Positions 1 through 64,000 of a DNA stretch of 64,000 bases are shown one piece after another. The DNA is from Abditibacteriota bacterium (GTDB lineage Bacteria; Armatimonadota; UBA5829), in the NCBI GenBank assembly GCA_017445025.1, contig JAFSVJ010000090.1:156-64155 (forward strand). Reading direction: 5' to 3'. The stretch's first letter is position 1. Every line of letters starts with the position of its first letter. The notes under the pieces are model-generated. The model saw nothing but the letters and a program-made list of their open reading frames with translations. It searched no databases and was not told where the DNA came from. A program made the translations under genes and the position numbers.

Positions 1-2941
1 TGAAGGTTATAAAGCAGTCCTTCAAGTTCCTAACAATATAGAACTTTATACAGATGATACTTTAACAACAACAGCTCAAAGAAATTATATAATAGGAACA
101 GATACATTACCGACTACATTATATATGAAAGGTATTTCCGGCACAAGCGGAACTTTATCATATTTGTTTAATAACCCAAGCAATAATCTTATCCATAAGG
201 ACAGTGTTCTTATAAATGTTATTTATTGTGATCTTGCAGTTGACAGTAATAATGACGGAACCATAAACCAAACACTAAACGGAAATGATGACTTAATAGA
301 AGAAACAACTCCCGGAATGTATATGCCAAGTAATACAGATGATGATAATGCGAATGGCGTGTATGATTATCTTGATGACATATCAACTGTTATGGGTGAT
401 TCTGACCTTAAAGAATTACGATTACAAGCATATATATTCGGTTATTATATGGGGGGAACAAACCCATATACTGGCTATTATGTGAAACTGACATATTCAA
501 ATAATTTAAAGCTTTATGGTTCAAGAAGTAAGAAAACCGCAAGTTATAATAACGGAATAACAACATATACAGATACTTATGTTCCGAGTAATACTACATG
601 GACTGTGGGAACAGATACACCACCAAACATTTTATATATTGAAGGTTTATCTGACGGATTGGGATATATTGAATATGCTGTATATAATACCAATGATGCG
701 GAAATATATAAAGATACAGTTCTTATAACAGTAGAACCTATTATTGATATGGTAGAATTTCTAACACCAAGCTTAAATCAATCTGTGGGTGGAGTTATAC
801 CTGTCCGAATAAAAAGAACTCAGCGATATAGTAATGCTATAGGTAAATTAATAGTTAAAGAAACTAATTCACATATAAATGATTCTGATCACCCCACTGT
901 GGATTGGGTTGATATGCCGACAAACGAATATGGTTCTTATGTTATAGAAAGCATAACACAAAACCCAACAGACAGAACCACAGAAATAATTTACAGATAC
1001 AAATGGAATACTTTAACAACTCCAATGCCACAGGGTTATTACACAGATAAACAAACACATAACGGTGAACATACAATAAGATATGAATTAACAGATGGTT
1101 TACTGCAAAAACCTCCGGCAGTTCAAATTGTAAACCTTAACAATCTTACAATATCTACCGATAGTGACATACTTGTTTGGAAAGGCTTAGATAAAAATAA
1201 TAATCCTATAGTGACACCTACCATAAATTTAACAGTCAGTGATAATGATACAAATGACCCTTATGATGTGATTGTGACTATTTACCACACCGGAGCTGAA
1301 AACTCCGGAACAACAAACTACAACGGACAAAGCCAGTGGACACCGGTGAAAACTATTTCGCTTTATCATGTAACAGGACCAACTCAAACCATACATTGGA
1401 ATGGGGATGTTGAATCCGGAGTTCTTTCTCAAAATGCATATTCACATAAAAAATATAATACAGAAAGAGAACGATTAAAAACAGATTTAAATCCTTATCC
1501 GACAGTTCCGGCTCCGACAAAAGCAGAACCTTGGACATATACCTATGACATTACTGTGACGCAAACAGACACGGAAACTTATACTTTCCCAAATGAACAA
1601 AACTCTACAGCATGGGCATATCCTGATACAGCTTGGCTAAGAAGCAAATATTTAACAATTCAAAGAGCCAAAGACGAAAATAATAATTATATTTATGATT
1701 CTGAATTTAAAGAATATAATGACAATGGAACAACACAAGACAATGCACAAATAGACCCTATAACAGGTGAATTAGAGGATTTTAGATTAGATGATCAATA
1801 TATTTATTATGTAAAAGCTTTTGCTCTAAAAGATACTTATGTGCAACCTGCAAAGACCGGTTATCTTTTAATGTATGATAATGACTTTAATGTGACGACA
1901 GTTAGCAGCAGTTTATCTGAACAGTGTTTGATTCATAATAGTAATGATTTAAAAGTTGCTTCAACTTCTGGATTAAGTCATAAATTTGAAGTAGCCATTC
2001 CTCATGATGATAAACAATATGCAGGAAGTTATAAATTCCCATTGATTTTAGAAGATAATCACCAAAATAAATATAGAAATCATTTATCAAAAAAAGCTAA
2101 TAATCTTGACTATGAAAATACTAATAATTCTTTATTTATATATGGTTATTGGGAACCCCCTGATCTACATGGATTTAGTTATAATCCAAGACCTTTGGCA
2201 AACAGAACATACGAATTATTACATCAACATGGTTTTGGTGGTTGGAAAGCAGACGATGGTAGTCCTACAAACTTTCATGGTGGAGCAAGTGGATTAACCT
2301 TTGATATTAATACTTTTGAAGTTTTACATACGTTAAATACATTATGTCCTGATTGTTCATCACCTAATGCTTCTCCACCAATAAATAAACATGCTAATAA
2401 AATATGGATTTATTATGGACATGGGGTTAATTTTTCTGAACATACTGAAAAGGATTTACAAGAAGCAAGAAAATTTTATTTTGAATCTCATATAAACACA
2501 AACGATTATAAATATTTATATTTGAATGGAAGTGTTTCAAGATTACATAAATTTGATTCTAATAATAATCCTATAGATCTTGATATTCAGCCGGGAGATT
2601 TATCTAATATGTCTTTTGCTTATATATTTGGTTGTAATACCGGAAAAAGCTATTGTCTTGCAGATACTTTAGTTAGTTATTTTGGAGTAAAAGCTTCTCT
2701 TGGCTTTAAATATCCTGTTTTTGCAGCTGATAAATTTGATTGTTTTGATTATCATTTTTGGCTAAATATTACTATGCATAAATCATTGCAAGATGCTCTT
2801 AACGCTGCTATTGACTCTGCAAATGATTTATATAATAAAGATATATATTATAAACTTTATGACGAAAATGATAATGAATATTATTATTTATCAATATTTG
2901 AACCGGTATTATATGGTGATAAAAGTCAAAAATTATATTAA
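1..2941 (+). CDS. Large secreted/surface protein, 5'-truncated by the window edge. It has repeated beta-rich modules and a C-terminal domain with a candidate His/Cys dyad.
   Basis: The frame of ORF 125..2941 stays open back to nt 2 (EGYKAVLQVPNN...). An internal module recurs (..TLYMKGISGTSGTLSYLF..KDSVLINV vs ..ILYIEGLSDGLGYIEYAV..KDTVLITV). A Ca-loop-like motif DSNNDGTIN is present. The C-terminus carries YYGHG and IFGCNTG. Confidence 0.7.
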   Translation, partial: EGYKAVLQVPNNIELYTDDTLTTTAQRNYIIGTDTLPTTLYMKGISGTSGTLSYLFNNPSNNLIHKDSVLINVIYCDLAVDSNNDGTINQTLNGNDDLIEETTPGMYMPSNTDDDNANGVYDYLDDISTVMGDSDLKELRLQAYIFGYYMGGTNPYTGYYVKLTYSNNLKLYGSRSKKTASYNNGITTYTDTYVPSNTTWTVGTDTPPNILYIEGLSDGLGYIEYAVYNTNDAEIYKDTVLITVEPIIDMVEFLTPSLNQSVGGVIPVRIKRTQRYSNAIGKLIVKETNSHINDSDHPTVDWVDMPTNEYGSYVIESITQNPTDRTTEIIYRYKWNTLTTPMPQGYYTDKQTHNGEHTIRYELTDGLLQKPPAVQIVNLNNLTISTDSDILVWKGLDKNNNPIVTPTINLTVSDNDTNDPYDVIVTIYHTGAENSGTTNYNGQSQWTPVKTISLYHVTGPTQTIHWNGDVESGVLSQNAYSHKKYNTERERLKTDLNPYPTVPAPTKAEPWTYTYDITVTQTDTETYTFPNEQNSTAWAYPDTAWLRSKYLTIQRAKDENNNYIYDSEFKEYNDNGTTQDNAQIDPITGELEDFRLDDQYIYYVKAFALKDTYVQPAKTGYLLMYDNDFNVTTVSSSLSEQCLIHNSNDLKVASTSGLSHKFEVAIPHDDKQYAGSYKFPLILEDNHQNKYRNHLSKKANNLDYENTNNSLFIYGYWEPPDLHGFSYNPRPLANRTYELLHQHGFGGWKADDGSPTNFHGGASGLTFDINTFEVLHTLNTLCPDCSSPNASPPINKHANKIWIYYGHGVNFSEHTEKDLQEARKFYFESHINTNDYKYLYLNGSVSRLHKFDSNNNPIDLDIQPGDLSNMSFAYIFGCNTGKSYCLADTLVSYFGVKASLGFKYPVFAADKFDCFDYHFWLNITMHKSLQDALNAAIDSANDLYNKDIYYKLYDENDNEYYYLSIFEPVLYGDKSQKLY

Positions 2942-2953
2942 GAGGTAATTAAA

Positions 2954-4126
2954 ATGAAAAGAATTATACAATTATTAATTTTATTAATCTTATCAACGGT
3001 TGTTTATTCACAACAATTAACAAATGAACAAGTAATTCAAATGGTTAAGGATTATGAGAATAATCAAAATCTATCAAATTTAACAGTTAGTTATATGAAT
3101 GGATATGAATCTAATCCGGGATTTTATCAGGTATGTTTAACAAATTATAGTATTAATCTCAGTAAAACCTGGTTTGTGTATGATAATATTGGAGTAACCA
3201 CTTACATAAATAATCCGGAAATATATATGGGTAATGACTTAGTTAATAATGATTATTCTGAAGGGAATGTTAATTATACAAAAGAACAATGTAAAACCAT
3301 AGGCTTAAATTATTTAAACAATAAAAATATTTCATTAATCGGATGTGTCAATGAACCTATTGTTAGTTGGGAAAACAATGGTTGTTATAAATTTGCTTTT
3401 TATAAATTAATTGATGCTGATTTGGATTTACGATATATTTCTGTTGTTATTTGTGTTAATGCTTTTACAGGAAATATTGCAAGGTGCAAAAAATCATTAA
3501 AACCCATCTTTACCATAGTAAACAGACCAAGTTTGACCATTCCTCAAGTTATTCAAATTGTCCAGCAGAATTTTGATAATATTCAAAGTAATCAAATAAA
3601 AATAAGTAACTATTATATAAATAATACAAATGATTCTATATACAGAGATGCTCATGTTGGAGATTTAGGTGTTGCGGAAATAGACGCTTACACTCATGAA
3701 ATAGTTAAATTTAATGTATACGGAGGTGCTACTATTAATTCAAATAATCCTTCATTTAATAAATTAAAAATAACACCAGCAAAAAGTAGTAATGGCATAA
3801 AAATTTTAACAAAAGAAGATATTGAAAATATGGGTGTAGAAAATAGTAGTATTAATCTCATATTATATAATACAGAAAATCCTAAAGAAATTAAATACAC
3901 AAAATTATCTAATAATTATAAAATTAATAAAGATGATAAAGGCATAGCACGAATGGAAGTAAACGGTAATAAGTTTATATTCCGAAACGGTTCATACTGG
4001 TGTTTTATCAACAATAAAACCTACAATATGGGTGGAAATTGTATAATAGAGAACGGCAAACTCAAACTTCCGGAAGAGTTTTATAAAAAAGTTCAAGATA
4101 AGGATTACCAATTTTTCAAAAAGTAA
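2954..4126 (+). CDS. Hypothetical secreted protein
   Basis: 390-aa ORF with an N-terminal signal-like segment (MKRIIQLLILLILSTVVYSQ). It starts 13 nt after the upstream stop. No family recognised. Confidence 0.6.
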   Translation: MKRIIQLLILLILSTVVYSQQLTNEQVIQMVKDYENNQNLSNLTVSYMNGYESNPGFYQVCLTNYSINLSKTWFVYDNIGVTTYINNPEIYMGNDLVNNDYSEGNVNYTKEQCKTIGLNYLNNKNISLIGCVNEPIVSWENNGCYKFAFYKLIDADLDLRYISVVICVNAFTGNIARCKKSLKPIFTIVNRPSLTIPQVIQIVQQNFDNIQSNQIKISNYYINNTNDSIYRDAHVGDLGVAEIDAYTHEIVKFNVYGGATINSNNPSFNKLKITPAKSSNGIKILTKEDIENMGVENSSINLILYNTENPKEIKYTKLSNNYKINKDDKGIARMEVNGNKFIFRNGSYWCFINNKTYNMGGNCIIENGKLKLPEEFYKKVQDKDYQFFKK

Positions 4127-4150
4127 GATATGTTTATTTATAATAACATA

Positions 4151-4173
4151 GGCAGGAGTTTCCTGCCTTTTTT
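4151..4173 (+). terminator. Rho-independent terminator
   Basis: GGCAGGA-gtt-TCCTGCC followed by TTTTTT. Confidence 0.75.
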
Positions 4174-4270
4174 ATATATCTTTATTATTTTTTACCTTCT
4201 CTTGTTTTCAAACAGTTTATCTTTATGATATGATATTTATGTTCTTAAACTTGATTTTTCTATAAAAAAA

Positions 4271-4279
4271 TGGTATAAT
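4271..4279 (+). promoter_or_regulatory. Extended -10 (TGGTATAAT) upstream of the atp operon
   Basis: Exact TGGTATAAT lies 18 nt before the atpZ ATG. The implied leader is very short, so use of this site is uncertain. Confidence 0.4.
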
Positions 4280-4296
4280 ATATTAGGTGTAATGTT

Positions 4297-4554
4297 ATGA
4301 GTGATAATCCTTATAAACCCGGTTATAAAAAAAAACGAGATGAAAAAGATATTAAATCCCTTAAAAGTGATATGAATTTTCTTTCGGGGGGACTTAATAT
4401 TTTGGTTTGTTTTCTTCTCTGCGGGGGTATAGGATACTTTATTGATAAAAGGTATGGAACCGAAGTTTGGACCGAGAGAGGGGCAATATTTGGTTTGATT
4501 GTAGGGATTTACTATTTTGTGAAACTCATAATCGATGCCTTTAAGAATAAATAA
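4297..4554 (+). CDS. atpZ: AtpZ/AtpI-family small membrane protein (F0F1 accessory)
   Basis: 85 aa with a basic N-terminus and two TM helices (GGLNILVCFLLCGGIGYFIDKRYG..). It is the first gene of the atp operon. Confidence 0.6.
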   Translation: MSDNPYKPGYKKKRDEKDIKSLKSDMNFLSGGLNILVCFLLCGGIGYFIDKRYGTEVWTERGAIFGLIVGIYYFVKLIIDAFKNK

Positions 4555-4981
4555 TATGATAAGAATTAAGAATGTAATTAAAGTTTCTGTATATGTGACT
4601 GTCCTATCCGCCATAATATTTTTGTTTATACCTATGTTTGGGTATCTTTTCTCTTTGGGTATTATTATTGGCGGTTTGGTAGCTTTATTTGACTTTTGGT
4701 TAATTATAGGAACTGTGGGAAATCTGAAAAAGTCTATGGAAGACTCTTCTGTTATGCTTAGGTTCGGTCTTCTCTTTGTGGCTAAAACGATTTTTCTTTT
4801 ACTTTTATTGGCTGCCATAGTTTTTGTTTTGGCAAGAATAGGGCAAATTATTACTTTTGGCTTTTTGGCCGGGCTGTTTGTAATTCCTTTATCTATTTTT
4901 ATAACAGCTTTTTCAAAACCGAAAGAAGATGAAATTGTTATTCCGAAATCAACGGATGATGATATAGAATTGGAGAAGTAA
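4535..4981 (+). CDS. atpI: ATP synthase subunit I-like membrane protein
   Basis: Polytopic hydrophobic ORF directly upstream of atpB. The start may instead be the ATG at 4556, just after the atpZ stop. Confidence 0.5.
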   Translation: MPLRINNMIRIKNVIKVSVYVTVLSAIIFLFIPMFGYLFSLGIIIGGLVALFDFWLIIGTVGNLKKSMEDSSVMLRFGLLFVAKTIFLLLLLAAIVFVLARIGQIITFGFLAGLFVIPLSIFITAFSKPKEDEIVIPKSTDDDIELEK

Positions 4982-5698
4982 ATGGATGGTGGAGCAAAGC
5001 TTCCCGAATATCAATCTTGGTTAGCTTTTTTATATAAACTTGGAGTTCCGGAATGGATTCCCGACACATGCCTTTTATTTGTCTTTGTAGTATTGTGTCT
5101 GTGTATTTTTGCTATCTTTGCGGGCAGAAACCTTTCTCTGCGACAACCGGGTAAATTACAAATATTTGTGGAATGGATGGTTCAAAGCCTTTCAGATTTT
5201 GTGGAAAGTATATGTCCTTCCGAGAAAAAGATTTTAACCCCTGTTTTAAGTGCTTTGTTCCTATTTATCTTATGTTCAAATTATATAGGAAACATTCCCG
5301 GTTTTATATCTCCCACCAAAAGCCCCTTAACCACAGGAACCTTGGCGGTTATGGCTTTTATCTTTATTCAATTTATGGGATTTTACAGACAAGGATTTAA
5401 ATATTTAATGCATTTTGTGGGGGAACCTGTATGGCTTTTCCCAATTAATATACCTATTCATATTATGGGTGAGGTTGCCAAACCTATTTCTCTTTGTTGT
5501 CGTCTTTACGGAAATATCTACGGAGAGGAAATGGTGGTGACAGTTTTAATATTTTTGGCAATAGGAGTTTTGAAAGCTCCTTGGCTTCCCTTGCAATTGC
5601 CTTTGCAATTTTTGGGACTTTTAACCGGATTCATTCAAGCATTTGTATTTACATTGCTTGTGGGAATATATGTCAGTATGGCAGTTAGTCATGAATAA
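4982..5698 (+). CDS. atpB: F0 ATP synthase subunit a
   Basis: 238 aa, polytopic, with the conserved Arg-containing region (ISLCCRLYGNIYGEE) and the expected operon position. Confidence 0.9.
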   Translation: MDGGAKLPEYQSWLAFLYKLGVPEWIPDTCLLFVFVVLCLCIFAIFAGRNLSLRQPGKLQIFVEWMVQSLSDFVESICPSEKKILTPVLSALFLFILCSNYIGNIPGFISPTKSPLTTGTLAVMAFIFIQFMGFYRQGFKYLMHFVGEPVWLFPINIPIHIMGEVAKPISLCCRLYGNIYGEEMVVTVLIFLAIGVLKAPWLPLQLPLQFLGLLTGFIQAFVFTLLVGIYVSMAVSHE

Positions 5699-5716
5699 TC
5701 ATTACGGAGGATTACA

Positions 5717-5980
5717 ATGAGTGTATTGGTAGCAATTGCTTTTGCAATTGGATTTGGCCTTCCCATTGCAGCTTTTGGCTGTGGTATCGGACAGGGCCTG
5801 GCTGTTAAGGGTGCTATGGAAAGTATGGCAAGACAACCTGAACTTGCTTCTAAAATTCAGTCAGCTATGATTATAGGTTTGGCTTTGATCGAATCTTTGA
5901 CTATTTACGCTTTCGTTATAGCTTTGATTTTACTCTTTATGGGTATTCCTTGGGCCAAATCAGTTATTCTTGCACAATAA
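5717..5980 (+). CDS. atpE: F0 ATP synthase subunit c
   Basis: 87-aa helical hairpin with GIGQG, the loop RQPE and the carboxylate motif LIESLTIY. Confidence 0.95.
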
Positions 5981-6012
5981 GGTTTCAAAAATATTTGAAA
6001 CGGAAGGAAAAA

Positions 6013-6576
6013 ATGAAATATTTAATTTCTCTTTATCTGCTACTTATGAGTTGTGCCGTTTTTGCGGAAGGAGAAGAGGAAATTGCTCCTATATGGCAAC
6101 AGGGCACTGTCATTGTCATTCAAGTCATAAGTATTCTTATCTTAATATTTGTTCTTTATAAGTTTCTCTTTATTCCCATAATGGAAAGTATAGAAACCAG
6201 ACAAAAACAAATTGCCGACGCTTACACAGAAGCCGAAGATTCAAAAAAAGAATACGAAGACAAAAAGGCTGAATTTGAGAATATGATTAAGCTGGCAGAT
6301 GAGGAAGTAGCGGAAAAGCTCAAACAAGCTCTTAAGGATGCCAACGCTATTAAAGACAGAAAAATAGAAGAAGCAAACCTTGAGATTAAAAGAAAAACCG
6401 AGCTTGCCGAAAATAATATAATGAATGAAAAAGAAAAAGCATTATCAGAGCTTAAGGAACAAACAGGTGCCTTGGGTGTTCAAATTGCTTCTAAAATATT
6501 AAACGAAGAATTGACTCCCCAAAAGCACGAAAGCCTTATCAATAATTTTATAAAGGATTTGGATAATGAGGCTTAA
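6013..6576 (+). CDS. atpF: F0 ATP synthase subunit b
   Basis: The ATG at 6013 follows GGAAGGA. One N-terminal TM is followed by a long charged coiled coil. The longer ORF from 5950 overlaps atpE and is unlikely. Confidence 0.85.
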   Translation: MKYLISLYLLLMSCAVFAEGEEEIAPIWQQGTVIVIQVISILILIFVLYKFLFIPIMESIETRQKQIADAYTEAEDSKKEYEDKKAEFENMIKLADEEVAEKLKQALKDANAIKDRKIEEANLEIKRKTELAENNIMNEKEKALSELKEQTGALGVQIASKILNEELTPQKHESLINNFIKDLDNEA

Positions 6577-7102
6577 TTCCTTAGCTCGAAGATATGCTCA
6601 AGCCATATTTAACTCTGCCAAAGATCACAACTTAACGGATGTGATTATGACAGACTTGTCTCTGGTGGAGAGAGTATCAAAAGAGAATAATGATTTTCTT
6701 AAAATTTTGTCTTCTCCCGTCGTATTAAAGGAGAAGAAAAAAGCAATAATTAAAGACCTGTTTGAAGGAAAAATCAATGACTTGACATTGGATTTTATAA
6801 TGCTTGTCATTGATAAGGACAGGGAATATGTGCTTTTGATAATAAAAGACGAATTTGAGAAACTCCATAACGAAGCCAATTCCTTATCAACTTTAATAGT
6901 AGAAAGTGTTTTAGAGCTTAATGAAGCTCAGGTTTCCGAGATAAAATCTATTATGGAAAGAAAACTTTCTAAAAAATTTACTGTGGAAACAAGAATAAAT
7001 CCGGAGCTTATAGGCGGAGTTAGATTGCTCTTTGACGACAATGTTATTGACGGATCCGTTAAAGAGAAACTTTCTCAAATTGAAGAAGCACTTATAAAAT
7101 AG
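6566..7102 (+). CDS. atpH: F1 ATP synthase subunit delta (OSCP)
   Basis: 178 aa, N-terminus ARRYAQAIF, C-terminus ELIGGVRL..DGSV, in the expected operon position. Confidence 0.85.
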   Translation: MRLNSLARRYAQAIFNSAKDHNLTDVIMTDLSLVERVSKENNDFLKILSSPVVLKEKKKAIIKDLFEGKINDLTLDFIMLVIDKDREYVLLIIKDEFEKLHNEANSLSTLIVESVLELNEAQVSEIKSIMERKLSKKFTVETRINPELIGGVRLLFDDNVIDGSVKEKLSQIEEALIK

Positions 7103-7115
7103 TGAATAATTTCCC

Positions 7116-7530
7116 AAATCACAAATCACAAAATTGTGGTGCTACGCACCACTTATGTTAGTGGGCTCTAAATTTTAAGGCTGGCTATGGTTGATTGACT
7201 TCACCCTCTTTCTCATCCCAAAAAGTGTCGTAAACTCCACTTTTAGGGAACCCTGAGAATTGAACTGAAATTTGCACACAGTTGCAAATTTCCTTTCAAG
7301 GACCCACTCCCAAAAAATCAAAGATTTTTCGGGAACCCTTGGGTCACCCACCCGCCCGGGTTGTATTTTTGATTTGCATGGGACTGCAAATCAAAAAGAG
7401 AGGATTAGCACATACTCAAACTTTTCAGATTCGCAATTTTCCTTTCAAGGACCCATTCGAGCCATAAATTGTGTATTAATTTTGTAATTTGGAAGAGTAG
7501 CCCTTAACTTTAAGGTTGGAGGGTGAATTT
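7116..7530. repeat. Composite mosaic hairpin-repeat cluster in the atpH-atpA spacer
   Basis: It begins AAATCACAAATCACAAA followed by the hairpin GTGGTGC-tac-GCACCAC. The next ~50 nt are nearly identical to 22232..22280. The interior holds reverse-oriented relatives of the 54855..55066 / 62909..63220 unit (GAAATTTGCAcacagTTGCAAATTTCCTTTCAAGGA, CTTCACCCTC). Confidence 0.8.
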
Positions 7531-7541
7531 GGAGTTTTAAG

Positions 7542-9053
7542 ATGGCTAATGTAAATATTACTCCCGATGAAGTTGCATCTGTTTTGCAAAGTAATCTGGA
7601 AAATTATAAAGAAACCATAACCAAGTCATCTACCGGTGTGGTTCTGCAAGTGACTGACGGTATTGCAAGAATTTATGGATTGCAAGACGCCATGATGAGT
7701 GAGCTTGTAGAGTTCCCCAACGGTGTGGAAGGTATGATACTTAACCTTGAAGAAGATAATGTGGGTGTTATCATTATGGGTGACGCCAACGGTATCAGTG
7801 AAGGTGACGAGGTTAAAAGAACCGGCAGAATTATTGACGTTCCCGTAGGCGAAGCTATGCTTGGCAGAGTTGTCAATGCCTTAGGTGAGCCTGTGGACGG
7901 AAAAGGCCCCATTATTACAGATAAAAGAAGAAATATTGAAGTAAAAGCCCCCGGTGTTGTTGAGCGTCAGCCTGTGCGTGAAGCTCTTCTCACGGGAATA
8001 AAAGCTATTGACTCTATGATTCCTATAGGTCGTGGTCAGAGAGAACTTATCATTGGGGACCGACAGACGGGAAAGACTGCCATAGCCATTGATACCATCT
8101 TGAGACAAAAAGATCAAGATGTGGTTTGTATTTATGTTGCTATCGGTCAAAAACTTTCCACTGTGGCTTCTATTGTAAACACTCTTGAAAAGTATGATGC
8201 TCTCAAATATTCTATAGTTATTTCCGCTTCTGCCTCTGAGGTTGCACCACTTCAATATATTGCTCCTTATGCAGGTTGTGCTATGGGTGAATATTTCAGA
8301 GATAACAAAAAGCATGCTCTTATTATTTACGATGACCTTTCCAAGCACGCTGTAGCTTATCGTGAAGTGTCACTGTTGCTCAGAAGACCCCCGGGAAGAG
8401 AAGCTTATCCCGGTGATATTTTCTATCTTCACTCAAGATTATTGGAGAGAGCCGCTAAGCTTTCAAACGAGCTTGGTGGAGGTTCTTTGACAGCCTTGCC
8501 TATTATTGAAACACAGGCAGGTGATATTTCCGCATATATTCCTACCAATATTATTTCCATTACCGACGGACAGATTTTCCTTGAAACAGATCTGTTCTAC
8601 TCCGGTGTTCGTCCCGCCATTAACATAGGTCAATCCGTATCCCGTGTTGGTTCTTCCGCTCAAAAGAAAGCTATGAAGAAAGTAACCGGTGCTTTGAAAA
8701 TTGACTTGGCAAGATATTGGGATATTCAAGGATTTGCTCAATTCTCTTCCGATCTTGATCAGGCAACAGCCAATCAGCTTAACCGTGGTAAGAGAATTGT
8801 GGGAATATTAAATCAAGGTCAATATCACCCATATACCTTGGCAAACGAGTGTTTTATTATATATTCCGTTACCAATGGTTTTTTGGATGATGTGCCTGAA
8901 ACAGAGTGTCTCGTTTTTGAAGAACAGCTCTTTGAGTTTATGGCAAACAAATATCCGGACTTGGTGGAAGGTATAGAAAAGACCGGTGAGATAAAGGATT
9001 TTGATTATCTTAACAAGGCTGTGACTGAGTTTAAGTCTCAGTTTAAGGCATAA
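7542..9053 (+). CDS. atpA: F1 ATP synthase subunit alpha
   Basis: 503 aa with Walker A GDRQTGKT and typical alpha-subunit sequence throughout. Confidence 0.97.
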
Positions 9054-9100
9054 GAACGAAAATATTAAAAAATAATTTTAGAAAATATAGTTAATAAACA

Positions 9101-10072
9101 ATGACTAATACCAAAGAATTAAAAAAGAGACTGAAGTCTATACAGGGCATTGAAAATATCACTCAAGCCATGAAAATGGTTGCCACAGCAAGAGTGAAAA
9201 AGTTTCAAGCCCTCGCATTGGACGGAGCTCCATATTCGGAATTTTTACAGAAACTTATAGGTGATTTGGCAGTTAATTCTACCGATGTTTTGTCACCTCT
9301 GTTTAAAAAGAGCGATACCAACAACAAAGCTCTCTATATTGTTATGGGGGCTGATGGAGGAATGTGTGGTTCTTTTAACAATTCCGTTATGAACAAAGCT
9401 ATGGAAAGAATTAAAAGAAGACTTTCCGAAGGTCACAAAGTAAAGGTCATTTGTGTTGGAAAAAAGTGTAAACAATTCTTTGATGCTCTTGCAAAGAGAG
9501 AGAAGAATTTAGAAATAGTAGATTATTATATCGAATATGGTGCAAATATTCACGAAGAAAAAATATATGCACTGGCAACAAAGGCAAGGGATATGTTCTT
9601 ATCCGGTAAAGTGGATGTGGTTCGTTTGGTTTACGCAAAGTATAAAAATGCCATGAGTCAAATACCTATTGTGGTAAATTACTTGCCTATTGATAAGAAT
9701 AATACCAACATTTTAAAACAAAAAAGTGAAGTTGCAAAGGAAGGAGAGAGAGATTATACAGGTCAGATATTTAATGATACAGTAGGTACCATGTTGCATC
9801 ACCAAATATTAAAGAAATCCAATGTAATTTTTGAGCCTAATGTGACATCAATAATCGAAGCTCTTGTTCCTAAGTATTTAAACAATGTTATTTATCACGC
9901 TGTTATAGAGTCTATGGCAAGTGAATTCGGAGCTAAAATGACAGCTATGACAGCCGCCAACCAAAACGCACAGGATATTATTCAAGAATTATCTCTTGAG
10001 TTTAACAAAATCAGACAGACAAGCATTACAAATCAGCTTATTGATATTGTTAATGGTGGTAATGCCCAATAA
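9101..10072 (+). CDS. atpG: F1 ATP synthase subunit gamma
   Basis: 323 aa, N-terminus LKKRLKSIQGIENITQAMKMVA, C-terminus ITNQLIDIVNGG. Confidence 0.93.
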   Translation: MTNTKELKKRLKSIQGIENITQAMKMVATARVKKFQALALDGAPYSEFLQKLIGDLAVNSTDVLSPLFKKSDTNNKALYIVMGADGGMCGSFNNSVMNKAMERIKRRLSEGHKVKVICVGKKCKQFFDALAKREKNLEIVDYYIEYGANIHEEKIYALATKARDMFLSGKVDVVRLVYAKYKNAMSQIPIVVNYLPIDKNNTNILKQKSEVAKEGERDYTGQIFNDTVGTMLHHQILKKSNVIFEPNVTSIIEALVPKYLNNVIYHAVIESMASEFGAKMTAMTAANQNAQDIIQELSLEFNKIRQTSITNQLIDIVNGGNAQ

Positions 10073-12059
<1,987 letters not shown>

Positions 12060-12062
12060 CAG

Positions 12063-12326
12063 ATGACTGTTGAGATTATAACTCCTTCAAAGATTCTTTG
12101 CAAAGAAGAGAATGTGACAAAACTTAAAGCTCCCGGTATTTGTGGTGAATTTGGTATTTGGAACAATCATGCCGGCTTTGTCACCATGCTTGGAGATGGT
12201 ATAGTTTCCTATACTATAGAAGAAGAGGGACAGAATAGAGATTGTAATTATAAAATTAAAGATGGCTTTTTCGGTGTTATGAATAACAGGATTATTATTC
12301 TTGCCGAAGAAGGTGAACTTCTTTAA
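12063..12326 (+). CDS. atpC: F1 ATP synthase subunit epsilon, short form with the beta-sandwich only
   Basis: 87 aa immediately after atpD. The N-terminal domain sequence is present (VEIITPSKIL..). No C-terminal helical hairpin is encoded. Confidence 0.8.
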   Translation: MTVEIITPSKILCKEENVTKLKAPGICGEFGIWNNHAGFVTMLGDGIVSYTIEEEGQNRDCNYKIKDGFFGVMNNRIIILAEEGELL

Positions 12327-12344
12327 TTTATAATGCACAACGTA

Positions 12345-12440
12345 TAAAAAAGAGTTTAATGGTTTTTTCTGCCACCCCTTAAGGGGGGCTCTTAGAAGGA
12401 AAGGTATTTTGCACCCCTTGGCTTTAGGAAATTATTTTGT
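12345..12440. repeat. Hairpin-repeat modules downstream of atpC
   Basis: CTGCCACCCCttaaGGGGGGCT and GCACCCCTTGGC resemble the CTGCCACCC modules at 48100, 22300 (rc) and 15860. Confidence 0.5.
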
Positions 12441-12449
12441 ATAGGTGAA

Positions 12450-12477
12450 CAGCGGAATTTATATCCGCTGTTTTTTT
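12450..12477 (+). terminator. Rho-independent terminator of the atp operon
   Basis: CAGCGGA-7 nt loop-TCCGCTG followed by TTTTTTT. It abuts the stop codon of the convergent regulator gene. Confidence 0.7.
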
Positions 12478-13492
12478 ATTTTAGATTGTCTTCGTTAATA
12501 ACTTTTGGATTTATTAATATATTGTATTCGTTAAATTCAACTTTATTGATTCTGTTGTTAATTAGGTCTACGGTTTTTCTTGCCACTTCTTTCAGATCAA
12601 ATTCAATTAAACAAGTTTTATATTCATCTATGGTTTTTATGTATCCTGAGGAGTGAGTTATAAATTTAGTGTTTTTTAAAATGCTCTGATATTTTTGAAA
12701 ATAGGGGAAAGCGGAAAGATATATGGTATCGTCCATAAAAACGATACAATCCGGGGCTTGTTTTAATGATTTAATTGTTTTGTTAAAATCATCCGAATTC
12801 ATCAAATTTTTATAGGATAGGGTTGTGTGGATGACTTTAAAATTATGAAATACACTGTCTATTGCATAATAAAGATAATTTTTCTTTCTTGGAAAATGAG
12901 TAAATATAATTATGTTTTTGAAATTATATTTTTGTATCAGTGAATTAATTTTAAATATCAGTTCCTGATAATTTAAGATTACTCCGGGAGTGATAATATA
13001 TTCGTAACCTAATGTTGATATTATGGGAGCTTTAAGAAAGTTTATTAGGTAGTTTAGGTCTTTGTTAAGTCCGTTTAAAAAGATAACTCCGGCTATTTCT
13101 TCAAATTTGACGGAAAGACTTTCTTTAATTTGAATATTGTCATCACCTATATACAAAATAGGGGTAAAACCTATTTCTTTAATTTGTTTTTTCAGCAACT
13201 CTATATAATTCCTAAAAGTATATTTAGAGTCCCCCGTATAACTGTCTAACCTGGTTAAAATAACTATATATTTTTTTTGTTTGACAATAGTTTTGACATA
13301 GGTTCCGCTACCCCTTCGGGCTTCTAAAATTCCTTCATTTATCAAATCCTTAATGGCTAAGCGAACGGTTAATCTTGAAACCGAAAGATATTCAACCAGT
13401 TGATTTTCGGAAAATATTTTAAAACCCGGAGACCATTTTTTGATGTTTATTTGTTCTTTAATGTAATTTATTACAGTATCTTTTTTGCTCAT
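12476..13492 (-). CDS. Transcriptional regulator with a GntR-type winged HTH fused to a LacI/PBP1-like ligand-binding domain
   Basis: N-terminus ENQLVEYLSVSRLTVRLAIKDLINEGILEARRGSGTYV, followed by ~270 aa of alpha/beta domain. It is a paralog of 18982..20013 and 31587..32666. Confidence 0.8.
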   Translation of the reverse strand: MSKKDTVINYIKEQINIKKWSPGFKIFSENQLVEYLSVSRLTVRLAIKDLINEGILEARRGSGTYVKTIVKQKKYIVILTRLDSYTGDSKYTFRNYIELLKKQIKEIGFTPILYIGDDNIQIKESLSVKFEEIAGVIFLNGLNKDLNYLINFLKAPIISTLGYEYIITPGVILNYQELIFKINSLIQKYNFKNIIIFTHFPRKKNYLYYAIDSVFHNFKVIHTTLSYKNLMNSDDFNKTIKSLKQAPDCIVFMDDTIYLSAFPYFQKYQSILKNTKFITHSSGYIKTIDEYKTCLIEFDLKEVARKTVDLINNRINKVEFNEYNILINPKVINEDNLK

Positions 13493-13616
13493 AGTTTTTT
13501 ATTTTTAGTGTTTATTTCATTTATATTATAAAACTATTAATGTGAAAAGTCAAATTTTACTTGGTGTTGTTATAGCAACTTTTTTGTGAAAATTTTGTAA
13601 AATTAGTGTTTTTCTA

Positions 13617-13646
13617 TTGACAATAAAGATATTTTTGTGGTATAAT
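13617..13646 (+). promoter_or_regulatory. Sigma-70-type promoter (TTGACA-18-TGgTATAAT)
   Basis: Exact TTGACA at 13617 and TGGTATAAT at 13638..13646, ~65 nt upstream of the pseudopilin gene. Confidence 0.6.
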
Positions 13647-13711
13647 ATATATGTAATAAAAGATTTTGTTTTGACAAGTTGTTAATACAAATCAAAAAAG
13701 TGAGGTTAATT

Positions 13712-14506
13712 ATGAAAAAAGGTTTTACCTTAATTGAGTTATTGGTTGTAATAGCAATCATTGCTATTTTGGCAGCCATACTTTTCCCCGTTTTTGCCCA
13801 AGCAAGAGAAAAAGCCAGACAAGCATCCTGTCTGTCAAATGTTAAGCAGCTCGGAACAGCTACACAACTCTACATTGACGACTATGATGAAACTTTACCT
13901 TACAGAATGAGGTTTGACGGTTGGCCGGGAAGTGAATGGGATTCATACCCCAGATGTAGCTTAGGTCCTGTTCAAGACCCATGGATTGGTGGTATTTCAC
14001 CTGCAGCTATGACATGGATGGACTGTATATTCCCATATGTTAAGAACGTGCAAATTTATGTTTGTCCTTCTTTCAAAAAACAAGTTAAATGGGATTTCTG
14101 GGACAAGAAACTTTATGTTCCCGGATATGGGTATAACGCTGACTTAATGCCTGCCGGTTCTACTTATGAAAATTGCTCTGCAAATCAAGTTGTTCCCGGA
14201 ATAGCTCTCGGAGAAATAAAGAACACAGCTGAAACAGTATTTATCTGTGATACCGGATCAGAAAACGGTAACAATAGTGGTGTCACATCATGGTCAAAGG
14301 GTGCTGTATACCCCGGTTTTGTAGACACTTCCATGGAAGCTTCTTGGGCAGGTTGGAACAGCGGACTTCGTCACATAAGCGGTGCTAACTTCTGTATGGC
14401 TGACGGACACGCCAAGTATTTCAAGAAGAACCAAGGTCCTCTTGAAACAGATGTTTACGCAACTACAGGTAACGGTGCCAAATACTGGAAAATCACTTTA
14501 CAATAA
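13712..14506 (+). CDS. Prepilin-type N-terminal cleavage/methylation protein with a DUF1559 H-X9-DG C-terminal domain
   Basis: The ATG at 13712 follows GTGAGG. The N-terminus is [28 protein letters not shown], and H-X9-DG is present ([12 protein letters not shown]). Confidence 0.85.
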
Positions 14507-14523
14507 TTTTATGAAATTTACAT

Positions 14524-14551
14524 AGACCGAGTTATCTCGGTCTTTTTTTTT
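14524..14551 (+). terminator. Rho-independent terminator
   Basis: AGACCGAG-ttat-CTCGGTCT followed by a T9 run. Confidence 0.8.
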
Positions 14552-14576
14552 AAATATTAATTTTAATTGTTAGATA

Positions 14577-14605
14577 TTGACTAATTTTGAAAAAAGTGGT
14601 ATAAT
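14577..14605 (+). promoter_or_regulatory. Sigma-70-type promoter (TTGACT-17-TGgTATAAT)
   Basis: Near-consensus hexamers with an extended -10. It lies inside the open frame of the toxin fragment. Confidence 0.55.
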
Positions 14606-14986
14606 TATGATAAAACATTAAAAATAGATGATAGATTAAGGTTAAAAGGTGGCGGTCATGGACAAGCTAATTTAGATTTGTTAGATAAATATCATATAAA
14701 ATATGAAATTAATGATCCACAATATTCGAATGGTGTTAGAGTAGGTAATATTCCAAATCATAAAATAAAAACCAAACAATTCGGAAAGAATCAAGTATGG
14801 TTTCCTGAAAAGTGGACAGATAATGACATTAGGCGAGCGGAAGAACATGTTATAAGACTTAAAAATAACATAAGATCCCATGCTAATCCACAATTTGCCT
14901 GGTATAATAGAGTTAAAGTAGGAATTTTTACCTGTCAAGAAAGAGTAATAAGTATATTTCCTGATAAATATCAAAAGGAGAAGTAG
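14591..14986 (+). pseudogene. Orphan EndoU-like RNase toxin C-terminal module with no N-terminal delivery domain and no canonical start before the first catalytic His
   Basis: The frame is open from 14591 (..LKGGGHGQANLDLLDKYHIKYEI..NGVRVGNIPNHKIKTK..QVWFPEKWTDNDIRRAEEHV..VKVGIF..ISIFPD). The only in-frame start is the TTG at 14678, downstream of GGGH. The pattern matches my recollection of the bacterial EndoU/LXG-toxin CT family. Confidence 0.45.
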
Positions 14987-14989
14987 ATA

Positions 14990-15574
14990 ATGAAAATAAA
15001 TTGTGATGATGGTTTCAATCCCGAATGGGTTGAAGGAGCAGAACTTGATGGAAATCATCAAATACCTAAAATTATCAAACCGGATTTTTTTCAAATTCCT
15101 ATTGATGTTTTACCTTTTTCAAAAAGACATCAAACGAAAGATTATTCAGAATTTATTATTTTTTATGAAAATGACGATAAATTTGGAGCATTTGTAAAAA
15201 ATCCTGAAAAATTTTATGATGAATTAAAGCAATTTCCTGGAATAATAGGTCCGGATGTTTCTGTTTATGTTGATTCTCCTCTTATAGTTCAAATGGCAAA
15301 TGTTTACAGAAACAGAGCTTTATGTTATAAACTTCAAAAAGATGATTTTTATGTATTACCGAATGTTCATTGGGGTGACTGGAGAAGTTATCAAAAAAAC
15401 CTATTTAATGAACAATTTGCTTTCTTGGGCTTACCAAAAAATAATATTGTTTCGGTTGGAACTTATGGACAAATTAGAGGGAAAGATAATTTTAATCGTT
15501 TTGCGGAAGGTTTTGACGCTATGGTTGAAGAATTAGAACCGGAAATAGTTTTGGTTTATGGGTCTATGCCGTAA
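14990..15574 (+). CDS. DUF4417-like protein
   Basis: 194 aa. The motif string FYENDDKF..PE.., IGPDVSVYVDSP, ANVYRNRALCY, VLPNVHWGD and EIVLVYG resembles DUF4417 (PF14386) as recalled. It starts 4 nt after the toxin fragment. Confidence 0.55.
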   Translation: MKINCDDGFNPEWVEGAELDGNHQIPKIIKPDFFQIPIDVLPFSKRHQTKDYSEFIIFYENDDKFGAFVKNPEKFYDELKQFPGIIGPDVSVYVDSPLIVQMANVYRNRALCYKLQKDDFYVLPNVHWGDWRSYQKNLFNEQFAFLGLPKNNIVSVGTYGQIRGKDNFNRFAEGFDAMVEELEPEIVLVYGSMP

Positions 15575-15717
15575 AAAATATTTGGTAAATACAAAGGTAA
15601 AATTAAATTTGACTATACGAGTAAAATAAAAAAGGCATCAAATCAAAAGAAATGATGCCAAAGATATGCTAAAAGCATATAAAAGGTCATTTATATTATA
15701 ACATTTTTTTTAAAAAT

Positions 15718-15746
15718 AGTCAAGTTTTAGAGCTTGACTTTTTTTG
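15718..15746 (+). terminator. Rho-independent terminator
   Basis: AGTCAAG-8 nt loop-CTTGACT followed by TTTTTTT. Confidence 0.6.
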
Positions 15747-15775
15747 TTATGAAATTTAATATATAAATCAATGAT

Positions 15776-15805
15776 TTGAACTTTTTTCATAAAATTTGGT
15801 ATAAT
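15776..15805 (+). promoter_or_regulatory. secA promoter (TTGAAC-18-TGgTATAAT)
   Basis: Extended -10 TGGTATAAT at 15797..15805, about 130 nt upstream of the secA start. Confidence 0.5.
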
Positions 15806-15833
15806 ATATATAGGTGTATGTTTTTAAATTATA

Positions 15834-15897
15834 TCCATCCCCCCCGTCTTGCCTTACGGCAATCCACCCCCCAAACCTTTGGTTTAGGGGGACAGAA
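15834..15897 (+). repeat. Hairpin-repeat module pair in the secA leader
   Basis: The sequence is CCATCCCCCCCGTC-TTGCCttacGGCAA-TCCACCCCCC-AAACCtttGGTTT-AGGGGGACAGA. The same module order is found at 48075..48192 (+) and 22279..22345 (rc). Confidence 0.75.
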
Positions 15898-15935
15898 CTT
15901 TATTTCTATAATTTATATATAAAGAGGATTTTAAA

Positions 15936-18900
15936 TTGGGTTTTTTAACGAGTCTTTTTGACCAAAATGCAAAAGTAATACACAGCTGTGAAAAAATAGT
16001 TGAAAAAATAAATTCTTACGAACCGGAATTTGAGAAACTTGAAGACAGTCAGCTGAAAGATAAAACAGCGGAATTTAAAGATCGTCTCTCAAAAGGTGAA
16101 ACCTTAGACGATATTTTGCCGGAAGCCTTTGCTCTTGTCCGAGAGTCTGCCAAAAGAACTCTCGGTATGAGGCATTATGATGTGCAAATGATTGGTGGAA
16201 TTGTTCTTCACCAAGGAAGAATCTCAGAAATGAAAACCGGTGAAGGTAAAACTTTGGTTGCTACCTTACCTCTATACTTAAATGCTCTTTCCGGAAAAGG
16301 TGCTCACTTGGTGACGGTAAACGACTATCTTTCCAAACGTGACGCTCGTTGGAACGGTCCCGTATTTCATTTATTGGGACTTTCCATAGGTTCCATTCAC
16401 GGACAGAGTGCGGAAACCGGTGACATAGGCCGTTCATATATCTATGACCCTGAATTTAAAGTAGACTATGAAACCCCAACAGAGTGGAACGGACTTCGAC
16501 CTTGCACTCGTCAGGAAGCTTATGCTTGTGATATTACATACGGAACCAACCACGAGTTTGGTTTTGACTATCTCCGTGATAATATGGCTTTCTCCAAAGA
16601 GCAGTTAACTCAAAGAGAGCTTAATTATGCCATAGTGGACGAGGTGGACTCCATTTTAATCGATGAAGCCAGAACTCCTCTTATTATTTCCGGACGAGGA
16701 AGCAGATCTTCAGAAATGTATAACAAGGCGGATAAATGGGTTCGTGAGTTAAAAAAAGATGTGGATTATACTGTTGACGAAAAATTAAAAACATCTATGC
16801 TTACGGAAGCGGGAACTCACCATGTGGAAGAGATTACGGGGTGTGGAAACTTAAACGCTCCCGAAAACACTGATTTAAACTTTTACATCACCTCAGCTTT
16901 AAAAGCTCATGCCAACTTTGTGCGAGATAAGGATTATGTTGTAAAAGACAATCAAGTTATTATTGTTGATGAGTTTACAGGTCGTCTTATGTATGGTCGT
17001 AGGTGGAGTGAAGGTCTTCACCAAGCCATTGAAGCCAAAGAGCATGTTAAAATTGCGGAAGAGAGTCAAACTCTTGCCACAGTCACCTATCAGAATTTTT
17101 TCCGTCTTTACAACAAGCTTGCGGGTATGACGGGAACCGCATTAACGGAAGAAGAAGAATTTAAGAAAATATATGGACTTGATGTTGTGGAAATCCCCAC
17201 CAATAAGCCTATTATGCGTAAAGATAATCCTGATGTGGTTTACAAAACCGAAGAGGGTAAATACAGAGGCATAGCTCTTGAAATATTAAAAGCACACATA
17301 AGACAGCAACCCACTCTTGTGGGAACTCGTTCCATTACAGTATCCGAAATAATAGCAGAGTTGTTGACAAGTGAGAGATTACAGGTTATTTGTGCCGGAG
17401 AACTTTTAAGAGTGTATATTGATAATGCCAAAGATTTGTCAAAGGAAGAGAAGAACCAAATCTTGCAAATCGTAAATATGCCTCTTAATAATTTGGATAT
17501 ATACAAATTTACCAAAATAATGAAGTCTCTCGGTCTTGATACCAATATTATGGCTGACAGTAATATAGATTATTTAATCAAAATATTGGACGCCAAAGAA
17601 AAGTCCAAAGATGCCTTAAAATATGCTCTTAAACGGGGTATTGCCAGAAATGTTTTAAACGCCAAATTCCACGAAAAAGAAGCCGATATAATTGCGGAAG
17701 CAGGTAAAAGAGGTGCTGTCACCATTGCCACCAACATGGCAGGGAGAGGTGTGGATATTATCCTTGGTGGAAAGAACGCAGAAAAAACAGATCCGGAAAG
17801 CGATACAAACATAACAGACTCCCTTGAGGTTTTTGTTCCCATATCAGAAGATGATGTGGACTGGGATTTCAAAACTTGGAAGAAAAACAATGCTGAAAAG
17901 TGGGAGAAAATGCGGGACGTCCAAAAGGACATTTATCTCCGTGGAGGTCTTCAAATCATAGGAACTGAAAGACACGAGTCTCGAAGAATCGATAACCAGC
18001 TTCGTGGTCGTTCCGGTCGTCAAGGTGACCCCGGTCGCTCCACCTTCTTCGTATCTTTTGAGGATGAACTTATCAGACTTTTTGGTGACAAAGCCAACCA
18101 TCCCCTCTTGCAATCTTGGGACCCGGGACTTCCCATTAACGTTAAACTTCTCTCCGGGGTTATTGAAAAAGCTCAAAAGAAGGTTGAATATCACCACTTC
18201 GATCAAAGAAAAACTGTTCTCCAATACGATGACGTTATGAATAAACAGAGAAACACAATCTATGGTGAGCGAAGAAGAATAATAGAAGGGGTGGATCTCA
18301 GAGACACAGTTATTAACCATCTCTATGCCTCTGTGGATAACGCTCTTCACACTTATTGTCCCGAATCTCTTAGACAGACCGAATGGAATTATGAAGGATT
18401 ATACAGATATATGTGTGACCTTCTTTCCACAAAACTTTCTGAACCTAACTATATTCTCAAAGAGCTTGTCACATTAGATGATTTAAAGGCTCTTCCTAAA
18501 GATGAACTTCGTGACAAATTAACTGATATGATTGACGAAAGTTATAAGGCAAAGGAAGAGCAATTGACGGAGCCCTTAATGAGAGAAATGGAAAGGTATG
18601 TGGCACTTAAGACCATTAACGACTGTTGGATAGACCATTTAGCTGCCATGGATTTCTTGCGAGAAGGTATAGGTCTTCGTGGTTATGCTCAAAAGGATCC
18701 TATTTTGGAATATTCTAAGGAAGCTTTTGATTTATATGACCAGATGATGCTTATGATTCAAGATCAGATAGCTACAACTATGTATAGATTACAACCTGTG
18801 GCAGAAGATACGACTTTGAAGCATGAAACAAAGTATAGTGATGTAAAGGAGAATCTTTCTGAAAACGGGGAAGAAGCTCCCAAACAACAGACAATTAAAC

Positions 18901-18980
18901 GAAGCACACCGAAAGTGGGTAGGAATGACCCTTGCCCCTGTGGTAGCGGATTGAAATATAAGAAGTGTTGCGGAAAGTAG
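15936..18980 (+). CDS. secA: Preprotein translocase ATPase SecA
   Basis: The TTG start follows AGAGGA. Motifs present: [27 protein letters not shown] and the C-terminal zinc motif [14 protein letters not shown]. 1014 aa. Confidence 0.97.
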
Positions 18981-18981
18981 G

Positions 18982-20013
18982 ATGAAATATTTATATGAGG
19001 GTGTTAAACGAGGGGTTAAAGAACAGATAAAACGTATGAAACACGGGGACAGGCTCCCTTCTGAAAGAGAGCTCTCCGATGTTTATAAAGTTGACAGAAT
19101 AACTGTTCGTCGTGCCCTTAAAGATTTGGAAAGAGAAGGCTATGTGGTAAAAAAGAGAGGTGCCGGGAACTTCGTTAACGACAAAAATGTGGACGAAGAA
19201 AACAAGGTTTCTCTTCTTATGCCAACTTTTAGTACTGTAGAGCATTCTTCCATTTATAAGTCCATTCGTAAATATATAGACGAAAAGGATATAGCCATTG
19301 AACTCTTTGACTGTGCATTAAATAAGAAGCAGGAAGACGCCTATCTCGATTATCTTGAAAAGTGTAAGGTTAACAAAATTATCATTTATCCTTTCTTTAA
19401 AGATTCTGTCACAAAATCCTACGCCCAAAAATTAAATGCCATAGCAAATAAAGGGAAAAAGTTGGTTATTTTGGATCAATTCGTTCCCGGGGTGGATGCG
19501 GATTTTGTGCTTTTTGACAAATATAAGATATGTTACAGAATGTTTGAGTATCTTATAGGGAAAGGTCACAGAAGCATTGTTTATTTCAACACAGCAAACG
19601 ATAATACGGGACAGACTGCCAAAAGAGCTTACGACAGAATTATTCATGATTATGACATAGACAAAAATCCTCTCTTATATGAAGAGTTTCCCATTAAAAA
19701 CTCTCTTGAGCCCGCACAGAAAAAAATGGGGGAACTTATAAAGAGTGGTGTTTTCTTTACAGCTGTGGTCAGTCTTCACGGGTCCATTACAAACGGTATT
19801 TTAAGAGCATTAAAGGATGCCGGTTTGGAAGATAAGGAAGTCCTTTCCGTATATCATAAAGGTCATAACTTTGAATTAAAGAAGCCCTATGTTGTTGAAA
19901 ATATAGATAAATTAGGCACAATCGCTATGGAAATTTTGTTTTCAAATAATAACGACAATAACGGACAAGTTTCAAAAAGAATACATTATATTGAATCTAA
20001 ATTTATAAAATAG
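18982..20013 (+). CDS. GntR-HTH / PBP1-like domain transcriptional regulator
   Basis: N-terminus GDRLPSERELSDVYKVDRITVRRALKDLEREGYVVKKRGAGNFV. It starts 1 nt after the secA stop. Confidence 0.8.
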   Translation: MKYLYEGVKRGVKEQIKRMKHGDRLPSERELSDVYKVDRITVRRALKDLEREGYVVKKRGAGNFVNDKNVDEENKVSLLMPTFSTVEHSSIYKSIRKYIDEKDIAIELFDCALNKKQEDAYLDYLEKCKVNKIIIYPFFKDSVTKSYAQKLNAIANKGKKLVILDQFVPGVDADFVLFDKYKICYRMFEYLIGKGHRSIVYFNTANDNTGQTAKRAYDRIIHDYDIDKNPLLYEEFPIKNSLEPAQKKMGELIKSGVFFTAVVSLHGSITNGILRALKDAGLEDKEVLSVYHKGHNFELKKPYVVENIDKLGTIAMEILFSNNNDNNGQVSKRIHYIESKFIK

Positions 20014-20021
20014 GATAGTAG

Positions 20022-20780
20022 ATGTTATCGGCAATAGTTTTGGCGGGAGCTCCTGCCACAGGTTTTGATGAAAGTTTAAAGTCACGAGCAATGGTAAAGG
20101 TTGGAGGAGTCACTATGCTTGACAGAGTCCTTTCCGCTTTGACAAGCAAGTGTGATCAAATTCTTGTGGTAGGGGATGTGGAAACGGATCTGCAAGCACA
20201 AATACTCACTCCCGCAAAAACTCTTATGGAAAACATTGATATTGCTCTAAAAAAAGTGACCGGAGATTATGTGCTTCTTGCTACCAGCGATATTCCTCTT
20301 ATAAATAAAGAGTGTGTTTCCGATTTTATTGAAAAAGGCATCTCTCTTGACTGTGGTTTTGTCTATCCTATTTGTAAAAAAGAAAAGTGTTTGGAAAAAT
20401 ACCCAAATTTAAAGAGAACCTATGTGACAATAAAAGAAGGTTCCTTTACGGGAGGAAATCTTATGTTAATGAAAAAGGATTTTCTTCTGAGCATAATGCC
20501 TATAATGCAAGACCTTTACCTTGCCAGAAAAAAACCGGTAAAACTTGCTAAAATGATAGGCTTTGGAGTTATTTGGAAACTTTTATTATGTAAAATATTT
20601 CCAAATGCTCTTGATATAGATTATCTTGAGAATAAAGTATCAAATATATTTGGTCAAAGGGTGAAAGCTTATATTGTGGATGATCCCGCTATATGCGAGG
20701 ATTTAGACAGTCCCGAGGAATTAAAAGCTTTTGAAGATATTTTAGGAGAAAAAAAATGGGTGTCCTACAAGAATATTTAA
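20022..20780 (+). CDS. MobA-like NTP-transferase family protein
   Basis: N-terminus LSAIVLAGAPATGF...MVKVGGVTMLDRVL is typical of the nucleotidyltransferase fold. Confidence 0.6.
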   Translation: MLSAIVLAGAPATGFDESLKSRAMVKVGGVTMLDRVLSALTSKCDQILVVGDVETDLQAQILTPAKTLMENIDIALKKVTGDYVLLATSDIPLINKECVSDFIEKGISLDCGFVYPICKKEKCLEKYPNLKRTYVTIKEGSFTGGNLMLMKKDFLLSIMPIMQDLYLARKKPVKLAKMIGFGVIWKLLLCKIFPNALDIDYLENKVSNIFGQRVKAYIVDDPAICEDLDSPEELKAFEDILGEKKWVSYKNI

Positions 20781-21436
20781 AGAAATTTCAAGAAGAACAC
20801 AAAACGGATTTACCAAAATTTAATCCGGCAGAAATGGAAATCATTACCATTTCCCGAACCACCGGTTGTGGTGCCAGACAAATAGCTGACAGGCTTGCCG
20901 AGAAGTTGGGCTATAAGGTTTGGGACAGTGAGATTATGATTAGTATTTGTCAGAATATGGAACTCTCTAAGTCTCAATATAACCTTAAGGATGAAAAAGA
21001 TTTTGCCCTTGGTAAAAACTATATGGGTGATTTCTTTGACGACAAAGGACTTACTAATTTTACATATAAAAAAGAATTGACCAAACTTTTGTATACAATT
21101 TGTCTCAATAATAAAGCTATTATTATCGGAAGAGGAGCTAATTTTTATATCAAAAATGCACTTCATGTTCGCCTTGATGCCGATATAAACAAAAGAATTA
21201 CCAAAATTGCGGAAGATTTGCAATCCTCAAGAATTGTAGCTAAAAACTTTATTCAAAAAACAGATAAGGCAAGAGAAAAATTCGTTAAAACTTGTTTCGG
21301 TAAAGAGAGAGTTAAGAATTTTAAATATGACATAACTTTGGACACAGATAATTTTACTTATGACGATGTTTGTAAAATTATTATGGTGGCTATGGAATGT
21401 CACAAAGCCAATCTAAAGAGAGAATATATAGATTAA
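20756..21436 (+). CDS. Cytidylate kinase-like family protein
   Basis: It carries the P-loop-like ITISRTTGCGARQIADRLAEKLGY. The start is uncertain; an alternative ATG lies at 20834. Confidence 0.55.
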   Translation: MGVLQEYLKKFQEEHKTDLPKFNPAEMEIITISRTTGCGARQIADRLAEKLGYKVWDSEIMISICQNMELSKSQYNLKDEKDFALGKNYMGDFFDDKGLTNFTYKKELTKLLYTICLNNKAIIIGRGANFYIKNALHVRLDADINKRITKIAEDLQSSRIVAKNFIQKTDKAREKFVKTCFGKERVKNFKYDITLDTDNFTYDDVCKIIMVAMECHKANLKREYID

Positions 21437-21504
21437 TTCACAATAGTTTTGTATTATTTGTATTAATAATTTATAAATTAAAATTAATAAATAAGGAGTT
21501 CGAT

Positions 21505-22131
21505 ATGAAGAAAATCATATGTTTATTGGTTATGTTAGTCTCCGCTGTGATGTTTGTAGGTTGTGGTGGAGGGTCAAGCAGTGACGATATGGTCAGCAGA
21601 AGTCTAAAGCCCGGGGATTATTTTGTATTTGATAAATACGAATATGATGTTACGAACAGAACCAAGACTTTTGAGTTTAACTCAGGAACCTATACAGGAA
21701 GATACATTGATGTGTATTATAAAGGATCCTATGAGGACACCATTATTTGGTTTGAAAGAGATGTGACCACAGGTAAAAATAATGGTGCCAGATTTATGCT
21801 TGAGAGCATAGATGACGATTATGTCGTATGTGTTATTCCTGCAAATGATATGGATAAAGGGGACACATGGCTTTACTATGAAGACAGTAACCCCAAGCAT
21901 GATAAAGAAGTATATATAGTGGGCAAAGCCTATTGGGTTGACGAAGACGATGATAAACACTATTACTACAAGGTTGCCGGAAGCGACTCAAAGATATACT
22001 ATGAATACTGCCCCGACCTGGGATTTTTCACATACCTTCACGGAGAGGAGTTGGAAGCATATAAAGTTAAATCCATAAATGATTCCAAAGCCCCCGAGAT
22101 TAATAAATCCCTCAAAGTTGGGAAGGAATAA
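21505..22131 (+). CDS. Lipoprotein of unknown function
   Basis: The ATG at 21505 follows AAGGAG. The signal peptide has a lipobox (MKKIICLLVMLVSAVMFVGC). Confidence 0.7.
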   Translation: MKKIICLLVMLVSAVMFVGCGGGSSSDDMVSRSLKPGDYFVFDKYEYDVTNRTKTFEFNSGTYTGRYIDVYYKGSYEDTIIWFERDVTTGKNNGARFMLESIDDDYVVCVIPANDMDKGDTWLYYEDSNPKHDKEVYIVGKAYWVDEDDDKHYYYKVAGSDSKIYYEYCPDLGFFTYLHGEELEAYKVKSINDSKAPEINKSLKVGKE

Positions 22132-22138
22132 AGTTAAA

Positions 22139-22166
22139 GCCACCCTTTCGGGTGGCCTTTTATTTT
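22139..22166 (+). terminator. Rho-independent terminator
   Basis: GCCACCC-tttc-GGGTGGC followed by a T-rich tract. Confidence 0.75.
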
Positions 22167-22173
22167 GTGAATT

Positions 22174-22368
22174 CAAATCACAAAATTAAAATTAATAATC
22201 AAAAATCAAAATTGTGGAGCTATAGCTCCACTTATGTTAGCGAGCTCTAAATTTTAAGGTGGGCTATGGTTAACATTTTGTCCCCCTAACCGTAAGGTTG
22301 GGGGGTGGCAGTCCGTAAGGACTGACGGGGGGATGGAATTTTTGATTTTCTATTTTTGATTATTGATT
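22174..22368. repeat. Compact ~195-bp mosaic repeat element with inverted heptad-array termini
   Basis: The left end is AAATCACAAAATTAAAATTAATAATCAAAAATCAAAATT followed by the hairpin GTGGAGC-tata-GCTCCAC. The core has CCCCCTAACCgtaaGGTTGGGGGG and GGCAGTCCgtaaGGACTGAC. The right end TTTTTGATTTTCTATTTTTGATTATTGATTTT is the inverse of the left array. Confidence 0.8.
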
Positions 22369-23211
22369 TTAAAATACGCTTTCCGCTTTGTATACTTTAT
22401 AATATTCCTTTAGCTTTTCAAAAGCTTTATCTCTTTCACTTTCATCAAAAAATACCCCGAATACACAGGAACCGCTACCGCATAACAAGGCACCTTTTGC
22501 TCCTGCATTAATAAGTGCCATTTTTAAGTCAAAAATATCAAGCTTGTTTAAAATTTCAAAATCATTGGTCATATATGCACAGAGGAGTTCTTTTGTGAGC
22601 TCATTCTTTTCTTGAAGAGATACAATTTTATTGGTGAACCCTTTTGAAACAATGTTTTCTCGCTTGTCCAATTCACTGTAAGCTTCTTTTGTGGAAACAG
22701 TAGAGTCCGGTTTTATTATAATAAAATAGAGTTTAGGCAAACACTGTAATGGTTTTACAATTTCTCCTCTTCCTGTCATAAGGGTTGAGCCACCATATAT
22801 AAATAAGGGGCAGTCGGAGCCTATGGCGGCGGACATTTGGGCAAGGGCTTCTTTTGACAGGTTGGTTTCAAAGATTTCATTTAAAGCAACCAAAACCCCG
22901 GAAGCGTTTCCGCTCCCCCCTCCCAGTCCCGCTTGGGTGGGAATGTTTTTTTCTATATGAATGTTTATGCCTTTGTCAATTTGAAATGTTGACAGGAACA
23001 ATTCACATGCTTTATATACAGTATTTCTCTTGTCTGTGGGGACAGATGGATCTGAACAAGATATATTTATTCTTTCTTTTGTTTCCTCAATATCTATATA
23101 ATCACAGAGAGATAGGGTTTGAACCACACTTTCAAGATTGTGATAACCGTCCTCTCGCTTTACACCAACTTCAAGGGTATAATTAACTTTTGAAAAGGTT
23201 TGGATTCTCAT
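22369..23211 (-). CDS. ispE: 4-diphosphocytidyl-2-C-methyl-D-erythritol kinase
   Basis: 280 aa with the GHMP kinase motif GLGGGSGNASG and N-terminus KVNYTLEV...DGYH. Confidence 0.9.
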   Translation of the reverse strand: MRIQTFSKVNYTLEVGVKREDGYHNLESVVQTLSLCDYIDIEETKERINISCSDPSVPTDKRNTVYKACELFLSTFQIDKGINIHIEKNIPTQAGLGGGSGNASGVLVALNEIFETNLSKEALAQMSAAIGSDCPLFIYGGSTLMTGRGEIVKPLQCLPKLYFIIIKPDSTVSTKEAYSELDKRENIVSKGFTNKIVSLQEKNELTKELLCAYMTNDFEILNKLDIFDLKMALINAGAKGALLCGSGSCVFGVFFDESERDKAFEKLKEYYKVYKAESVF

Positions 23212-23885
23212 TTAAAACTCCTAATATATTTTCCGGTCTCTTTCAATATCTCTTCATATTCTTTTGAGTTGGGGTAAAAACCGGCCAAAAGTTTGTGGAA
23301 ATTTTTTTGATGGTTTCTGTGGACTTTGTGACAGAGTTCATGACAGATAACATATTTTATAACGGGAATGGGGCAAGTCACCAGATATGAGGACAGTTTC
23401 ATTTCATCTTTAATGTTAAAGGAGCCCCAACGAGATAGGGTTTTTGTTATGGTTAATCCTAAGGCTTTTAGGTTTGTTCTTTTTTCTTCTTCTCGTAAAA
23501 GAATGGGGAAAGTTTTTTCTGCCATTAAATTGTAAACTTTATTCATAAGGGTGACTTTATCGTAAAATTTCATATAGTTAGGCAGAAAAATCCTTTCTTC
23601 ATCTGTGACAAAGGGGGTTTCAGAAGAAAAAACGATTTTTTTCCATATACCAAAAAGTAGAATTTCGTCTTTGTGGATGTCTTTAATATTCTCAATTTCT
23701 CGGTTTTTTTGCCTTTGATTTTCTATAAGCCTGTTTATTTTTTCTTTTCTTTCATTAAGGAAAGAAATTATTTGAGATTTTGTCACATGTGGTGCTATGG
23801 TGATATTTACAGACAAATCCTTGTTGACACGGGCAATTATAAAATGTTTTTTTAATCTTCTGCGAGTTATTTTGTTTATTTTCAT
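23208..23885 (-). CDS. YgjP-like (DUF45/M48-related) metal-dependent hydrolase
   Basis: It has the C-terminal HExxH-type motif ICHELCHKVHRNH. The start/stop overlap with ispE is an ATGA junction. Confidence 0.7.
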   Translation of the reverse strand: MKINKITRRRLKKHFIIARVNKDLSVNITIAPHVTKSQIISFLNERKEKINRLIENQRQKNREIENIKDIHKDEILLFGIWKKIVFSSETPFVTDEERIFLPNYMKFYDKVTLMNKVYNLMAEKTFPILLREEEKRTNLKALGLTITKTLSRWGSFNIKDEMKLSSYLVTCPIPVIKYVICHELCHKVHRNHQKNFHKLLAGFYPNSKEYEEILKETGKYIRSFK

Positions 23886-24017
23886 GGGATTACCTATTTA
23901 TATTATACAATAAAACAGTTTAAAATTAAAAATTTATAAATAATACATAATTTAAAGTAATTTGAGATTTAAAAAAAAATTTTATATTATTTTTACAAAA
24001 AAATTAGTTTTTTATAC

Positions 24018-24046
24018 TTGACAAACTTTGAAAGATATCGTATAAT
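24018..24046 (+). promoter_or_regulatory. Consensus promoter P1 (TTGACA-17-TATAAT)
   Basis: Both hexamers are exact. It lies ~260 nt upstream of the first porin gene. Confidence 0.55.
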
Positions 24047-24101
24047 GAACCTGCCTTTTTTTAAAATTATAATTAAAAGTTAAGTAATCTTAACTTAAAA
24101 C

Positions 24102-24130
24102 TTGACAAGAGGCTTGGATTGTGGTATAAT
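24102..24130 (+). promoter_or_regulatory. Consensus promoter P2 (TTGACA-17-TGgTATAAT)
   Basis: Exact hexamers plus an extended -10. The implied leader is ~165 nt. Confidence 0.6.
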
Positions 24131-24303
24131 AATAGTGTAAAAAGTTAACGGAGCTTAATATTATTTGCCTTTAATTATAGAGAATCGGTAAATATATGTT
24201 AAGGTTTCGATTGCACAAGAAAGAATTTGTAAAAAATAAGGAAATATGAGAGAAACTTATTTTTAAGACAAATCTTGAGTGTCAATAAGATAAGGAGATA
24301 GAG

Positions 24304-26064
24304 ATGAAGAAACTTTTTATGCTCATGGTAGCTGTAATCCTTATGGCTGCCCCTGCATTCTCACAGAATGCATTTTCAGACGTTCCTCGTGACCACTGGG
24401 CATACGGTGCTGTCAGTCAATTGGCTGCTGCCGGTATCCTTGAAGGTTATCCCGACGGAACTTTCCAAGGTAAGAGAACCCTTACCAGATACGAATATGC
24501 TATGATTATAGCAAGACTTCTTCCTTTCTTAAGCGACGAAGACATTAATGTTTCCGCTTTTGCCACAAAGAAAGACTTAGACGGCTATGCAAAACTTAGC
24601 GACATCAAAGGTGCTGATTTATCAGGTGTAGCATCAAAGGCTGATCTTGACGCTATTGCAAAACTCGCCAACGAATTCAAAGCAGAACTTGCTGCATTAG
24701 GTGTAGACGTTAACGCTCTTAACGCTGACCTCGCCGCTTTAAGAAGCAGAGTTTCTGCTCTTGAAGACGAGCAAGCAAGAGTTAAGATTACAGGAGAATT
24801 AACTCTCGCAGGTATGTATACCACTACCAAAGACGGTGACTATTTATTGGATTATGACAGAGCGGCGGAAAGAGAAGGATCCCAAGGAACACAATTTATG
24901 AAGGATTTCCAAATCAACGTTAAAGGTAGAGTTAACAGCAATATTAACGCTTACTTAACCCTTGTTGCCGGAGACTACATGAGAAAAAAACAGGAAGGTT
25001 TTGGGGCATGGAAAACCGATGTAAGTCAGTCTGTAGATTCCACTGTTCTCCCTTACTACATGTATGCAACTGTTGACGCAGGAAAGTATGGGGATTTCAA
25101 AATAGGTAGAATGCCTATGCAAATAAATAAATATATCTATTTGAGAGCTGATGCAGATTCCTACATAGATATTGAAAGAACCGATAATGGTGACTACCAA
25201 TTTGGTGGAGTAGATTATAACAAATCTTTCGGTGCTTTTGACATTCGTGCTTGGTTTGGTCAACCTACTCACTCACTGTTTTATGATACCAATATGGAAT
25301 CTGCTTATAATCTTCAAACTCCCATTAAGGATATGGCAGGTATTCAATTGGGCTTTAACATTTCCGAAGCAAGAATCGAAGCTTTGATAAACTACAACGA
25401 AGCTTTTAATGATTTTGAAGGTTGTATTCCTTCTTATGTGACAGGTCTTTCTAAATCTGTTGTATATGGTGGAACTGTAGCAATTCCTTTCGGAAGCTTT
25501 GCTCTTGATGGCGGATACTTTGTTCAAAAGACAAAGAATTTGGACACTGTTTACGGTTACGGTAAGGACAATCCTCATATTGCCGATGCCAATATTTCAT
25601 TTGAAAGCAATGGTTTAACCCTTGGTGTGGGATACTTGGACGTAGAAGCCGGATATAATGCACCCGGTGACTACGAAGGAATGGCTTATGTGGGCAACCC
25701 GGATAATATTAAAGGTTTCAAAGCCAACGCCGCTTACGATTTTGGCAACTTCAATATCTTCGGTGAATACAAACAATACAAAACCAAAGATGACAAATAT
25801 GTTAGCAAATATGAATATGATCTAACCAATGATAAAATAAAGTTTTTATGTGCCGGTATTAATTATAACGCCGGAAATATAGGTGAATTCGGCGCAAAGT
25901 ATGAATCTCTTGACAACCACGGAGATAAATCAAATTATATTACAGTCTCTTGGCTTAAGAATATAGGTAATGCCAATTTCAAAATCGCTTATCAAAATAT
26001 TAATAATAAAGAACTTGAAAACAAGGGTAGCATTATCTACGGTCAAGCAGGATATACATTTTAA
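24304..26064 (+). CDS. Outer-membrane porin with an N-terminal SLH domain, a coiled-coil linker and a C-terminal beta-barrel (OmpM/Som-like)
   Basis: It has a signal peptide, the SLH motif FSDVPRDHWAYGAVSQLAAAGILEGYPDGTFQG and a heptad-rich linker. An alternating-hydrophobic C-terminal region ends ...GQAGYTF. Confidence 0.85.
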   Translation: MKKLFMLMVAVILMAAPAFSQNAFSDVPRDHWAYGAVSQLAAAGILEGYPDGTFQGKRTLTRYEYAMIIARLLPFLSDEDINVSAFATKKDLDGYAKLSDIKGADLSGVASKADLDAIAKLANEFKAELAALGVDVNALNADLAALRSRVSALEDEQARVKITGELTLAGMYTTTKDGDYLLDYDRAAEREGSQGTQFMKDFQINVKGRVNSNINAYLTLVAGDYMRKKQEGFGAWKTDVSQSVDSTVLPYYMYATVDAGKYGDFKIGRMPMQINKYIYLRADADSYIDIERTDNGDYQFGGVDYNKSFGAFDIRAWFGQPTHSLFYDTNMESAYNLQTPIKDMAGIQLGFNISEARIEALINYNEAFNDFEGCIPSYVTGLSKSVVYGGTVAIPFGSFALDGGYFVQKTKNLDTVYGYGKDNPHIADANISFESNGLTLGVGYLDVEAGYNAPGDYEGMAYVGNPDNIKGFKANAAYDFGNFNIFGEYKQYKTKDDKYVSKYEYDLTNDKIKFLCAGINYNAGNIGEFGAKYESLDNHGDKSNYITVSWLKNIGNANFKIAYQNINNKELENKGSIIYGQAGYTF

Positions 26065-26083
26065 ATAACTTTTATTAAAAAAT

Positions 26084-26111
26084 GGTCACTTGTAAGAGTG
26101 ACCTTTTTTTT
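26084..26111 (+). terminator. Rho-independent terminator
   Basis: GGTCACT-tgtaag-AGTGACC followed by T8. Confidence 0.85.
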
Positions 26112-26171
26112 GGAAAAAAATAAAAAAAATAAAAAAAATATCAAAAATTATTAAAAAAAGTGTTTTATTAC

Positions 26172-26200
26172 TTGACAAACTTTTCAATTTGTGTTATAAT
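26172..26200 (+). promoter_or_regulatory. Consensus promoter (TTGACA-17-TGtTATAAT)
   Basis: Exact hexamers and an extended -10. The implied leader to the second porin gene is ~140 nt. Confidence 0.65.
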
Positions 26201-26346
26201 AATAATGTATTAGTATGTGTGCATACATGCCAATACCATCTTTTATGGCAACAAGATAGTGTGAGTATCGGTCAGGAAATAAGTGAGAAACTAAACCGGA
26301 AAAGCATTGTCTCGTTGTTAGTAAAAAATATAACAAGGAGAAAAAG

Positions 26347-28107
26347 ATGAAGAAAATTCTTATGCTCATGGTAGCCGTAATCGTTATGGCTGCTCCTGCA
26401 TTCTCACAGAATGCATTTTCCGACGTTCCTCGTGACCACTGGGCATACGGTGCTGTTAGCCAATTAGCTGCTGCCGGTATTCTCGAAGGTTATCCCGACG
26501 GAACATTCCAAGGTAAGAGAACTCTTACCAGATACGAATATGCTATGATCATAGCAAGACTTCTTCCTTTCTTAAGCGACGAAGACATTAATGTTTCCGC
26601 TTTCGCTACAAAGAAAGACTTAGACGGCTATGCAAAACTTAGCGACATCAAAGGTGGCGACTTATCAGGTGTAGCATCAAAGGCTGATCTTGACGCTATT
26701 GCAAAACTCGCCAACGAATTCAAAGCAGAACTTGCTGCATTAGGTGTAGACGTTAACGCTCTTAACGCTGACGTAAACGCTTTAAGAAGCAGAGTTGCCG
26801 CTCTTGAAGACGAGCAAGCAAGAGTTAAGATTACCGGTGAATTAACTGTTGCCGGTAAATACACCATGTCAAAACATGATGACTACTTAGTAGACATTGA
26901 TGACAATCCTTTCAACAGAGACGGTTCTCAAGGAACTGAACTTATTAAGGATTTCCAAATCAACGTTAAGGGTAGAGTTAACAACAATATTAACGCTTAC
27001 TTAACATTGGTTGCCGGTGACTACATGAGAAAGAACATCAGTCCTAAAGAACCAGTTTGGAAAACTGATGTAAGTGAATCTGTAGACTCTACAGTTCTTC
27101 CTTACTACATGTATGCAACAGTTGATTGTGGTAAATACGGTGACTTCACAATTGGTAGACTTCCAATGCAAATCAACAAGTATGTCTACAAGAAATATGA
27201 TGTAGATTCATATGTTGACATAGCAAGAATGGACAATGGTGACTACCAATTCGGTGGTATTGACTACAACAAGAGCTTTGGTGCTGTTGATGTAAGAGCT
27301 TGGTTTGGTCAACCAACCCACAGCGAATACTTTGACATTACTGATTACCAAGCTTACGGTTTAATGACTCCTGTAAAGGACATGGCCGGTTTACAATTAG
27401 GTTTCAACATTGCCGGTGCAAGACTTGAAGCTTTAATGAACTACAACGAAGCTTTCAACGATTTTGAAGGTTGTATTCCTTCCTACGTAACAGGTCTTTC
27501 AAAGTCTGTTATCTATGGTGGAACTTTAGCTGTTCCTATGGGTAGTGTAGCATTAGATGCTGCTTACTTCCAACAAAAGACAAAGAACCTTGATTACTAC
27601 ATGTTCAACGAAAAGGACAAAGCTAACTTGTTAGACGCTAACTTAACATTTAACTGGAATGGTTTAACTGTTAAGGGTGGATACCTTGATGTTCAAGCCG
27701 GTTACGCAGCTCCTGCTGACTACGAACACATGGCTTACGTTCACAACCCTGACAACATCAAAGGTTTCAAAGCTTTCGCAGCTTACGACTTTGGTAACTT
27801 TGACCTCTTTGGAACATACAAGCAATACAAGCAAAAAGATGACAAGTTCTACAAGGGTGACTACGAATACAAAGACAAGATTAAATACTGGAATGCCGGT
27901 TTGAACTACAACTTCGGTAACTTCGGTAAAATCGGTGCAAAATACGAAGAGATTGACAACTACGGTGACAAGTCCAACTACATTACTGTTTCTTGGTTAA
28001 AGAACATTGGAAACGCAAACTTCAAACTTTCTTACCAAGCAATCAACAACAAGGGACTTGACAACAAGGGTAGCATCATCTACGGTCAAGCAGGTTACAC
28101 ATTCTAA
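26347..28107 (+). CDS. SLH-domain outer-membrane porin, tandem paralog
   Basis: Same length (586 aa) and architecture as 24304..26064. The N-terminal ~165 aa are almost identical. The barrel is diverged and rich in C-ending Asn/Tyr/Phe/Ile codons. Confidence 0.85.
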   Translation: MKKILMLMVAVIVMAAPAFSQNAFSDVPRDHWAYGAVSQLAAAGILEGYPDGTFQGKRTLTRYEYAMIIARLLPFLSDEDINVSAFATKKDLDGYAKLSDIKGGDLSGVASKADLDAIAKLANEFKAELAALGVDVNALNADVNALRSRVAALEDEQARVKITGELTVAGKYTMSKHDDYLVDIDDNPFNRDGSQGTELIKDFQINVKGRVNNNINAYLTLVAGDYMRKNISPKEPVWKTDVSESVDSTVLPYYMYATVDCGKYGDFTIGRLPMQINKYVYKKYDVDSYVDIARMDNGDYQFGGIDYNKSFGAVDVRAWFGQPTHSEYFDITDYQAYGLMTPVKDMAGLQLGFNIAGARLEALMNYNEAFNDFEGCIPSYVTGLSKSVIYGGTLAVPMGSVALDAAYFQQKTKNLDYYMFNEKDKANLLDANLTFNWNGLTVKGGYLDVQAGYAAPADYEHMAYVHNPDNIKGFKAFAAYDFGNFDLFGTYKQYKQKDDKFYKGDYEYKDKIKYWNAGLNYNFGNFGKIGAKYEEIDNYGDKSNYITVSWLKNIGNANFKLSYQAINNKGLDNKGSIIYGQAGYTF

Positions 28108-28142
28108 TTTAGTTAGAATAGATTGTTGTTAAAAACATTAAA

Positions 28143-28170
28143 GGCCACTCGCAAGAGTGGTCTTTTTTTT
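28143..28170 (+). terminator. Rho-independent terminator
   Basis: GGCCACTC-gcaa-GAGTGGTC followed by T8. Confidence 0.85.
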
Positions 28171-28373
28171 ATCCCCTTTTTAATTCACTCGCATTGCGAG
28201 ATAAAGAGTTAAAACCTACAAGCTCCGTGTCTTGTAGGTCTTTAAGCAGGTGGAAGATATGACAAGGGTAATGCTTTATAGCAACTGATGGGGGCATTCA
28301 TTAAAGTTTGCTGGTAAATCCTAAGAAAAAAACAATGATTTTTCAAATAGATTTTTTAAGAATAGTTTAATAC

Positions 28374-28403
28374 TTGACAAGAATTGTGTAAATGTGGTAT
28401 AAT
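28374..28403 (+). promoter_or_regulatory. tRNA-Ala promoter (TTGACA-18-TGgTATAAT)
   Basis: Exact -35 and extended -10, ending 14 nt before the mature tRNA 5' end. Confidence 0.65.
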
Positions 28404-28416
28404 ATAAATTGGTTAT

Positions 28417-28492
28417 GGGGATATAGCTCAGCTGGGAGAGCGCCACACTGGCAGTGTGGAAGTCAGGGGTTCGAGTCCCCTTATCTCCACCA
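28417..28492 (+). tRNA. tRNA-Ala (anticodon GGC), CCA encoded
   Basis: A 76-nt cloverleaf folded by hand. The acceptor stem is GGGGATA/TATCTCC with a G3:U70 pair. The D-loop is AGCTCAGCTGGGAGAGC, the anticodon loop is CT-GGC-AG, and the T-arm is GGGGTTCGAGTCCCC with a 3' ACCA. Confidence 0.93.
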
Positions 28493-28496
28493 CACA

Positions 28497-28519
28497 AACC
28501 GGTTTAAGCCGGTTTTTTT
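28497..28519 (+). terminator. Rho-independent terminator after tRNA-Ala
   Basis: AACCGG-tttaag-CCGGTT followed by a T-run. Confidence 0.65.
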
Positions 28520-28536
28520 ATTATATAGAGAATATT

Positions 28537-29490
28537 ATGAAAGAAGTATTAAAAAACAAATTAATCTATTTTATATTGGCAGCTTTTTTCTTGTGGTATG
28601 TATTCCCTTATATTCCTGTTGATAAGGCTATAAAAGCAATACCAAAGGATTTTGCCTGTCACAATCTTTCTGTCACTATTATTCTTATATCTTGTATTAT
28701 TGTTTCCACTGTCCTAAATATGTTTGTTCAATTTGGGTTGGTATATCAGCTGGCACGTCTGAAACTTAACTGGAAAAAGCTCCTCTTAGGTCTTTTTTTA
28801 TCCCTTGTTTGCCTGATTTTATGTATAGTTTGGATTGAGCATTATTTAATAATTCATAAACCTGAGATTTTTCCTCCCAATACTAATTACATTACTCACC
28901 TTTTGGCGATAGGTAAGAATATAGGTTCAAGAATGATTTCCGCCCTTCCTCAAAGGGGATTTATTAATTTCTTTATAATTCTCTTGTGTTTTAACTTTGG
29001 TTCACTCCTTTCTTATATAGTTAAGGAAAAGAATCTTCTTGTGCCTGTAATGTTGTGTTGTGCTTTTATAGATATATGGACCTGCACTGTGGGTTTTGTA
29101 AACAAAACTTTGGCAAAAGCCCCTGAGGTGGTAAGCGGTGTCAGCACAGGTGTCAGTATGATGGGTGGCTCTAAAATTATGGGAGCCAATATAGCCACCA
29201 TAGGACCCGGGGATTTTATTTTTGCTGCATTGGTTTTTGCTGTTGTTATGAGATTTAATATGGAAAAGGGTAGAACTTTTTGGGTTATGTTTGGGTTCCT
29301 CACTTTGGGAATGCTTCTTATTGTATTGGGAATATTGCCTTTCTTGCCCGCATTGGTTTGTGTGGCACTGGGAACACTTATTGCCAATTATAAAAAGTTT
29401 AATCTTTCCAAACAAGAAAAGATTAGTGTTCTGGTAGTATTTTTGGTGCTCTTGGGCTTACTCATTTTCTTTAAATTTTTTAAACAATGA
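28537..29490 (+). CDS. Polytopic membrane protein with presenilin/signal-peptide-peptidase-like (family A22, GxGD) motifs
   Basis: The ATG at 28537 avoids the tRNA overlap of the longer ORF. About 9-10 TM segments are present. AFIDIW (Asp codon 29071..29073), IGPGDFIF (29203..29214) and LPAL (29344..29355) occur in the YD / GxGD / PAL order and spacing. The stop overlaps the mrdA ATG (ATGA). Confidence 0.5.
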   Translation: MKEVLKNKLIYFILAAFFLWYVFPYIPVDKAIKAIPKDFACHNLSVTIILISCIIVSTVLNMFVQFGLVYQLARLKLNWKKLLLGLFLSLVCLILCIVWIEHYLIIHKPEIFPPNTNYITHLLAIGKNIGSRMISALPQRGFINFFIILLCFNFGSLLSYIVKEKNLLVPVMLCCAFIDIWTCTVGFVNKTLAKAPEVVSGVSTGVSMMGGSKIMGANIATIGPGDFIFAALVFAVVMRFNMEKGRTFWVMFGFLTLGMLLIVLGILPFLPALVCVALGTLIANYKKFNLSKQEKISVLVVFLVLLGLLIFFKFFKQ

Positions 29491-31247
29491 ATATAGAAAG
29501 AGTTCAGAAAAACAGAATAATTGCTTTTATGGTTATAGTCATAGTCTTGTTTTTGGCTTTGGCGGGAAGGCTTTATTATCTTCAAATAATCAAAGGAGCC
29601 GAATATAATCAAAAGGCAATTAATAACAGAATAAAGCTGGTGAAAACTCCCGCACCAAGGGGTCCCATTATTGACAGAAACGGTATTGCTTTGGCAGATA
29701 ATGTGAAAGCTTATGTGGTGGACGTGATTCCGGATGAAATGGAAAAGGAACCGGCGGCTCTGGAACTTTTGTGTGACATACTTAATATGAACGCAAAGGT
29801 TTATTATGATATAATTAAGGAAACCAAACCGCGTCCCGGCTATCCCGTGAGAATAGCTACAAATGTGACCTTAGACCAGATTATAAAAATAGGGGAAAAC
29901 AGGCATATTCTCAAAGGGGTTTCCGTAGATAACACTTATGTCAGGTCCTATCCTCTCAAAAATAAAGCATGCCATATTACAGGTTATACAAGAGAGATTT
30001 CCAAAGAAGCCCTTGAAGAAGCTCGTGAAAAGGGACTTAAATACAGACCCGGAGATAACATAGGTGTGGCAGGTCTTGAAAAGTATTACGAACAGGAACT
30101 GAGGGGGGTTGACGGTGGAAAAAGGCTTATGGTCAATGCTCAAGGTCAAGTTGTTAAAGTTTTGAAAGATATGCCTTCAGAGCAGGGAAAGACTTTAAAA
30201 TTATCCTTGGATACTAACTTGCAGTCCGTGGCAATGTCAGCTTTGAGCGGAAAGGTTGGAGCAACCGTCGCAATTGACCCAAATAACGGCGAAATTTTGG
30301 CAATGGTGTCCAATCCGACCTTTGACCCAAATATGTTCACGGAAGGGCTAAAAGCCTCAGATTGGCGAAAATTGAGCCAAAATCGGGGGCATCCTTTGCA
30401 GAACCGTTTCATAGGATCCTATTATCCTCCCGGCTCAGTTTTTAAACCTATAATTGGTATCAGTTGTTTGGAGAATGGGGTTTCTCAAACTTCCACTTAT
30501 GCCTATTGTCCCGGATATATTCGTTTGGGAGGATATAAGAAAGGGTGTTGGGCAGCCCATGGTGGAGTGGATTTTTACAGAGCTATTTCCATGAGTTGCG
30601 ATACATGGTTTTATAAACAGTCTATGAAATTGGGAATAGAAAGATTATATAAAACCGCCACAGAGTTTGGTTTAGGGCAACCTACGGGAATTGATTTACC
30701 GGAAGAAGTTATACGAAACGAAAAGGCCGGTAATTTCCCAAGTAAAGAGTGGCACAAAAAGGTTCATAAGAGAGAATGGGTTATCGGTGATACCTTGAAT
30801 GTGAGTATAGGTCAAGGTGATGTCCTTGTAAGCCCTCTTCAAATGGCTGTGGCAATAAGTGCTGTTGCCAATGGTGGGACAGTTTATAAACCTCATTTGC
30901 TTAAAGAGATTATAGACCCCAAAACAGGACAAGTGACCAAAAATGAAATAGTTGTAAACAGCAGAGTTGAAGCAAAGGATGAAAATTTTAAAATAATGCG
31001 AAGTGCTATGGAAGGTTGTGTCCGAGGGGGAACGGGACGGCCTTGTGCTATAAGCGGTGTGCGAGTGGGAGGAAAAACCGGGTCTGCGGAAGCAACCGGT
31101 GGTAAGGCTCACGGTTGGTTTGTGGCCTTTGCTCCTGTGGATAACCCCAAAATAGTGGTGGCAACCATAGTAGAACATGGTGGAAGCGGATCCGGAGCCG
31201 CAGCCCCTGTCTGCAGAGCTATGATAAAACAGTATTTGGGAAAGTAA
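29487..31247 (+). CDS. mrdA: Penicillin-binding protein 2 (elongasome transpeptidase)
   Basis: 586 aa with an N-terminal TM anchor, GRLYYLQI, SxxK (GSVFKP) and KTG (GGKTGSAE). Confidence 0.9.
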   Translation: MNIERVQKNRIIAFMVIVIVLFLALAGRLYYLQIIKGAEYNQKAINNRIKLVKTPAPRGPIIDRNGIALADNVKAYVVDVIPDEMEKEPAALELLCDILNMNAKVYYDIIKETKPRPGYPVRIATNVTLDQIIKIGENRHILKGVSVDNTYVRSYPLKNKACHITGYTREISKEALEEAREKGLKYRPGDNIGVAGLEKYYEQELRGVDGGKRLMVNAQGQVVKVLKDMPSEQGKTLKLSLDTNLQSVAMSALSGKVGATVAIDPNNGEILAMVSNPTFDPNMFTEGLKASDWRKLSQNRGHPLQNRFIGSYYPPGSVFKPIIGISCLENGVSQTSTYAYCPGYIRLGGYKKGCWAAHGGVDFYRAISMSCDTWFYKQSMKLGIERLYKTATEFGLGQPTGIDLPEEVIRNEKAGNFPSKEWHKKVHKREWVIGDTLNVSIGQGDVLVSPLQMAVAISAVANGGTVYKPHLLKEIIDPKTGQVTKNEIVVNSRVEAKDENFKIMRSAMEGCVRGGTGRPCAISGVRVGGKTGSAEATGGKAHGWFVAFAPVDNPKIVVATIVEHGGSGSGAAAPVCRAMIKQYLGK

Positions 31248-31248
31248 A

Positions 31249-31588
31249 GCACAATGCACAATGCAAAATGAAAAATGCAAAGTTAAATGCAGAATGCAAA
31301 ATAATTGTGGGGCTTCGCCCCATTTTGATTGGTGGATTCTAAACTTTGTAGTCGCCCTATGAAAATCGCACGCCACCTTTTCCCCATAAAATTCCGTGAA
31401 TTTTGGGGATATGTCAGGCGAAGCCTGACAGGGGGGCATCTCACTAATGCTCATTGTCGCTCTATACAATTAAGACGCCACCATTCCCCCCTTTTTAAGG
31501 GGGGACAAAGGGGGGTATATTATTCATTCTGCATTTTATTATGCATTTTGCATTTTGCATTTTTTATTTAAATTTGCAACGCAAATTT
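31249..31588. repeat. Mosaic hairpin-repeat element with AATGCAA-type heptad termini
   Basis: The left array is GCACAATGCACAATGCAAAATGAAAAATGCAAAG..GCAGAATGCAAAAT followed by the hairpin GTGGGGC-ttc-GCCCCA. The interior has TGTCAGGCgaaGCCTGACA and CCCCCCtttttaaGGGGGG. The right array CATTCTGCATTTTATTATGCATTTTGCATTTTGCAT is the inverse of the left. Confidence 0.75.
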
Positions 31589-32666
31589 ACAAGCTGTCGC
31601 CTATAATTATTTTTGATTCAATGAGGAGGTGCTCTTCGTCACCTATTCCGTCTATTTGATTTATCAGTATATTATACATTTTATCCACAACCAAATCAAT
31701 ATCAAGTTCAAATCTGGTCCAAGTTAAGGGGAAACCATAGTTTCTGTTCTTGTTGGTCCAGCAAATAATTTTTAGATCCTCAGGTATTTTTAAACCCAAA
31801 TCTATAATTACTCTGTGTATTTCGGATATAACCGAATCGTCACCTATAAATATTGCATCTAAGTCCGGATTATTTTTGTAATAATTTTTGAAAGTGTCGT
31901 AAACATCTCCGTAGACGATGGCTCCCGCATCCAAATTGATAATATCTATATTGTTGTAGGAATTTTTAATGTCTGTGAGGGTGTCTTTAATATGATTGTC
32001 TTTTTTTATGGAAAAATCGTTTTCGTTGAGAGAGTGAGAGGTAAAATCCATATTGATAATACATATTTTCTTTGCCTTGTGGCTGAGAAGAATGTCTATG
32101 CACTGTCTGAAAACGGAACATACATCCACAATTACTTCATTTCTTCCCGGTGTCACGATGGTTGAGAGGGAAACAGTGGGTATTTTTCTGCGTTCAAACT
32201 CTTTTAGGGGGAACCAACCTATTGTGTTAAGAACCCCAATAGTTCTGTTGAGAAGGGTGGTGTCGTTGAGAACCGACATACTGTCCATAAAGGCTTCAAA
32301 GGTTTTGCCCACACCGGTGGCAAGCTTGAAATTGAAATCCTTCTTTTCCAAATATTCTTGAGATTTTGTCATAATGGCAGCTTCCAGATAGCCTCCCGCA
32401 TAATCGGACATGTGACGAGCGGAGCCTATGGTTAAGATGGTGCCTTCTCTTTTGGAACATATAGCTGAAACCACGGTGCCGGTTTTGGTTTTGCGAGTGA
32501 TGATACCTTGATCCACTAAGGGTTTAAAGGCTTCCGATAAGGTGAACTTGCTGACCCCAATCTCCTTGGCAAGGTCAATGGTGTTTGGTAATATATATCC
32601 TACCTTCCATTCTCCGGAAAGAATTTTGTTGCGAATATAATTTTCTGCGTATTTGGTTTTATTCAT
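31587..32666 (-). CDS. GntR-HTH / PBP1-like domain transcriptional regulator
   Basis: N-terminus GYILPNTIDLAKEIGVSKFTLSEAFKPLVDQGIITRKTKTGTVV. It is the third paralog of this architecture in the window. Confidence 0.75.
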   Translation of the reverse strand: MNKTKYAENYIRNKILSGEWKVGYILPNTIDLAKEIGVSKFTLSEAFKPLVDQGIITRKTKTGTVVSAICSKREGTILTIGSARHMSDYAGGYLEAAIMTKSQEYLEKKDFNFKLATGVGKTFEAFMDSMSVLNDTTLLNRTIGVLNTIGWFPLKEFERRKIPTVSLSTIVTPGRNEVIVDVCSVFRQCIDILLSHKAKKICIINMDFTSHSLNENDFSIKKDNHIKDTLTDIKNSYNNIDIINLDAGAIVYGDVYDTFKNYYKNNPDLDAIFIGDDSVISEIHRVIIDLGLKIPEDLKIICWTNKNRNYGFPLTWTRFELDIDLVVDKMYNILINQIDGIGDEEHLLIESKIIIGDSL

Positions 32667-32994
32667 ATTATCCTGTTATTTTTATTTAATTTATGGTTGT
32701 TTATAATCAATTATCCTAAAGATTAATTATCTTGCTATAATTATTATAACAGGATAATACTTTTTTTGCAAGTTTAAGAATAATTAGATGCTAAAATTTC
32801 AGTTAAATTAACCTTATTTCGGGCTTATAATTTGCGTTTTTTTTTATATTATAATATATATGGTGAACTAAAATTCGTAAATAACGAAAATAGAGCCGTT
32901 TTTGCAAAAAAACCATTAATTGGTAAAGACTTCCGACAGTTAAAAAATATTTTTAAAAATAGCTGTTTTATTGAAGTAAAATTTGATTTGTTTG

Positions 32995-33003
32995 TGTTAT
33001 AAT
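32995..33003 (+). promoter_or_regulatory. Extended -10 (TGTTATAAT)
   Basis: It lies 32 nt upstream of the 33035 ATG. No clear -35 is present. Confidence 0.45.
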
Positions 33004-33034
33004 ATATATGTAAAACATATATTAGAGGTGATTT

Positions 33035-34783
33035 ATGAAAAAATATATTTTAGTTATACTATTATTGAGTTTGAGTATTTTGGCTTTTGGCGAAAGTTTT
33101 CCGGGAGAAATTGTAAACGGGGAGTTGACTTCTTATAGTTTTAATTCTTCTAAGATAGATTTGTTTAAGATTGGCGTAGATATTATTTCTATAGGACCTA
33201 AGGCATTAAGTAATAAAAAGTGTAAAGAAATTTCGTTACCTTTTACTGCTGTTTATTTTAAAGAATATTGTTTAAGTGATTGTCCGAACTTAAAATATGT
33301 TTTTTTTCCCGCTTTAACACAATATATAGATGATACGGCTTTTTATAATAACAGATTAGAAAAATTTGGAATAATGAAAATGATTGCTTATAAGGATCCG
33401 GATTTAATTAGATTTGGATATTTTTATATAGGTTGGAAGTTAGGATTAATATCAGAACTTGAATTTAATAATGAAATGTTAAACCGAGATAATAATGATA
33501 GATTAAAAGAAGTTGGAATTACTCCTCTTGATACTAATTTAGGTAAATATAATCAATTGACCAATCAGATTTTGGTTAAATATACTGTTATTGATGATGT
33601 ATTATATACTGTTTTTGAAGACAAATTAGTTTGTTATCCTGCTTGTAAAAAAGATAATAAGTATGAAATATCAAAGAAAACAAAAGAATTGGGAAAAGTA
33701 GCTTTTGCAAATTGTCAATATTTAGAAGAGTTGATAATTCCAATAGGTGTGACCAAAATTTATGATACAACTTTTGAGGGATGTGAGAATGTGAAATTTA
33801 TCGTTGTTAAGAATTCAGTTGCACATAAATATTGCGAAAGTCACAATTTAAATTTTGAAACAATAGATGGTGGCTCTCAAGATTTAGATCAAAGTGACAA
33901 TGCAAAAGATGATGCTATAGATAATCAAGAGAAAAAAACAAATGATATTAATGAATTAAAAGATACCGAAAAAGAAACAACCGAAGAGCCGGTAAAAGAA
34001 GCTAAAACTATAAAAACTGAGAGTAAATCAAATAATACCTCCGGTCCTTCTTGTCCAGATAATCCTTTTTATGATAATCTTCATTCTTTTATAGATAAAG
34101 AAGGGAATGAAATATCAAAAGACAGGATACTCTTGGAAAATAATTTTATTGAAGATAGTGGTTGGCTGAAAGATTTAGATGAAGATAATGTTGATGAGAA
34201 TAATTATGATCGTATATATACAGTATTAAACTCATTGGTTCAAAAAAATGCAATAAAGAATAAGAAAATAACTGATCTATGGACCGGACCAAAATGTTCC
34301 TTTGATGCATTAAGTGTTGTGGGCAACAAAAATTTAAAATATATAAAAATTGATCCGAATGTTGAAGATATTGATGAAGATGCTTTTCAAGACAATCCAA
34401 ATATAGAACTGTTTCATGTTTGTGTTGTAATGAATAAGGTTAATACAAAAAACAAAAATGTTCTTACAAAAAAATATATTGATATTGATGGTGTTTTATT
34501 TAAGAAAGATGAAAGTAAAATTCAAAAGAGTGGTCAATATCTCTTATTTTACCCGGTTGCAAAAAAAGATGAGTCTTATGTTGTTCCGGATAATACTGAA
34601 AGAATTTGTAATTCCGCCTTTAGAGATGCGAAAAATCTAAAAACTGTTACAATACCAAAATCTGTGACAGAAATAGGAAATAATGCTTTTCACGGAACAA
34701 AAATAACTTTAATTGTGACTAAAAACTCTTATGGAGAAAAATTTGCTAAAAGCAAAAAAATGAAATTTGAATATGCAAAATAA
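33035..34783 (+). CDS. Secreted BspA-type leucine-rich-repeat (LRR_5) protein
   Basis: It has a signal peptide, repeats of the type IP.gVt.I...aF..C.nL..v, and a central acidic/Lys-rich linker. Confidence 0.8.
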   Translation: MKKYILVILLLSLSILAFGESFPGEIVNGELTSYSFNSSKIDLFKIGVDIISIGPKALSNKKCKEISLPFTAVYFKEYCLSDCPNLKYVFFPALTQYIDDTAFYNNRLEKFGIMKMIAYKDPDLIRFGYFYIGWKLGLISELEFNNEMLNRDNNDRLKEVGITPLDTNLGKYNQLTNQILVKYTVIDDVLYTVFEDKLVCYPACKKDNKYEISKKTKELGKVAFANCQYLEELIIPIGVTKIYDTTFEGCENVKFIVVKNSVAHKYCESHNLNFETIDGGSQDLDQSDNAKDDAIDNQEKKTNDINELKDTEKETTEEPVKEAKTIKTESKSNNTSGPSCPDNPFYDNLHSFIDKEGNEISKDRILLENNFIEDSGWLKDLDEDNVDENNYDRIYTVLNSLVQKNAIKNKKITDLWTGPKCSFDALSVVGNKNLKYIKIDPNVEDIDEDAFQDNPNIELFHVCVVMNKVNTKNKNVLTKKYIDIDGVLFKKDESKIQKSGQYLLFYPVAKKDESYVVPDNTERICNSAFRDAKNLKTVTIPKSVTEIGNNAFHGTKITLIVTKNSYGEKFAKSKKMKFEYAK

Positions 34784-34801
34784 AAAGGAAGGTGATTCTT
34801 C

Positions 34802-35965
34802 ATGTTTAAAAATATAGTTAAAATTAGTTTATTATTAATTGCTTTGTTATATAGTTCTGTTGTATTTTCTTATGACAGCGAAAACTTCTTTGTTGATATT
34901 ACGCCGAGGGATCTTATAGATTTTTGTTTGGACGGAAAAATAAATCCTGCAATTCTTGATGATTCTCAATTATTAACTATTATTTCTTATGATAGAAAAG
35001 CTTTTGCTCAAATGCTTATAAAGGATGCTTATAAAAATTATCCAAATAGGTATATAAATAAGTATGGAGCATTGGTAATGCAAATAGATGAACAAAATGC
35101 TAATGAAGAGGCACAATTACGTTATAATGCTTTGTATAATAAGACTTGTCTTGTTAATAATCTTTATCGAAAGATACATTTTTTAATTAATCACGACGAT
35201 AAAATCGTTCAAGATGATGAGGATACTATTTTTGCGGAATGGGAAGTCCTTGAAAATGGAATAATTATTGATTATAAGGAAGACCAAAAAACTTTGGGAT
35301 ATGGTTGGAAAAAAATATATGCGACCCTCAATAATCCTATAAAAGAAGGTGCAATAAAGAATACACATATTACACATTTATTAACAGAGGCTAATTGTGA
35401 ATTTGATACTGAAAGTGTTGTTAATAATAAAGATTTAAAATTTGTATTAATACAGAGTGAAATTACTAATATAGATGAAGATGCTTTTAGAGATAATCCT
35501 AATATTTTAGTGTATCATGTTTGTGGTGCTAAGTATTATAGTAATGTTCATAAATATGATTTAAACTATATAGAAGGAAGACAATTAAGTTGCGTTGATG
35601 ATACTGTATCTCCGGCTGGTATCTTGGTCAAAAGTGCAATGAGAAAAAGTTTGTTTTATTATTTAAAACCTTATGCTAAATATTATGATATTAACGGAGT
35701 TTTATTTACTAAAAACGGTTTACAATTATTATTTTATCCAATAGGGAAGAAAGATCAATCATATAAGGTTCCCGATGGTGTGACTAATATTGGTAATTCT
35801 GCTTTTAGAAGTGCCAAGAATTTAAAAACCGTCACTGTTCCGGCTTCCGTTAAAAGTATAGGTGACGAAGCCTTTTTTGGAACAAATTTAACTTTATTTG
35901 TTAAAAAAGGTTCTTATGCAGAAACCTTTGCTAAAGAACATAAAATAAAAATTAAAAACTATTAA
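34802..35965 (+). CDS. Secreted BspA-type LRR protein, tandem paralog
   Basis: The C-terminal ~200 aa are collinear with the upstream gene (..NIDEDAFRDNPNI..LLFYPIGKKDQSYKVPDGVTNIGNSAFRSAKNLKTVTVP..). Confidence 0.75.
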   Translation: MFKNIVKISLLLIALLYSSVVFSYDSENFFVDITPRDLIDFCLDGKINPAILDDSQLLTIISYDRKAFAQMLIKDAYKNYPNRYINKYGALVMQIDEQNANEEAQLRYNALYNKTCLVNNLYRKIHFLINHDDKIVQDDEDTIFAEWEVLENGIIIDYKEDQKTLGYGWKKIYATLNNPIKEGAIKNTHITHLLTEANCEFDTESVVNNKDLKFVLIQSEITNIDEDAFRDNPNILVYHVCGAKYYSNVHKYDLNYIEGRQLSCVDDTVSPAGILVKSAMRKSLFYYLKPYAKYYDINGVLFTKNGLQLLFYPIGKKDQSYKVPDGVTNIGNSAFRSAKNLKTVTVPASVKSIGDEAFFGTNLTLFVKKGSYAETFAKEHKIKIKNY

Positions 35966-35985
35966 ATATAATTTAGGAGAAAAAT

Positions 35986-36360
35986 ATGGCAAGAATATGT
36001 CCTGAGTGTGGGTATCCAAATCCCGACGGTAGAACTAGTTGTTTTAGATGTAATACTGATATAAGTGATGACAGAATGTTTAGAGAAAGTAATGAAAGGC
36101 AATCAATGTTTTTTAAAGATTGTTTCTCCTTTTGTTATCCTTCAATAAATGATAAAAGGGGATTGTTAAGAGCCATAAATATTATGGTATTGACTTTCTA
36201 TATTTTGTTTATTTTAACTATTGTATGTGGTATTACTATTGCTGTTAAGGAAGATAGATTAATTAGAGATATTGGTAATTCAACCAATAATTCAACTAAT
36301 TCAATAATGCCTCCTATACTTCCGGATACTCCATTTAATCCTTACGGAGGTGGATATTAA
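35986..36360 (+). CDS. Zinc-ribbon domain membrane protein
   Basis: The N-terminus has CPECGYPNPDGRTSCFRC, followed by one TM helix. Confidence 0.6.
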   Translation: MARICPECGYPNPDGRTSCFRCNTDISDDRMFRESNERQSMFFKDCFSFCYPSINDKRGLLRAINIMVLTFYILFILTIVCGITIAVKEDRLIRDIGNSTNNSTNSIMPPILPDTPFNPYGGGY

Positions 36361-36584
36361 TGAATACTTTGTTTGGTAATATTCCAATATGGACTTTTAT
36401 AATATTCTTTATAGTTTCTTTATTTATTTTGGGAATATCTATATTCTTTAGGTTTTTGTATAATGTTTTGCAATTAATGATGCAAATAAATAATCAATTA
36501 ACAAATTTAGGAGAAGATATTCAATCTATAAAACAAAGTTTTGAAGGTTCAAATTCAACAGAAAATGAAGAAACTGAAGAATAA
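36360..36584 (+). CDS. Small membrane protein
   Basis: 74 aa with one TM helix and an acidic tail. The ATG overlaps the upstream stop (TAATG). Confidence 0.5.
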   Translation: MNTLFGNIPIWTFIIFFIVSLFILGISIFFRFLYNVLQLMMQINNQLTNLGEDIQSIKQSFEGSNSTENEETEE

Positions 36585-36602
36585 TATAAAGTTATTAAAT
36601 TA

Positions 36603-36625
36603 GGAGCCTCTCGGCTCCTTTTTTT
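36603..36625 (+). terminator. Rho-independent terminator
   Basis: GGAGCC-tctc-GGCTCC followed by T7. Confidence 0.8.
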
Positions 36626-36640
36626 ATCATTTTTATTTCT

Positions 36641-38842
36641 TTATTTTTCTATTATTCTTGCTTCTTTAGGTGGGAGGGTGAGAGGTCCTATGTCCATAAA
36701 TGCAATTGAGGTTTCACTGTCTTTCAAAGTGGCCTCTTGGTCTGTTAGGTTGGTTATGCAGTAGAACTTTTGGCCTTTTTCATTGGTTAAAAGGTCTTGG
36801 CGGATGCCACAGTTTTCATAATCAAGGGTGACGTAATCTTTTAATAGGTCATAGACAAAGGTTTTAAAATCACCCTGAGGATTCTTTGTATAAGCGTCAG
36901 CTTTGGCGTCTTGCCAATAGCCTGTGGGATTAAGAGATTGTCTCTCAAACTCTGCCGCAAAGAGAGAGCCCATACAAATTACCGCACCTTCTCCCAATTG
37001 TTTTTTTACAATCAAAGGTTTATCCTTATATGTTCCTAAGACTTCCAATCCTTCTCCCACATATTCGGCATAACGTTTATAGCCTATCAAATCCATATCT
37101 TTATATTTGACGGGAAATTCTTCGCTACCTATGTTGCCAAAGGTTTTCATAGCTTTTGATACATCGTCCGTAGCGTCTTTTTTTGATTGGTTTTCAATAT
37201 CTCTTTCGAGATGGATAGGAGATGTGGTATGGATTTCAAAAATATCCACAAAACAGGCTATGTTTGAACCGTTGCTTTGAGATAATCTGTTATAGAAAAT
37301 ATCATAAGCACCAAAGTGGGATTCCGTAACTAAAATGCCCCCTCTCTTCACAAAGTCGGCGAGTTTTCTTGACAAAGTGGCAGACAGAGCATAGACATAG
37401 GGCATAATCAGGACCTTAATGCTCTCATCTATCCCTTCAAGAACTTCTCTGTCATTGATATAGCAAAGGTTTCCGCTCATGGCATAGAGAGTTTTGGTCC
37501 ACCCGTTTATTGAATTTACCAAATCATCTATGTTTTTATTAATACAGAATTGGACAATGTCATTGGATGTGGATTTGTATATTCCTATTTCCGGCTTTTT
37601 TGGCATTGCCTCTAAAAGTCCTTTGTCAAAGAGTTCTCTCAGATATTCTCCGGTTTCTTTGGCACCTATGTATGATTTATCCTCTTTTAACATGGAATAG
37701 TCATTGTCACTGGTGACTCTGGCAGCCAAATAGGTATATTCGTTGTTGTAAGGGTTCAGTCCCCATGCGGGAGCTTCCACACCTAAGGTTTCACTGTCAA
37801 ACTGCCAATGTATAAATCCTTTTATTCCCAATCCTACTTGAGGAATGAAAACATTGAGAAAATCTTGTTTATTTAAGTGTTTGGCATACATGGCGGCAGA
37901 TCCGTATCTCAAATGACTTTCCACATTATAACAAACCTTTCCTTTAGCAGAGGAAGTAGTTTGTAAAGGTTGAGTGGGAAAACCGTTGGTGGTGCCGGCA
38001 AAACAATCACAAGGGAGGCTCATTTCAAAATCGTCCACTCCCGTGAGAGAGTTGAAACAGTCCCCTGTGTTAGGCACTGGGTGGAGATATACAGGGTGGT
38101 TTTTGTCTATTTCCTTAGCTATTTCTACCCTTGCTTTGGCTTCCTTTGCCATGGTTTCAAGAGCAAAGAGCCTATAATCCAAAAAATCACCTATGGTTTC
38201 TCCGGTCCTCGGCAACTCTACTTCTGAAAAATCTATGTAGCATCTTCCCCATTTATTATTTAGGTTGTTTATATCTTTATATTGAATTTTCAGCCAATCA
38301 ATAAAGGCCTTTTTGCAATTATCACAATAACAAAACAGGTTTTCTAATTTTGGAGCTCTCTTGGATAAATTATGTTCCGGCTCATTCCACATATCCCACA
38401 TAAACATGGCAGGGTGGTCCTTATATCTGTTTATCAGTTGTTTAATAAATTCCATTCTGCACCTAAAGGCTTCTTGGTGGTTGTAGCAAGGGCCCGGGTA
38501 GCCTCCTATTTGTCGACAGGAAACTTCTCTTTCTATAAACACTTGACCGTTAATATCAACAGGTCTGCAATCCGGATATTTTTCATAAATGTAAGAAGGG
38601 CAAACATCACAAATAACATTTATGGTGACTCGCAAGCCAAAGCCTTTGGCAAGTTCCATAAGAGCATCCAAATCACCGAAGTAAAATTCTCCCTCTTTCC
38701 TCTCTGACCAACGCCATTGTGCCCAAAATTTCACATCTGTGAAGCCGGCAGCTTTCAATAGTTTTAAATCTCTTATCCAAAGTTCAGCCTTTGGAGTAGG
38801 AGCTCTGTAATACTGAGCCCCGTATATAAATGGAAAATTCAT
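36641..38842 (-). CDS. Glycoside hydrolase family 42 beta-galactosidase
   Basis: 733 aa with the N-terminal TIM-barrel pattern (YYRAPTP..W..D...LK.AGF), the catalytic-region WNEPE and the Cys cluster CYCDNCKKAFIDWL typical of GH42. Confidence 0.8.
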   Translation of the reverse strand: MNFPFIYGAQYYRAPTPKAELWIRDLKLLKAAGFTDVKFWAQWRWSERKEGEFYFGDLDALMELAKGFGLRVTINVICDVCPSYIYEKYPDCRPVDINGQVFIEREVSCRQIGGYPGPCYNHQEAFRCRMEFIKQLINRYKDHPAMFMWDMWNEPEHNLSKRAPKLENLFCYCDNCKKAFIDWLKIQYKDINNLNNKWGRCYIDFSEVELPRTGETIGDFLDYRLFALETMAKEAKARVEIAKEIDKNHPVYLHPVPNTGDCFNSLTGVDDFEMSLPCDCFAGTTNGFPTQPLQTTSSAKGKVCYNVESHLRYGSAAMYAKHLNKQDFLNVFIPQVGLGIKGFIHWQFDSETLGVEAPAWGLNPYNNEYTYLAARVTSDNDYSMLKEDKSYIGAKETGEYLRELFDKGLLEAMPKKPEIGIYKSTSNDIVQFCINKNIDDLVNSINGWTKTLYAMSGNLCYINDREVLEGIDESIKVLIMPYVYALSATLSRKLADFVKRGGILVTESHFGAYDIFYNRLSQSNGSNIACFVDIFEIHTTSPIHLERDIENQSKKDATDDVSKAMKTFGNIGSEEFPVKYKDMDLIGYKRYAEYVGEGLEVLGTYKDKPLIVKKQLGEGAVICMGSLFAAEFERQSLNPTGYWQDAKADAYTKNPQGDFKTFVYDLLKDYVTLDYENCGIRQDLLTNEKGQKFYCITNLTDQEATLKDSETSIAFMDIGPLTLPPKEARIIEK

Positions 38843-38856
38843 AATTAAATCCTTTA

Positions 38857-38884
38857 TAAAAAAAGCCCTCTTAATAAAGAGGGC
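38857..38884 (-). terminator. Rho-independent terminator after ackA
   Basis: On the minus strand: GCCCTCTT-tatt-AAGAGGGC followed by a T-run. Confidence 0.7.
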
Positions 38885-38899
38885 ATTAAAATCATAAAA

Positions 38900-40099
38900 T
38901 TATTTTCCGGTTACAACGGAAACTGTTTCAAGGGCTATCATAAGCTCCTCGTTTGTTGGTATAACCAAAGCTTTTCCGCTGTTATCCGTAGTTAAATCGG
39001 CTCTTTCACCCATAACCTTATTCTTTTCCGGGTCAAGGTGAACGCCCAAAAATTCCATGTTTGTTAAAACGCCTCTTCTGACAGGTTCGGAGTTTTCTCC
39101 GATACCGCCTGTAAAGACAATGGCATCAACTCCGTTCATAGCTGCCGCATAAGCACCGATAAACTTCTTAATACTATATACAAGCATATCATAGGTAAGT
39201 TTGCATCTCTCGTCGCCATTGCCCATACCTTCAATAATATCTCTCATATCACTGCTTTTGCCGCTAATACCCAAAAGACCGGACTTTTTGTTAAGAATTT
39301 TGTCCATTTCTTCGGGAGAGATATTGTGCTTTGCTTCAATAAAAGTAATGGCTGAAGGGTCAACGTCACCGGCACGGGTTCCCATAATAAGACCGGGCTC
39401 GGGAGTCAATCCCATGGTTGTATCAATAACCTTTCCGCCTTTAACGGCAGCAATAGAGGAACCGTTTCCTAAGTGGCAGGTAATAATCTTGCTGTCTTCA
39501 GGCTTTACTCCATAATCTTTTTTAAGCCATTCTAAAGCTTCTTTTGTAATAAATTTGTGACTTGTGCCGTGGAAACCGTATCTGCGGACACCGTTTTCTT
39601 CATAATATTTATATGGAAGAGCATACATATAGGCATGCTTGGGCATGGTTTGATGGAAAGCTGTATCAAAAACAGCAACTTGTGGAGCTTTTGTAATTTC
39701 CATACAGGCCTTAATACCTAAGGCATTGGCAGGGTTGTGAAGAGGAGCAAGAGCTGATAAGTCGTCAATATCTTTAAGAGCTTTTTCGTCAAGGAGAACA
39801 GGGTCAGAATATTTTTCTCCGCCGTGAACAACTCTGTGACCTATGGCATCAATTTCATCAACGCTTTTAATGGCACCGCTTTCAGGGTTGGTTAAAGCGT
39901 CAAATAAGATTTTCAGAGCCACACTGTGGTCTGCCATTTGAATATCTTTTTTATATTTTTCTTTTCCTTTGTAAGCAAAGTTTCCGCCGTCAAGACCAAT
40001 TCTGTCACATTGACCTTTTGCAAGAACATCTTCCGTTTCACTGTCAATAAGTTGAAATTTTAATGAAGAAGATCCGGAATTTAATACCAATACTTTCAT
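38900..40099 (-). CDS. ackA: Acetate kinase
   Basis: 399 aa, N-terminus MKVLVLNSGSSSLKFQL, typical AckA sequence throughout. Confidence 0.95.
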   Translation of the reverse strand: MKVLVLNSGSSSLKFQLIDSETEDVLAKGQCDRIGLDGGNFAYKGKEKYKKDIQMADHSVALKILFDALTNPESGAIKSVDEIDAIGHRVVHGGEKYSDPVLLDEKALKDIDDLSALAPLHNPANALGIKACMEITKAPQVAVFDTAFHQTMPKHAYMYALPYKYYEENGVRRYGFHGTSHKFITKEALEWLKKDYGVKPEDSKIITCHLGNGSSIAAVKGGKVIDTTMGLTPEPGLIMGTRAGDVDPSAITFIEAKHNISPEEMDKILNKKSGLLGISGKSSDMRDIIEGMGNGDERCKLTYDMLVYSIKKFIGAYAAAMNGVDAIVFTGGIGENSEPVRRGVLTNMEFLGVHLDPEKNKVMGERADLTTDNSGKALVIPTNEELMIALETVSVVTGK

Positions 40100-40325
40100 T
40101 TTTTCCTCTGAATATAATTATTAAAGTAAATATCTTTCTCTAAATTTAATATTACACCATTTATATTATATCACTTTATAACAATATTTTTCAATTTTTA
40201 AAAAAACAGAGATTTAACCGATTTGTTTAGAAATTATATGTTTTTAAAATTCGGTAATTTTTTATTTATAATGAGAGAAAAAAACGACAGTTTAAATATT
40301 ATTTTAGATTTATTCATAAATAATC

Positions 40326-40354
40326 TTGTAATATCATTTTAGTTGTGGTATAAT
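40326..40354 (+). promoter_or_regulatory. Promoter (TTGTAA-17-TGgTATAAT)
   Basis: Extended -10 at 40346..40354, ~80 nt upstream of the 40436 ATG. Confidence 0.5.
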
Positions 40355-40435
40355 ATAATTGGAATTGGTTATTTTAATAAAGTGATTAATAAATAATAAT
40401 TGTGACAGAAGAAATTAAATAAGAGGAGGCTTTAA

Positions 40436-40840
40436 ATGACGAACATTTTAAATTCAATATTTTTGATAGGAGCCGGTATTATAGGTATAATAATAGGGAT
40501 TTCTTTATTATTTATTGCAGGAAGTTTTTATTCTGACATTGTTTATCGTATTATTCATCTTGGTTTAGTGAATAAATTATTTGATGAAACTCTTCATTTA
40601 AAATGGTTGGGGGTAATAATAGAGATTCCTCTGTTTATTGTTTCATGTTTTGGTTATTTTTATTGTTATTATAAATTTATTCCGGAAATTCTTGGAACCG
40701 TTTTGGGAATAGCCGGAACTGTAATATATATAATACTTTATATTTGTATGATAAAAATGAAAGTTGGTGACGAATATTATAATTTTTTCAGCCGTCACAG
40801 TGGTGGTGATATGGACGGAGATATGGGTCAGGATATGTAA
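40436..40840 (+). CDS. Small polytopic membrane protein
   Basis: 134 aa. An AGGAGG RBS is present. It has 3-4 TM helices and a tail GGDMDGDMGQDM. Confidence 0.55.
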   Translation: MTNILNSIFLIGAGIIGIIIGISLLFIAGSFYSDIVYRIIHLGLVNKLFDETLHLKWLGVIIEIPLFIVSCFGYFYCYYKFIPEILGTVLGIAGTVIYIILYICMIKMKVGDEYYNFFSRHSGGDMDGDMGQDM

Positions 40841-40867
40841 AAAAAGCCTCCCAATGAGAGGCTTTTT
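40841..40867. terminator. Bidirectional terminator between convergent genes
   Basis: An A5 run, AGCCTC-7 nt loop-GAGGCT, then T5. Confidence 0.7.
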
Positions 40868-42362
40868 AATATCTTATTATTTTACATTCTTTGGGAACAC
40901 ATGCTTCTCCTAAATCGAGTTCTTTGGGAGCTTTAATCATTTTAAGATTTGAACAATCGACAAAAGCAGCTAAACCGATTAGTTTAACATTTTTAGGAAT
41001 AACTATTTTTTCAAGACTTTTACAACCCATAAATGTAGCAACATATATCATTTCCAGACTGTTTGGTAAATTAATTTCTTTTAAATTGTGACTTTGTTGA
41101 AATGTTCCGGTAAATAAGGCTTGGATTCCTTCAGGAATTGTGACACTTTCAAGATAATCACAACCATCAAAAGCTAAATCAGGAATAAGATTAACACTTT
41201 GAGGAACAATAAATTCTTTTATTTCTTTTGCCGGTGGAAATGTAATAAGAACAGTTTTATCTTTATTATAAAATACACCATCTACCGAGGTAAAATTAAT
41301 ATTGTCAGGACTTATATTTATTTCTTTAAGGGCTGAATTAATCCAAAAGGCACCTCTGCCTATGTCAGTTACCTTATCTGAAATAATTATTTTTTCAATT
41401 AGATTACAACTAAAGAAAGCTTTATCTGCAATTTCTGTGACGCTATCTGGAACTATAAATGTTTTATCTTTTTTGTTTTCAGGGTATCTTATTAATATTG
41501 TTTTTTCTTTATTGTATAAAACTCCTTCAACTGAAGAATAATAAGGATTATCATCATCAACATTTATTTCTTCAAGATTATAACAAGTGTCAAAACTTTC
41601 TTTATCAATTTCAGATATATTTTTAGAAATATTGATTGTTTTAAGATCAGAACAACAACTAAAGCCATTTATTTTTGTAAATTGGTCAGGAACATTAAAA
41701 GTAGTATCAATGTCAAGTCTTGAAATAGACTGTCCGTCATCAAAAAATGCCATTCCATATCCAAAAACTTTACAATCTTCCGGTAAAGACTCCATATAAA
41801 AATCAAGTCCTATAGGAACTAATACCATATTTAGGCTTTCACAATCTTTAAAAACATCTGTGCCTATTTCTCTAACGCTCAGTGGTATAAGAACTTTTTT
41901 TAGATTTATACATTTTTCAAATGCATTATCTTCAATTTCTATTACACTATCCGGGAGATTTATTTTTTTGAGGCTGACGCAAGCATCAAATGCGTATGCT
42001 TCTATTACTTCAACACTATCCGGAATATTTATTTTTTCCAAACTGAAACAATAATCAAATACAGCTCTTTTAATTCTTACTATTCCATCCGGAATCTTAA
42101 TTTTATTAAGTTTAACACAACCTGAAAACAATCCGGGTTCTAATTCTTCTAAATTGTTTGATAGTTTTACAGATTCAAGTTCCATACAATTCATAAAAGC
42201 GGTCATACCTATTTTTTTTACCGTATTTGGAATAACTACCTTTGTAATTGATGTTTTTTTAAATGCATTTTCTGCTATTTCTATAACACCTTTAGGTATA
42301 ATAATTTCTTTTTCATTTCCGGTATATTTAAGAAGAATATTGTTCTCAATCTTAAAACCCAT
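40866..42362 (-). CDS. BspA-type leucine-rich-repeat protein with no obvious signal peptide
   Basis: 498 aa composed almost entirely of ~23-aa LRR_5 repeats (IP.sV..I...AF..C..L..i). Confidence 0.8.
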   Translation of the reverse strand: MGFKIENNILLKYTGNEKEIIIPKGVIEIAENAFKKTSITKVVIPNTVKKIGMTAFMNCMELESVKLSNNLEELEPGLFSGCVKLNKIKIPDGIVRIKRAVFDYCFSLEKINIPDSVEVIEAYAFDACVSLKKINLPDSVIEIEDNAFEKCINLKKVLIPLSVREIGTDVFKDCESLNMVLVPIGLDFYMESLPEDCKVFGYGMAFFDDGQSISRLDIDTTFNVPDQFTKINGFSCCSDLKTINISKNISEIDKESFDTCYNLEEINVDDDNPYYSSVEGVLYNKEKTILIRYPENKKDKTFIVPDSVTEIADKAFFSCNLIEKIIISDKVTDIGRGAFWINSALKEINISPDNINFTSVDGVFYNKDKTVLITFPPAKEIKEFIVPQSVNLIPDLAFDGCDYLESVTIPEGIQALFTGTFQQSHNLKEINLPNSLEMIYVATFMGCKSLEKIVIPKNVKLIGLAAFVDCSNLKMIKAPKELDLGEACVPKECKIIRY

Positions 42363-42511
42363 AATTTTGCCTCTATGATTTATTTTCTACTTATATTATA
42401 TCATAATAAAAACAAAAAAGCAATTAAAAATAAGGTATTTTTAAATATTATTGATTTGTGTCGTTTTTTTATTACTTTTAGAGGAATGTTTTTTGATTTG
42501 TAAGGTAGATA

Positions 42512-42537
42512 TAAAAAAAGTGGAGCCTTAGCTCCAC
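42512..42537 (-). terminator. Terminator after pta, built from a repeat-family hairpin
   Basis: On the minus strand: AAAATTGTGGAGC-taag-GCTCCAC followed by T7. The hairpin matches the module at 22214..22231. Confidence 0.7.
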
Positions 42538-42555
42538 AATTTTGTATTTTATAAA

Positions 42556-43554
42556 TTAGTATAAAGCTTGGCAGGCTGTTATGGCAACAACATTCATAAT
42601 GTCACTGGCTTTACAACCACGAGATAGGTCGTTAACAGGCTTCTTTAATCCTTGTAAAACAGGACCGTAGGCTTCAGCCTTGGCAAGTCTTTCGGTTAAC
42701 TTGTAAGCAATGTTTCCGCAGTTAAGGTCCGGGAATATTAAAACATTTGCTTTACCGGCAACGGGAGAGCCGGGAGCCTTGCTGGCACCTATAGCCTCAA
42801 TTAAAGCGGCATCAGCTTGAAGTTCACCGTCAATGCAGAGATTTGGACATCTTTCTTTTGCTATATTTGTAGCTTCAATAACTTTATCAATAATCGGGTC
42901 GTGAGCGGAGCCCTTTGTTGATAAGGATAACATGGCAACCTTAGGGTCAATGCCGCAAAGCTTTTCCATAGTAATGGAGGATTGAATAGCAATTTCTGCC
43001 AATTCTTGAGGGTTGGGGTTAATAACCAAACCGCTGTCGGCATAAATGAAAACTCCGTTTGCACCATAGGGGCAGTCGGGAACTATCATTAAGAAAAATG
43101 CGGAAACACATTGGCAACCGGGGGCAGCTTTAAGAATTTGAAGAGCAGGTCTGATGGTGTCGGCAGTAGAGTGACTTGCACCGGAAACCTGACCGTCAGC
43201 CATACCTTCGTTAACCATCATACAACCAAAGTATAGAGGTTGTTCCATGAAAGTTTTGGCTTTTTCCATGGTCATACCTTTTTTCTCTCTCATCTTACAG
43301 AATTTTTCTGTAAATTCGTCAAAATATTCGCTTTTGGTATGATCAATGATTTTACAACCGGATATATCTGCACCGGATTCCTTTACTGCTTTTTCAATTA
43401 ATTCTTCTTTTTGAATTAATACCACATTTGCCAGTCCTTCTTTAACTACCATTTCGGCAGCTTGAACGGTTCTGACATCTTCTGCTTCGGGAAGACAGAT
43501 GGTAAGTTTGGCATCTCTTGCTTTAGCATAGATGCGTTCCATAACTGAGTTCAT
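42556..43554 (-). CDS. pta: Phosphate acetyltransferase
   Basis: 332-aa PTA_PTB fold sequence (..ICLPEAED.R...A......G.A..VLI..). Confidence 0.93.
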   Translation of the reverse strand: MNSVMERIYAKARDAKLTICLPEAEDVRTVQAAEMVVKEGLANVVLIQKEELIEKAVKESGADISGCKIIDHTKSEYFDEFTEKFCKMREKKGMTMEKAKTFMEQPLYFGCMMVNEGMADGQVSGASHSTADTIRPALQILKAAPGCQCVSAFFLMIVPDCPYGANGVFIYADSGLVINPNPQELAEIAIQSSITMEKLCGIDPKVAMLSLSTKGSAHDPIIDKVIEATNIAKERCPNLCIDGELQADAALIEAIGASKAPGSPVAGKANVLIFPDLNCGNIAYKLTERLAKAEAYGPVLQGLKKPVNDLSRGCKASDIMNVVAITACQALY

Positions 43555-43656
43555 AATTAACCTTCTTATTGAAATATTTTATATTCTTAAATTTTGTTAT
43601 TCCCCTTATATTCCTACTCACGTAGCAGAGGGCCGGGGAGTGGACCGCTTTTTGCT

Positions 43657-44307
43657 TTAATTGTCGTAGCCTACATATTCGTCATCGTCAGAGTCATCAT
43701 AAGGGTTTCCTTGAGGTGAGGGCTCTTGACGAGGTTGATAGTTTCTGTCGTCGGCAACATTATATCTGCTTTCGGTTGATTGAAGTTGATTTATAATTTT
43801 ATGTTTGGCGTCCATTGTATCGTTTTTAAGATAATCTATTCCGTTAAGAATGGAATCAAAGGCACCTTCAACATAATTGTTGGCGTAAGCAATAGCGCTT
43901 TTAGCTTGTTTGGTAGCATCCATAATGGCGTCATTGGCTTCTTGGTTAGCTTTTTTCATCACATAAGTGTCACTGACCAATCTTTCTGCTTCACGCTCTG
44001 CGGCTTCTATAATGGCTGCGGCTCTTGAGTCTGCTTGTGCAACAATACTGTCTGCTCTTTGGTTGGCTTCGGAAATTATACTATCTCTTCTTGCCACTAT
44101 ATCTTGAGCTGTGGTAATTTCGTCGGGCAATTCACTTTGGATTTTGTTAATTATGACAATGGCGTCGTCGTCTTTAATCCAACTATAGCCCAAAAATCCC
44201 GGAGCGTCTTCGATAGAATCCACAAGATTTTCTATATATTTATTGATCTTGCTGACAGCAACTCCACCTTTTTCCATAATACTCTTAGGTGATTTTTTAT
44301 TGTCCAT
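43657..44307 (-). CDS. Coiled-coil protein of unknown function with ATPase b/E-subunit-like Ala/Glu-rich helices
   Basis: 216 aa with long helical repeats (RADSIVAQADSRAAAIIEAAEREAERL) and an acidic tail. It overlaps the coaD stop by 11 nt. Confidence 0.5.
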   Translation of the reverse strand: MDNKKSPKSIMEKGGVAVSKINKYIENLVDSIEDAPGFLGYSWIKDDDAIVIINKIQSELPDEITTAQDIVARRDSIISEANQRADSIVAQADSRAAAIIEAAEREAERLVSDTYVMKKANQEANDAIMDATKQAKSAIAYANNYVEGAFDSILNGIDYLKNDTMDAKHKIINQLQSTESRYNVADDRNYQPRQEPSPQGNPYDDSDDDEYVGYDN

Positions 44308-44800
44308 TTGATGCCTTCCTTTTTTCGGCGATTTTATTCTTTAAAGGTTCTATAACGCAGGGGGGAACAAGGCCTTCAGGAGATGCGTTGAAAAGAACCA
44401 AATCTTTTACCGTTGATGAACTTATGAAAGAATGTTCCGCACGGGTCATCAAAAACATAGTTTCAACATCTTCAGCAAGCCTTTTGTTCATTAATGCCAT
44501 TTGAAATTCATATTCAAAATCCGTTAAAGCACGAAGTCCTTTAATGGCAACTTTTGCTTCATGTTCTTTACAAAAATCTACCAAAAGCCCGGAAAAAGAA
44601 CTGACTTCCACGTTTGGTATATTTTTGGTAGCCTCTTTAATGAGATCCATTTTTTCTTCAATGGTAAAAAGAGGTTTTTTTGAAGGGTTTATGGCACAAG
44701 CTACAATTACTTTGTCAAAGATTTTACTTGCTCGCTCAATAATATCCAAATGACCATTGGTAATAGGGTCGAAACTACCCGGATAAACGGCAATATTCAT
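44297..44800 (-). CDS. coaD: Phosphopantetheine adenylyltransferase
   Basis: 167 aa, N-terminus AVYPGSFDPITNGHLDII. Confidence 0.93.
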   Translation of the reverse strand: MNIAVYPGSFDPITNGHLDIIERASKIFDKVIVACAINPSKKPLFTIEEKMDLIKEATKNIPNVEVSSFSGLLVDFCKEHEAKVAIKGLRALTDFEYEFQMALMNKRLAEDVETMFLMTRAEHSFISSSTVKDLVLFNASPEGLVPPCVIEPLKNKIAEKRKASNGQ

Positions 44801-44847
44801 TTAATTTTTTATATCCTTGTTTATAATTTGATAATATATCTATGATA

Positions 44848-44876
44848 ATTATACCACTTTTAAGGTTTTTTTTCAA
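44848..44876 (-). promoter_or_regulatory. Promoter of the coaD operon (TTGAAA-17-TGgTATAAT on the minus strand)
   Basis: The reverse complement of 44848..44856 is TGGTATAAT, and TTGAAA lies 17 nt upstream of it. Confidence 0.55.
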
Positions 44877-44974
44877 TTTATAAAAGGGGTGGATAAAAAA
44901 ATATATATTTATATGTTATTTTTTGTCACAAAAAGTGTAAATTCTTTTAGTAGGTAAAATGGTTTTTAAAAGGC

Positions 44975-45004
44975 AAAAAAAGTGGCTTGGCACAGAGCCA
45001 AGCC
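44975..45004 (-). terminator. Rho-independent terminator after 45055..46419
   Basis: On the minus strand: GGCTTGGC-5 nt loop-GCCAAGCC followed by a T-run. Confidence 0.65.
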
Positions 45005-45054
45005 CAAAAAAGTAATATGTTAAGATATATTATAAAAACCAAATGTATCTCGGT

Positions 45055-46419
45055 TTATTTTCGTTTGTGAGTGGATCTTTCTTCCCTTTTACTTTTTTTC
45101 TCTTCCTTTCTTGTTTCCCGTTTCGTTGTGGTGGTTTTTGTGGAAGGTTTGTTTGTATCGTATCTCTTTACATGGCTTCCTTCGTCAGTTCGCTTTACGG
45201 GAGATACTCCGCTTCCTTGATCCATTCTTTTAACACCGGTGTCCGTTTTCCTTGTATCTATTCTGTCGTGGGTGAGTTTAGTATCTTGTCTTGGACGTTC
45301 CCAGGTGTATCTTTCATCATCTTTTCTCGGAGTCACTCTTTCCACAGGGCGTCTGTCCTTGATTATGGTTTGAGTGTGATCTTTGTCCTTTTTTTCTATT
45401 TCAATTCTTTTTGGTGTGGCATGATATCTGGTATCATCTCTTTGGGGACCGTAATATCTCTTATCTGTTAAATCTTTTTTGTAAAACGGACTTCTCTTGT
45501 AATCTATTTTAAGAGGGTTCATCTTTTCTTCTTCAAAGAGAGGTCGTCTTTCTTGTGCCATTCTTTCTGAGAAGGTGTGTATTCTTCTTGGTTTTTTGGG
45601 TGGTTTGATTCGTTCAAATTCCACTAAGGTGTGAATTATATTGTCACGATGGTGACTGTCATATCCCCAAAATACAAAGGGGTTGGGGCGATCGTCAAAT
45701 TTTAAGACCCTTCTCGGTGGATTGTTATATGATCTGTAAACCTTTATAACTCTGTCATGATATGTGTGATAATCACTTCTCACCGGTTCCATATATGGAT
45801 ATAATTGGTATAAGAATAAGAGAGCTGCCAAAAGGTTTACGCTGTCATAAGTATTACCTGAGTATGGGGAAACTTTTTTGTCATAATAGTAATCGGAAGC
45901 GTAGTCATACTGAGGTTTGTTGTTCCAATATGTATATTCTACTATGTCAAGATCGTTGTAAACATATCTGTCATCATACCAAGTGTCTCCAATTTCCCAG
46001 TCTATCACATCATTTGCCACCAAACTCATAAGCAAAGCATCGGAAATGAGAATATTCCTGTCTAAAAGTCCGTAGCTGAGTCTTGAACCGTAGAGTTCAT
46101 ATCCGTCCTTGTCTATACACATTATTGTGGGAAATTCCGTTACACCAAAGACTTGAGAGATAATCCTATTTTCTTCAAAGGAGTTGTCAACAATAACCCA
46201 CATTACATCTTCTGTGGCAGCTATTAATTGACCGTTAAGAAGAATTTCATCTCTCATTTTGTAAGTAGCATCATTGTCGTCTATAAACCACAAAATGACA
46301 TTTATTTTATTTATTCTTGCATAAGTAATTGCGTCGGTGCAATAGGGAGTCACTTGCAGGTCCGCGGAAAAGACTCCCACGCAGAGCAAAAGTAATACTC
46401 CAATTAATATTTTTTTCAT
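45055..46419 (-). CDS. Secreted protein with a thioredoxin-fold-like N-terminal region and a highly charged low-complexity C-terminus
   Basis: It has a signal peptide (MKKILIGVLLLLCVGVFSA). The last ~170 aa are dominated by R/K/D/E/T/P. No CxxC motif was seen. Confidence 0.55.
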   Translation of the reverse strand: MKKILIGVLLLLCVGVFSADLQVTPYCTDAITYARINKINVILWFIDDNDATYKMRDEILLNGQLIAATEDVMWVIVDNSFEENRIISQVFGVTEFPTIMCIDKDGYELYGSRLSYGLLDRNILISDALLMSLVANDVIDWEIGDTWYDDRYVYNDLDIVEYTYWNNKPQYDYASDYYYDKKVSPYSGNTYDSVNLLAALLFLYQLYPYMEPVRSDYHTYHDRVIKVYRSYNNPPRRVLKFDDRPNPFVFWGYDSHHRDNIIHTLVEFERIKPPKKPRRIHTFSERMAQERRPLFEEEKMNPLKIDYKRSPFYKKDLTDKRYYGPQRDDTRYHATPKRIEIEKKDKDHTQTIIKDRRPVERVTPRKDDERYTWERPRQDTKLTHDRIDTRKTDTGVKRMDQGSGVSPVKRTDEGSHVKRYDTNKPSTKTTTTKRETRKEEKKSKREERSTHKRK

Positions 46420-46682
46420 TTTTAATCACCTTTTTTCTTATTTTTAATTTTATCTCTCACTTATATTATACCACTTTTTCGGAATTTTTGTTTCATTTAA
46501 GCATGATATACAAAAAAGAGAGAGCATAAAGTATAAATTTCTTTTCACTATCATTTGTTAAAATTTTATCAGGTTTCTTATTAATTAAGACAATTATCAA
46601 TCAAAAAAACCTTCTTTTGAAATTAGCTTTTTGTTTTTTTACGAACAATACTTTTGAATTATATGTGTGTTCTTCTTTAAAT

Positions 46683-46711
46683 TTGCATTTTTGCCATAAA
46701 AAAAGTATAAT
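46683..46711 (+). promoter_or_regulatory. pfkA promoter (TTGCAT-17-TATAAT)
   Basis: The hexamers have 17-nt spacing and sit ~35 nt upstream of the ATG. Confidence 0.5.
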
Positions 46712-46745
46712 AAAAATGGAAATAAGAAAAAGGATATAATTAAAT

Positions 46746-47735
46746 ATGTCAAAAAAAATTAAAAAAATCGGAGTTCTAACCAGTGGTGGAGACGCTCCCG
46801 GAATGAATGCAGCCATAAGAGGTGTGGTCAGAACAGCTATATCAAATGATGTGGATGTATATGGAATTCATTGGGGATACCAAGGTCTTATGGAAGGGAA
46901 AATCGAACAGATGAACGCTCGAGACGTTAGTGGTTTCGGTTCTCTCGGTGGAACAAAATTGGGTTCTGCCCGTTCTCCGGAATTTAAGACAGAAGAAGGA
47001 ATTAAAAAGGCTATAGAATATTTGAAAGCTTTTGAAATAGAGGGTTTGGTAGTCATAGGCGGTGACGGTTCTTTGAGAGGTGCAATGGATTTGCACAACA
47101 GAGGAATTAAAGTTGTGGGTATTCCCGCATCTATTGATAATGATATTGCTCATACTGATTTTTCAATAGGTTCAGATACGGCTCTTAACACTATTTTGGA
47201 TGCTTTGGACAAGATAAGAGACACTGCTTCAGCACATTACCGTGGTTTTGTTTTGGAAGTTATGGGTAATAAAAACGGATATTTGGCTCTCACTTCAGGA
47301 ACTGCCGGTGGTGCCGAACTTATTATTGTTCCCAGCACGAAAATAGATAAAGATAAGATTATTCATCAAATAAAATCAGCCTTCTTGAGAAAGAAATCTT
47401 CCTTTATTGCTGTATGTGCGGAAGGTGCTTCCACTCCCGAGCAAAATATTTCCGATCTCATTGTCAGCTATATAAAGGAAGCGGGCTTTGAGTGCAGAAA
47501 AACTGTTTTGGGACATGTTCAAAGAGGTGGAAAGCCTACGGGAAGAGACAGAATCTTAGGCAATGCTTTTGGTCATGCAGCTGTAATACAACTCATAAAG
47601 GGTAATTCCGGAATTATGGTTGGAGATGTGGGAAACAATATTGAATGCACTCCCATTCCAAAGGTATGTGAAGATACAAAGAACATAAAACTTCCGAAAG
47701 AAGTATTGGATGTTATAGACGACTTAATGATATGA
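46746..47735 (+). CDS. pfkA: ATP-dependent 6-phosphofructokinase
   Basis: 329 aa with GVLTSGGDAPGMNAAIRG, GGDGS and MG.K.G. Confidence 0.93.
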   Translation: MSKKIKKIGVLTSGGDAPGMNAAIRGVVRTAISNDVDVYGIHWGYQGLMEGKIEQMNARDVSGFGSLGGTKLGSARSPEFKTEEGIKKAIEYLKAFEIEGLVVIGGDGSLRGAMDLHNRGIKVVGIPASIDNDIAHTDFSIGSDTALNTILDALDKIRDTASAHYRGFVLEVMGNKNGYLALTSGTAGGAELIIVPSTKIDKDKIIHQIKSAFLRKKSSFIAVCAEGASTPEQNISDLIVSYIKEAGFECRKTVLGHVQRGGKPTGRDRILGNAFGHAAVIQLIKGNSGIMVGDVGNNIECTPIPKVCEDTKNIKLPKEVLDVIDDLMI

Positions 47736-49096
47736 CGGTTTCTTTTTATACCTTAGGTTGTAAAGTTAATCAATACGAAACGGAAAAAATTAGAGCTCTC
47801 TTTGAACAAGAGGGCTTTATTACTGTGCCGTTTTCTGAAGGTGCGGATATTTGTGTCATTAACACTTGCACTGTCACTGGAGTGGCTGACGGTAAGAGCA
47901 GAGCTGTTATCAGAAAAGCAAAACATATTAATCCGGAGACTTTTGTGGTGGTGACAGGTTGTTATTCCCAAACACACAAAGAAGAAGTTGAGGCTTTAGA
48001 AGAATGTGACCTTGTGGTGGATATTAAAGATAAACTTAAAATACTTTATTATATCAAATCACAAATCACAAATTCCATCCCCCCGTCAGTTTCTAACGAA
48101 ACTGCCACCCGGGTGGGTGGGAGCCCTCAAGGCTCCGAAAAGTCAATAGACTTTTTGGAGAATGGGCAAGCCTATCGGCTTAGGGGGACAGAGGATTCTC
48201 ATGAAACAGAAGGACAAGCTCAAAAAATCACTCTTAGGCAGAGAACTCGGGCGGTTTTGAAAGTTCAAGACGGATGCCACCAATTTTGTTCTTATTGTTT
48301 GATACCTTTTGCAAGAAAAGAGCTTTACAGTGAACCCATAGAAAATGTTATAGAAGAAGTTCAAAACCTTTGTGATAACAATTATAAAGAGATTATTTTG
48401 ACGGGTATTAGACTGGGCTCCTATAATTATGAAGGAAATGACCTTTCCGCTCTCATTAAAATTATTTTAGAAAAAACCTCCATTGAGAAAATCAGGCTCT
48501 CTTCCATAGAAATGTGGGAGATAGATGACAAGCTTTTGGAGTTAATGAGTGACAGAAGGCTCTGTAATCACCTTCACATTCCTTTGCAACAGGGCACAGA
48601 CCAAATACTCAAGCTTATGAACAGACCCTATACTTCAGGGGATTATTTTTCTCTTATTGAAAAAATAAGAAATAAAATTCCCGATATAGGCATAACTACG
48701 GATGTTATTGCCGGGTTCCCTCAGGAAACGGATGAACTCTTTGAACAAAGTTGTGATTTTATCACAAAAGTCGGTTTCTCTCGTTTACATGTCTTTAAGT
48801 ATTCTCGTCGTCCGGGAACCGGTGCGGATAAAATGGAAGGTCAAATTGAGCCCGGGTTAAAAAAAGACAGAGTGAATACTTTGACGGAAATAGGAGAGAA
48901 ATTATCATACTCCTTTGGAAAAAAGCACATAAACAAAGATTGTGAAATGATTTTTGTTCAAAAGAAGAAAGATGGTTTTCTTTATGGCTATACAGATAAT
49001 TATATGGAAGTTATGACAGATAAGCCTTATTCTAAGAATGTTTATATGAAATTGAAACCTAAATCCTTGTCTCAAAAAGGAGTTTTGATTTTATAA
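47732..49096 (+). CDS. mtaB: MiaB-like tRNA methylthiotransferase (MtaB type) carrying an in-frame repeat insertion
   Basis: The N-terminal MTTase domain has VSFYTLGCKVNQYE, VINTCTVT and VVTGCY. The radical-SAM motif is GCHQFCSYC. The start overlaps the pfkA stop (ATGA). Confidence 0.85.
   Translation: MTVSFYTLGCKVNQYETEKIRALFEQEGFITVPFSEGADICVINTCTVTGVADGKSRAVIRKAKHINPETFVVVTGCYSQTHKEEVEALEECDLVVDIKDKLKILYYIKSQITNSIPPSVSNETATRVGGSPQGSEKSIDFLENGQAYRLRGTEDSHETEGQAQKITLRQRTRAVLKVQDGCHQFCSYCLIPFARKELYSEPIENVIEEVQNLCDNNYKEIILTGIRLGSYNYEGNDLSALIKIILEKTSIEKIRLSSIEMWEIDDKLLELMSDRRLCNHLHIPLQQGTDQILKLMNRPYTSGDYFSLIEKIRNKIPDIGITTDVIAGFPQETDELFEQSCDFITKVGFSRLHVFKYSRRPGTGADKMEGQIEPGLKKDRVNTLTEIGEKLSYSFGKKHINKDCEMIFVQKKKDGFLYGYTDNYMEVMTDKPYSKNVYMKLKPKSLSQKGVLIL
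48054..48195 (+). repeat. Mosaic hairpin repeat embedded in-frame in mtaB
   Basis: The sequence is AAATCACAAATCACAAA + CCATCCCCCCGTCAGTttctaacgaaACTGCCACCCGGGTGG + GGAGCCctcaaGGCTCC + AAAAGTCaataGACTTTTTGG + AAGCCtatcGGCTT + AGGGGGACAGAGG. The modules are shared with 15834..15897, 22279..22345 (rc) and 54983..55010. Confidence 0.8.
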
Positions 49097-49260
49097 AGCA
49101 ATAGGCTTATGGTTTATTTTGCATTCTTCATTTTGCATGGTCCCTTTTATCTCGCAAGTGAGGGAATGCAAAAGGGAGAATAGGCTTTTTGCAGTAATGG
49201 AGCCTTTATTATTAGCGGAGAAAGGTGCCCCCTTGTGGGGGCATTTTGTTATTATGTTGA
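49097..49260. repeat. Hairpin-repeat modules downstream of mtaB
   Basis: TTTTGCATTCTTCATTTTGCAT is the inverse of the AATGCAA heptads at 31249. CCCTTTTATCTCGCAAGTGAGGGAATGCAAAAGGGAG is nearly the same as 63243..63277. GGTGCCCCCttgtGGGGGCAT is also present. Confidence 0.65.
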
Positions 49261-49286
49261 AATTAAAGGTCATTTTGTGGTATAAT
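49257..49286 (+). promoter_or_regulatory. Promoter of the P-type ATPase gene (TTGAAA-18-TGgTATAAT)
   Basis: Extended -10 at 49278..49286, with a ~130-nt leader. Confidence 0.5.
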
Positions 49287-49333
49287 TACATTGTAGTTTA
49301 TTTAAAACTAATATTATAGTAGAAAACTTATTA

Positions 49334-49396
49334 TTTCAAATCACAAAATCGTGACGCTATGCACCATTAAAATTGGTGGGGATTGTGATTTGTTGT
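49334..49396. repeat. Miniature, degenerate repeat copy in the ATPase leader
   Basis: CAAATCACAAAATCGTGACGCtatGCACCAT...GGGGATTGTGATTTG. The ends are inverted (CAAATCACAA / TTGTGATTTG) and the hairpin carries two mismatches. Confidence 0.55.
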
Positions 49397-49419
49397 GTCT
49401 ACAAAATATAGGATTATAT

Positions 49420-52017
49420 ATGGAATTTAAAGGTTTAACACAAAAACAGGCAGAAGAGAGTGCCTTAAAATACGGAAAGAATACTTTAACACAACTTCCC
49501 CCTGTGCCACTGTGGAAGAAAATACTTTTGGGATTTACGGATCCCATGCTTTTAATTCTCTGTGTGGCTTTGTTGGTTCAATTAGTTTTGTTTTTACTCA
49601 AAAAGGCCGAATGGTATGAACCTGTTGGTGTTTTTGTTGCCATTATTATAGCTAACGGTGTGGCTTCTATAAGTGAGAATCGTCAGGAAGGCAAGGCTTT
49701 TGCCATGAAAGCCGAAGAAGAAGCTAAGGAAACCACAAAAATCATTCGTGACGGAGTATTATCCGAAAGGCATGTTTCCGAAGTTGTGACGGGAGATATT
49801 ATTTTCCTTCAAGCGGGAGACAAAATCCCCGCAGACGGTGAAGTGGTTCACGGAAGGATTATGGTAGACCAAGCTGTTCTCAACGGTGAAACCGAAGAAG
49901 CGGAGAAAATCCCCAACACCAATGATGAAGAGTATGATATTAAAGACCTTGTTAACCCTTACTACATATACAGAGGTTGTGTTGTAGTTGAAGGTGAAGC
50001 CTACCTGAAAGTCAAGGTTGTGGGAGATGCCACTTTATTTGGTCAATTGGCTTTGGAAGTTCAAGAAGAAAAAAGAGCCACTCCTTTGCAGGTTAAACTG
50101 GGTAAATTGGCAAAAGATATATCTACCTTTGGTTATATAGGTGCCGTTTGTATTATTCTTGCGGTTATAGGAAAAGCCTATTTTACAGGTTCTGTGAACA
50201 ACGACCTTATGAGTTGGGTGCAACTTATACTAAATGCTATAACCATTGCAGTCACCATTATAGTTTGTGCGGTTCCCGAAGGGCTTCCCATGCTCACATC
50301 TATTTTAATGTCTTTCCAAAGTATTAAAATGATTAAAGACAATGTTCTTGTGCGTAAAATCAACGGTTTGGAAACCAGTGGTAGTTTGAGTATTCTTTAC
50401 AGTGACAAAACAGGAACCATTACGGAAGGAAAGCTTTCCGTTGTTTCTGTGACTTGTGGAGATTTGACAAGTTTTAACAATCTCATATCTGCATCAGATA
50501 CTTTTACAGAAGATTATCTCATAGGAACGGGACTTAACAATTCAGCTATGGAAAGCAACGGAAAGGCCATTGGCGGAAACAATACAGACCGTGCCTTAAT
50601 GCAATTTCTCATAAATGAAGATAAAATAAAGTCTTTGGACAAAAGTGTTATTGAAGAGTTTCAATCTTTTGATTCAGCAAAAAAGTATTCTTCTTTGACA
50701 GTAAAACAAGGCGACAGGTCTGTTTCCTACATAAAAGGTGCACCGGAAATAATTGTGAATAAATGCACCTCTTTCGTAGACCAAAAAGGGCAAGTTAAGG
50801 AAGGTCTTGACAAAGATGCTATTAATGCCTTTATGAATGAACAAGCAGGCAGATCTATGAGACTTTTGGCTGTGGCAAAGACTGAGGGTAAAGAAATAGG
50901 AGACAATCTCACTTTGGTTTGTATACTTTCCATAAGAGATAATGTTCGTCCTGAGGCCGTAGACGCCATAAGAGAAGTTCAAGGTGCCGGTATTCAAGTG
51001 GTTATGATTACAGGGGACAGAAAGGAAACAGCTGAAGCCATTGCCAAAGAAGCGGGGCTTATGCGACTTAAAAGTGATGTTGCCTTAACTCACGCAGAGC
51101 TGGATGCCATGACTGATGATGAAATAAAGGAAATTTTACCGAATTTGCGAGTAGTGTCCCGTGCTATTCCCACTGATAAAAGCAGACTTGTGCGATTGGC
51201 ACAGGAACTTGATTTGGTTGTGGGTATGACGGGAGACGGTGTAAATGACAGTCCCGCTCTTAAAAAAGCTGATGTGGGATTTGCCATGGGTAGCGGAACG
51301 GAAGTTGCCAAAGCTGCGGGAGATATTACCATTTTAGATGATAATTTCCTCTCCATTGAAAAGGCCATACTTTACGGAAGAACCATGTTTAGAAGTATAA
51401 GAAAGTTCCTTATATTCCAGTTAACCGTAAATGTGGCTGCGGTGCTCACTTGTTTTTTAGGACCTTTAATGGGGCAGGATGTGGTATTGACTGTTATTCA
51501 GCTTCTGTTAATTAATTTGGTTATGGACACCTTGGCTGCCATAGCTTTTGGTAGTGAGCCGGCTCTTAAAGAGTATATGAAAGATAAACCTATTCCCAGA
51601 CGAGAACCCATTGTGACGTATAAAATGTATTCGCAAATAGCTTTGATAGCATTTTACATTACCTTTATTTGTTTGGCAATACTGTTTATTCCCGCCATAA
51701 GGGATTTGTTTGAAAACAGTCATGAAATGTATTTGAGAAGTGCTGTATTTGCCACATTTATGATGGCCATTGCTTTTAACGGTTTCAATGCAAGGACCGC
51801 CAAATTAAATTTACTTGACAAAATAGGCAGAAATATAAATTTCTGGTTTATAATGCTACTTATATTTGTGTTGCAATTTGTGTTTGTCACCTTTGGAGGA
51901 AAGGTTTTGGCTGTAGAACCTTTATCTTTCCACAGTTGGATGATATGTTTGGTATTTGCTTTAGTGGTTATACCATTGGAATTCTTCCGAAGAAGCATTA
52001 TGTATTTGTTTAGATAA
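49420..52017 (+). CDS. Cation-translocating P-type ATPase (type II, Ca2+-ATPase-like)
   Basis: The ATG at 49420 follows AGGA. Motifs present: DKTGTIT, MITGDRKETA and TGDGVNDSPALKKADVGFAMG. The 23-codon extension from 49351 lies in repeat DNA and is unlikely to be translated. Confidence 0.9.
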   Translation: MEFKGLTQKQAEESALKYGKNTLTQLPPVPLWKKILLGFTDPMLLILCVALLVQLVLFLLKKAEWYEPVGVFVAIIIANGVASISENRQEGKAFAMKAEEEAKETTKIIRDGVLSERHVSEVVTGDIIFLQAGDKIPADGEVVHGRIMVDQAVLNGETEEAEKIPNTNDEEYDIKDLVNPYYIYRGCVVVEGEAYLKVKVVGDATLFGQLALEVQEEKRATPLQVKLGKLAKDISTFGYIGAVCIILAVIGKAYFTGSVNNDLMSWVQLILNAITIAVTIIVCAVPEGLPMLTSILMSFQSIKMIKDNVLVRKINGLETSGSLSILYSDKTGTITEGKLSVVSVTCGDLTSFNNLISASDTFTEDYLIGTGLNNSAMESNGKAIGGNNTDRALMQFLINEDKIKSLDKSVIEEFQSFDSAKKYSSLTVKQGDRSVSYIKGAPEIIVNKCTSFVDQKGQVKEGLDKDAINAFMNEQAGRSMRLLAVAKTEGKEIGDNLTLVCILSIRDNVRPEAVDAIREVQGAGIQVVMITGDRKETAEAIAKEAGLMRLKSDVALTHAELDAMTDDEIKEILPNLRVVSRAIPTDKSRLVRLAQELDLVVGMTGDGVNDSPALKKADVGFAMGSGTEVAKAAGDITILDDNFLSIEKAILYGRTMFRSIRKFLIFQLTVNVAAVLTCFLGPLMGQDVVLTVIQLLLINLVMDTLAAIAFGSEPALKEYMKDKPIPRREPIVTYKMYSQIALIAFYITFICLAILFIPAIRDLFENSHEMYLRSAVFATFMMAIAFNGFNARTAKLNLLDKIGRNINFWFIMLLIFVLQFVFVTFGGKVLAVEPLSFHSWMICLVFALVVIPLEFFRRSIMYLFR

Positions 52018-52111
52018 GAAAGAATAGGATAATTATGTATTGTGCCGTTAAATAAATATTATTCTTTTATTTTCTGTTTAAGATTATGGTTTGCTTATCA
52101 AATATAATATT

Positions 52112-53074
52112 ATGAATTTTGTTTATGAAGAAGAAACTTCTCAAAGGTTGGATGTATATTTGGCGTCAGTGACGGATCTGTCCCGTTCTCAAATACAAAA
52201 ACTTGCTACCGATGAGAAAATAAGAGTTAATGATAAACTTCAAAAGAGTAATTTTAAATTATCTCTCGGAGATATTATAGAATTCACATATATGGAGTCT
52301 GTTCCTTCCGGTGTGGAGGCAGAGAATATTCCCATTAACATAGTTTATGAAGATGAAGACTTGTTGGTGGTGGATAAACCTAAGGGTATGAGTGTTCACC
52401 CTGCCCCCGGCTCTCCAAATCACACCCTTGTAAACGCTCTTTTGTATCATTCAAAATTTCTGTCTTCCATTGGGGGCGAAGAGCGTCCCGGTATTGTACA
52501 CAGGTTGGATAAAAATACTTCCGGGCTTTTGGTTGTTGCCAAAAATGATAAATGTCATAAGCTTTTGTCAGAAGCTCTAAAGAGGCGAGAGATTTCCAGA
52601 AAATATAAGGCTCTCGTTTGGGGTGTGCCGGATTTTTTGGAAGCAAAAGTGGATATGCCTATAGGCAGAGACCCCAAAGACAGAAAGAAAATGGCTGTTA
52701 TAAGTGACGAGGAGTTAAAAAAGAGAGATGCGGTCACTCATATAAAGGTTTTGAAAACATTTTCTCATTTTTCTTTACTTGAATGTGTATTGGAAACCGG
52801 CAGAACTCATCAAATCAGAGTTCACTTGTCATATATAGGTTATCCCGTTTTGGGAGACGAAGAATATAAGGGAGTTAAAAAAAAACTACCATTTCAAATG
52901 GGATCGGCGAGGGAAATGGAGTTTAGGAAATTGTTATATAACGGTGAGGGGCAACTGTTACATGCTTATGAGATGTCCTTTGTTCATCCTATTAAAGGAG
53001 AGAGAATGACCTTTTCTTCCCCATTGCCTGAAAATTTTGAAAAAATGTTAAATTTTGTGGAATCTTTGGATTAG
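52112..53074 (+). CDS. rluD: RluA-family 23S rRNA pseudouridine synthase (RluD-like)
   Basis: It has an S4-like N-terminus (RLDVYLA), the catalytic HRLDKNTSGLLVVAK and GRTHQIRVH. Confidence 0.85.
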   Translation: MNFVYEEETSQRLDVYLASVTDLSRSQIQKLATDEKIRVNDKLQKSNFKLSLGDIIEFTYMESVPSGVEAENIPINIVYEDEDLLVVDKPKGMSVHPAPGSPNHTLVNALLYHSKFLSSIGGEERPGIVHRLDKNTSGLLVVAKNDKCHKLLSEALKRREISRKYKALVWGVPDFLEAKVDMPIGRDPKDRKKMAVISDEELKKRDAVTHIKVLKTFSHFSLLECVLETGRTHQIRVHLSYIGYPVLGDEEYKGVKKKLPFQMGSAREMEFRKLLYNGEGQLLHAYEMSFVHPIKGERMTFSSPLPENFEKMLNFVESLD

Positions 53075-53075
53075 C

Positions 53076-54782
53076 ATGTTAGTTAATGATATTAAAGTTA
53101 AAGAATTACCGGATAAGAATGAAATTTGGTCTGTTGCAAAAAAATATGATTTGAACCCTGTGCTATCTGCCATAATTCTTCAAAGGGGGATTAAGGATGA
53201 TTTTGATATAAAAATGTTCCTTACAGGCGAAAGAGGTTATCTTCATGACCCCTTTGAAATGAAAGATATGTATAAAGCTGTGGAACTTCTCTCTGAAGCA
53301 AGACAGGAGAGGAAAAGAGTGGTGATTTTCGGAGATTACGATGTGGATGGTGCCTGCTCTCTTGCCATAGTGTATACAGCATTAAAGACCTTAAACTTCC
53401 GAGTAAATTGGTATCTTCCCGACAGGAAAAAAGATAAATATGACCTTCAAAAAAAGCATGTAGACGATATTGCCTTAATGGGTTGTGATTTGCTTATTAC
53501 CACAGATACGGGCTCTAACGCTGTGGAAGCTGTGGAATATGCCAAAAAGAAAGGAATGAAGGTTTTGGTAACGGATCACCATTCCATTACAACTCAATCA
53601 AAGCCCGACGCTCTCGTAAATCCTCAAAGGGAGGATTGTTCCTATCTCTTTAAAAGATTAAGCGGAACCGGAGTGGCTTTTAAGCTTGTTGTGGCTTTTT
53701 TGCACAAATTTGCTTTAAATCCTTATGCTTTTACGGATTCTGTTATAGATTTGGTCACTCTTGCCACTATAGCTGACGTTATGCCTTTGCTGGATGAAAA
53801 CAGAGTTTTGGTAAAAATGGGTCTTGAAACTATGGTTCAAAAAGCCCATGTGGGAGTTCAAACTCTGTTGCGAGAAGCTAATTTGTATAAGGATATTACA
53901 AGCACTCAGCTTTCTTTTAAAGTAATACCAAAGCTAAACTCTGCCGGGCGAATGGGAAGAGCGGATTTGGCATATAAATTATTAATAGAAAACGATCCTT
54001 TAAAGGCTTTAGAGTTATATAAGGAAATTTGTGACTTAAACGAAGAAAGGCTTGCCCTTGAGGACAGGGCGGAAAGGGAAGCGGATGAGATTATAAAAGA
54101 ACAAGGCATGACAAAGGACAATGTTTTGGTTCTGTATAATCCAAATTGGAATAATGCCATTTGCGGAAATGTGTCCTCAAAGCTAAACAAAAAATATAAC
54201 AAACTAACCGTTGTTTTCGGTAAAATGGAAGGGGAAGAGGAGTTTGTTAAAGGTAGCGCAAGGCAAAAGGAAAATATAAACCTTTTGGAACTTGTGGGAA
54301 AATGTGAAGAGTTTTTGGAACAGTATGGAGGCCACAAAGAAGCTGTGGGCTTAACCATAAGACCGGAAAATATTGATCTTTTCAGAAAAAAAATAAATGA
54401 AGCTTATGGGACTATAGAAAAGGATGAAGCCTTTTTGTGTGATATCAGTTTAAAACCTGAGGCTATTGATATAAATCTTTGTGAAGAACTCACTAAACTT
54501 ATGCCCTATGGCGCTTGTAATGAAGAGCCTCTGTTTTTAACAAGAAATATGAGAATTGCTCAAGCAAGAAATATGGGCAAAGAGGCACAGCATACAAAAT
54601 TGACCTTTCAGATAGATACTAATCGGTTTATTGAGGGGGTTATTTGGAATCAAAAAGACGAAAGATTAGCTCCCGGAGTTGTGGTAGATGTAGCATATAA
54701 TTTGGAAATAAATGATTTTAATTTTCAAAAATTACCACAGATGAAAATAGCGGCACTAAAGATAAGGGAAGAAGGAAATTAA
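53076..54782 (+). CDS. recJ: Single-stranded-DNA-specific exonuclease RecJ
   Basis: DHH motifs (IFGDYDVDGA, TDTG, TDHH) and the DHHA1 GGH (YGGHKEAVG) are present. The ATG at 53076 lies just after the rluD stop. Confidence 0.88.
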   Translation: MLVNDIKVKELPDKNEIWSVAKKYDLNPVLSAIILQRGIKDDFDIKMFLTGERGYLHDPFEMKDMYKAVELLSEARQERKRVVIFGDYDVDGACSLAIVYTALKTLNFRVNWYLPDRKKDKYDLQKKHVDDIALMGCDLLITTDTGSNAVEAVEYAKKKGMKVLVTDHHSITTQSKPDALVNPQREDCSYLFKRLSGTGVAFKLVVAFLHKFALNPYAFTDSVIDLVTLATIADVMPLLDENRVLVKMGLETMVQKAHVGVQTLLREANLYKDITSTQLSFKVIPKLNSAGRMGRADLAYKLLIENDPLKALELYKEICDLNEERLALEDRAEREADEIIKEQGMTKDNVLVLYNPNWNNAICGNVSSKLNKKYNKLTVVFGKMEGEEEFVKGSARQKENINLLELVGKCEEFLEQYGGHKEAVGLTIRPENIDLFRKKINEAYGTIEKDEAFLCDISLKPEAIDINLCEELTKLMPYGACNEEPLFLTRNMRIAQARNMGKEAQHTKLTFQIDTNRFIEGVIWNQKDERLAPGVVVDVAYNLEINDFNFQKLPQMKIAALKIREEGN

Positions 54783-55075
54783 AGATTTTAAAATCACAAA
54801 AACCCATCTCAAAAAAGTTTCGTTACGCAAGAGCTTTTTAGGGTGAGTCTGACAACTTAGGTGTTGGCTTAAATTATTAGGCTTCTATCGTAAAATTTGC
54901 AGTTTTGCAAATTTTACTCCTGACCACCCACCACAATGGCTAACGCCTTGTGGTCCCCCCTCCTTCCAAATCCCTAAAAGTTTCGCTATTCGCTCAACTT
55001 TTTGGAAACCCTTGGATGAAAGGAATTTGCGGTTGCAAATTCAGTTCAAAGAGGGTGAAGTAGGTTTGCTAATAA
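54783..55075 (+). repeat. Mosaic repeat cluster containing one full copy (with a nested insertion) of the ~155-bp structured unit
   Basis: 54855..55066 reads TTAGGTGTTGGCTTAAATTATTAGGCTTCTATCGTAAAATTTGCAgtttTGCAAATTTTACTCCTGACCACCCACC...GGTCCCCCCTCCTT..[AAAAGT hairpin insert]..GAATTTGCggtTGCAAATTCAGTTCAAAGAGGGTGAAG. It is in the same orientation as 62909..63220. Confidence 0.8.
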
Positions 55076-55094
55076 TAGGAAATGTTATAACGAT

Positions 55095-56099
55095 ATGGCA
55101 AAAGAACAATTAGGATATATTTCTATACTATACACCATAGGTGCTATATTTATTGTTTTATTTCACAGTGTGAATTATATACAACCTTCTTGGACAGTCA
55201 AGTATACCCATATTCTTGGAATAATGACAATGGTTATTTTTCTGTTTTTTGCCGGTTTTCTTTTGAGTTATACAAACGGAGTAGAGAGAAAAGGGTTTAA
55301 AAACTATATTTGGGGTAAAGTTCAAAGGTTGTTGATTCCTTACTGGTTTCTCAGCACAGTGGTTTATCTTATAAAGTGGCTTGTAATGGGGGATAGCATT
55401 GGTATATATAGCTATATTGAAATGCTGTTTGTTCCGAGAGATAATTCATTGGGTCACTTTTGGTTTATACCTCTTTTGTTTAATATGTATTTGATTTATG
55501 CTGTATTTATTCATATATCAAAAGACAATACTGTGAAAAGAAAGATAATAAACATTGGTTTATTGGTAATCTTCTTGTTTCTGCATATTTTTGTGGGAAA
55601 TAGAATGGATTCTCATATTGTTTTTGGAATTCAAGATATTTGTTATTATGGCATTGTGTTTGCCTTGGGATACTTTTTGAGCGATTTTATTTTAAGAGAA
55701 AAAGACCGTATTTTTAACTATTATACTCTATCCCTGTTTGGCATACTGTCTGTTGTCGCTTGTTGTTTGATAATAAAATATCATATAGTTTTTTACTACT
55801 ATGTGTCTATTGTATTAGTCACCATTTTCCCCTTTGCCTTTATATTGAGCTATTTGGTAAGAGATCAATATAATAACAGATTTTTCCAATTCTTTGATAA
55901 GAAATATTTTATAATTTATTTATACCATTGGATTGTGGAATTTGGTGTTATTATGATTGTAGACAGAGTTTTTCATTTTGTGCCAATAGCAAGAGTTTTG
56001 GTTTTTGCATGCGGATTGTTAGTGCCGGTTTTATTGTATAATTTAGTGAATAAAATGGGTGTTAAAAATAACTTTTTAAGATTGCTTTTGGGAATGTAA
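55095..56099 (+). CDS. Acyltransferase family 3 membrane protein (O-acyltransferase)
   Basis: 334 aa with ~10 TM helices and an N-terminal His-containing segment (IFIVLFHSV). Confidence 0.7.
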   Translation: MAKEQLGYISILYTIGAIFIVLFHSVNYIQPSWTVKYTHILGIMTMVIFLFFAGFLLSYTNGVERKGFKNYIWGKVQRLLIPYWFLSTVVYLIKWLVMGDSIGIYSYIEMLFVPRDNSLGHFWFIPLLFNMYLIYAVFIHISKDNTVKRKIINIGLLVIFLFLHIFVGNRMDSHIVFGIQDICYYGIVFALGYFLSDFILREKDRIFNYYTLSLFGILSVVACCLIIKYHIVFYYYVSIVLVTIFPFAFILSYLVRDQYNNRFFQFFDKKYFIIYLYHWIVEFGVIMIVDRVFHFVPIARVLVFACGLLVPVLLYNLVNKMGVKNNFLRLLLGM

Positions 56100-56109
56100 T
56101 TATTAAAAT

Positions 56110-56772
56110 ATGGATTTTTCACGAACAAAAGGTTTTTATAATCTTTACGGCAAAAGAATTTTTGATTTGCTTTTTGCCATAGTTTTATTTTGTTTGTTTT
56201 TTTGGGTATATTTATTTATAGCCATAATTATTGTTGCCACGGACGGTTTTCCTATATTTTACAGAGGTCTCAGAGGCGGCTTTCACAATAAATCTTTCAG
56301 AATAATTAAATTTAGAACCATGGTAAAAAATGCAGAAAAAATAGGGGGTGGTACAACAGCTTTAAATGACACAAGAATAACAAAAATAGGCAGAATATTA
56401 AGAAAAACCAAATTAGACGAAATCCCTCAGATATTTAATGTAATTAGGGGAGAGATGTCTTTTGTTGGGCCCAGACCGGAATTGCTGCAATATACAAGTA
56501 AATATGAAGGAGACGAAAAGTATATTTTAGAAGTTCGTCCCGGTATAACGGATTATAGTTCACTTGCATATATCTCATTGGATGAAATTGTTGGTGAAGA
56601 AGATGTGGACAGAATGTATGAAGAAAAGGTTTTAAAAAGGAAAAATAGACTTAGAATGAAGTATGTAAGTGAAATATGTATTAAAACAGATTTTATTCTT
56701 TTTTTTAAGACTATAAGCAAAACCTTTAGAAAATCAAAGGAGTTTGTTGTAGATGGAAAAAGTGAATATTAA
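56110..56772 (+). CDS. Small monotopic phosphoglycosyl transferase (bacterial sugar transferase family)
   Basis: KRIFDLLFAI.., PIFYRGLRGG..F.IIKFRTM, LDEIPQIFNVIRGEMSFVGPRPE. Confidence 0.88.
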   Translation: MDFSRTKGFYNLYGKRIFDLLFAIVLFCLFFWVYLFIAIIIVATDGFPIFYRGLRGGFHNKSFRIIKFRTMVKNAEKIGGGTTALNDTRITKIGRILRKTKLDEIPQIFNVIRGEMSFVGPRPELLQYTSKYEGDEKYILEVRPGITDYSSLAYISLDEIVGEEDVDRMYEEKVLKRKNRLRMKYVSEICIKTDFILFFKTISKTFRKSKEFVVDGKSEY

Positions 56773-57691
56773 AAATACTGATTTGTATGTGCCCAGAATA
56801 TGCGTAGGAGGTTGTCCTTTTGGGGGATACGGCTGGGGTATAGTTAATTATGATGATGTTATTGAGACAATATATTCAGCTATGGATTTAGGTGCCAATT
56901 TTTTTGATACGGCTGATGTTTACGGATTAGGTGAAAGTGAAAGGATTATAGGAGATTGTTTGAAAGGCAGACGAGATAAAGCGGTTATAGCCACTAAATT
57001 TGGGGTAGTCTTTGATTATCAAACAAAAAGAAGATATAATAATAGTGAAATTTATATAAGAAGGGCTATTGAAGGTAGTTTGAGAAGGCTTCAAACCGAT
57101 TATATAGATCTTTATCAAGTTCATTACAGAGATGGTGAAACTCCACTTGATGAGGTAGTAAATACACTAAAAGCTTTGCAACAGGAAGGAAAGATAAGAT
57201 ATTTTGGAATGTCAAATATTCATCAAGAACAAGCTCTTGAATTAAAACCTTTTAAGGATGTTTTTGTTTCTTTTCAAAATGAATTTTCTCTTGCTTGCAG
57301 AAAAAACGAAGAAGATATGCATGTTTTCTCATCTGAGTATAACATGACTCCCTTAACTTGGGGATCTTTAGGACAAGGAATTTTAACCGGTAAGTATGAT
57401 AAAAATGTAAAGTTTACCAAAGATGACAGAAGAAGCAGAAAAGAATATGTAAACTTTCATGGAAGGAAACTTTCGAAAAATCTAAAAATAGTTGATGAAT
57501 TAAAAAAGATATCTGATGAAATTAATAAACCGATCTCTGCCATAGCAATAAGATTTATACTTGATTATTTAAAAGACAGTATTGTGTTGGTTGGTGTGAA
57601 AAACAAAAAACAATTAGAAGATAACGTTAAGGCTCTTGATTGGAATTTAACACAAGAGCAATTGGATTTGCTGAATAAAAAAAGTATTTGA
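56753..57691 (+). CDS. Aldo/keto reductase
   Basis: 312 aa with FFDTADVYG.GESE, DYIDLYQVH and YFGMSN. Confidence 0.85.
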   Translation: MEKVNIKNTDLYVPRICVGGCPFGGYGWGIVNYDDVIETIYSAMDLGANFFDTADVYGLGESERIIGDCLKGRRDKAVIATKFGVVFDYQTKRRYNNSEIYIRRAIEGSLRRLQTDYIDLYQVHYRDGETPLDEVVNTLKALQQEGKIRYFGMSNIHQEQALELKPFKDVFVSFQNEFSLACRKNEEDMHVFSSEYNMTPLTWGSLGQGILTGKYDKNVKFTKDDRRSRKEYVNFHGRKLSKNLKIVDELKKISDEINKPISAIAIRFILDYLKDSIVLVGVKNKKQLEDNVKALDWNLTQEQLDLLNKKSI

Positions 57692-57705
57692 TTTTTGGAA
57701 AATAT

Positions 57706-58551
57706 ATGACTACAAAAGAATTAGCTTGGAAAATAAGAAGACATGGAATAGAAATGACCCACATATCTGCAGCCTCTCATATAGGTTCTGTTTTGTCGGT
57801 TGCGGATATAATAGCAGTGCTATATAATGATATATTAAATATAGATCCTAAAAATCCCAAAAAGGAAGACAGAGACAGGTTTATTCTTTCAAAAGGTCAC
57901 GCCGCCGCAAGTGTTTATGCGGCGTTGGCTGAAAAAGGTTTTTTTGATGTTAAGGAATTAAAAACTTTTTATTCTGATAATTCTAAATTTTTGGGACATA
58001 TAAGTAAAGAGATTGACGGAGTTGAATTTTCTTCCGGCTCCTTAGGGCACGGCTTGCCGGTTGCCGCAGGCTTAAGTTATGTGGCAAAGAAAGAGAATAA
58101 ACCTTTTTATTCCTATGTGGTTATGGGTGACGGTGAATGTGACGAAGGTTCTGTTTGGGAGGCTGCACTCTTTGCTCATCATTTTAAATTGGATAATTTG
58201 GTTGCTATTATTGATTATAACAAAATGCAGAGTTTAACAACCTGTGAAAAAACCATAAGCCTTGAACCTTTCGGAAGTAAATGGAAGGCTTTCGGGTGGA
58301 ATGTTATAGAATGTGACGGGCATAACATAGAAGAGTTGAAATATTCATTGTCAAAAGATAGATCGGTAAAAGATAAACCTACTCTTGTTATAGCAAATAC
58401 CGTTAAAGGAAAAGGGGTTTCCTTTATGGAAAATAACATTTTATGGCATTACAGATACCCCCATGAAGGCGAAGAGTATGATAATGCTCTAAAAGAATTA
58501 AGAGCTCAAAAACCAGATGGATGTATAGATCCCTATGAGGTAACAAAATGA
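57706..58551 (+). CDS. Transketolase, N-terminal (TPP-binding) subunit
   Basis: GSVLSVADIIAVLY, SKGHAA and GSLGHGLPVAAG..MGDGECDEGSVWEA. The TTG at 57688 is an alternative start. Confidence 0.88.
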   Translation: MTTKELAWKIRRHGIEMTHISAASHIGSVLSVADIIAVLYNDILNIDPKNPKKEDRDRFILSKGHAAASVYAALAEKGFFDVKELKTFYSDNSKFLGHISKEIDGVEFSSGSLGHGLPVAAGLSYVAKKENKPFYSYVVMGDGECDEGSVWEAALFAHHFKLDNLVAIIDYNKMQSLTTCEKTISLEPFGSKWKAFGWNVIECDGHNIEELKYSLSKDRSVKDKPTLVIANTVKGKGVSFMENNILWHYRYPHEGEEYDNALKELRAQKPDGCIDPYEVTK

Positions 58552-59471
58552 GAGATACCTTTGTTAAAACCTTAATTGATTTGGCTAAGTCGGATAGTAA
58601 TATTGAATTAATAACCGGAGATATGGGCTTTGGAGTTTTAAAACCTTTTTGGGAAGCCCTGCCCAATCAATTTACCAATGCAGGTATTGCAGAACAAAAT
58701 ATGACCGGTATTGCAGTAGGTATGGCCTTAGAAGGCAAAACCGTATTTAATTATTCAATATGTAATTTTCCCACTCTCAGATGTTTGGAGCAGATAAGAA
58801 ACGATTGCACATATCATAATGCAAATGTTAAAATAGTAAGTGTAGGCGGTGGATTTGAATACGGTCCTTTGGGTATGAGTCATCATACTACGGAAGATAT
58901 AGCTGTAATGAGATCCTTGCCTAATATGATTGTATGCGCTCCCGGTGATCCGACGGAAACTAAGCTGATTACCGAATTGATAACAAATCATAAAGGAACT
59001 TGTTATTTAAGATTGGGGCGAGGTAATAATAAAACATTTCATAATAATTTACCTAAATTGAAATTAGGAGAAGCAATCCCTTTAATTGAGGTAAGTGATA
59101 ATACAAAAGTTGCTGTTTTTTCAACGGGAGCAATATTAGATGAAGCTTTTGATGCAACCGAAGATTTAAACAATAAGGGTATTAAAACAGCTCTTTACAG
59201 TTTTCCGACAGTAAAACCTATTGATAAAAAAACCATACTTCATGTTGCAAGTAAAGTTGATTTAATAGTTTCCTTAGAGGAACATAATGTTATAGGCGGT
59301 TTTGGAAGCAGTGTTGCCGAAGTATTGGCTGAAAACAGAAATAAGGCTTGCTTGAAAATAATGGGGATAAGAGATACATACACCAATGTGTGCGGTTCTC
59401 AAAAATATTTAAGACATTTATTTGGAATAGATGCAGAGTCAATAGTAAAAGAAGTGGTAGGGAGGATTTGA
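58548..59471 (+). CDS. Transketolase, C-terminal (pyrimidine-binding) subunit
   Basis: FTNAGIAEQNMTGIAVGMALEGK and GPLGMSHHTTEDIAVMRSLPNM. There is an ATGA overlap with the N-terminal subunit. Confidence 0.88.
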   Translation: MRDTFVKTLIDLAKSDSNIELITGDMGFGVLKPFWEALPNQFTNAGIAEQNMTGIAVGMALEGKTVFNYSICNFPTLRCLEQIRNDCTYHNANVKIVSVGGGFEYGPLGMSHHTTEDIAVMRSLPNMIVCAPGDPTETKLITELITNHKGTCYLRLGRGNNKTFHNNLPKLKLGEAIPLIEVSDNTKVAVFSTGAILDEAFDATEDLNNKGIKTALYSFPTVKPIDKKTILHVASKVDLIVSLEEHNVIGGFGSSVAEVLAENRNKACLKIMGIRDTYTNVCGSQKYLRHLFGIDAESIVKEVVGRI

Positions 59472-59517
59472 TAATATTTTTTCATTTACTTAGTATTTTG
59501 AATATGTGTTATAATAA

Positions 59518-60614
59518 ATGAGAATTTTATTTTTGGTAAATCATTACAATACTCTGAGAGTATTTCGTAAAGAACTTTTGATAAAACTTAATAAAGAAGG
59601 TCATAAGGTTTTTATATCTCTTCCTGCCGATAAAGAAGTATATATGAATGAATTAAAATCCTTTGGGTGCGAGATATTCCTACTCCGATAGAGAGGCGAG
59701 GAACTAACCCTGTAAAGGATTTTAAACTATTTTTAGTATATAAAAAAATTATTAAAGATATAAGCCCTGATGTGGTATTTACCTATACGGTAAAACCTAA
59801 TATTTACGGAATTAAAGCCGCAAGTGAATTAAAGGTCCCTTCTATTGCAACCGTCACAGGTTTGGGGTCAGCCTTTCAAGGGGAAGGCTTTGGCAAAAAA
59901 ATACTTGTATTATTGTATAGATGGGCTTTGCATAATGCCTCAAAAGTTTTTTTTCAAAACCGGTCTGACAGAGATACCTTTGTTGATTTGAGGATAGTTG
60001 ATAAAAAAAAATCACTTGTTGCTCCCGGGTCGGGAGTAAATACAGACGACTTTTCCTATAAAGAATATCCAAATGAAGATAATAGTTTAAATTTCCTTTT
60101 TGTGGGACGAATTATGAAAGAGAAAGGAATAGATGAACTTTTTGAGGTAATTGAGAAACTTAATGAAAATTATAATAATTTAAAGTTCAAATTTATAGGT
60201 TGGTATGAAGATAACTATAAAGATAGGGTAGAACAATTGGTTAAAAAAGGTTATATAACCTATGAAGGCTTTCAACCGGATGTGAGACCTTTTATAGAAA
60301 AATGTCATTGTTTGGTTATTCCTTCATATCACGAAGGAATGAATAACTCCCTTCTTGAAGCTCAGGCTATGGGTAGACCTGTAATTACTACAAATGTTCC
60401 CGGTTGTAAGGAAACTCTTATAGATGGGGAAACAGGGTTTTTGTGTGAAGTTAAGAGTGTGGAAAGCTTATATAACAGAATGGTGGATTTTATAAGCCTT
60501 CCCTATGAAGAAAAAATTAATATGGGCAAGAGAGGCCGCCGGTTAATGGTTATGAAGTTTAGAAAAGAAATAGTTGTAGATATGTATTTAGAAGAATTAA
60601 TGAAAATTAGCTGA
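59518..60614 (+). pseudogene. GT4-family glycosyltransferase interrupted by a frameshift near 59678..59691
   Basis: The ORF from the ATG at 59518 (MRILFLVNHYNTLRVFRKELL...FGCEIFLLR*) stops at 59689..59691. The continuation (..DIPTPIERRGTNPVKD...EGMNNSLLEAQAMGRPVITTNVPGCKE) is in another frame from 59667. Together they form a normal GT4 protein. Confidence 0.65.
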
Positions 60615-60637
60615 AAGCAGAGATTTGGGAGATTATA

Positions 60638-61744
60638 ATGCCTATTCGTGTTCTTTGTATATTTGATACTTTGGAAATAGGTGGTTCCGAAACATTTATA
60701 TTAAATGTTTTTAGAAATATGGACCGAAATCTTGTTATGTTTGATTTTGTTGTTCATACCCCTATAAAAGGGGCTTTAGAAGATGAGATAACAGCCTTAG
60801 GAGGAAAAATATACAGATTACCTCGCCTTTCTTTTAATAATTTTATTTCATATTATAAGGATTTTGACAAATTGTTAAAAGAACATCCGGAGTATAAAAT
60901 TGTTTATGACCACAATTATAATATGGCATCTTTCTATATGAAAATTGCCAATAACAACAACAGAATATCAATATGTCATTGTCATAGTAAAAACACGGGT
61001 TTTAACGGAAATTGGATTTTCAAACAAATCAATAGGCTCTTTGTGAAAAATATAGCAAATCACAGGTTTGCCTGCAGTCCCGCAGCGGGGAAGTATCTCT
61101 TCGGAAATAAGGATTTTACTGAAATAAAAAACGGAATAGAAACAAGAAATTTCAGATTTAATCCAAAAACAAGAGAAAGTGTCAGAAGGGAATTTGGTTT
61201 TGGTGCGGAAAGTGTGGTTTTAGGTCATATCGGCAAGTTTCGCAGGCCAAAAAACCATAGTTTTTTGATTGATATATTTAGAGATTATAATAAACTTAAC
61301 CCTGATTCTTATTTGATTTTGGTAGGAGTGGGGGAATATGTGGAGCAGACCAAAGCCAAAGCAAAAAAATATGGCATTGAAGACAAAGTCTTGTTTTTGG
61401 GAAAGAGATATGATGTAGCGGACCTTATGCAAGCTATGGATTTGTTCTTATTTCCTTCATTATATGAAGGGTTGGGAATTGTTATTGTGGAAGCCCAAGG
61501 GGCAGGACTGAAAAGCATTATAGCAAATACTATTCCCAAGGAAGTTATATTATGTTCGGATTTGGTTAAAGCATTACCTATTGATGAAGGAACCGCTCCC
61601 TGGGTTAATGAAATTAAGGATAATTTAGGTTACAAGAGAGAGGATACCTCAGATATATTGATTAAATCGGGGTATGATATCAGTTATACTGCAGAATATT
61701 TGACGGACTATTTTACTAAAATTTTAAAAGATACACGAAAATGA
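60638..61744 (+). CDS. GT4-family glycosyltransferase
   Basis: 368 aa, N-terminus IRVLCIFDTLEIGGSE, C-terminus PSLYEGLGIVIVEAQGAGL. Confidence 0.8.
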   Translation: MPIRVLCIFDTLEIGGSETFILNVFRNMDRNLVMFDFVVHTPIKGALEDEITALGGKIYRLPRLSFNNFISYYKDFDKLLKEHPEYKIVYDHNYNMASFYMKIANNNNRISICHCHSKNTGFNGNWIFKQINRLFVKNIANHRFACSPAAGKYLFGNKDFTEIKNGIETRNFRFNPKTRESVRREFGFGAESVVLGHIGKFRRPKNHSFLIDIFRDYNKLNPDSYLILVGVGEYVEQTKAKAKKYGIEDKVLFLGKRYDVADLMQAMDLFLFPSLYEGLGIVIVEAQGAGLKSIIANTIPKEVILCSDLVKALPIDEGTAPWVNEIKDNLGYKREDTSDILIKSGYDISYTAEYLTDYFTKILKDTRK

Positions 61745-62823
61745 ATTTATTTATTGTTGTTCCTATATGGTTGTTAGTTTTATACTTTTTAACGAAAAAT
61801 AATAAACAGATAACTCAAAGTTCCTTACTTGTCAGATTTTTGGTCTGTGTGCCTTTAATTCTATTTGCCACATTCAGAGGCACGGCGGAGATGAATGATA
61901 CAGGAAGTTATGTTGAGCACATTTTAAATACTCCACTAAATATGGGAGAATTTTTGGATTATTTGTCTGATAGAAGTGACAAACTATTTTATATTATTAT
62001 ATATATATTTAAGCTATTAAATTCCAATTGGCACTTTGTCCTTTTTGGAATTGCTACTGCGCAGATTCTGATTATAAGCAGGTTTTTTAAGAATTATTCC
62101 ATAAGTTATTTGTTAAGTATTTTGATTTTTGTTTTATCGGGGGATTATACTTCTTTTATTTTATTTGGAATGAAACAAGGGCTTGCCATAGCAATATCTC
62201 TACTCTCTATTCCCTTCTTTATGCAAAAAAAATGGATACCTGCGATTCTGATAATACTTATAGCTGCACAAATACATGCATCATTATACTTTATTATACC
62301 TTTAATGTTTTTTATTAATGATGAGCCTTTTAGCAAAAAAACTCTTTTGATAACATTTGGTTTTATTATATTTTTGGCTACATTTTCACAATTTTCCACA
62401 TTTATTGCCCAATATTGGGCAGATCACAAAGGCCAAGAGTTTACAGGAGACTTTTTTATGGGAAGAGGTATGAATGCCACAAGATTGGTTTTTGATATAC
62501 CTTTTCTTTTAGCTTTATTTAACTACAAGAAAATACAAAACATAAAAGATCCTGTATTAGCTGTGTGTATAAACGGAGCCATGTTTCATTTCTTTATCTC
62601 TGTGTTGGCTTGTTTTACTACAGGGGTATTTGTAGGAAGATTTGCTTGGTGCTTTGCTATATTTAACAGTGTTTTATTGCCCTGGGAATTGGAGAATTTA
62701 TTTGAAAACAAAGACAAAAAACTCATGTATCCTATTTTTATTGTTTTGTATATTTTGATTTATACATTCCTATTGTTTTATTATGAAACTGTGGGTATAA
62801 AACAATTTGACCTACCCATTTAG
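61741..62823 (+). CDS. EpsG/Wzy-like polysaccharide polymerase membrane protein
   Basis: 360 aa with ~10 TM helices, sited in a glycan locus. There is an ATGA overlap with the upstream GT. Confidence 0.6.
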   Translation: MNLFIVVPIWLLVLYFLTKNNKQITQSSLLVRFLVCVPLILFATFRGTAEMNDTGSYVEHILNTPLNMGEFLDYLSDRSDKLFYIIIYIFKLLNSNWHFVLFGIATAQILIISRFFKNYSISYLLSILIFVLSGDYTSFILFGMKQGLAIAISLLSIPFFMQKKWIPAILIILIAAQIHASLYFIIPLMFFINDEPFSKKTLLITFGFIIFLATFSQFSTFIAQYWADHKGQEFTGDFFMGRGMNATRLVFDIPFLLALFNYKKIQNIKDPVLAVCINGAMFHFFISVLACFTTGVFVGRFAWCFAIFNSVLLPWELENLFENKDKKLMYPIFIVLYILIYTFLLFYYETVGIKQFDLPI

Positions 62824-63300
62824 GATCAAAAATGGAAAATCAAAAATCAAAAGAGAAAAATAAACGATAAGCTTTAGGCTTGTCATATCTATATCCCTCC
62901 GTTGCCCCCGGGTTGTTAGTTTAGGTTATTAGGCTTCTATCATAAATTTGCAATTCTATGCAAATTTATTCCTGACCACCCCCGGCTTCGCCGGTCCCCC
63001 CTCCTTGAAAGGAAAATTGCGGATGCAATTTTCAGTTCAAAGAGGATGAATCTATTAACTTGGGTTGTTGGCTTAAATTGTTAGGCTTCTATCGTAAATT
63101 TGCAATTCTATGCAAATTTACTCCTGACCACCCACCATTCGCTTTGCGAATGGTCCCCCCTCCTTGAACGAAAAATTGCGGATGCAATTTTTACTTCAAG
63201 GAGGGTGAATCTATCAACTTAGGCTTTTTGCCGCAACAGAGCCTTTACCTCGCAAAGCGAGGGAATGCAAAAGGGGAGATAAACGATAAGTGTAATTATG
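62824..63300 (+). repeat. Mosaic repeat cluster with two tandem copies of the ~155-bp structured unit
   Basis: Heptads (AAAATCAAAAATCAAAA) come first, then unit A 62909..63061 and unit B 63062..63220, which are collinear and highly similar by eye. These are followed by the CCTCGCAAAGCGAGGGAATGCAAAAGGGGAG module. ATAAACGATAAG occurs at both 62860..62871 and 63279..63290. Confidence 0.85.
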
Positions 63301-63321
63301 TTCGGAGGAAAGGAGATTTAA

Positions 63322-64000
63322 ATGAAAAAAACTATTTTTGTCAGTATGTTATTACTGTTACTTACCGCTGTGTGTATGGCACAGACACCTGATTACACCT
63401 TTAACCCAAATCTTTCGCCAATAAAATACGGTGTAGAGTTTTTTACAGAAGAAGGACATGGCAGTCACAGGGCTGTTGTGGAAGTAAAGGAACCTTCCCG
63501 GGCTGTTTTGGCTCACCTTGAATGGAGAAGGCATGACACGGATCCTGACTCTAAAGGGGTTGTAGTTGAAAATGCAAAAGGGCAAGTTGTAAATTCTGCT
63601 TCCTTTAACGTCACAGATATGACAGGTGATGTGGTATTTCAAGCAGATACTCCGGGCAAATATTATATCTACTATATGCCTTTTTATCCCACTCATTCAT
63701 ATTTCATTGAAAAAAGTGAATATTTCTCTCCCGTCAGCAAGGCTGACAAGGGTTGGCTAAGCAATAATGCCCTTGATGGTGATACTGTAGACCTTTCAGG
63801 TTTTCCTAAGGCAGAACAAATAGAGATTCAGTCAAAGGATGATTTTAACTCTTTCTATCCTATGGAAGTTCCCGCAAGTGATGAAGAAATAGCACAAATG
63901 ACAAAAAACATTACCACTCCTTACATGGTTTTTGCGGAAGACAGGCTTTTCCAAATAAGGATGAAGAAAAATGTCCCTTATAAATGGTATAAAAGCGGTG
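63322..64000 (+). CDS. Secreted protein, 3'-truncated by the window edge; possibly a glycoside-hydrolase-associated family
   Basis: The ATG at 63322 follows AGGAGA. A signal peptide MKKTIFVSMLLLLLTAVCMAQ is present. The frame is open to the end of the window by hand translation. The family assignment is only a weak recollection. Confidence 0.65.
   Translation, partial: MKKTIFVSMLLLLLTAVCMAQTPDYTFNPNLSPIKYGVEFFTEEGHGSHRAVVEVKEPSRAVLAHLEWRRHDTDPDSKGVVVENAKGQVVNSASFNVTDMTGDVVFQADTPGKYYIYYMPFYPTHSYFIEKSEYFSPVSKADKGWLSNNALDGDTVDLSGFPKAEQIEIQSKDDFNSFYPMEVPASDEEIAQMTKNITTPYMVFAEDRLFQIRMKKNVPYKWYKSG

Follow-up and report, generated by a model that had tools for sequence, protein, structure and literature searches.

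A mobile family of heptad-armed hairpin elements in an Armatimonadota genome and its likeness to rRNA intervening sequences

In the 64,000-nt stretch of DNA analyzed here (the window), a compact element on the + strand (22172..22372) raises the question of what kind of sequence keeps its hairpin stems paired while the sequences of those stems differ from copy to copy. A first-pass annotation had described a dispersed mosaic repeat family with covarying stems, had read this as selection on structure rather than sequence, and had proposed a structured-RNA or DNA-hairpin mobile family of the REP/MITE/RPE type. Based on a comparison of AtpD sequences, which falls within the Armatimonadota/Abditibacteriota, the host is an uncultured, AT-rich Armatimonadota bacterium.

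Architecture of the element and its copies in the window

The focal element is preceded by an intrinsic terminator (22136-22163) of the upstream + strand gene and adjoins the stop codon of a − strand ispE-like gene. It consists of a left heptad arm (22172-22211), the H1 hairpin (22214-22231), the H2 module (22232-22271), a P hairpin with the sequence GTCCCCCTAACC-GTAA-GGTTGGGGGG (22279-22305), a Q hairpin with the sequence GGCAGTCC-GTAA-GGACTGACGGGGGG (22306-22334), and a right heptad arm (22338-22372). Between the left arm and H1 lies AAAATTGT, and H1 itself is a perfect 18-nt palindrome, GTGGAGCTATAGCTCCAC. The two arms are inverted relative to one another (26 nt at 88%), with pairing possible in several registers. 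The architecture originally described, with inverted AAATCA(A/C) heptads at both ends, a 5′ hairpin, and GC-rich inner hairpins, is thus present. The predicted fold is one closed multi-hairpin structure, with an RNA folding energy of −84.3 kcal/mol (z = −8.45 relative to shuffles) and a DNA fold z of −8.3.

An all-against-all comparison of intergenic spacers located at least 10 related elements in the window. Together, these occupy ~4% of its length (~2.7 kb) and account for over a third of the DNA that is non-coding. The element in the atpH|atpA spacer (7113..7492, + strand) begins with AAATCAC heptads (7116-7129), followed by H1, an H2 that extends to 7192, ~270 nt of hairpin modules, and degenerate inverted heptads (7466-7492). 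The atpG|atpD spacer holds a cargo-carrying element of 576 nt (10073..10648, + strand), in which heptads (10074-10101) and H1 lie to the left of a four-helix-bundle open reading frame (ORF; 10179-10535), and an inverted H1 and inverted heptads (10617-10644) lie to its right. A third element (31248..31586, + strand, fold z of −8.3) has arms in which AATGCA(A/C) heptads take the place of AAATCA (31250-31304 and 31518-31580), a variant H1, GC-rich inner hairpins, and an AATTTGC hairpin (31571-31587). The methylthiotransferase gene at 47732-49096 contains an in-frame copy (48056..48197, + strand) and is followed past its stop codon by a module cluster (49097..49240, + strand) with inverted ATGCA-type heptads, a CTCGC hairpin module, and others. 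Close by, in a 5′ leader, is a miniature copy (49337..49400, + strand) composed of CAAATCACAAAATC, a decayed H1, a second hairpin, and GATTGTGATTTG; its fold is not significant (z of −1.5). Two further + strand clusters were found. The cluster at 54783..55094 lacks H1 and contains a variable hairpin framed by GACCACCC and TCCCCCCTCC, two AATTTGC hairpins, and repeat family D6. The cluster at 62824..63300 starts with AAATCAA heptads and includes a tandem duplication (62910-63061 and 63062-63220, 84% identical), the two frame hairpins of which differ. The 5′ leader of secA carries a solo 66-nt double-hairpin module (P + Q; 15834..15899, − strand) that is inverted relative to 22279-22334 and has different stems.

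Two loci are less clear. A weak or partial module cluster (28150..28300, + strand) contains a CTCGC-ATT-GCGAG module that is homologous to 63243-63277. At 42514..42545 on the − strand, a solo H1-like hairpin, GTGGAGC-TAAG-GCTCCAC, is followed by T7 (covariance model score of 34.6 bits, E = 0.0018). This hairpin is probably the intrinsic terminator of pta, and its family membership is uncertain. As a separate observation, several elements have a AAATTTGC-loop-GCAAATTT hairpin immediately beyond their heptad arms, both in the window (31571-31587) and at the left ends of metagenome contigs L049 and L050, as if it were an outer boundary mark or a preferred target.

The elements had also been called far more GC-rich than their surroundings. 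This description applies to the inner hairpins and to the comparison with other intergenic spacers (13-26% GC) but not to whole elements, which have 37-43% GC relative to a window mean of ~35%. The C6/G6 runs noted at the outset are ~15-fold enriched in the intergenic DNA of the window. Likewise, the placement of elements directly after the stop codons of at least seven genes is borne out by a count of eight genes for which family sequence begins 0-11 nt past the stop codon. Three additional hairpin patterns that had been listed as behaving like H1 all exceed their chance counts in the window: AATTTGC-n-GCAAATT (6 observed, 0.02 expected), CTCGC-n-GCGAG (2 observed, 0.01 expected), and AAAAGT-n-ACTTTT (4 observed, 0.81 expected).

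Covariation of stems and matching of arms

Copies beyond the window were sought using an H1 pattern in which the variable stem positions were left free. With one genome per GTDB species, this pattern gave 30 matches, all of which are chance occurrences in the coding DNA of unrelated taxa, and the lineage is therefore not among the GTDB representatives. JGI metagenome contigs contain 13 true family members, in each of which H1 lies between the same heptads and H2. A covariance model of the heptads, H1, and H2 confirmed these metagenome copies and found no further ones, and a pattern scan of viral contigs returned one unrelated terminator-like hairpin. The same elements recur in independent assemblies from several samples. 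Assemblies of the Armatimonadota host break at the repeats, which thus fragment metagenome assemblies of this lineage; look-ups of further strains using the ATP synthase c subunit and ispE gave only short contigs or the same strain. In one contig (L051, 330-870), there is an abrupt switch from a family element to GC-rich DNA with a short ribbon-helix-helix/mobilisation-like ORF, which points to a chimera in the assembly or to foreign DNA inserted beside the element.

Within the window, the H1 stem is GTGGTGC/GCACCAC at 7136-7152, GTAGTGC/GCACTAC at 10107-10123, GTGGAGC/GCTCCAC at 10594-10611, 22214-22231, and 42520-42537, and GTGGGGC/GCCCCAT at 31307-31323. Mismatches are seen in the miniature copy (49351-49367). 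All of these coordinates and sequences, including those of the mismatched copy, had been listed correctly. In a set of 21 copies (7 from the window and 14 from metagenome contigs), 97.1% of the H1 cells are in standard pairs, and in three of the seven pairs both sides have changed. At pair 5, U:A occurs in 10 copies, A:U in 7, and G:C in 1; at pair 3, G:C occurs in 18, A:U in 1, and C:G in 1; and at pair 6, G:C occurs in 19 and A:U in 1. The resulting covariation score of 0.255 compares with 0.096 ± 0.016 in shuffles (0 of 500 as high) and with values of at most 0.077 in slid-partner controls. At the right end of contig L045, GTCGAAC/GTTCGAC replaces GTGGTGC/GCACCAC within homologous surrounding sequence. 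RNAalifold support for the H2 helix is weak and non-covarying.

The stems do covary as claimed, but selection on structure is not the sole reading of this result. A T:A pair at the center of H1 goes with a 3-nt loop and an A:T pair with a 4-nt loop. This pattern suggests two founder lineages rather than many events, and part of the covariation signal stems from these two types. In addition, some of the compensation may reflect mutation, with template switching correcting quasi-palindromes. Three further modules, with frames F1, P, and Q, likewise keep a constant frame around a self-complementary insert that differs between copies. One of them consists of GACCACCC-hairpin-TCCCCCCTCC and has five different hairpins; the other two are TCCCCCTA-hairpin-TGGGGGG and GG/GT-hairpin-GACGGGGGG. 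The arms follow a related rule. Across elements, the heptads are of the AAATCAA, AAATCAC, or AATGCA(A/C) type, the type matches within an element, and left arms pair best with right arms of their own heptad type. For the element at 31248, the cognate pairing is worth −41 kcal/mol, versus −20.7 kcal/mol or weaker for non-cognate arms. Structure rather than sequence seems to define the element.

Whether the hairpins act as RNA or DNA was left as an alternative in the original proposal. The non-standard H1 cells are split evenly between A.C and G.T, and on the sense strand G.T mismatches are no more frequent than A.C mismatches (4 versus 5). A comparison of whole-element folding energies on both strands gave no consistent winner, and only the P/Q module folds better on the G-rich strand, regardless of the direction of transcription. 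All five window elements with H1 at the left share the + orientation. Because the + strand is both the main coding strand and the leading strand by cumulative GC skew, this orientation cannot discriminate between RNA and DNA folding. A hairpin family is supported, with no sign that selection acts on the transcribed strand in particular.

Strain differences, cargo genes, and an in-frame copy

The mobility of the family is evident from related genomes. In two relatives with AtpD proteins that are 89% and 83% identical (L072 and L073), the atp spacers measure 21-81 nt, and no family copies were found in 21 kb of each. A contig from a very close strain (L074; 99% identical AtpD, 87-95% identical flanking DNA) departs from the window at precisely the positions of the elements. 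The atpG|atpD spacer of this strain is an empty 18 nt, in contrast to the 576-nt element of the window, the 66-nt module found at 15834-15899 has no counterpart at that position, and an extra element of ~450 nt is present where the window has none. The L074 element in the atpH|atpA spacer shares its left end and right flank with that of the window, with a wholly different interior, and the same allele is found in L037. The L074 copy of the focal element departs from the window at the first GC hairpin loop, after which other modules follow. Among all copies, there are at least six different continuations after the sequence ggctatggt at the end of H2. At the filled and empty sites at 15834 and 10073, no target-site duplication is readable, and the flanks are AT-rich and diverged. 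Presence or absence and rearrangement between close strains, along with absence from the relatives, bear out the proposal of a mobile family, which is young, lineage-specific, and still moving. A conserved host RNA is excluded by the absence of the family from two relatives and by its presence/absence differences in the strain with 99% identical AtpD.

Cargo genes, and the link that they provide to S23p-type intervening sequences (IVSs), had been missed in the first-pass annotation. Within the atpG|atpD element lies an intact ORF of 118 codons, which belongs to the 23S_rRNA_IVP/four-helix-bundle (S23p) family (PF05635, E = 4e-20; TIGR02436). Most family copies have no ORF, and within the window PF05635 occurs only in 10073-10648. 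A second cargo type is present in a metagenome copy (L048, 1241-1798), which contains a DUF559 ORF with a Vsr-like endonuclease fold. This ORF lies between inverted sets of the same GC-rich modules, and the hairpin of one module differs between the two arms.

The closest relatives of the four-helix-bundle cargo protein are ~50% identical and belong to other phyla. In five unrelated, GC-richer lineages, PF05635 genes that are 43-52% identical have housekeeping genes on either side (argB|argF, ETF beta|alpha, and others), and in all five the gene is bracketed by inverted repeats, which are mostly lineage-specific tandem arrays of short units. The repeats are built of AATTTTG units in L063 (1404-1438/1799-1869) and L075 (560-600/949-1004), of GAGGTAGGAGGTTT units in L064 (2868-3000/3361-3410), and of ATKCGGA units in L070 (425-456/850-918). 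The weakest case is L081 (570-600/958-1000), with a ATGTGCTAA unit. These arrangements suggest a general heptad-armed cassette, of which 23S rRNA IVSs would be one case.

The IVS of Coxiella burnetii contains an S23p ORF, has terminal inverted repeats that form a 28-bp stem, and carries, ahead of the start codon, tandem GACAGAT heptamers, of which there are two or three depending on the strain (PMC4990558). RNase III cleaves at the first repeat, and the authors regard the origin of the IVS as unclear (PMC4990558). In CPR bacteria, PF05635 ORFs are also found within rRNA insertions (PMC11270868), and convergent heptamer arrays were reported without explanation in Xanthomonas (PMC4692102). The present family resembles the S23p-type 23S rRNA IVSs of Coxiella, Leptospira, Salmonella, and other bacteria in its terminal inverted repeats, which form a long closing stem, in its optional S23p/four-helix-bundle ORF, and in the variable-number tandem heptamers in the stem next to that ORF (here, 10074-10101 and 10617-10644). 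Such IVSs are regarded as selfish, and their RNA is excised by RNase III (PMC4990558, PMC11270868). Unlike these IVSs, which occupy rRNA helix 25 or 45, the copies described here lie in spacers, 5′ leaders, and a coding sequence, and the window has no rRNA gene. They also differ in being multi-copy (at least 10 in 64 kb), in having the extra H1/H2 and GC-rich modules, and in having DUF559 as a second cargo and many ORF-less derivatives. The shared architecture and cargo hint at a link between the two and at the source of IVSs.

Besides heptads and an inverted Q module, the copy at 48056-48197 contains three further hairpins, and its fold is closed (z of −5.6). It lies within a MiaB/MtaB-like radical-SAM methylthiotransferase gene and is translated in frame as ~45 residues of the linker that joins the UPF0004 domain to the radical-SAM domain; relative to the nearest homologs, it adds ~41-48 residues. 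The nearest methylthiotransferase homologs align as two blocks that are offset by 40-46 residues, and in a multiple alignment all five homologs have a gap of 41-48 residues at the insert. Similarly, the linker is 47 residues long in MiaB from the PDB, versus 78 in the protein encoded in the window. This copy makes the earlier comparison to Rickettsia palindromic elements (RPEs) apt, and it indicates that such elements can lengthen proteins outside Rickettsia. RPEs are ~100-150 bp in length, are found in frame in housekeeping genes, and have no known transposase (PMC10969869). Like RPEs, the family comprises palindromic repeats that lie between genes and in frame within genes of an AT-rich, host-associated genome. 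It differs in its phylum, which is unrelated, presumably in its sequence, since homology to RPE-1 to RPE-10 is not expected across phyla, in the single in-frame copy seen, and in its modular mosaics with heptad arms.

Candidate explanations

The family cannot be assigned to any named one. In an Rfam search of the window, only a tRNA passed the gathering score, and at E ≤ 1 nothing matched the elements except a sub-threshold chance match to Phe_leader. A distant blastn search of phages and plasmids gave no match. No transposase, integrase, or HUH/Y1 enzyme was detected among the 30 window ORFs that were scanned, which encode only housekeeping, SLH/porin, LRR, EndoU, and DUF4417 proteins, and the ORF-bearing copies encode four-helix-bundle or DUF559 proteins and no known transposase. 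Terminal inverted repeats, as in classical MITEs, are present, and no parent insertion sequence with matching repeats was found in the window or the retrieved loci. Integron attC sites were rejected, as the copies are dispersed singly among housekeeping genes and there is no integrase among the scanned window ORFs.

Several known families share individual features. The Neisseria Correia elements (NEMIS) and the pneumococcal BOX, RUP, and SPRITE elements are likewise MITE-like and co-transcribed in operons, with BOX being modular, and elements nest in one another. RNase III cuts Correia elements at their terminal inverted repeats (PMC10969869). However, these elements have fixed terminal inverted repeats and target duplications (TA for Correia), whereas here the heptads are tandem and variable and no duplication is visible. 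The mobile GC clusters and double-hairpin elements of fungal mitochondria are also GC-rich modules in AT-rich spacers, are polymorphic between strains, and are sometimes found within genes; unlike the present family, they are organellar and lack heptad arms and cargo genes. Small palindromic non-autonomous repeats are thus a known kind. What is new is the family and its combination of features, namely IVS-type heptad arms, interchangeable modules with hypervariable stems, S23p/DUF559 cargo, and an in-frame copy. The original reading, in which the hairpins belong to an unnamed mobile family of the REP/MITE/RPE type, agrees with the covariation, the strain differences, the in-frame copy, and the lack of a known match.

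The explanation that we consider probable, although far from certain, is a fold-back mobile family of the IVS/MITE/REPIN/RPE kind that is non-autonomous and restricted to one lineage and that consists of IVS-like cassettes and ORF-less, MITE-like derivatives. Each element would form a closed stem in which matched heptad arms enclose H1, H2, variable GC-rich modules, and sometimes a cargo gene. Cassettes and derivatives would have spread into spacers, leaders, and a coding region, mobilised in trans by an enzyme from another locus. Since the stems and arms vary in sequence yet keep their pairing, this enzyme would probably recognize folded, single-stranded hairpin ends and not a fixed sequence, as proposed by analogy with REPIN/RAYT, IS200/IS605, or attC. 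In co-transcribed copies, RNase III probably cleaves the arm duplex, as it does in the IVS of Coxiella and the Correia elements of Neisseria, and a cut of this kind would allow 0.4-0.6-kb inserts to be tolerated inside the atp operon. The stems would stay paired because an unfolded copy would neither move nor be excised harmlessly. Some copies could not form the RNase III stem, since the second arm is degenerate (7113) or the right end is missing (48056, 54783, and L048).

The persistence of pairing has other possible origins. The covariation could be mutational, arising from correction of quasi-palindromes by intrastrand template switching or gene conversion, along with a few founder sub-families. 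This is a possible but not a likely account, and it is compatible with mobility. It fits the two founder lineages suggested by the H1 center and loop types, the many perfect stems, and the finding that A.C is as frequent as G.T in non-standard cells, as expected of a strand-symmetric DNA process. However, stems differ at three or more positions in identical frames (the right end of L045; F1; Q), and such whole-stem differences are not easily explained by single-site correction; uncorrected mismatches also persist in decayed copies (49351, L039, and the 3′ end of L043). An unlikely alternative is that H1 hairpins preceded by GT(G/A)G are mobilised as single-stranded DNA by a RAYT encoded elsewhere, as in REP/REPIN systems, and that the mosaics are BIME-like. 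C-G-closed triloops, such as GC-GAA-GC and GC-TTC-GC, are common in the family and are favorable DNA mini-hairpins. Like REPs, H1 has GTGG or GTAG at its start, the five H1-left elements share one orientation on the leading strand by GC skew, and inverted doublets occur in 10073-10648 (10107/10594) and at the ends of L045, with a single H1 in most copies. Short palindromes, mosaic clusters, and compensatory hairpin changes are further points of likeness, the last being documented for REPINs (PMC3116915). In contrast to REP stems, which are normally near-identical within a genome, the stems here are hypervariable within fixed frames, and neither a Y1 transposase nor a RAYT was found among the 30 scanned window ORFs. 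The heptad arms and cargo ORFs are likewise foreign to REPs, as is the in-frame copy at 48056-48197, given that REPs and REPINs are strictly extragenic.

Two remaining readings do not invoke a mobile element. The hairpins could be host-beneficial structured RNAs, such as mRNA stabilizers, terminators, processing sites, or small RNAs, held by selection on RNA structure and not selfish DNA. The very stable folds (z of about −8), the positions right after stop codons and inside operons, the terminator-like H1 hairpin with T7 at 42514-42545, and the GNRA-like loops (GTAA, GAAA, and GCAA) are consistent with such a role. It is nevertheless quite improbable, because the family is absent from relatives and is present, absent, or rearranged between strains with flanks that are 92-95% identical, because copies lie in both orientations relative to genes and one is inside a coding sequence, and because there is no sense-strand bias and no Rfam match at E ≤ 1. 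Chance similarity or an assembly artifact might be suspected from the low complexity of the heptad arms and from the possibility of metagenome chimeras, such as the abrupt switch to GC-rich DNA in L051. This reading is effectively refuted by the same elements in independent assemblies of several samples, by pattern counts far above those in shuffles, and by the heptads, H1, and H2 common to 13 metagenome contigs.

Returning to the favored fold-back mobile family, small palindromic repeats are common in bacteria, and the origin of IVSs has been a question since about 1990. Here, many copies with IVS anatomy lie outside of rRNA, and near-identical strains differ in whether a site is filled or empty, which makes the idea of IVSs as mobile elements directly testable. 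The main value of the family may lie in tying rRNA intervening sequences to a mobile, dispersed family, with both then open to study. A broader proposal, which we put forward at low confidence, is a pan-bacterial class of heptad-armed, fold-back mobile elements guided by structure, maybe via an Avd-like four-helix-bundle cargo. Under this proposal, rRNA IVSs would be a special case, and the present family would represent individually mobile 30-66-nt modules with stems that are freely replaced in fixed frames. If true, it would account for where IVSs come from, for the scattered multi-copy genes for "four helix bundle protein", and for the convergent heptamer arrays seen in Xanthomonas and in other bacteria.

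Several other features of the window were observed. Three paralogous genes for 586-residue SLH-domain/porin-like proteins are present (24304-26064, 26347-28107, and 29487-31247), the first two of which are a tandem duplication with 70-93% DNA identity (repeat families D1-D5 and D7). A tRNA gene (28417-28489, 67 bits), with weak family modules in the spacer upstream of it, overlaps a mechanically listed ORF (28456-29490), the start of which is probably wrong because of this overlap. Several BspA-type leucine-rich-repeat proteins (33035-35965 and 40866-42362) are encoded in very AT-rich DNA (26-29% GC), as is typical of host-associated bacteria, and this Armatimonadota bacterium is of a gut type. 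Finally, at 14678-15574, an EndoU-nuclease-like ORF (102 amino acids, only the C-terminal part of the domain) is followed by a DUF4417 gene. The two may represent a toxin fragment and an immunity-like partner, and at the site of this pair the L074 strain has a Peptidase_M78 gene.

What the first reader, a model, noticed from the sequence alone, without database searches (positions are those of the whole stretch)
28537..29490. Presenilin/signal-peptide-peptidase-like GxGD membrane protein translationally coupled to PBP2
The 317-aa protein has about nine to ten TM segments. It carries the three hallmark motifs of family A22 intramembrane aspartyl proteases in the right order. These are an Asp in a TM helix (CCAFIDIWTCTVGF, Asp179), GxGD at the start of the next TM but one (ATIGPGDFIFAALVFAVVMRFN, Asp226) and PAL at the start of a later TM (LPFLPALVCV, 271-273). 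The local context also resembles eukaryotic SPP as I remember it: ..YD.FWVFGT...VAKS.EAP.. and ..LG.GD..IPG.F.A.LLRFD. A22 homologs are typical of eukaryotes and archaea, and bacterial examples are scarce and uncharacterised. Its stop overlaps the mrdA start (ATGA), the position usually occupied by mreD in mreBCD-mrdA-rodA clusters. This suggests a link between intramembrane proteolysis and the cell-elongation machinery.
Basis: partly seen in the sequence, partly recalled or inferred. Interest (0 to 1): 0.7.

Follow-up and report, generated by a model that had tools for sequence, protein, structure and literature searches.

The report
Bacterial presenilin/SPP-like membrane protease beside PBP2
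The gene encodes an unnamed bacterial membrane protein that is very probably a distant relative of the presenilin/signal-peptide-peptidase proteases, which cut other proteins inside the membrane, and in its own lineage it always sits directly in front of a cell-wall-building enzyme, PBP2.

Summary
The ORF at 28537-29490 encodes a 317-aa protein with nine long helices, and its stop overlaps the PBP2 start (ATGA).

No curated Pfam, NCBIfam or PDB-sequence model detects the protein. It belongs to an unnamed family of 616 cluster representatives, seen so far in Armatimonadota and Abditibacteriota MAGs. Both Asp and the first Gly are invariant in 127 diverse members, and P-[AG]-L is about 90% conserved.

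Several independent tests point to family A22:
- A profile of the family aligns to a merged SPP+SPPL2a+PSH+presenilin profile at hhalign 82.6%, E=1e-5. Both catalytic Asp are in register. The known PSH-SPP pair scores about the same; reversed controls give E~0.5.
- A confident AlphaFold model (pLDDT 93) finds only presenilin-1 chains as its top 13 Foldseek hits, though TM-scores are low.
- Loop charges predict the SPP orientation, which cuts type II anchors.

The "mreD slot" idea fails. A tRNA-Ala and porin genes lie upstream, and no mreBCD or rodA gene was found in the ORFs checked. The PBP2 pairing is real (6 of 6 loci) but limited to the close clade. Other members sit beside amidase, NlpC/P60 or ANTAR two-component genes.

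Verdict: a new bacterial variant of GxGD intramembrane aspartyl proteases, with substrate unknown.

The parts
28374..28403 (+). Sigma-70 consensus promoter (TTGACA-18-TATAAT, 12/12, TG extension). It is the only promoter-like site that can drive the tRNA and, by read-through, the target-PBP2 pair.
28417..28492 (+). tRNA-Ala (GGC), directly upstream of the target gene
28496..28523 (+). Terminator-like hairpin (8 bp stem) plus T-run. It ends 14 nt before the target ATG, so the target must be transcribed by read-through (inferred).
28537..29490 (+). Target ORF: a 317-aa protein with nine long helices, a presenilin/SPP-like GxGD protein
29071..29073 (+). Codon of Asp179, the proposed first catalytic Asp. 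It lies five residues before the periplasmic end of helix 165-184 and is invariant in 127/127 members.
29203..29214 (+). G223-P-G225-D226 (GxGD) at the start of helix 224-239. G223 and D226 are invariant. It aligns to GLGD of SPP and presenilin.
29347..29355 (+). P271-A272-L273 (PAL) immediately before helix 272-283. The family consensus is P-[AG]-L.
29386..29418 (+). Family-specific cytoplasmic linker from N284 to E294 (N 126/127, E 127/127). It leads into an extra C-terminal helix (292-316) that has no counterpart in A22 proteases.
29487..29490 (+). ATGA overlap of the target stop codon with the PBP2 start codon
29487..31247 (+). Class B penicillin-binding protein (PBP2-type) with an N-terminal type II membrane anchor (residues ~11-27)
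31307..31323 (.). Bidirectional terminator-like hairpin that closes the two-gene unit

Best explanation
The gene encodes a founding member of an undescribed bacterial family, found so far in Armatimonadota and Abditibacteriota, that belongs to the presenilin / signal-peptide-peptidase superfamily of GxGD intramembrane aspartyl proteases.

Inferred mechanism. Asp179 lies near the periplasmic end of TM5 and Asp226 at the periplasmic start of TM6. Together they form a membrane-embedded aspartyl dyad that hydrolyses a transmembrane helix docked laterally into the protein. The P-[AG]-L turn before TM8 supports the active site, as it does in presenilin and SPP.

The loop joining the two catalytic helices is predicted to be periplasmic. 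This is the SPP orientation, opposite to presenilin, so the expected substrates are N-in/C-out (type II) segments: signal peptides or signal anchors.

In the window's clade the gene is co-transcribed and start/stop-coupled with PBP2, a type II-anchored transpeptidase. In other clades it is fused into operons with amidase, a beta-lactamase-fold PBP-like protein or NlpC/P60 genes. The most likely role is therefore processing or turnover of membrane anchors or signal peptides of peptidoglycan enzymes, with the PBP2 anchor as the prime candidate. This would be analogous to SPPL3 releasing type II Golgi glycosyltransferases.

Shown: the ORF, the motifs and their conservation, the remote homology, the fold hits and the gene neighbourhoods.
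Inferred: catalytic activity, membrane orientation and substrate.
For: Family and motifs:
- The family has 616 representatives at E<=1e-3.
- D179, G223 and D226 are invariant in 127 members, and P-[AG]-L is about 90% conserved.

Remote homology to A22:
- hhalign of the family profile against a merged A22 profile (vertebrate SPP, SPPL2a, archaeal PSH, PS1 core; motif columns checked) gives Prob 82.6%, E=9.6e-6 over 91 columns. D179 aligns to the YD Asp, D226 to the GLGD Asp, and R239-F240-N241 to RFD.
- The positive control, PSH against SPP, gives 85% and 5.9e-6 in the same setting.
- Reversed profiles give E~0.5 and unrelated membrane proteins give E~0.2.
- The PDB-wide hmmsearch top hit is the PS1 C-terminal fragment, with GxGD and PAL in register, at E=0.048.
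- A22B and Presenilin are the Pfam families most often hit by members, all below threshold.

Structure:
- The AlphaFold model has pLDDT 93.3 and pTM 0.90.
- The Foldseek top 13 hits are all presenilin-1 (best E=5.9e-3, prob 1.00). Inhibitor- and substrate-bound states rank first.
- Element order is the same as in A22: Asp-TM, short helices with a beta bridge, GxGD-TM, TM, PAL-TM.
- Motif spacing is D-47-D-45-P, against 46 and 52 in human SPP (read from the sequences).

Orientation: K+R counts per loop across the family give the SPP orientation.

Neighbourhoods:
- PBP2 lies immediately downstream in 6 of 6 close-clade loci, with gaps of -4 to +22 nt.
- Amidase_3 follows PBP2 in L002, L024 and L025.
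- A Beta-lactamase2/S11-like gene plus Amidase_3 lie directly upstream in L017; L018 carries the same neighbour gene clusters.
- NlpC/P60 lies downstream in L007 and L028, overlapping by 8 nt in L028.

Literature:
- SPP has a topology opposite to presenilin and cleaves type II proteins (PMC2947513).
- SPPL3 releases the ectodomains of type II glycan-modifying enzymes (PMC9722940, PMC8918473).
Against: - No curated model recognises the protein: Pfam, NCBIfam and PDB phmmer give nothing.
- hhalign against single subfamilies is weak: PSH E=0.12, SPP 0.0015, PS1 0.0046.
- Most of the hhalign score comes from the GxGD helix alone (block-shuffle control).
- Foldseek E-values are only 6e-3 to 0.5, TM-scores are 0.3-0.4 and rmsd is about 21 A. 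PSH itself is not among the listed top-50 fold hits.
- The residue before Asp179 is V/I/A/F, not Tyr.
- The architecture differs from A22: four TMs rather than five precede the catalytic pair, and there is an extra C-terminal TM with an invariant Glu294.
- I could not read the model coordinates, so the juxtaposition of the two Asp is unverified.
- The PBP2 link is absent outside the close clade. Most other members sit next to an ANTAR/GAF two-component system.
- The L028 NlpC/P60 neighbour has no signal peptide or anchor, so not every neighbour can be a substrate.
- No activity or substrate data exist.
Confidence: 0.72

Rival explanations
1. It is the same superfamily and an active protease, but a housekeeping signal-peptide peptidase. 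It clears signal peptides left in the membrane after signal peptidase, as eukaryotic SPP does. The adjacency to PBP2 and other cell-wall genes reflects co-expression of envelope-biogenesis genes, not a specific substrate relationship.
For: - The predicted orientation is SPP-like, and the closest subfamily by hhalign is SPP.
- Neighbours vary between clades: PBP2, amidases with classical signal peptides, a cytoplasmic-looking NlpC/P60, and an ANTAR two-component system. No single neighbour is universal.
Against: - The target-PBP2 pair stays intact with tight coupling in six loci whose other flanks differ. That argues for a specific functional tie in this clade.
- A housekeeping enzyme would be expected to be spread more widely than the lineages seen here. 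All 19 genome hits are annotated Armatimonadota/Armatimonadetes or carry no phylum name.
Confidence: 0.3
2. It has a presenilin-like fold but does not work as a protease. It would be a membrane scaffold or regulator that binds the PBP2 transmembrane anchor in the former substrate groove, filling an MreD/RodZ-like accessory role in the elongation machinery.
For: - The gene is translationally coupled to PBP2, and no rodA, mreC or mreD gene is adjacent.
- The invariant N284 and E294 and the extra C-terminal TM have no counterpart in A22 proteases. This hints at an added function on the cytoplasmic face.
Against: - Both Asp and the GxGD glycine are strictly invariant in 127 divergent members, including those with no PBP2 neighbour. 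That is the signature of retained catalysis.
- There is no Pfam MreD hit and no fold hit to MreD, RodZ or SEDS proteins.
Confidence: 0.1
3. It is an unrelated polytopic membrane protein, for example a transporter or a lipid-linked-intermediate enzyme. The D / GxGD / PAL-like motifs would have arisen by convergence, and the weak profile and fold matches would reflect generic helical-bundle similarity.
For: - Every single line of homology evidence is marginal: best Pfam E is 0.0017 in relatives, PDB hmmsearch 0.048, Foldseek 6e-3 with TM-score below 0.4.
- Much of the hhalign score comes from one helix.
Against: - Four independent searches, of Pfam (24,736 models), PDB sequences (177,635), PDB structures (350,542 chains) and a targeted hhalign, all put A22 proteins on top.
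- The alignment is co-linear through both Asp and reaches PAL within one residue.
- The GxGD-x12-RF spacing is identical to SPP.
- Reversed-profile controls fail.
- Transporters (AmtB, MurJ, ABC) appear only at Foldseek prob <=0.15.
Confidence: 0.07

Closest known systems
Signal peptide peptidase / SPP-like proteases (MEROPS A22B, Pfam PF04258; human HM13, SPPL2a, SPPL3)
   Same: - It is a polytopic protein with about nine TMs. An Asp lies near the exoplasmic end of one TM and GxGD at the start of the next.
- R-F-(D/N) follows the GxGD Asp at +13 to +15, exactly as in SPP.
- A P-A-L turn precedes the TM two helices later.
- Motif spacing is similar: 47 and 45 residues against 46 and 52.
- The predicted orientation has the catalytic loop on the exoplasmic side, as in SPP.
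- SPP is the best single-subfamily hhalign match.
   Different: - It does not pass the PF04258 model.
- There is no Tyr before the first Asp.
- The N-terminus is cytoplasmic, with four rather than five TMs before the catalytic pair.
- It has an extra C-terminal TM with invariant N284 and E294.
- It is bacterial and is encoded in operons with peptidoglycan enzymes.
Presenilin-1 (MEROPS A22A, PF01080), catalytic subunit of gamma-secretase
   Same: - All 13 top Foldseek hits are presenilin-1, and the top PDB sequence hit is its C-terminal fragment.
- G-x-G-D-F-I-F is identical to PS1 GLGDFIF apart from the x position.
- The predicted short helices and beta bridge before GxGD resemble TM6a and beta2 of substrate-bound PS1. 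This comparison rests on my own knowledge of those structures.
   Different: - The predicted membrane orientation is opposite.
- There is no long cytosolic loop or endoproteolysis site.
- No partner subunits are known.
- Global TM-score is only 0.3-0.4.
Archaeal presenilin homologue PSH / MCMJR1 (PF06550; PDB 4HYC/4HYG)
   Same: - It is a prokaryotic, stand-alone protein of about 300 aa with roughly nine TMs.
- hhalign aligns both Asp exactly: D179 with D162 and D226 with D220.
   Different: - That alignment is statistically insignificant on its own (E=0.12).
- PSH does not appear among the listed top-50 fold hits.
- The NCBIfam scan, which should include a PSH model (PSH is an NCBI product name), gives no relevant hit.
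Type IV prepilin / preflagellin peptidases (MEROPS A24; PilD, FlaK), the known bacterial GxGD proteases
   Same: They are bacterial, have a GxGD second Asp motif, and are membrane-embedded aspartyl proteases. One homologue (L028) even has a pilin-like gene just upstream.
   Different: - A24 enzymes lack the PAL motif, and their active site faces the cytoplasm (own knowledge).
- A24 is not among the 25 listed Pfam families most often matched by the 127 members.
- No FlaK structure appears among the listed top-50 fold hits.

Membership tests
A22 presenilin/SPP/PSH GxGD intramembrane aspartyl proteases | Polytopic membrane protein with about nine transmembrane helices | tested here: met
   The AlphaFold models show nine long helices: 8-21/25, 42-73, 79-107, 139-161, 165-184, 224-239, 244-263, 272-283 and 292-316. 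Hydropathy segments agree.
A22 presenilin/SPP/PSH GxGD intramembrane aspartyl proteases | First catalytic Asp inside a TM helix (the YD motif) | tested here: met
   Asp179 lies in helix 165-184, is invariant in 127/127 members, and aligns to the YD Asp of SPP and PSH. The preceding Tyr is not conserved: it is V/I/A/F.
A22 presenilin/SPP/PSH GxGD intramembrane aspartyl proteases | GxGD at the start of the adjacent TM helix | tested here: met
   G223 and D226 are 127/127, and G225 is G in 100 and A in 27 members. Helix 224-239 is the next membrane helix. The motif aligns to GLGD of PS1 and SPP.
A22 presenilin/SPP/PSH GxGD intramembrane aspartyl proteases | PAL motif before the last catalytic-core TM, C-terminal to GxGD | tested here: met
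   P271 is 112/127, position 272 is A in 74 and G in 43, and L273 is 119/127. The motif lies directly before helix 272-283. It is in register with PS1 PAL in the hmmsearch alignment and within one residue in hhalign.
A22 presenilin/SPP/PSH GxGD intramembrane aspartyl proteases | Passes a curated family model (PF04258, PF01080, PF06550, NCBIfam PSH) | tested here: not met
   The window protein has no Pfam hit at E<=10 and no relevant NCBIfam hit. Among 127 relatives there are only sub-threshold hits: A22B in 4 members (best E 0.0017) and Presenilin in 3 (0.024).
A22 presenilin/SPP/PSH GxGD intramembrane aspartyl proteases | Profile-profile homology to bona fide members | tested here: met
   hhalign against the merged A22 profile gives 82.6% and E=9.6e-6 over 91 columns, with both Asp aligned. 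This is comparable to the PSH-SPP control (85%, 5.9e-6). Reversed controls give E~0.5.
A22 presenilin/SPP/PSH GxGD intramembrane aspartyl proteases | Same three-dimensional fold | tested here: inconclusive
   The Foldseek top 13 hits are all presenilin-1 (E from 5.9e-3, prob up to 1.00). However, TM-scores are 0.3-0.4, rmsd is about 21 A, and no hit has E<=1e-3.
A22 presenilin/SPP/PSH GxGD intramembrane aspartyl proteases | The two Asp side chains are apposed within the membrane plane | not testable with these tools
Indirectly, Asp179 is 5 residues from the end of its helix and Asp226 is 2 residues from the start of the next, both on the periplasmic side.
A22 presenilin/SPP/PSH GxGD intramembrane aspartyl proteases | Asp-dependent intramembrane proteolysis | not testable with these tools
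   This needs biochemistry.
SPP-type (A22B) orientation | The loop between the two catalytic TMs is exoplasmic (type II substrates) | tested here: met
   This rests on the positive-inside rule across 127 members. K+R-rich loops are at 74-78, 162-164, 240-243 and 284-291. Loops 26-41, 108-138 and 264-271 are K+R-poor, and loop 185-223 has a low K+R density for its length. It is a prediction, not an experiment.
Type IV prepilin peptidase (A24) | Match to the Peptidase_A24 model or the FlaK fold; no PAL motif | tested here: not met
   A24 is not among the 25 listed Pfam families most often matched by members. No FlaK appears among the listed top-50 fold hits. A PAL motif is present.
MreD (PF04093) | MreD profile match and a position after mreB-mreC | tested here: not met
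   There is no Pfam hit. A tRNA-Ala and SLH-porin genes lie upstream, and no mreBC gene was found among the window ORFs checked.
SEDS glycosyltransferases (RodA/FtsW, PF01098) | SEDS profile or fold match, as the usual PBP2 partner | tested here: not met
   There is no Pfam hit, and no RodA or FtsW structure appears among the listed top 50 Foldseek hits.

The most novel reading that the evidence does not exclude
This is a bacterial SPP-type intramembrane aspartyl protease dedicated to the cell-wall elongation machinery. It would cut the type II membrane anchor of its operon partner PBP2, and in other clades those of other peptidoglycan enzymes, to release, inactivate or turn over the enzyme. 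That would be regulated intramembrane proteolysis of peptidoglycan synthesis by a presenilin relative, the bacterial counterpart of SPPL3 shedding Golgi glycosyltransferases.
Probability: 0.2. Interest if true: 0.8.

Novelty: new variant of a known kind. Interest (0 to 1): 0.6.

Why it matters
In the papers I found, presenilin/SPP-type proteases are described only from eukaryotes and archaea. The only bacterial GxGD proteases discussed there are the unrelated-looking prepilin peptidases (PMC2947513, PMC4343526). I found no paper on a bacterial presenilin- or SPP-like enzyme.

A sizeable bacterial family that keeps the Asp / GxGD / PAL core would matter in three ways:
- It extends the superfamily into Bacteria and bears on where it originated.
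- It offers small, stand-alone enzymes of about 300 aa as structural and mechanistic models with the SPP orientation.
- Its tight operon link with PBP2, amidases and NlpC/P60 gives a concrete, testable candidate for intramembrane proteolytic control of peptidoglycan enzymes.

It also shows that curated HMM libraries miss this family entirely.

Tried and rejected
Searches that found nothing relevant:
- Single-sequence Pfam, NCBIfam and PDB phmmer searches.
- A PDB hmmsearch with the 18-sequence profile, which returned only spurious ribonucleotide-reductase hits.
- hhalign of the family against single PS1, HM13 or PSH sequences. These gave only the GxGD helix or nothing. A single sequence is too weak a template here: even PS1 does not find SPPL2a or PSH by phmmer.

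Searches of limited use:
- The HM13 homologue search returned only vertebrate sequences. The profile needed PSH, SPPL2a and PS1 to become informative.
- The search for related loci with the 127-sequence alignment failed for lack of a conserved stretch. It was rerun with the 18-sequence alignment.

Interpretations rejected:
- MreD, and RodA/SEDS as a missing PBP2 partner (see the membership table).
- MurJ or transporter-like folds, which reach only Foldseek prob <=0.15.
- An A24 prepilin peptidase.
- The GTG start at 28456, which overlaps the tRNA gene.
- All neighbours being substrates, because the L028 NlpC/P60 has no signal peptide or anchor.

Other dead ends:
- mreB, mreC, mreD and rodA were not found among ten candidate ORFs in the window. 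Not every ORF was scanned.
- The C-terminal extensions of long-form homologues have no Pfam match.
- Literature searches found no description of this family.
Full report
**1. The observation**

The ORF is real. It runs from ATG at 28537 to TGA at 29488-29490 on the + strand and encodes 317 aa. The mechanical ORF list extends it to a GTG at 28456. That extension runs through a tRNA-Ala(GGC) gene at 28417-28492, and the N-termini of all homologues align to the ATG.

The stop overlaps the start of the next ORF as ATGA (29487-29490). That ORF (29487-31247) is a class B penicillin-binding protein, with PBP_dimer at 2e-43 and Transpeptidase at 1.6e-60. It has an N-terminal type II membrane anchor.

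Asp179, G223-P-G-D226 and P271-A-L273 are at the stated residues.

**2. The family**

Single-sequence searches against Pfam, NCBIfam and PDB sequences find nothing. A word-indexed search finds 17 homologues, none with a Pfam domain or a name.

An exhaustive profile search finds 616 cluster representatives at E<=1e-3 and 403 at E<=1e-10. The conserved core is residues ~135-308.

In an alignment of 127 representatives, down to about 22% identity, the invariant residues are G155, D179, G223, D226 and E294. Other conservation:

| Position | Conservation (of 127) |
|---|---|
| G225 | G 100, A 27 |
| P271 | 112 |
| 272 | A 74, G 43 |
| L273 | 119 |
| R239 | R 105, K 13 |
| N284 | 126 |

Named members are 'hypothetical protein'. 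One comes from an Abditibacteriota MAG. All 19 hits in the GTDB species set are MAGs, eleven labelled Armatimonadota/Armatimonadetes and the rest without a phylum name, at 28-41% best-segment identity.

**3. Is it an A22-type protease? Sequence evidence**

- Scanning the 127 members against Pfam gives no hit above threshold. The two families hit by the most members are Peptidase_A22B (4 members, best E 0.0017) and Presenilin (3 members, 0.024).
- hmmsearch of the family profile against all PDB sequences puts the presenilin-1 C-terminal fragment (2kr6) on top at E=0.048. GxGD and PAL are in register in one alignment.
- For profile-profile tests I needed bona fide A22 sequences. My recalled human PS1 and M. 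marisnigri PSH sequences proved identical to PDB 5a63_B (467/467) and 4hyc_A (301/301). My recalled HM13 scores 330 bits on PF04258. Real homologues were then retrieved: P0166-P0285 for SPP and P0286-P0405 for PSH. The SPPL2a core was read.
- Against single subfamilies the family profile is weak: SPP E=0.0015, PS1 0.0046, PSH 0.12. The PSH alignment nevertheless pairs D179 with D162 and D226 with D220.
- I then built a merged A22 alignment and checked that the YD and GxGD columns of SPP, SPPL2a, PSH and PS1 coincide; the PAL columns coincide for SPP, SPPL2a and PS1, and the PSH equivalent lies seven columns away. Against it, hhalign gives Prob 82.6% and E=9.6e-6 over 91 columns, query 167-259 to HM13 204-298. 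D179 aligns to the YD Asp, D226 to the GLGD Asp, and R239-F-N to R-F-D.
- Known homologues PSH and SPP score 85.4% and 5.9e-6 in the same setting.
- Controls: reversed profiles score 12-14 (E~0.5), and unrelated membrane proteins from the window score 16-17. Block-shuffling shows that the GxGD helix alone contributes a score of 35-40. The co-linear extension to D179 adds the rest.

**4. Structure evidence**

With the 127-sequence alignment, AlphaFold2 gives pLDDT 93.3 and pTM 0.90.

The order of elements is:
- four N-terminal TMs;
- helix 165-184 carrying D179;
- short helices 187-194 and 196-202, and a small beta bridge at 204-205 / 221-222;
- helix 224-239 starting with GPGD;
- helix 244-263;
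- PAL followed by helix 272-283;
- an extra helix 292-316.

The two Asp are therefore on adjacent membrane helices, as A22 requires, not 'next but one'.

Foldseek against the PDB returns presenilin-1 chains as the 13 best hits. The best is 6lr4_B at E=5.9e-3 and prob 1.00. Inhibitor- and substrate-bound states rank above apo states. The first unrelated hit, AmtB, has prob 0.11. The earlier, poorer model also hit SPPL2a.

Caveats: TM-scores are only 0.3-0.4, no hit reaches E<=1e-3, PSH is not listed, and I could not read coordinates to measure the Asp-Asp distance.

**5. Orientation**

Mean K+R counts per loop across the family mark loops 74-78, 162-164, 240-243 and 284-291 as cytoplasmic. Loops 26-41, 108-138 and 264-271, and by alternation 185-223, are periplasmic.

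The loop between the two catalytic helices is therefore exoplasmic. This is the SPP arrangement, opposite to presenilin. In eukaryotes it goes with cleavage of type II (N-in) segments (PMC2947513). This is a prediction only.

**6. Genomic context**

Upstream of the gene lie, in order:
- a 12/12 sigma-70 consensus promoter (28374-28403);
- the tRNA-Ala gene;
- a terminator-like hairpin with T-run (28496-28523) that ends 14 nt before the ATG.

Further upstream are two tandem SLH-porin paralogues. Downstream of PBP2 are a bidirectional terminator (31307-31323) and a convergent GntR-family gene. No mreB, mreC, mreD or rodA gene was found next to the pair or among ten further candidate ORFs in the window. 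The 'mreD position' reading is not supported.

The pairing with PBP2 is nevertheless conserved. PBP2 follows immediately, with a gap of -4 to +22 nt, in the window, L001, L002, L024, L025 and L026. These homologues are 36-53% identical to the window protein (alignment figures), and their other flanks differ. In L002, L024 and L025 one or two Amidase_3 genes follow PBP2.

Outside this clade PBP2 is not within 8 kb. What is found instead:
- At least 13 loci have a divergently transcribed ANTAR response regulator plus a GAF/HWE histidine kinase.
- L017 has a beta-lactamase-fold/S11-like protein and an Amidase_3 directly upstream, and L018 carries the same two neighbour clusters. The PBP-like gene cluster also precedes the target in L010 and L019.
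- L007 and L028 have an NlpC/P60-SH3 gene immediately downstream, overlapping by 8 nt in L028.

Peptidoglycan enzymes thus recur as neighbours in three different arrangements. No single partner is universal, and the L028 NlpC/P60 lacks a signal sequence.

**7. Interpretation**

The best-supported reading is a new, strongly divergent bacterial family within the presenilin/SPP GxGD superfamily, with catalysis retained and an SPP-like orientation.

The substrate is unknown. The operon data make the anchors or signal peptides of peptidoglycan enzymes the leading candidates, above all the type II anchor of PBP2. The closest functional analogy is SPPL3, which cleaves full-length type II Golgi glycan-modifying enzymes and releases their catalytic domains (PMC9722940, PMC8918473).

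Rivals are a housekeeping signal-peptide peptidase, a non-catalytic PBP2 accessory protein, and convergence.

Differences from A22:
- no Tyr before the first Asp;
- one fewer N-terminal TM, with an N-in start;
- an extra C-terminal TM preceded by invariant N284 and E294;
- some members carry a soluble C-terminal extension of about 190 aa.

**8. Novelty and score**

I found no literature on bacterial presenilin/SPP-like proteases or on this family. The reviews I read list GxGD proteases as eukaryotic SPP and presenilin, archaeal PSH, and the A24 prepilin/preflagellin peptidases (PMC2947513, PMC4343526).

I rate it a new variant of a known kind, with interest 0.6. The homology is well supported, and the family is sizeable but missed by curated libraries. 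The PBP2 link is testable. However, activity and substrate are entirely inferred, and the family is confined to little-studied lineages.

Noticed in passing
window 24304-26064 and 26347-28107 (+): Two tandem paralogues, 79% identical over 586 aa. The one scanned (26347-28107) has an N-terminal SLH domain and a porin-like C-terminus (OmpM-type outer-membrane anchors). They lie directly upstream of the tRNA/target unit.
   Followed up: partly
window 28374-28523 (+): A perfect 12/12 sigma-70 promoter with TG extension drives tRNA-Ala(GGC). The tRNA's terminator-like hairpin ends 14 nt before the target ATG. The target-PBP2 pair therefore seems to depend on terminator read-through or tRNA-mRNA co-transcription.
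   Followed up: partly
L003, L004, L006, L009, L011, L016, L027: spacer upstream of the target homologue: A conserved element, GTG(G/A/C)TATAAT-N3-5-TGTCAAA(A/G), lies between the divergent ANTAR response-regulator gene and the target homologue. It looks like an extended -10 box abutting a TTGACA on the opposite strand. The ANTAR/GAF two-component system is the commonest neighbour of the family outside the PBP2 clade.
   Followed up: partly
L028 5618-5950 and 6878-7678: A type IV pilin-like protein (N_methyl; leader MDNLNSRKG/YTLLEVMIVV) lies 50 nt upstream of a target homologue. An NlpC/P60-SH3 gene without a signal peptide overlaps that homologue's stop by 8 nt. The pilin adjacency is a single case and may be chance.
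   Followed up: no
P0073, P0129 and about ten other representatives (516-558 aa): Long-form family members carry a soluble C-terminal extension of about 190 aa after the last TM. It has no Pfam match. In these the PAL motif reads PGL.
   Followed up: partly
L003 4276-6141; L027 6965-8775: In some Armatimonadota loci the gene downstream of the target homologue is a large GHMP-kinase-like protein. It is 621 aa in L003 and split into 458 + 143 aa in L027. Its function is unknown.
   Followed up: no
window 33035-35965 (+): Two adjacent ORFs with related C-terminal sequences; the first (33035-34783) has BspA-type leucine-rich repeats. The window is AT-rich (34.9% GC) and corresponds to nearly a whole 64,277-bp NCBI contig.
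   Followed up: no

Follow-up and report, generated by a model that had tools for sequence, protein, structure and literature searches.

Palindromic repeats lying in frame in unrelated housekeeping genes of Rickettsia have been described as RPEs (Ogata et al. 2000 Science 290:347, summarized in PMC10969869), and in-frame copies are recorded in that same review for intragenic ERIC sequences and for the MITEs of Anabaena. In-frame intragenic copies have also been recorded for QMITE1/2 of Coxiella (PMC5896051), and the enterobacteria harbor mosaics of REP and BIME repeats, with REPINs found together with RAYT transposases (PMC3116915, PMC3184786).

The window, meaning the whole stretch of 64,000 nucleotides analyzed here, carries a mtaB gene whose interdomain linker contains a copy of a repeat that we refer to as family A. 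We consider it probable that this copy is a small, non-autonomous, hairpin-rich DNA repeat residing in the linker as a tolerated passenger. The family itself, the lineage that hosts it and the rule by which linkers stay invariant while hairpins vary but remain perfect are new here; the behaviour is already known, and family A carries the Rickettsia-type phenomenon of selfish palindromes that persist within essential genes as an added surface loop to an uncultured lineage related to the Abditibacteriota and Armatimonadota.

Family A and the RPEs are both short, palindromic, hairpin-forming dispersed repeats found in intergenic DNA as well as in frame and stop-free in housekeeping genes; in both, the insert would be translated as a surface segment compatible with the fold, and both are regarded as selfish DNA filtered by selection. 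However, the host of family A is Abditibacteriota/Armatimonadota-like and not a member of the Rickettsiales, and the resemblance is a functional one. Family A is the shorter of the two, with ~60 or 120 bp as opposed to some 100-150 bp in RPEs, and it differs further in combining invariant C6/G5 linkers with hairpins that vary freely yet stay strictly Watson-Crick, in the nesting of its modules and in its association with heptad arrays. Coding copies form a minority of family A (2 of ~36), whereas RPEs are reported to be frequently coding.

Like MITEs, family A is small, has imperfect TIRs and many copies, lacks transposase coding capacity, forms strong secondary structure and is occasionally fused in frame with host ORFs. 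Neither a target-site duplication nor a parental IS could be identified for it in the DNA examined. It departs from MITEs in that the interiors of its hairpins are far more variable than typical MITE copies while its linkers are nearly invariant. With the REP and BIME repeats it shares short GC-rich palindromes, a mostly extragenic location, both orientations and mosaic clusters with other motifs, and its lower strand, judged from the sequence, reads GTGG followed by a palindrome, comparable to the GT[AG]G head of REP. No RAYT gene was seen in the DNA examined, which comprised the 64 kb of the window and short contigs of the lineage. Family A differs in occurring within genes, and its unit, made up of two hairpins with C/G-run linkers, does not follow the REP consensus.

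The heptamer repeats (STRR) of cyanobacteria and their small dispersed repeats (SDR) were reportedly treated by Elhai et al. in Genome Res. in 2008 (cited in PMC3116915). These are tiny hairpin repeats located by or inside tandem heptamer arrays, nested in other repeats and occasionally inserted into coding sequence, and family A recalls them in these habits. The SDRs are 21-27 nt long against the 60-120 nt composite of family A, and both the phylum and the sequences differ.

The mtaB gene and the repeat in its linker

The features of the mtaB locus and of the module nested in its insert are as follows.

47732..49096, + strand: mtaB ORF (454 aa), the host gene (TIGR01579, Pfam UPF0004 and Radical_SAM)
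48056..48069, + strand: two AAATCAC heptads, then AAATT, directly next to the 5′ end of the element and translated in ..KSQITN.. (exact match)
48073..48192, + strand: family A repeat in its long form, 120 nt or 40 codons, covering residues 114-154 (covariance model, BLASTN, fold)
48073..48207, + strand: 135-nt block (45 codons) without homology in the mtaB of the closest relative (BLASTN against L001 and protein alignment)
48075-48084: 5′ arm CCATCCCCCC of the mtaB copy, then GTC
48087-48104: hairpin 1
48105-48110: CCACCC
48107..48166, + strand: module E, nested inside the second C-run of family A, ACCCGGGTGGGTGGG..CCGAAAAGTC-loop-GACTTTTTGGAG..TGGG (BLASTN)
48168-48181: hairpin 2, following the nested module
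48182-48189: 3′ arm AGGGGGAC
7303..7361, - strand: free-standing module E in a mosaic intergenic region upstream of atpA (BLASTN)

MtaB is the tRNA t6A37 methylthiotransferase, and the product of the ORF scored 426.2 bits against the TIGR01579 equivalog, above the cut-off of 357.05. The surroundings of the gene are housekeeping in nature: pfkA lies on the upstream side, and on the downstream side are genes for a P-type ATPase and a pseudouridine synthase as well as recJ. The first-pass annotation had noted a normal MTTase N-domain and a radical-SAM CxxxCxxC motif, and both were recovered: Pfam placed UPF0004 (PF00919) at residues 3-96 and radical SAM (PF04055) at residues 177-344, the N-terminal cluster cysteines C10, C46 and C77 are intact and form invariant columns in the homolog alignments (13 best homologs, later 76), and the motif C182xxxC186xxC189 is also intact. 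The PDB structure of MiaB (7MJZ) aligns with residues 6-98 and 176-431 only and not across the linker.

The linker between ..DIKDKLKIL and TLRQRTRAV comprises 61 residues in the window MtaB versus ~17 in the orthologs P0003-P0008, which are 408-414 aa long and 57-69% identical. The extra peptide that had been proposed is therefore present, with a size of 44 residues and not the 45 to 65 suggested. No linker of the same length was seen in these orthologs, and one of them, on L002, has an uninterrupted mtaB linker although its genome carries related repeat pieces just past the mtaB stop codon. An AlphaFold2 model built with 77 sequences gave a mean pLDDT of 90.5 and a pTM of 0.86, with pLDDT >90 in 385 of the 454 residues. 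The sole segment with pLDDT <50 is residues 120-160, within the insert, which is modelled as coil between helix 98-115 and strand 173-180, the first strand of the radical-SAM domain. The structure prediction, which had been put forward as a check, thus describes the insert as a probable disordered surface loop between the MTTase N-terminal and radical-SAM domains. Such inserts inflate linker lengths and risk being taken for novel domains in annotation.

That the linker DNA is a hairpin repeat inserted in frame was confirmed by a covariance model, by alignment to an intergenic copy and by the 44 additional residues. The model R1, trained on 30 family A copies with the mtaB copy left out, matched the segment 48070-48194 over its full length (positions 1-68) with 44.4 bits and an E-value of 2e-8; on the calibration of this model, a chance pattern match scores 11-26 bits and a true short copy 60-89 bits. 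With BLASTN, 48054-48195 aligned to positions 258-378 of L013 with 80% identity over 127 columns (E 4e-22), and this L013 copy lies after a stop codon and before a promoter-like TTGACA..TATAAT. The similarity to non-coding copies, on which the earlier reading depended, is thus highly significant by either route. The order of parts in the mtaB copy, over 48075-48192, is CCATCCCCCC-GTC-hairpin-CCACCC ... hairpin-TTAGGGGGACAG. The heptad pair said to open the segment is exact, and the module order is that of the non-coding copies, but the five hairpins do not hold for ordinary non-coding copies, which have two.

The L013 copy shares the extra interior of the mtaB copy, and the 120-nt long form is therefore a subfamily and not a peculiarity of mtaB. 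Module E, which accounts for the nested module noticed earlier, gave BLASTN matches at 7361-7303 of the window (77%, E 8e-6), at 342-281 of L013 (84%, E 8e-12) and at 333-400 of L006 (71%, E 4e-4). These are better counterparts than 54983-55010, the one originally named, which shares a 10-mer only and was unrecovered at E ≤ 1.

The RNA fold predicted for 48070-48195 has an energy of -61.9 kcal/mol; the z value is -5.6 for the + strand and -7.25 for the - strand. Frame +1 alone, out of six, is open across 48070-48194 and coincides with the mtaB frame; the insert length is a multiple of three and stop codons are absent, as the first-pass annotation had noted. The mtaB gene stayed intact because the length of the element is a multiple of three and its single open frame is in register. 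The element would have entered the interdomain linker, or would have been remodelled there, and would be read through as ~44 extra residues, with insertions breaking frame or fold removed by selection. A tolerated passenger is the most likely description of the MtaB insert. Actual synthesis of the insert peptide and its neutrality are matters we infer, as is the mode of family A movement.

Architecture, copies and distribution of family A

The short form of family A, of ~60 bp, reads AAATT-CCATCCCCCC-GTC-[hairpin 1]-(G/T)CCACCCCCC-AA-[hairpin 2]-TT-AGGGGGAC-AGA(A/T)T, in which the C-run and G-run linkers are invariant and the two hairpins variable. The ends are short imperfect inverted repeats, AAATTCCATCCCCCC ... 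GGGGGACAGATTT, which share ATTC..TCCCCC in alignment, and the predicted fold pairs both ends with each other, as expected of the terminal inverted repeats of MITEs. The flanks are AAATT or GAATT on the left and AGATT, AGAAT or AAATT on the right; they may belong to the inverted ends and not to a duplication, and for the target-site duplication check the nearest insert-free mtaB ortholog was too diverged to give a clean empty site.

A model-guided alignment of 34 copies revealed that 99.1% of the stem cells hold standard Watson-Crick pairs. Cells in which both partners had changed numbered 84, versus 25±4 in shuffles, a value reached in 0 of 500 shuffles, and one-sided (G·U-type) changes were observed in 0 of 469 cells; when the 3′ partners were slid by 1-3 columns, pairing dropped to 31-60%. 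Copies are nearly all intergenic and lie in both orientations relative to the neighbouring genes. The strict Watson-Crick stems together with the strand-independent placement argue for a palindromic repeat at the DNA level and not a functional RNA, and the sequences point to a DNA-level element of the MITE/REP type. A structured cis-regulatory or small RNA was rejected as a candidate, given the negative Rfam result, both orientations and the 0 G·U-type changes. The Rfam gathering scan of the window returned a tRNA as its single match and none for family A, and an E-value scan of 47950-48300 gave nothing under E 0.9. The earlier impression of an RPE-like phenomenon in a different-looking family agrees with this lack of an Rfam match and with the known in-frame insertion of palindromes (PMC10969869).

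Hairpin 1 variants are combined with hairpin 2 variants in many different ways, and hairpin 1 of L015 is a hybrid; because of this free combination and of the hybrid, the copies of family A are taken to exchange parts. Heptad arrays (AAATCAC, AGCAGAA, TGCATTR and GTGATTT) abut many of the copies on either side. Two short-form copies in the window, cited by the first-pass annotation as non-coding counterparts, proved to be real.

15835..15893, + strand: short-form copy in the secA 5′ leader, just past a promoter-like TATAAT (covariance model, 66.9 bits)
22280..22336, - strand: short-form copy between convergent genes, downstream of ispE, then module X (covariance model, 86.5 bits)

The 5′ 28 nt of the copy downstream of ispE are 96% identical to the mtaB copy. 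The secA-leader copy follows a conserved TGGTATAATATATATAGGTGTAT; in L043 and L044, whose SecA proteins are 85-87% identical, the orthologous site lacks it; family A thus has dispersed copies that are present or absent at orthologous sites, as MITEs do. In a comparison of the window with L001, coding DNA shows 76-91% identity, and some intergenic modules occur in one of the two only.

Scanning metagenome contigs with the search pattern yielded 32 loci, of which 25 are low-GC contigs bearing 28 clearly homologous copies and the other 7 are chance matches in GC-rich DNA. The total for family A, from the window and the 25 contigs, is ~36 copies. Family A was absent from 23 kb around secA of L045 (74% SecA identity) and from 23 kb around secA of L046, an Abditibacteriota MAG. 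Among 185,579 GTDB species genomes there was no true match, the 6 pattern matches being GC-rich with chance-level R1 scores, and viral contigs gave 0 matches to the pattern. A Pfam scan of ten small ORFs in the window revealed neither a transposase nor a RAYT; these ORFs were housekeeping or unknown. By SecA, the nearest MAG is labelled Abditibacteriota (70%), followed by Armatimonadota (58-60%). The host, as far as SecA places it, is an uncultured low-GC relative of the Abditibacteriota/Armatimonadota, and family A belongs to a narrow clade of uncultured low-GC bacteria. With its covariance model, ~36 copies and structural rules, the family can be used to bin or join the fragmented contigs of this lineage, and to ask how repeats with invariant linkers and changing perfect stems arise and move.

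The mtaB junction in the closest relative

The closest relative, L001, encodes a MtaB that is 84% identical in alignment. BLASTN homology between the two ends at 48072 in the window and 3118 in L001, the base before the element, and restarts at 48208 and 3185, respectively, with 135 nt (45 codons) at the junction in the window versus 66 unrelated nt (22 codons) in L001. The L001 junction reads (AGCAGAA)n-AAATT-GACGG-TCCCCCC-ACCGTAGTA-GGGGGGGA.., in which a heptad array and the left flank customary for family A are followed by a minimal C6-loop-G7 hairpin, in frame. This hairpin resembles the recurrent module CCCCCC-TAACGCAGTA-GGGGGG of L005, L015 and L017. Since a different module occupies the identical junction in L001, one simple insertion may not be the full history; either one old insertion was remodelled or there were two separate hits.

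On both sides of the junction the mtaB flanks are colinear with the L001 gene and 85-91% identical, which stands against an assembly artefact, whether a chimeric join via the repeat or intergenic reads collapsed into mtaB. Such an error could be imagined given that contig ends, and one possible chimera, do fall at repeats of this family: L030 matches L004 only from the element rightwards, and its left side is a GlyRS 3′ end, a pattern due either to recombination at the element or to chimeric assembly. For mtaB, however, the frame is kept, the copy differs from every other family A copy compared, and a second assembled contig (L003, 15.6 kb) has an identical gene and therefore disfavours an artefact, an explanation that we find scarcely credible.

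The L001 junction also bears on the proposal that the mtaB linker is a hot spot of in-situ remodelling and not the target of one transposition. According to it, a heptad microsatellite would have come first, with hairpin modules then added, exchanged or deleted repeatedly by recombination, gene conversion or template switching with other copies, and the long form of the window and the C6-loop-G7 hairpin of L001 would be two states of one ancient unstable site. The loss of window/L001 homology at the same junction, right after (heptad)n-AAAT, is in keeping with this, as are the left flank AGCAGAAATT of family A and the C6...G7 stem of L001, whose interior is only 9 nt. That variants of both hairpins reassort freely, with a hybrid hairpin 1 in L015, that modules nest in one another, and that L030 and L004 have common sequence beginning at the element also fits. 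However, the intergenic L013 copy matches the mtaB copy colinearly from end to end, which fits whole-unit copying better, and with two lineages at the mtaB site independent insertions and remodelling would look alike. Remodelling is therefore a possible though somewhat unlikely account, and the passenger copy of family A is retained as the favoured one.

The coding copy in rimO and the search for further cases

A short-form family A copy was also found in frame at 1421-1491 of L004, in the TRAM region of RimO. The L004 ORF of 463 residues matched T. maritima RimO (4JC0) with an E-value of 2e-83, and the match stops at residue 415, exactly at the start of the element. The protein ends in ..IIKIKAE[IPSPRHFLRKCHPPQSKIVGGQKE]LLGNIITVQVTEADAYDLEGKLI*, with a typical TRAM-domain tail terminating the ORF. 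With the two states of the mtaB linker, this gives three independent in-frame cases. Both genic copies of family A lie in paralogous methylthiotransferases, which would hardly be expected if insertion were purely random and which weighs against the passenger account.

The presence of family A copies in two related methylthiotransferases, MtaB and RimO, could be read as a sign that the insert has been co-opted, either as a new interaction surface of MtaB or as an mRNA structure slowing ribosomes or regulating expression. The predicted mRNA fold is indeed very stable (the -61.9 kcal/mol and z of -5.6 given above) and sits exactly at the domain boundary, and L001 also has an in-frame insert at the mtaB junction. 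Against this, the insert peptide is predicted to be disordered and is unconserved even in L001, which has a different and shorter sequence, and the insert in rimO is found at another position of the fold and in another reading frame of the element. The phmmer search of 1.84 billion representative proteins with the 47-residue insert peptide, which also argues against co-option, gave only four weak matches, all to long repetitive proteins (best E 3e-5). Co-option is accordingly regarded as highly improbable; of the earlier suggestion that the host tolerates or uses the peptide, tolerance stands and use is without support. A composite six-frame peptide query had no matches in the search and missed the window's own MtaB as well, so that it is uninformative. 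These protein searches brought up no additional coding insertions, although proteins with an insert may be masked where the representative of their cluster lacks it.

The three coding insertions (mtaB of the window, mtaB of L001 and rimO of L004) all keep length and frame and are stop-free. Skipping of the segment would make such preservation unnecessary, which counts against the view that it is left untranslated through ribosomal bypassing, as in T4 gene 60 and the yeast-mitochondrial 'byp' GC elements, or through mRNA excision. The segment is a GC-rich, strongly folded insert within an AT-rich gene, and mitochondrial byps bear a superficial resemblance to it. However, the take-off codon is not followed by the stop codon that marks a bypass element, and the segment matches no intron or ribozyme family; an untranslated segment is thus extremely improbable, and the passenger reading, with the insert read through, is preferred.

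Family A, together with modules E and X, the C6-loop-G6 hairpins and the heptad arrays, might also constitute a novel system of nested hairpin DNA, though this appears unlikely. In such a system, a hairpin-templated mechanism operating on single-stranded DNA would write new hairpins into the C/G-run junctions or loops of older hairpins and into heptad microsatellites. If true, it would explain the copy-specific Watson-Crick stems, the way hairpin variants reassort and nest, and why the mtaB junction was remodelled in two lineages, and the two paralogous methylthiotransferases would have been hit by targeting and not by chance.

Besides the copies in mtaB and rimO, a GC island in ispE at 22885-22949 was considered as a coding insertion and rejected; it encodes the conserved GHMP-kinase motif ..AGLGGGSGNA...

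Stem pairing across family A copies

Across the 469 stem cells of the model-guided alignment of 34 copies of the hairpin-rich dispersed repeat family A (alignment A4), no G·T/G·U pair is present, even though nearly all stem positions vary between copies. Such an absence despite variable stems is unusual for compensatory evolution, and the two observations together suggest that one arm of the stems was copied from the other.

Coding insertions and a contig junction at family A

A second coding insertion of family A was found in a paralog of MtaB, the RimO methylthiotransferase, whose ORF (175-1566 of metagenome contig L004) carries an in-frame short-form copy at 1421-1491, in the C-terminal TRAM region. 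Rightwards from the family A element, contigs L030 and L004 share 95.9% identity, whereas to its left (L030 1-800 and L004 624-1420) they are unrelated, with the GlyRS 3′ end in L030 and the rimO body in L004; this divergence reflects either recombination at the element or chimeric assembly at a repeat.

In mtaB of the closest relative (L001 3100-3184), the same junction is occupied by (AGCAGAA)n heptads and a minimal TCCCCCC-ACCGTAGTA-GGGGGGGA hairpin, amounting to 22 extra codons, where the window mtaB has the long-form element. L001 also lacks an equivalent of the window block at 49097-49225, which lies immediately past the mtaB stop.

Module X, mosaics and reduced forms

Module X, consisting of ACCATAGCCAGCCTTAAAATTTAGAGCCC..hairpin..AATTTT and heptads, was observed immediately 3′ of many family A copies, including the following:

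window 22190-22270 (-), module X adjoining family A
flanks of L007, L025, L029, L032 and L034, module X adjoining family A

This recurrence directly 3′ of family A suggests that both belong to bigger composite units. The intergenic region upstream of atpA (window 7105-7540) is a mosaic in which AAATCAC heptads and module X (here GTGGTGC-loop-GCACCAC..TAAATTTTAAGGCTGGCTATGG) are combined with module E, the unit also nested in the mtaB copy, and with pieces resembling family B. Another short module, CTCGCAARYGAGGGAATGCAAAAGGGAGA, is common to window 49140-49180 and 63250-63285.

At L018 1244-1283 and L002 2335-2412, half elements of the form TCCATCCCCCCGTCTTGCC-loop-GGCACCGAAATG occur in tandem and consist solely of hairpin 1 and the 5′ arm. 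Those in L002 directly follow the stop codon of an mtaB that has no insert. At window 31483-31560, the hairpin ATTCCCCCC-TTTTTAA-GGGGGGACAAAGGGGGG, followed by a GCATTTT heptad run, looks like an empty, minimal version of the family A outer stem.

Family B and other window features

Family B, a repeat distinct from family A, was located at three window sites, with two copies arranged in tandem:

54900-55060, family B, with an additional nested hairpin AAAAGTT..AACTTTTTGG
62925-63050, family B
63085-63210, family B

Its layout is ..TGCAAATTTAYTCCTGACCACCC-hairpin-GGTCCCCCCTCCTTGAA..AAATTGCGGATGCAATTTT..TTCAARGAGG, and the arms CCTCCTTGAA/TTCAAGGAGG could mask a Shine-Dalgarno-like sequence.

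The only Rfam match in the window is a tRNA (28417-28489). Two nearly identical tandem genes (24304-26064 and 26347-28107), each encoding 586 residues with N-terminal SLH domains, are a recent duplication.
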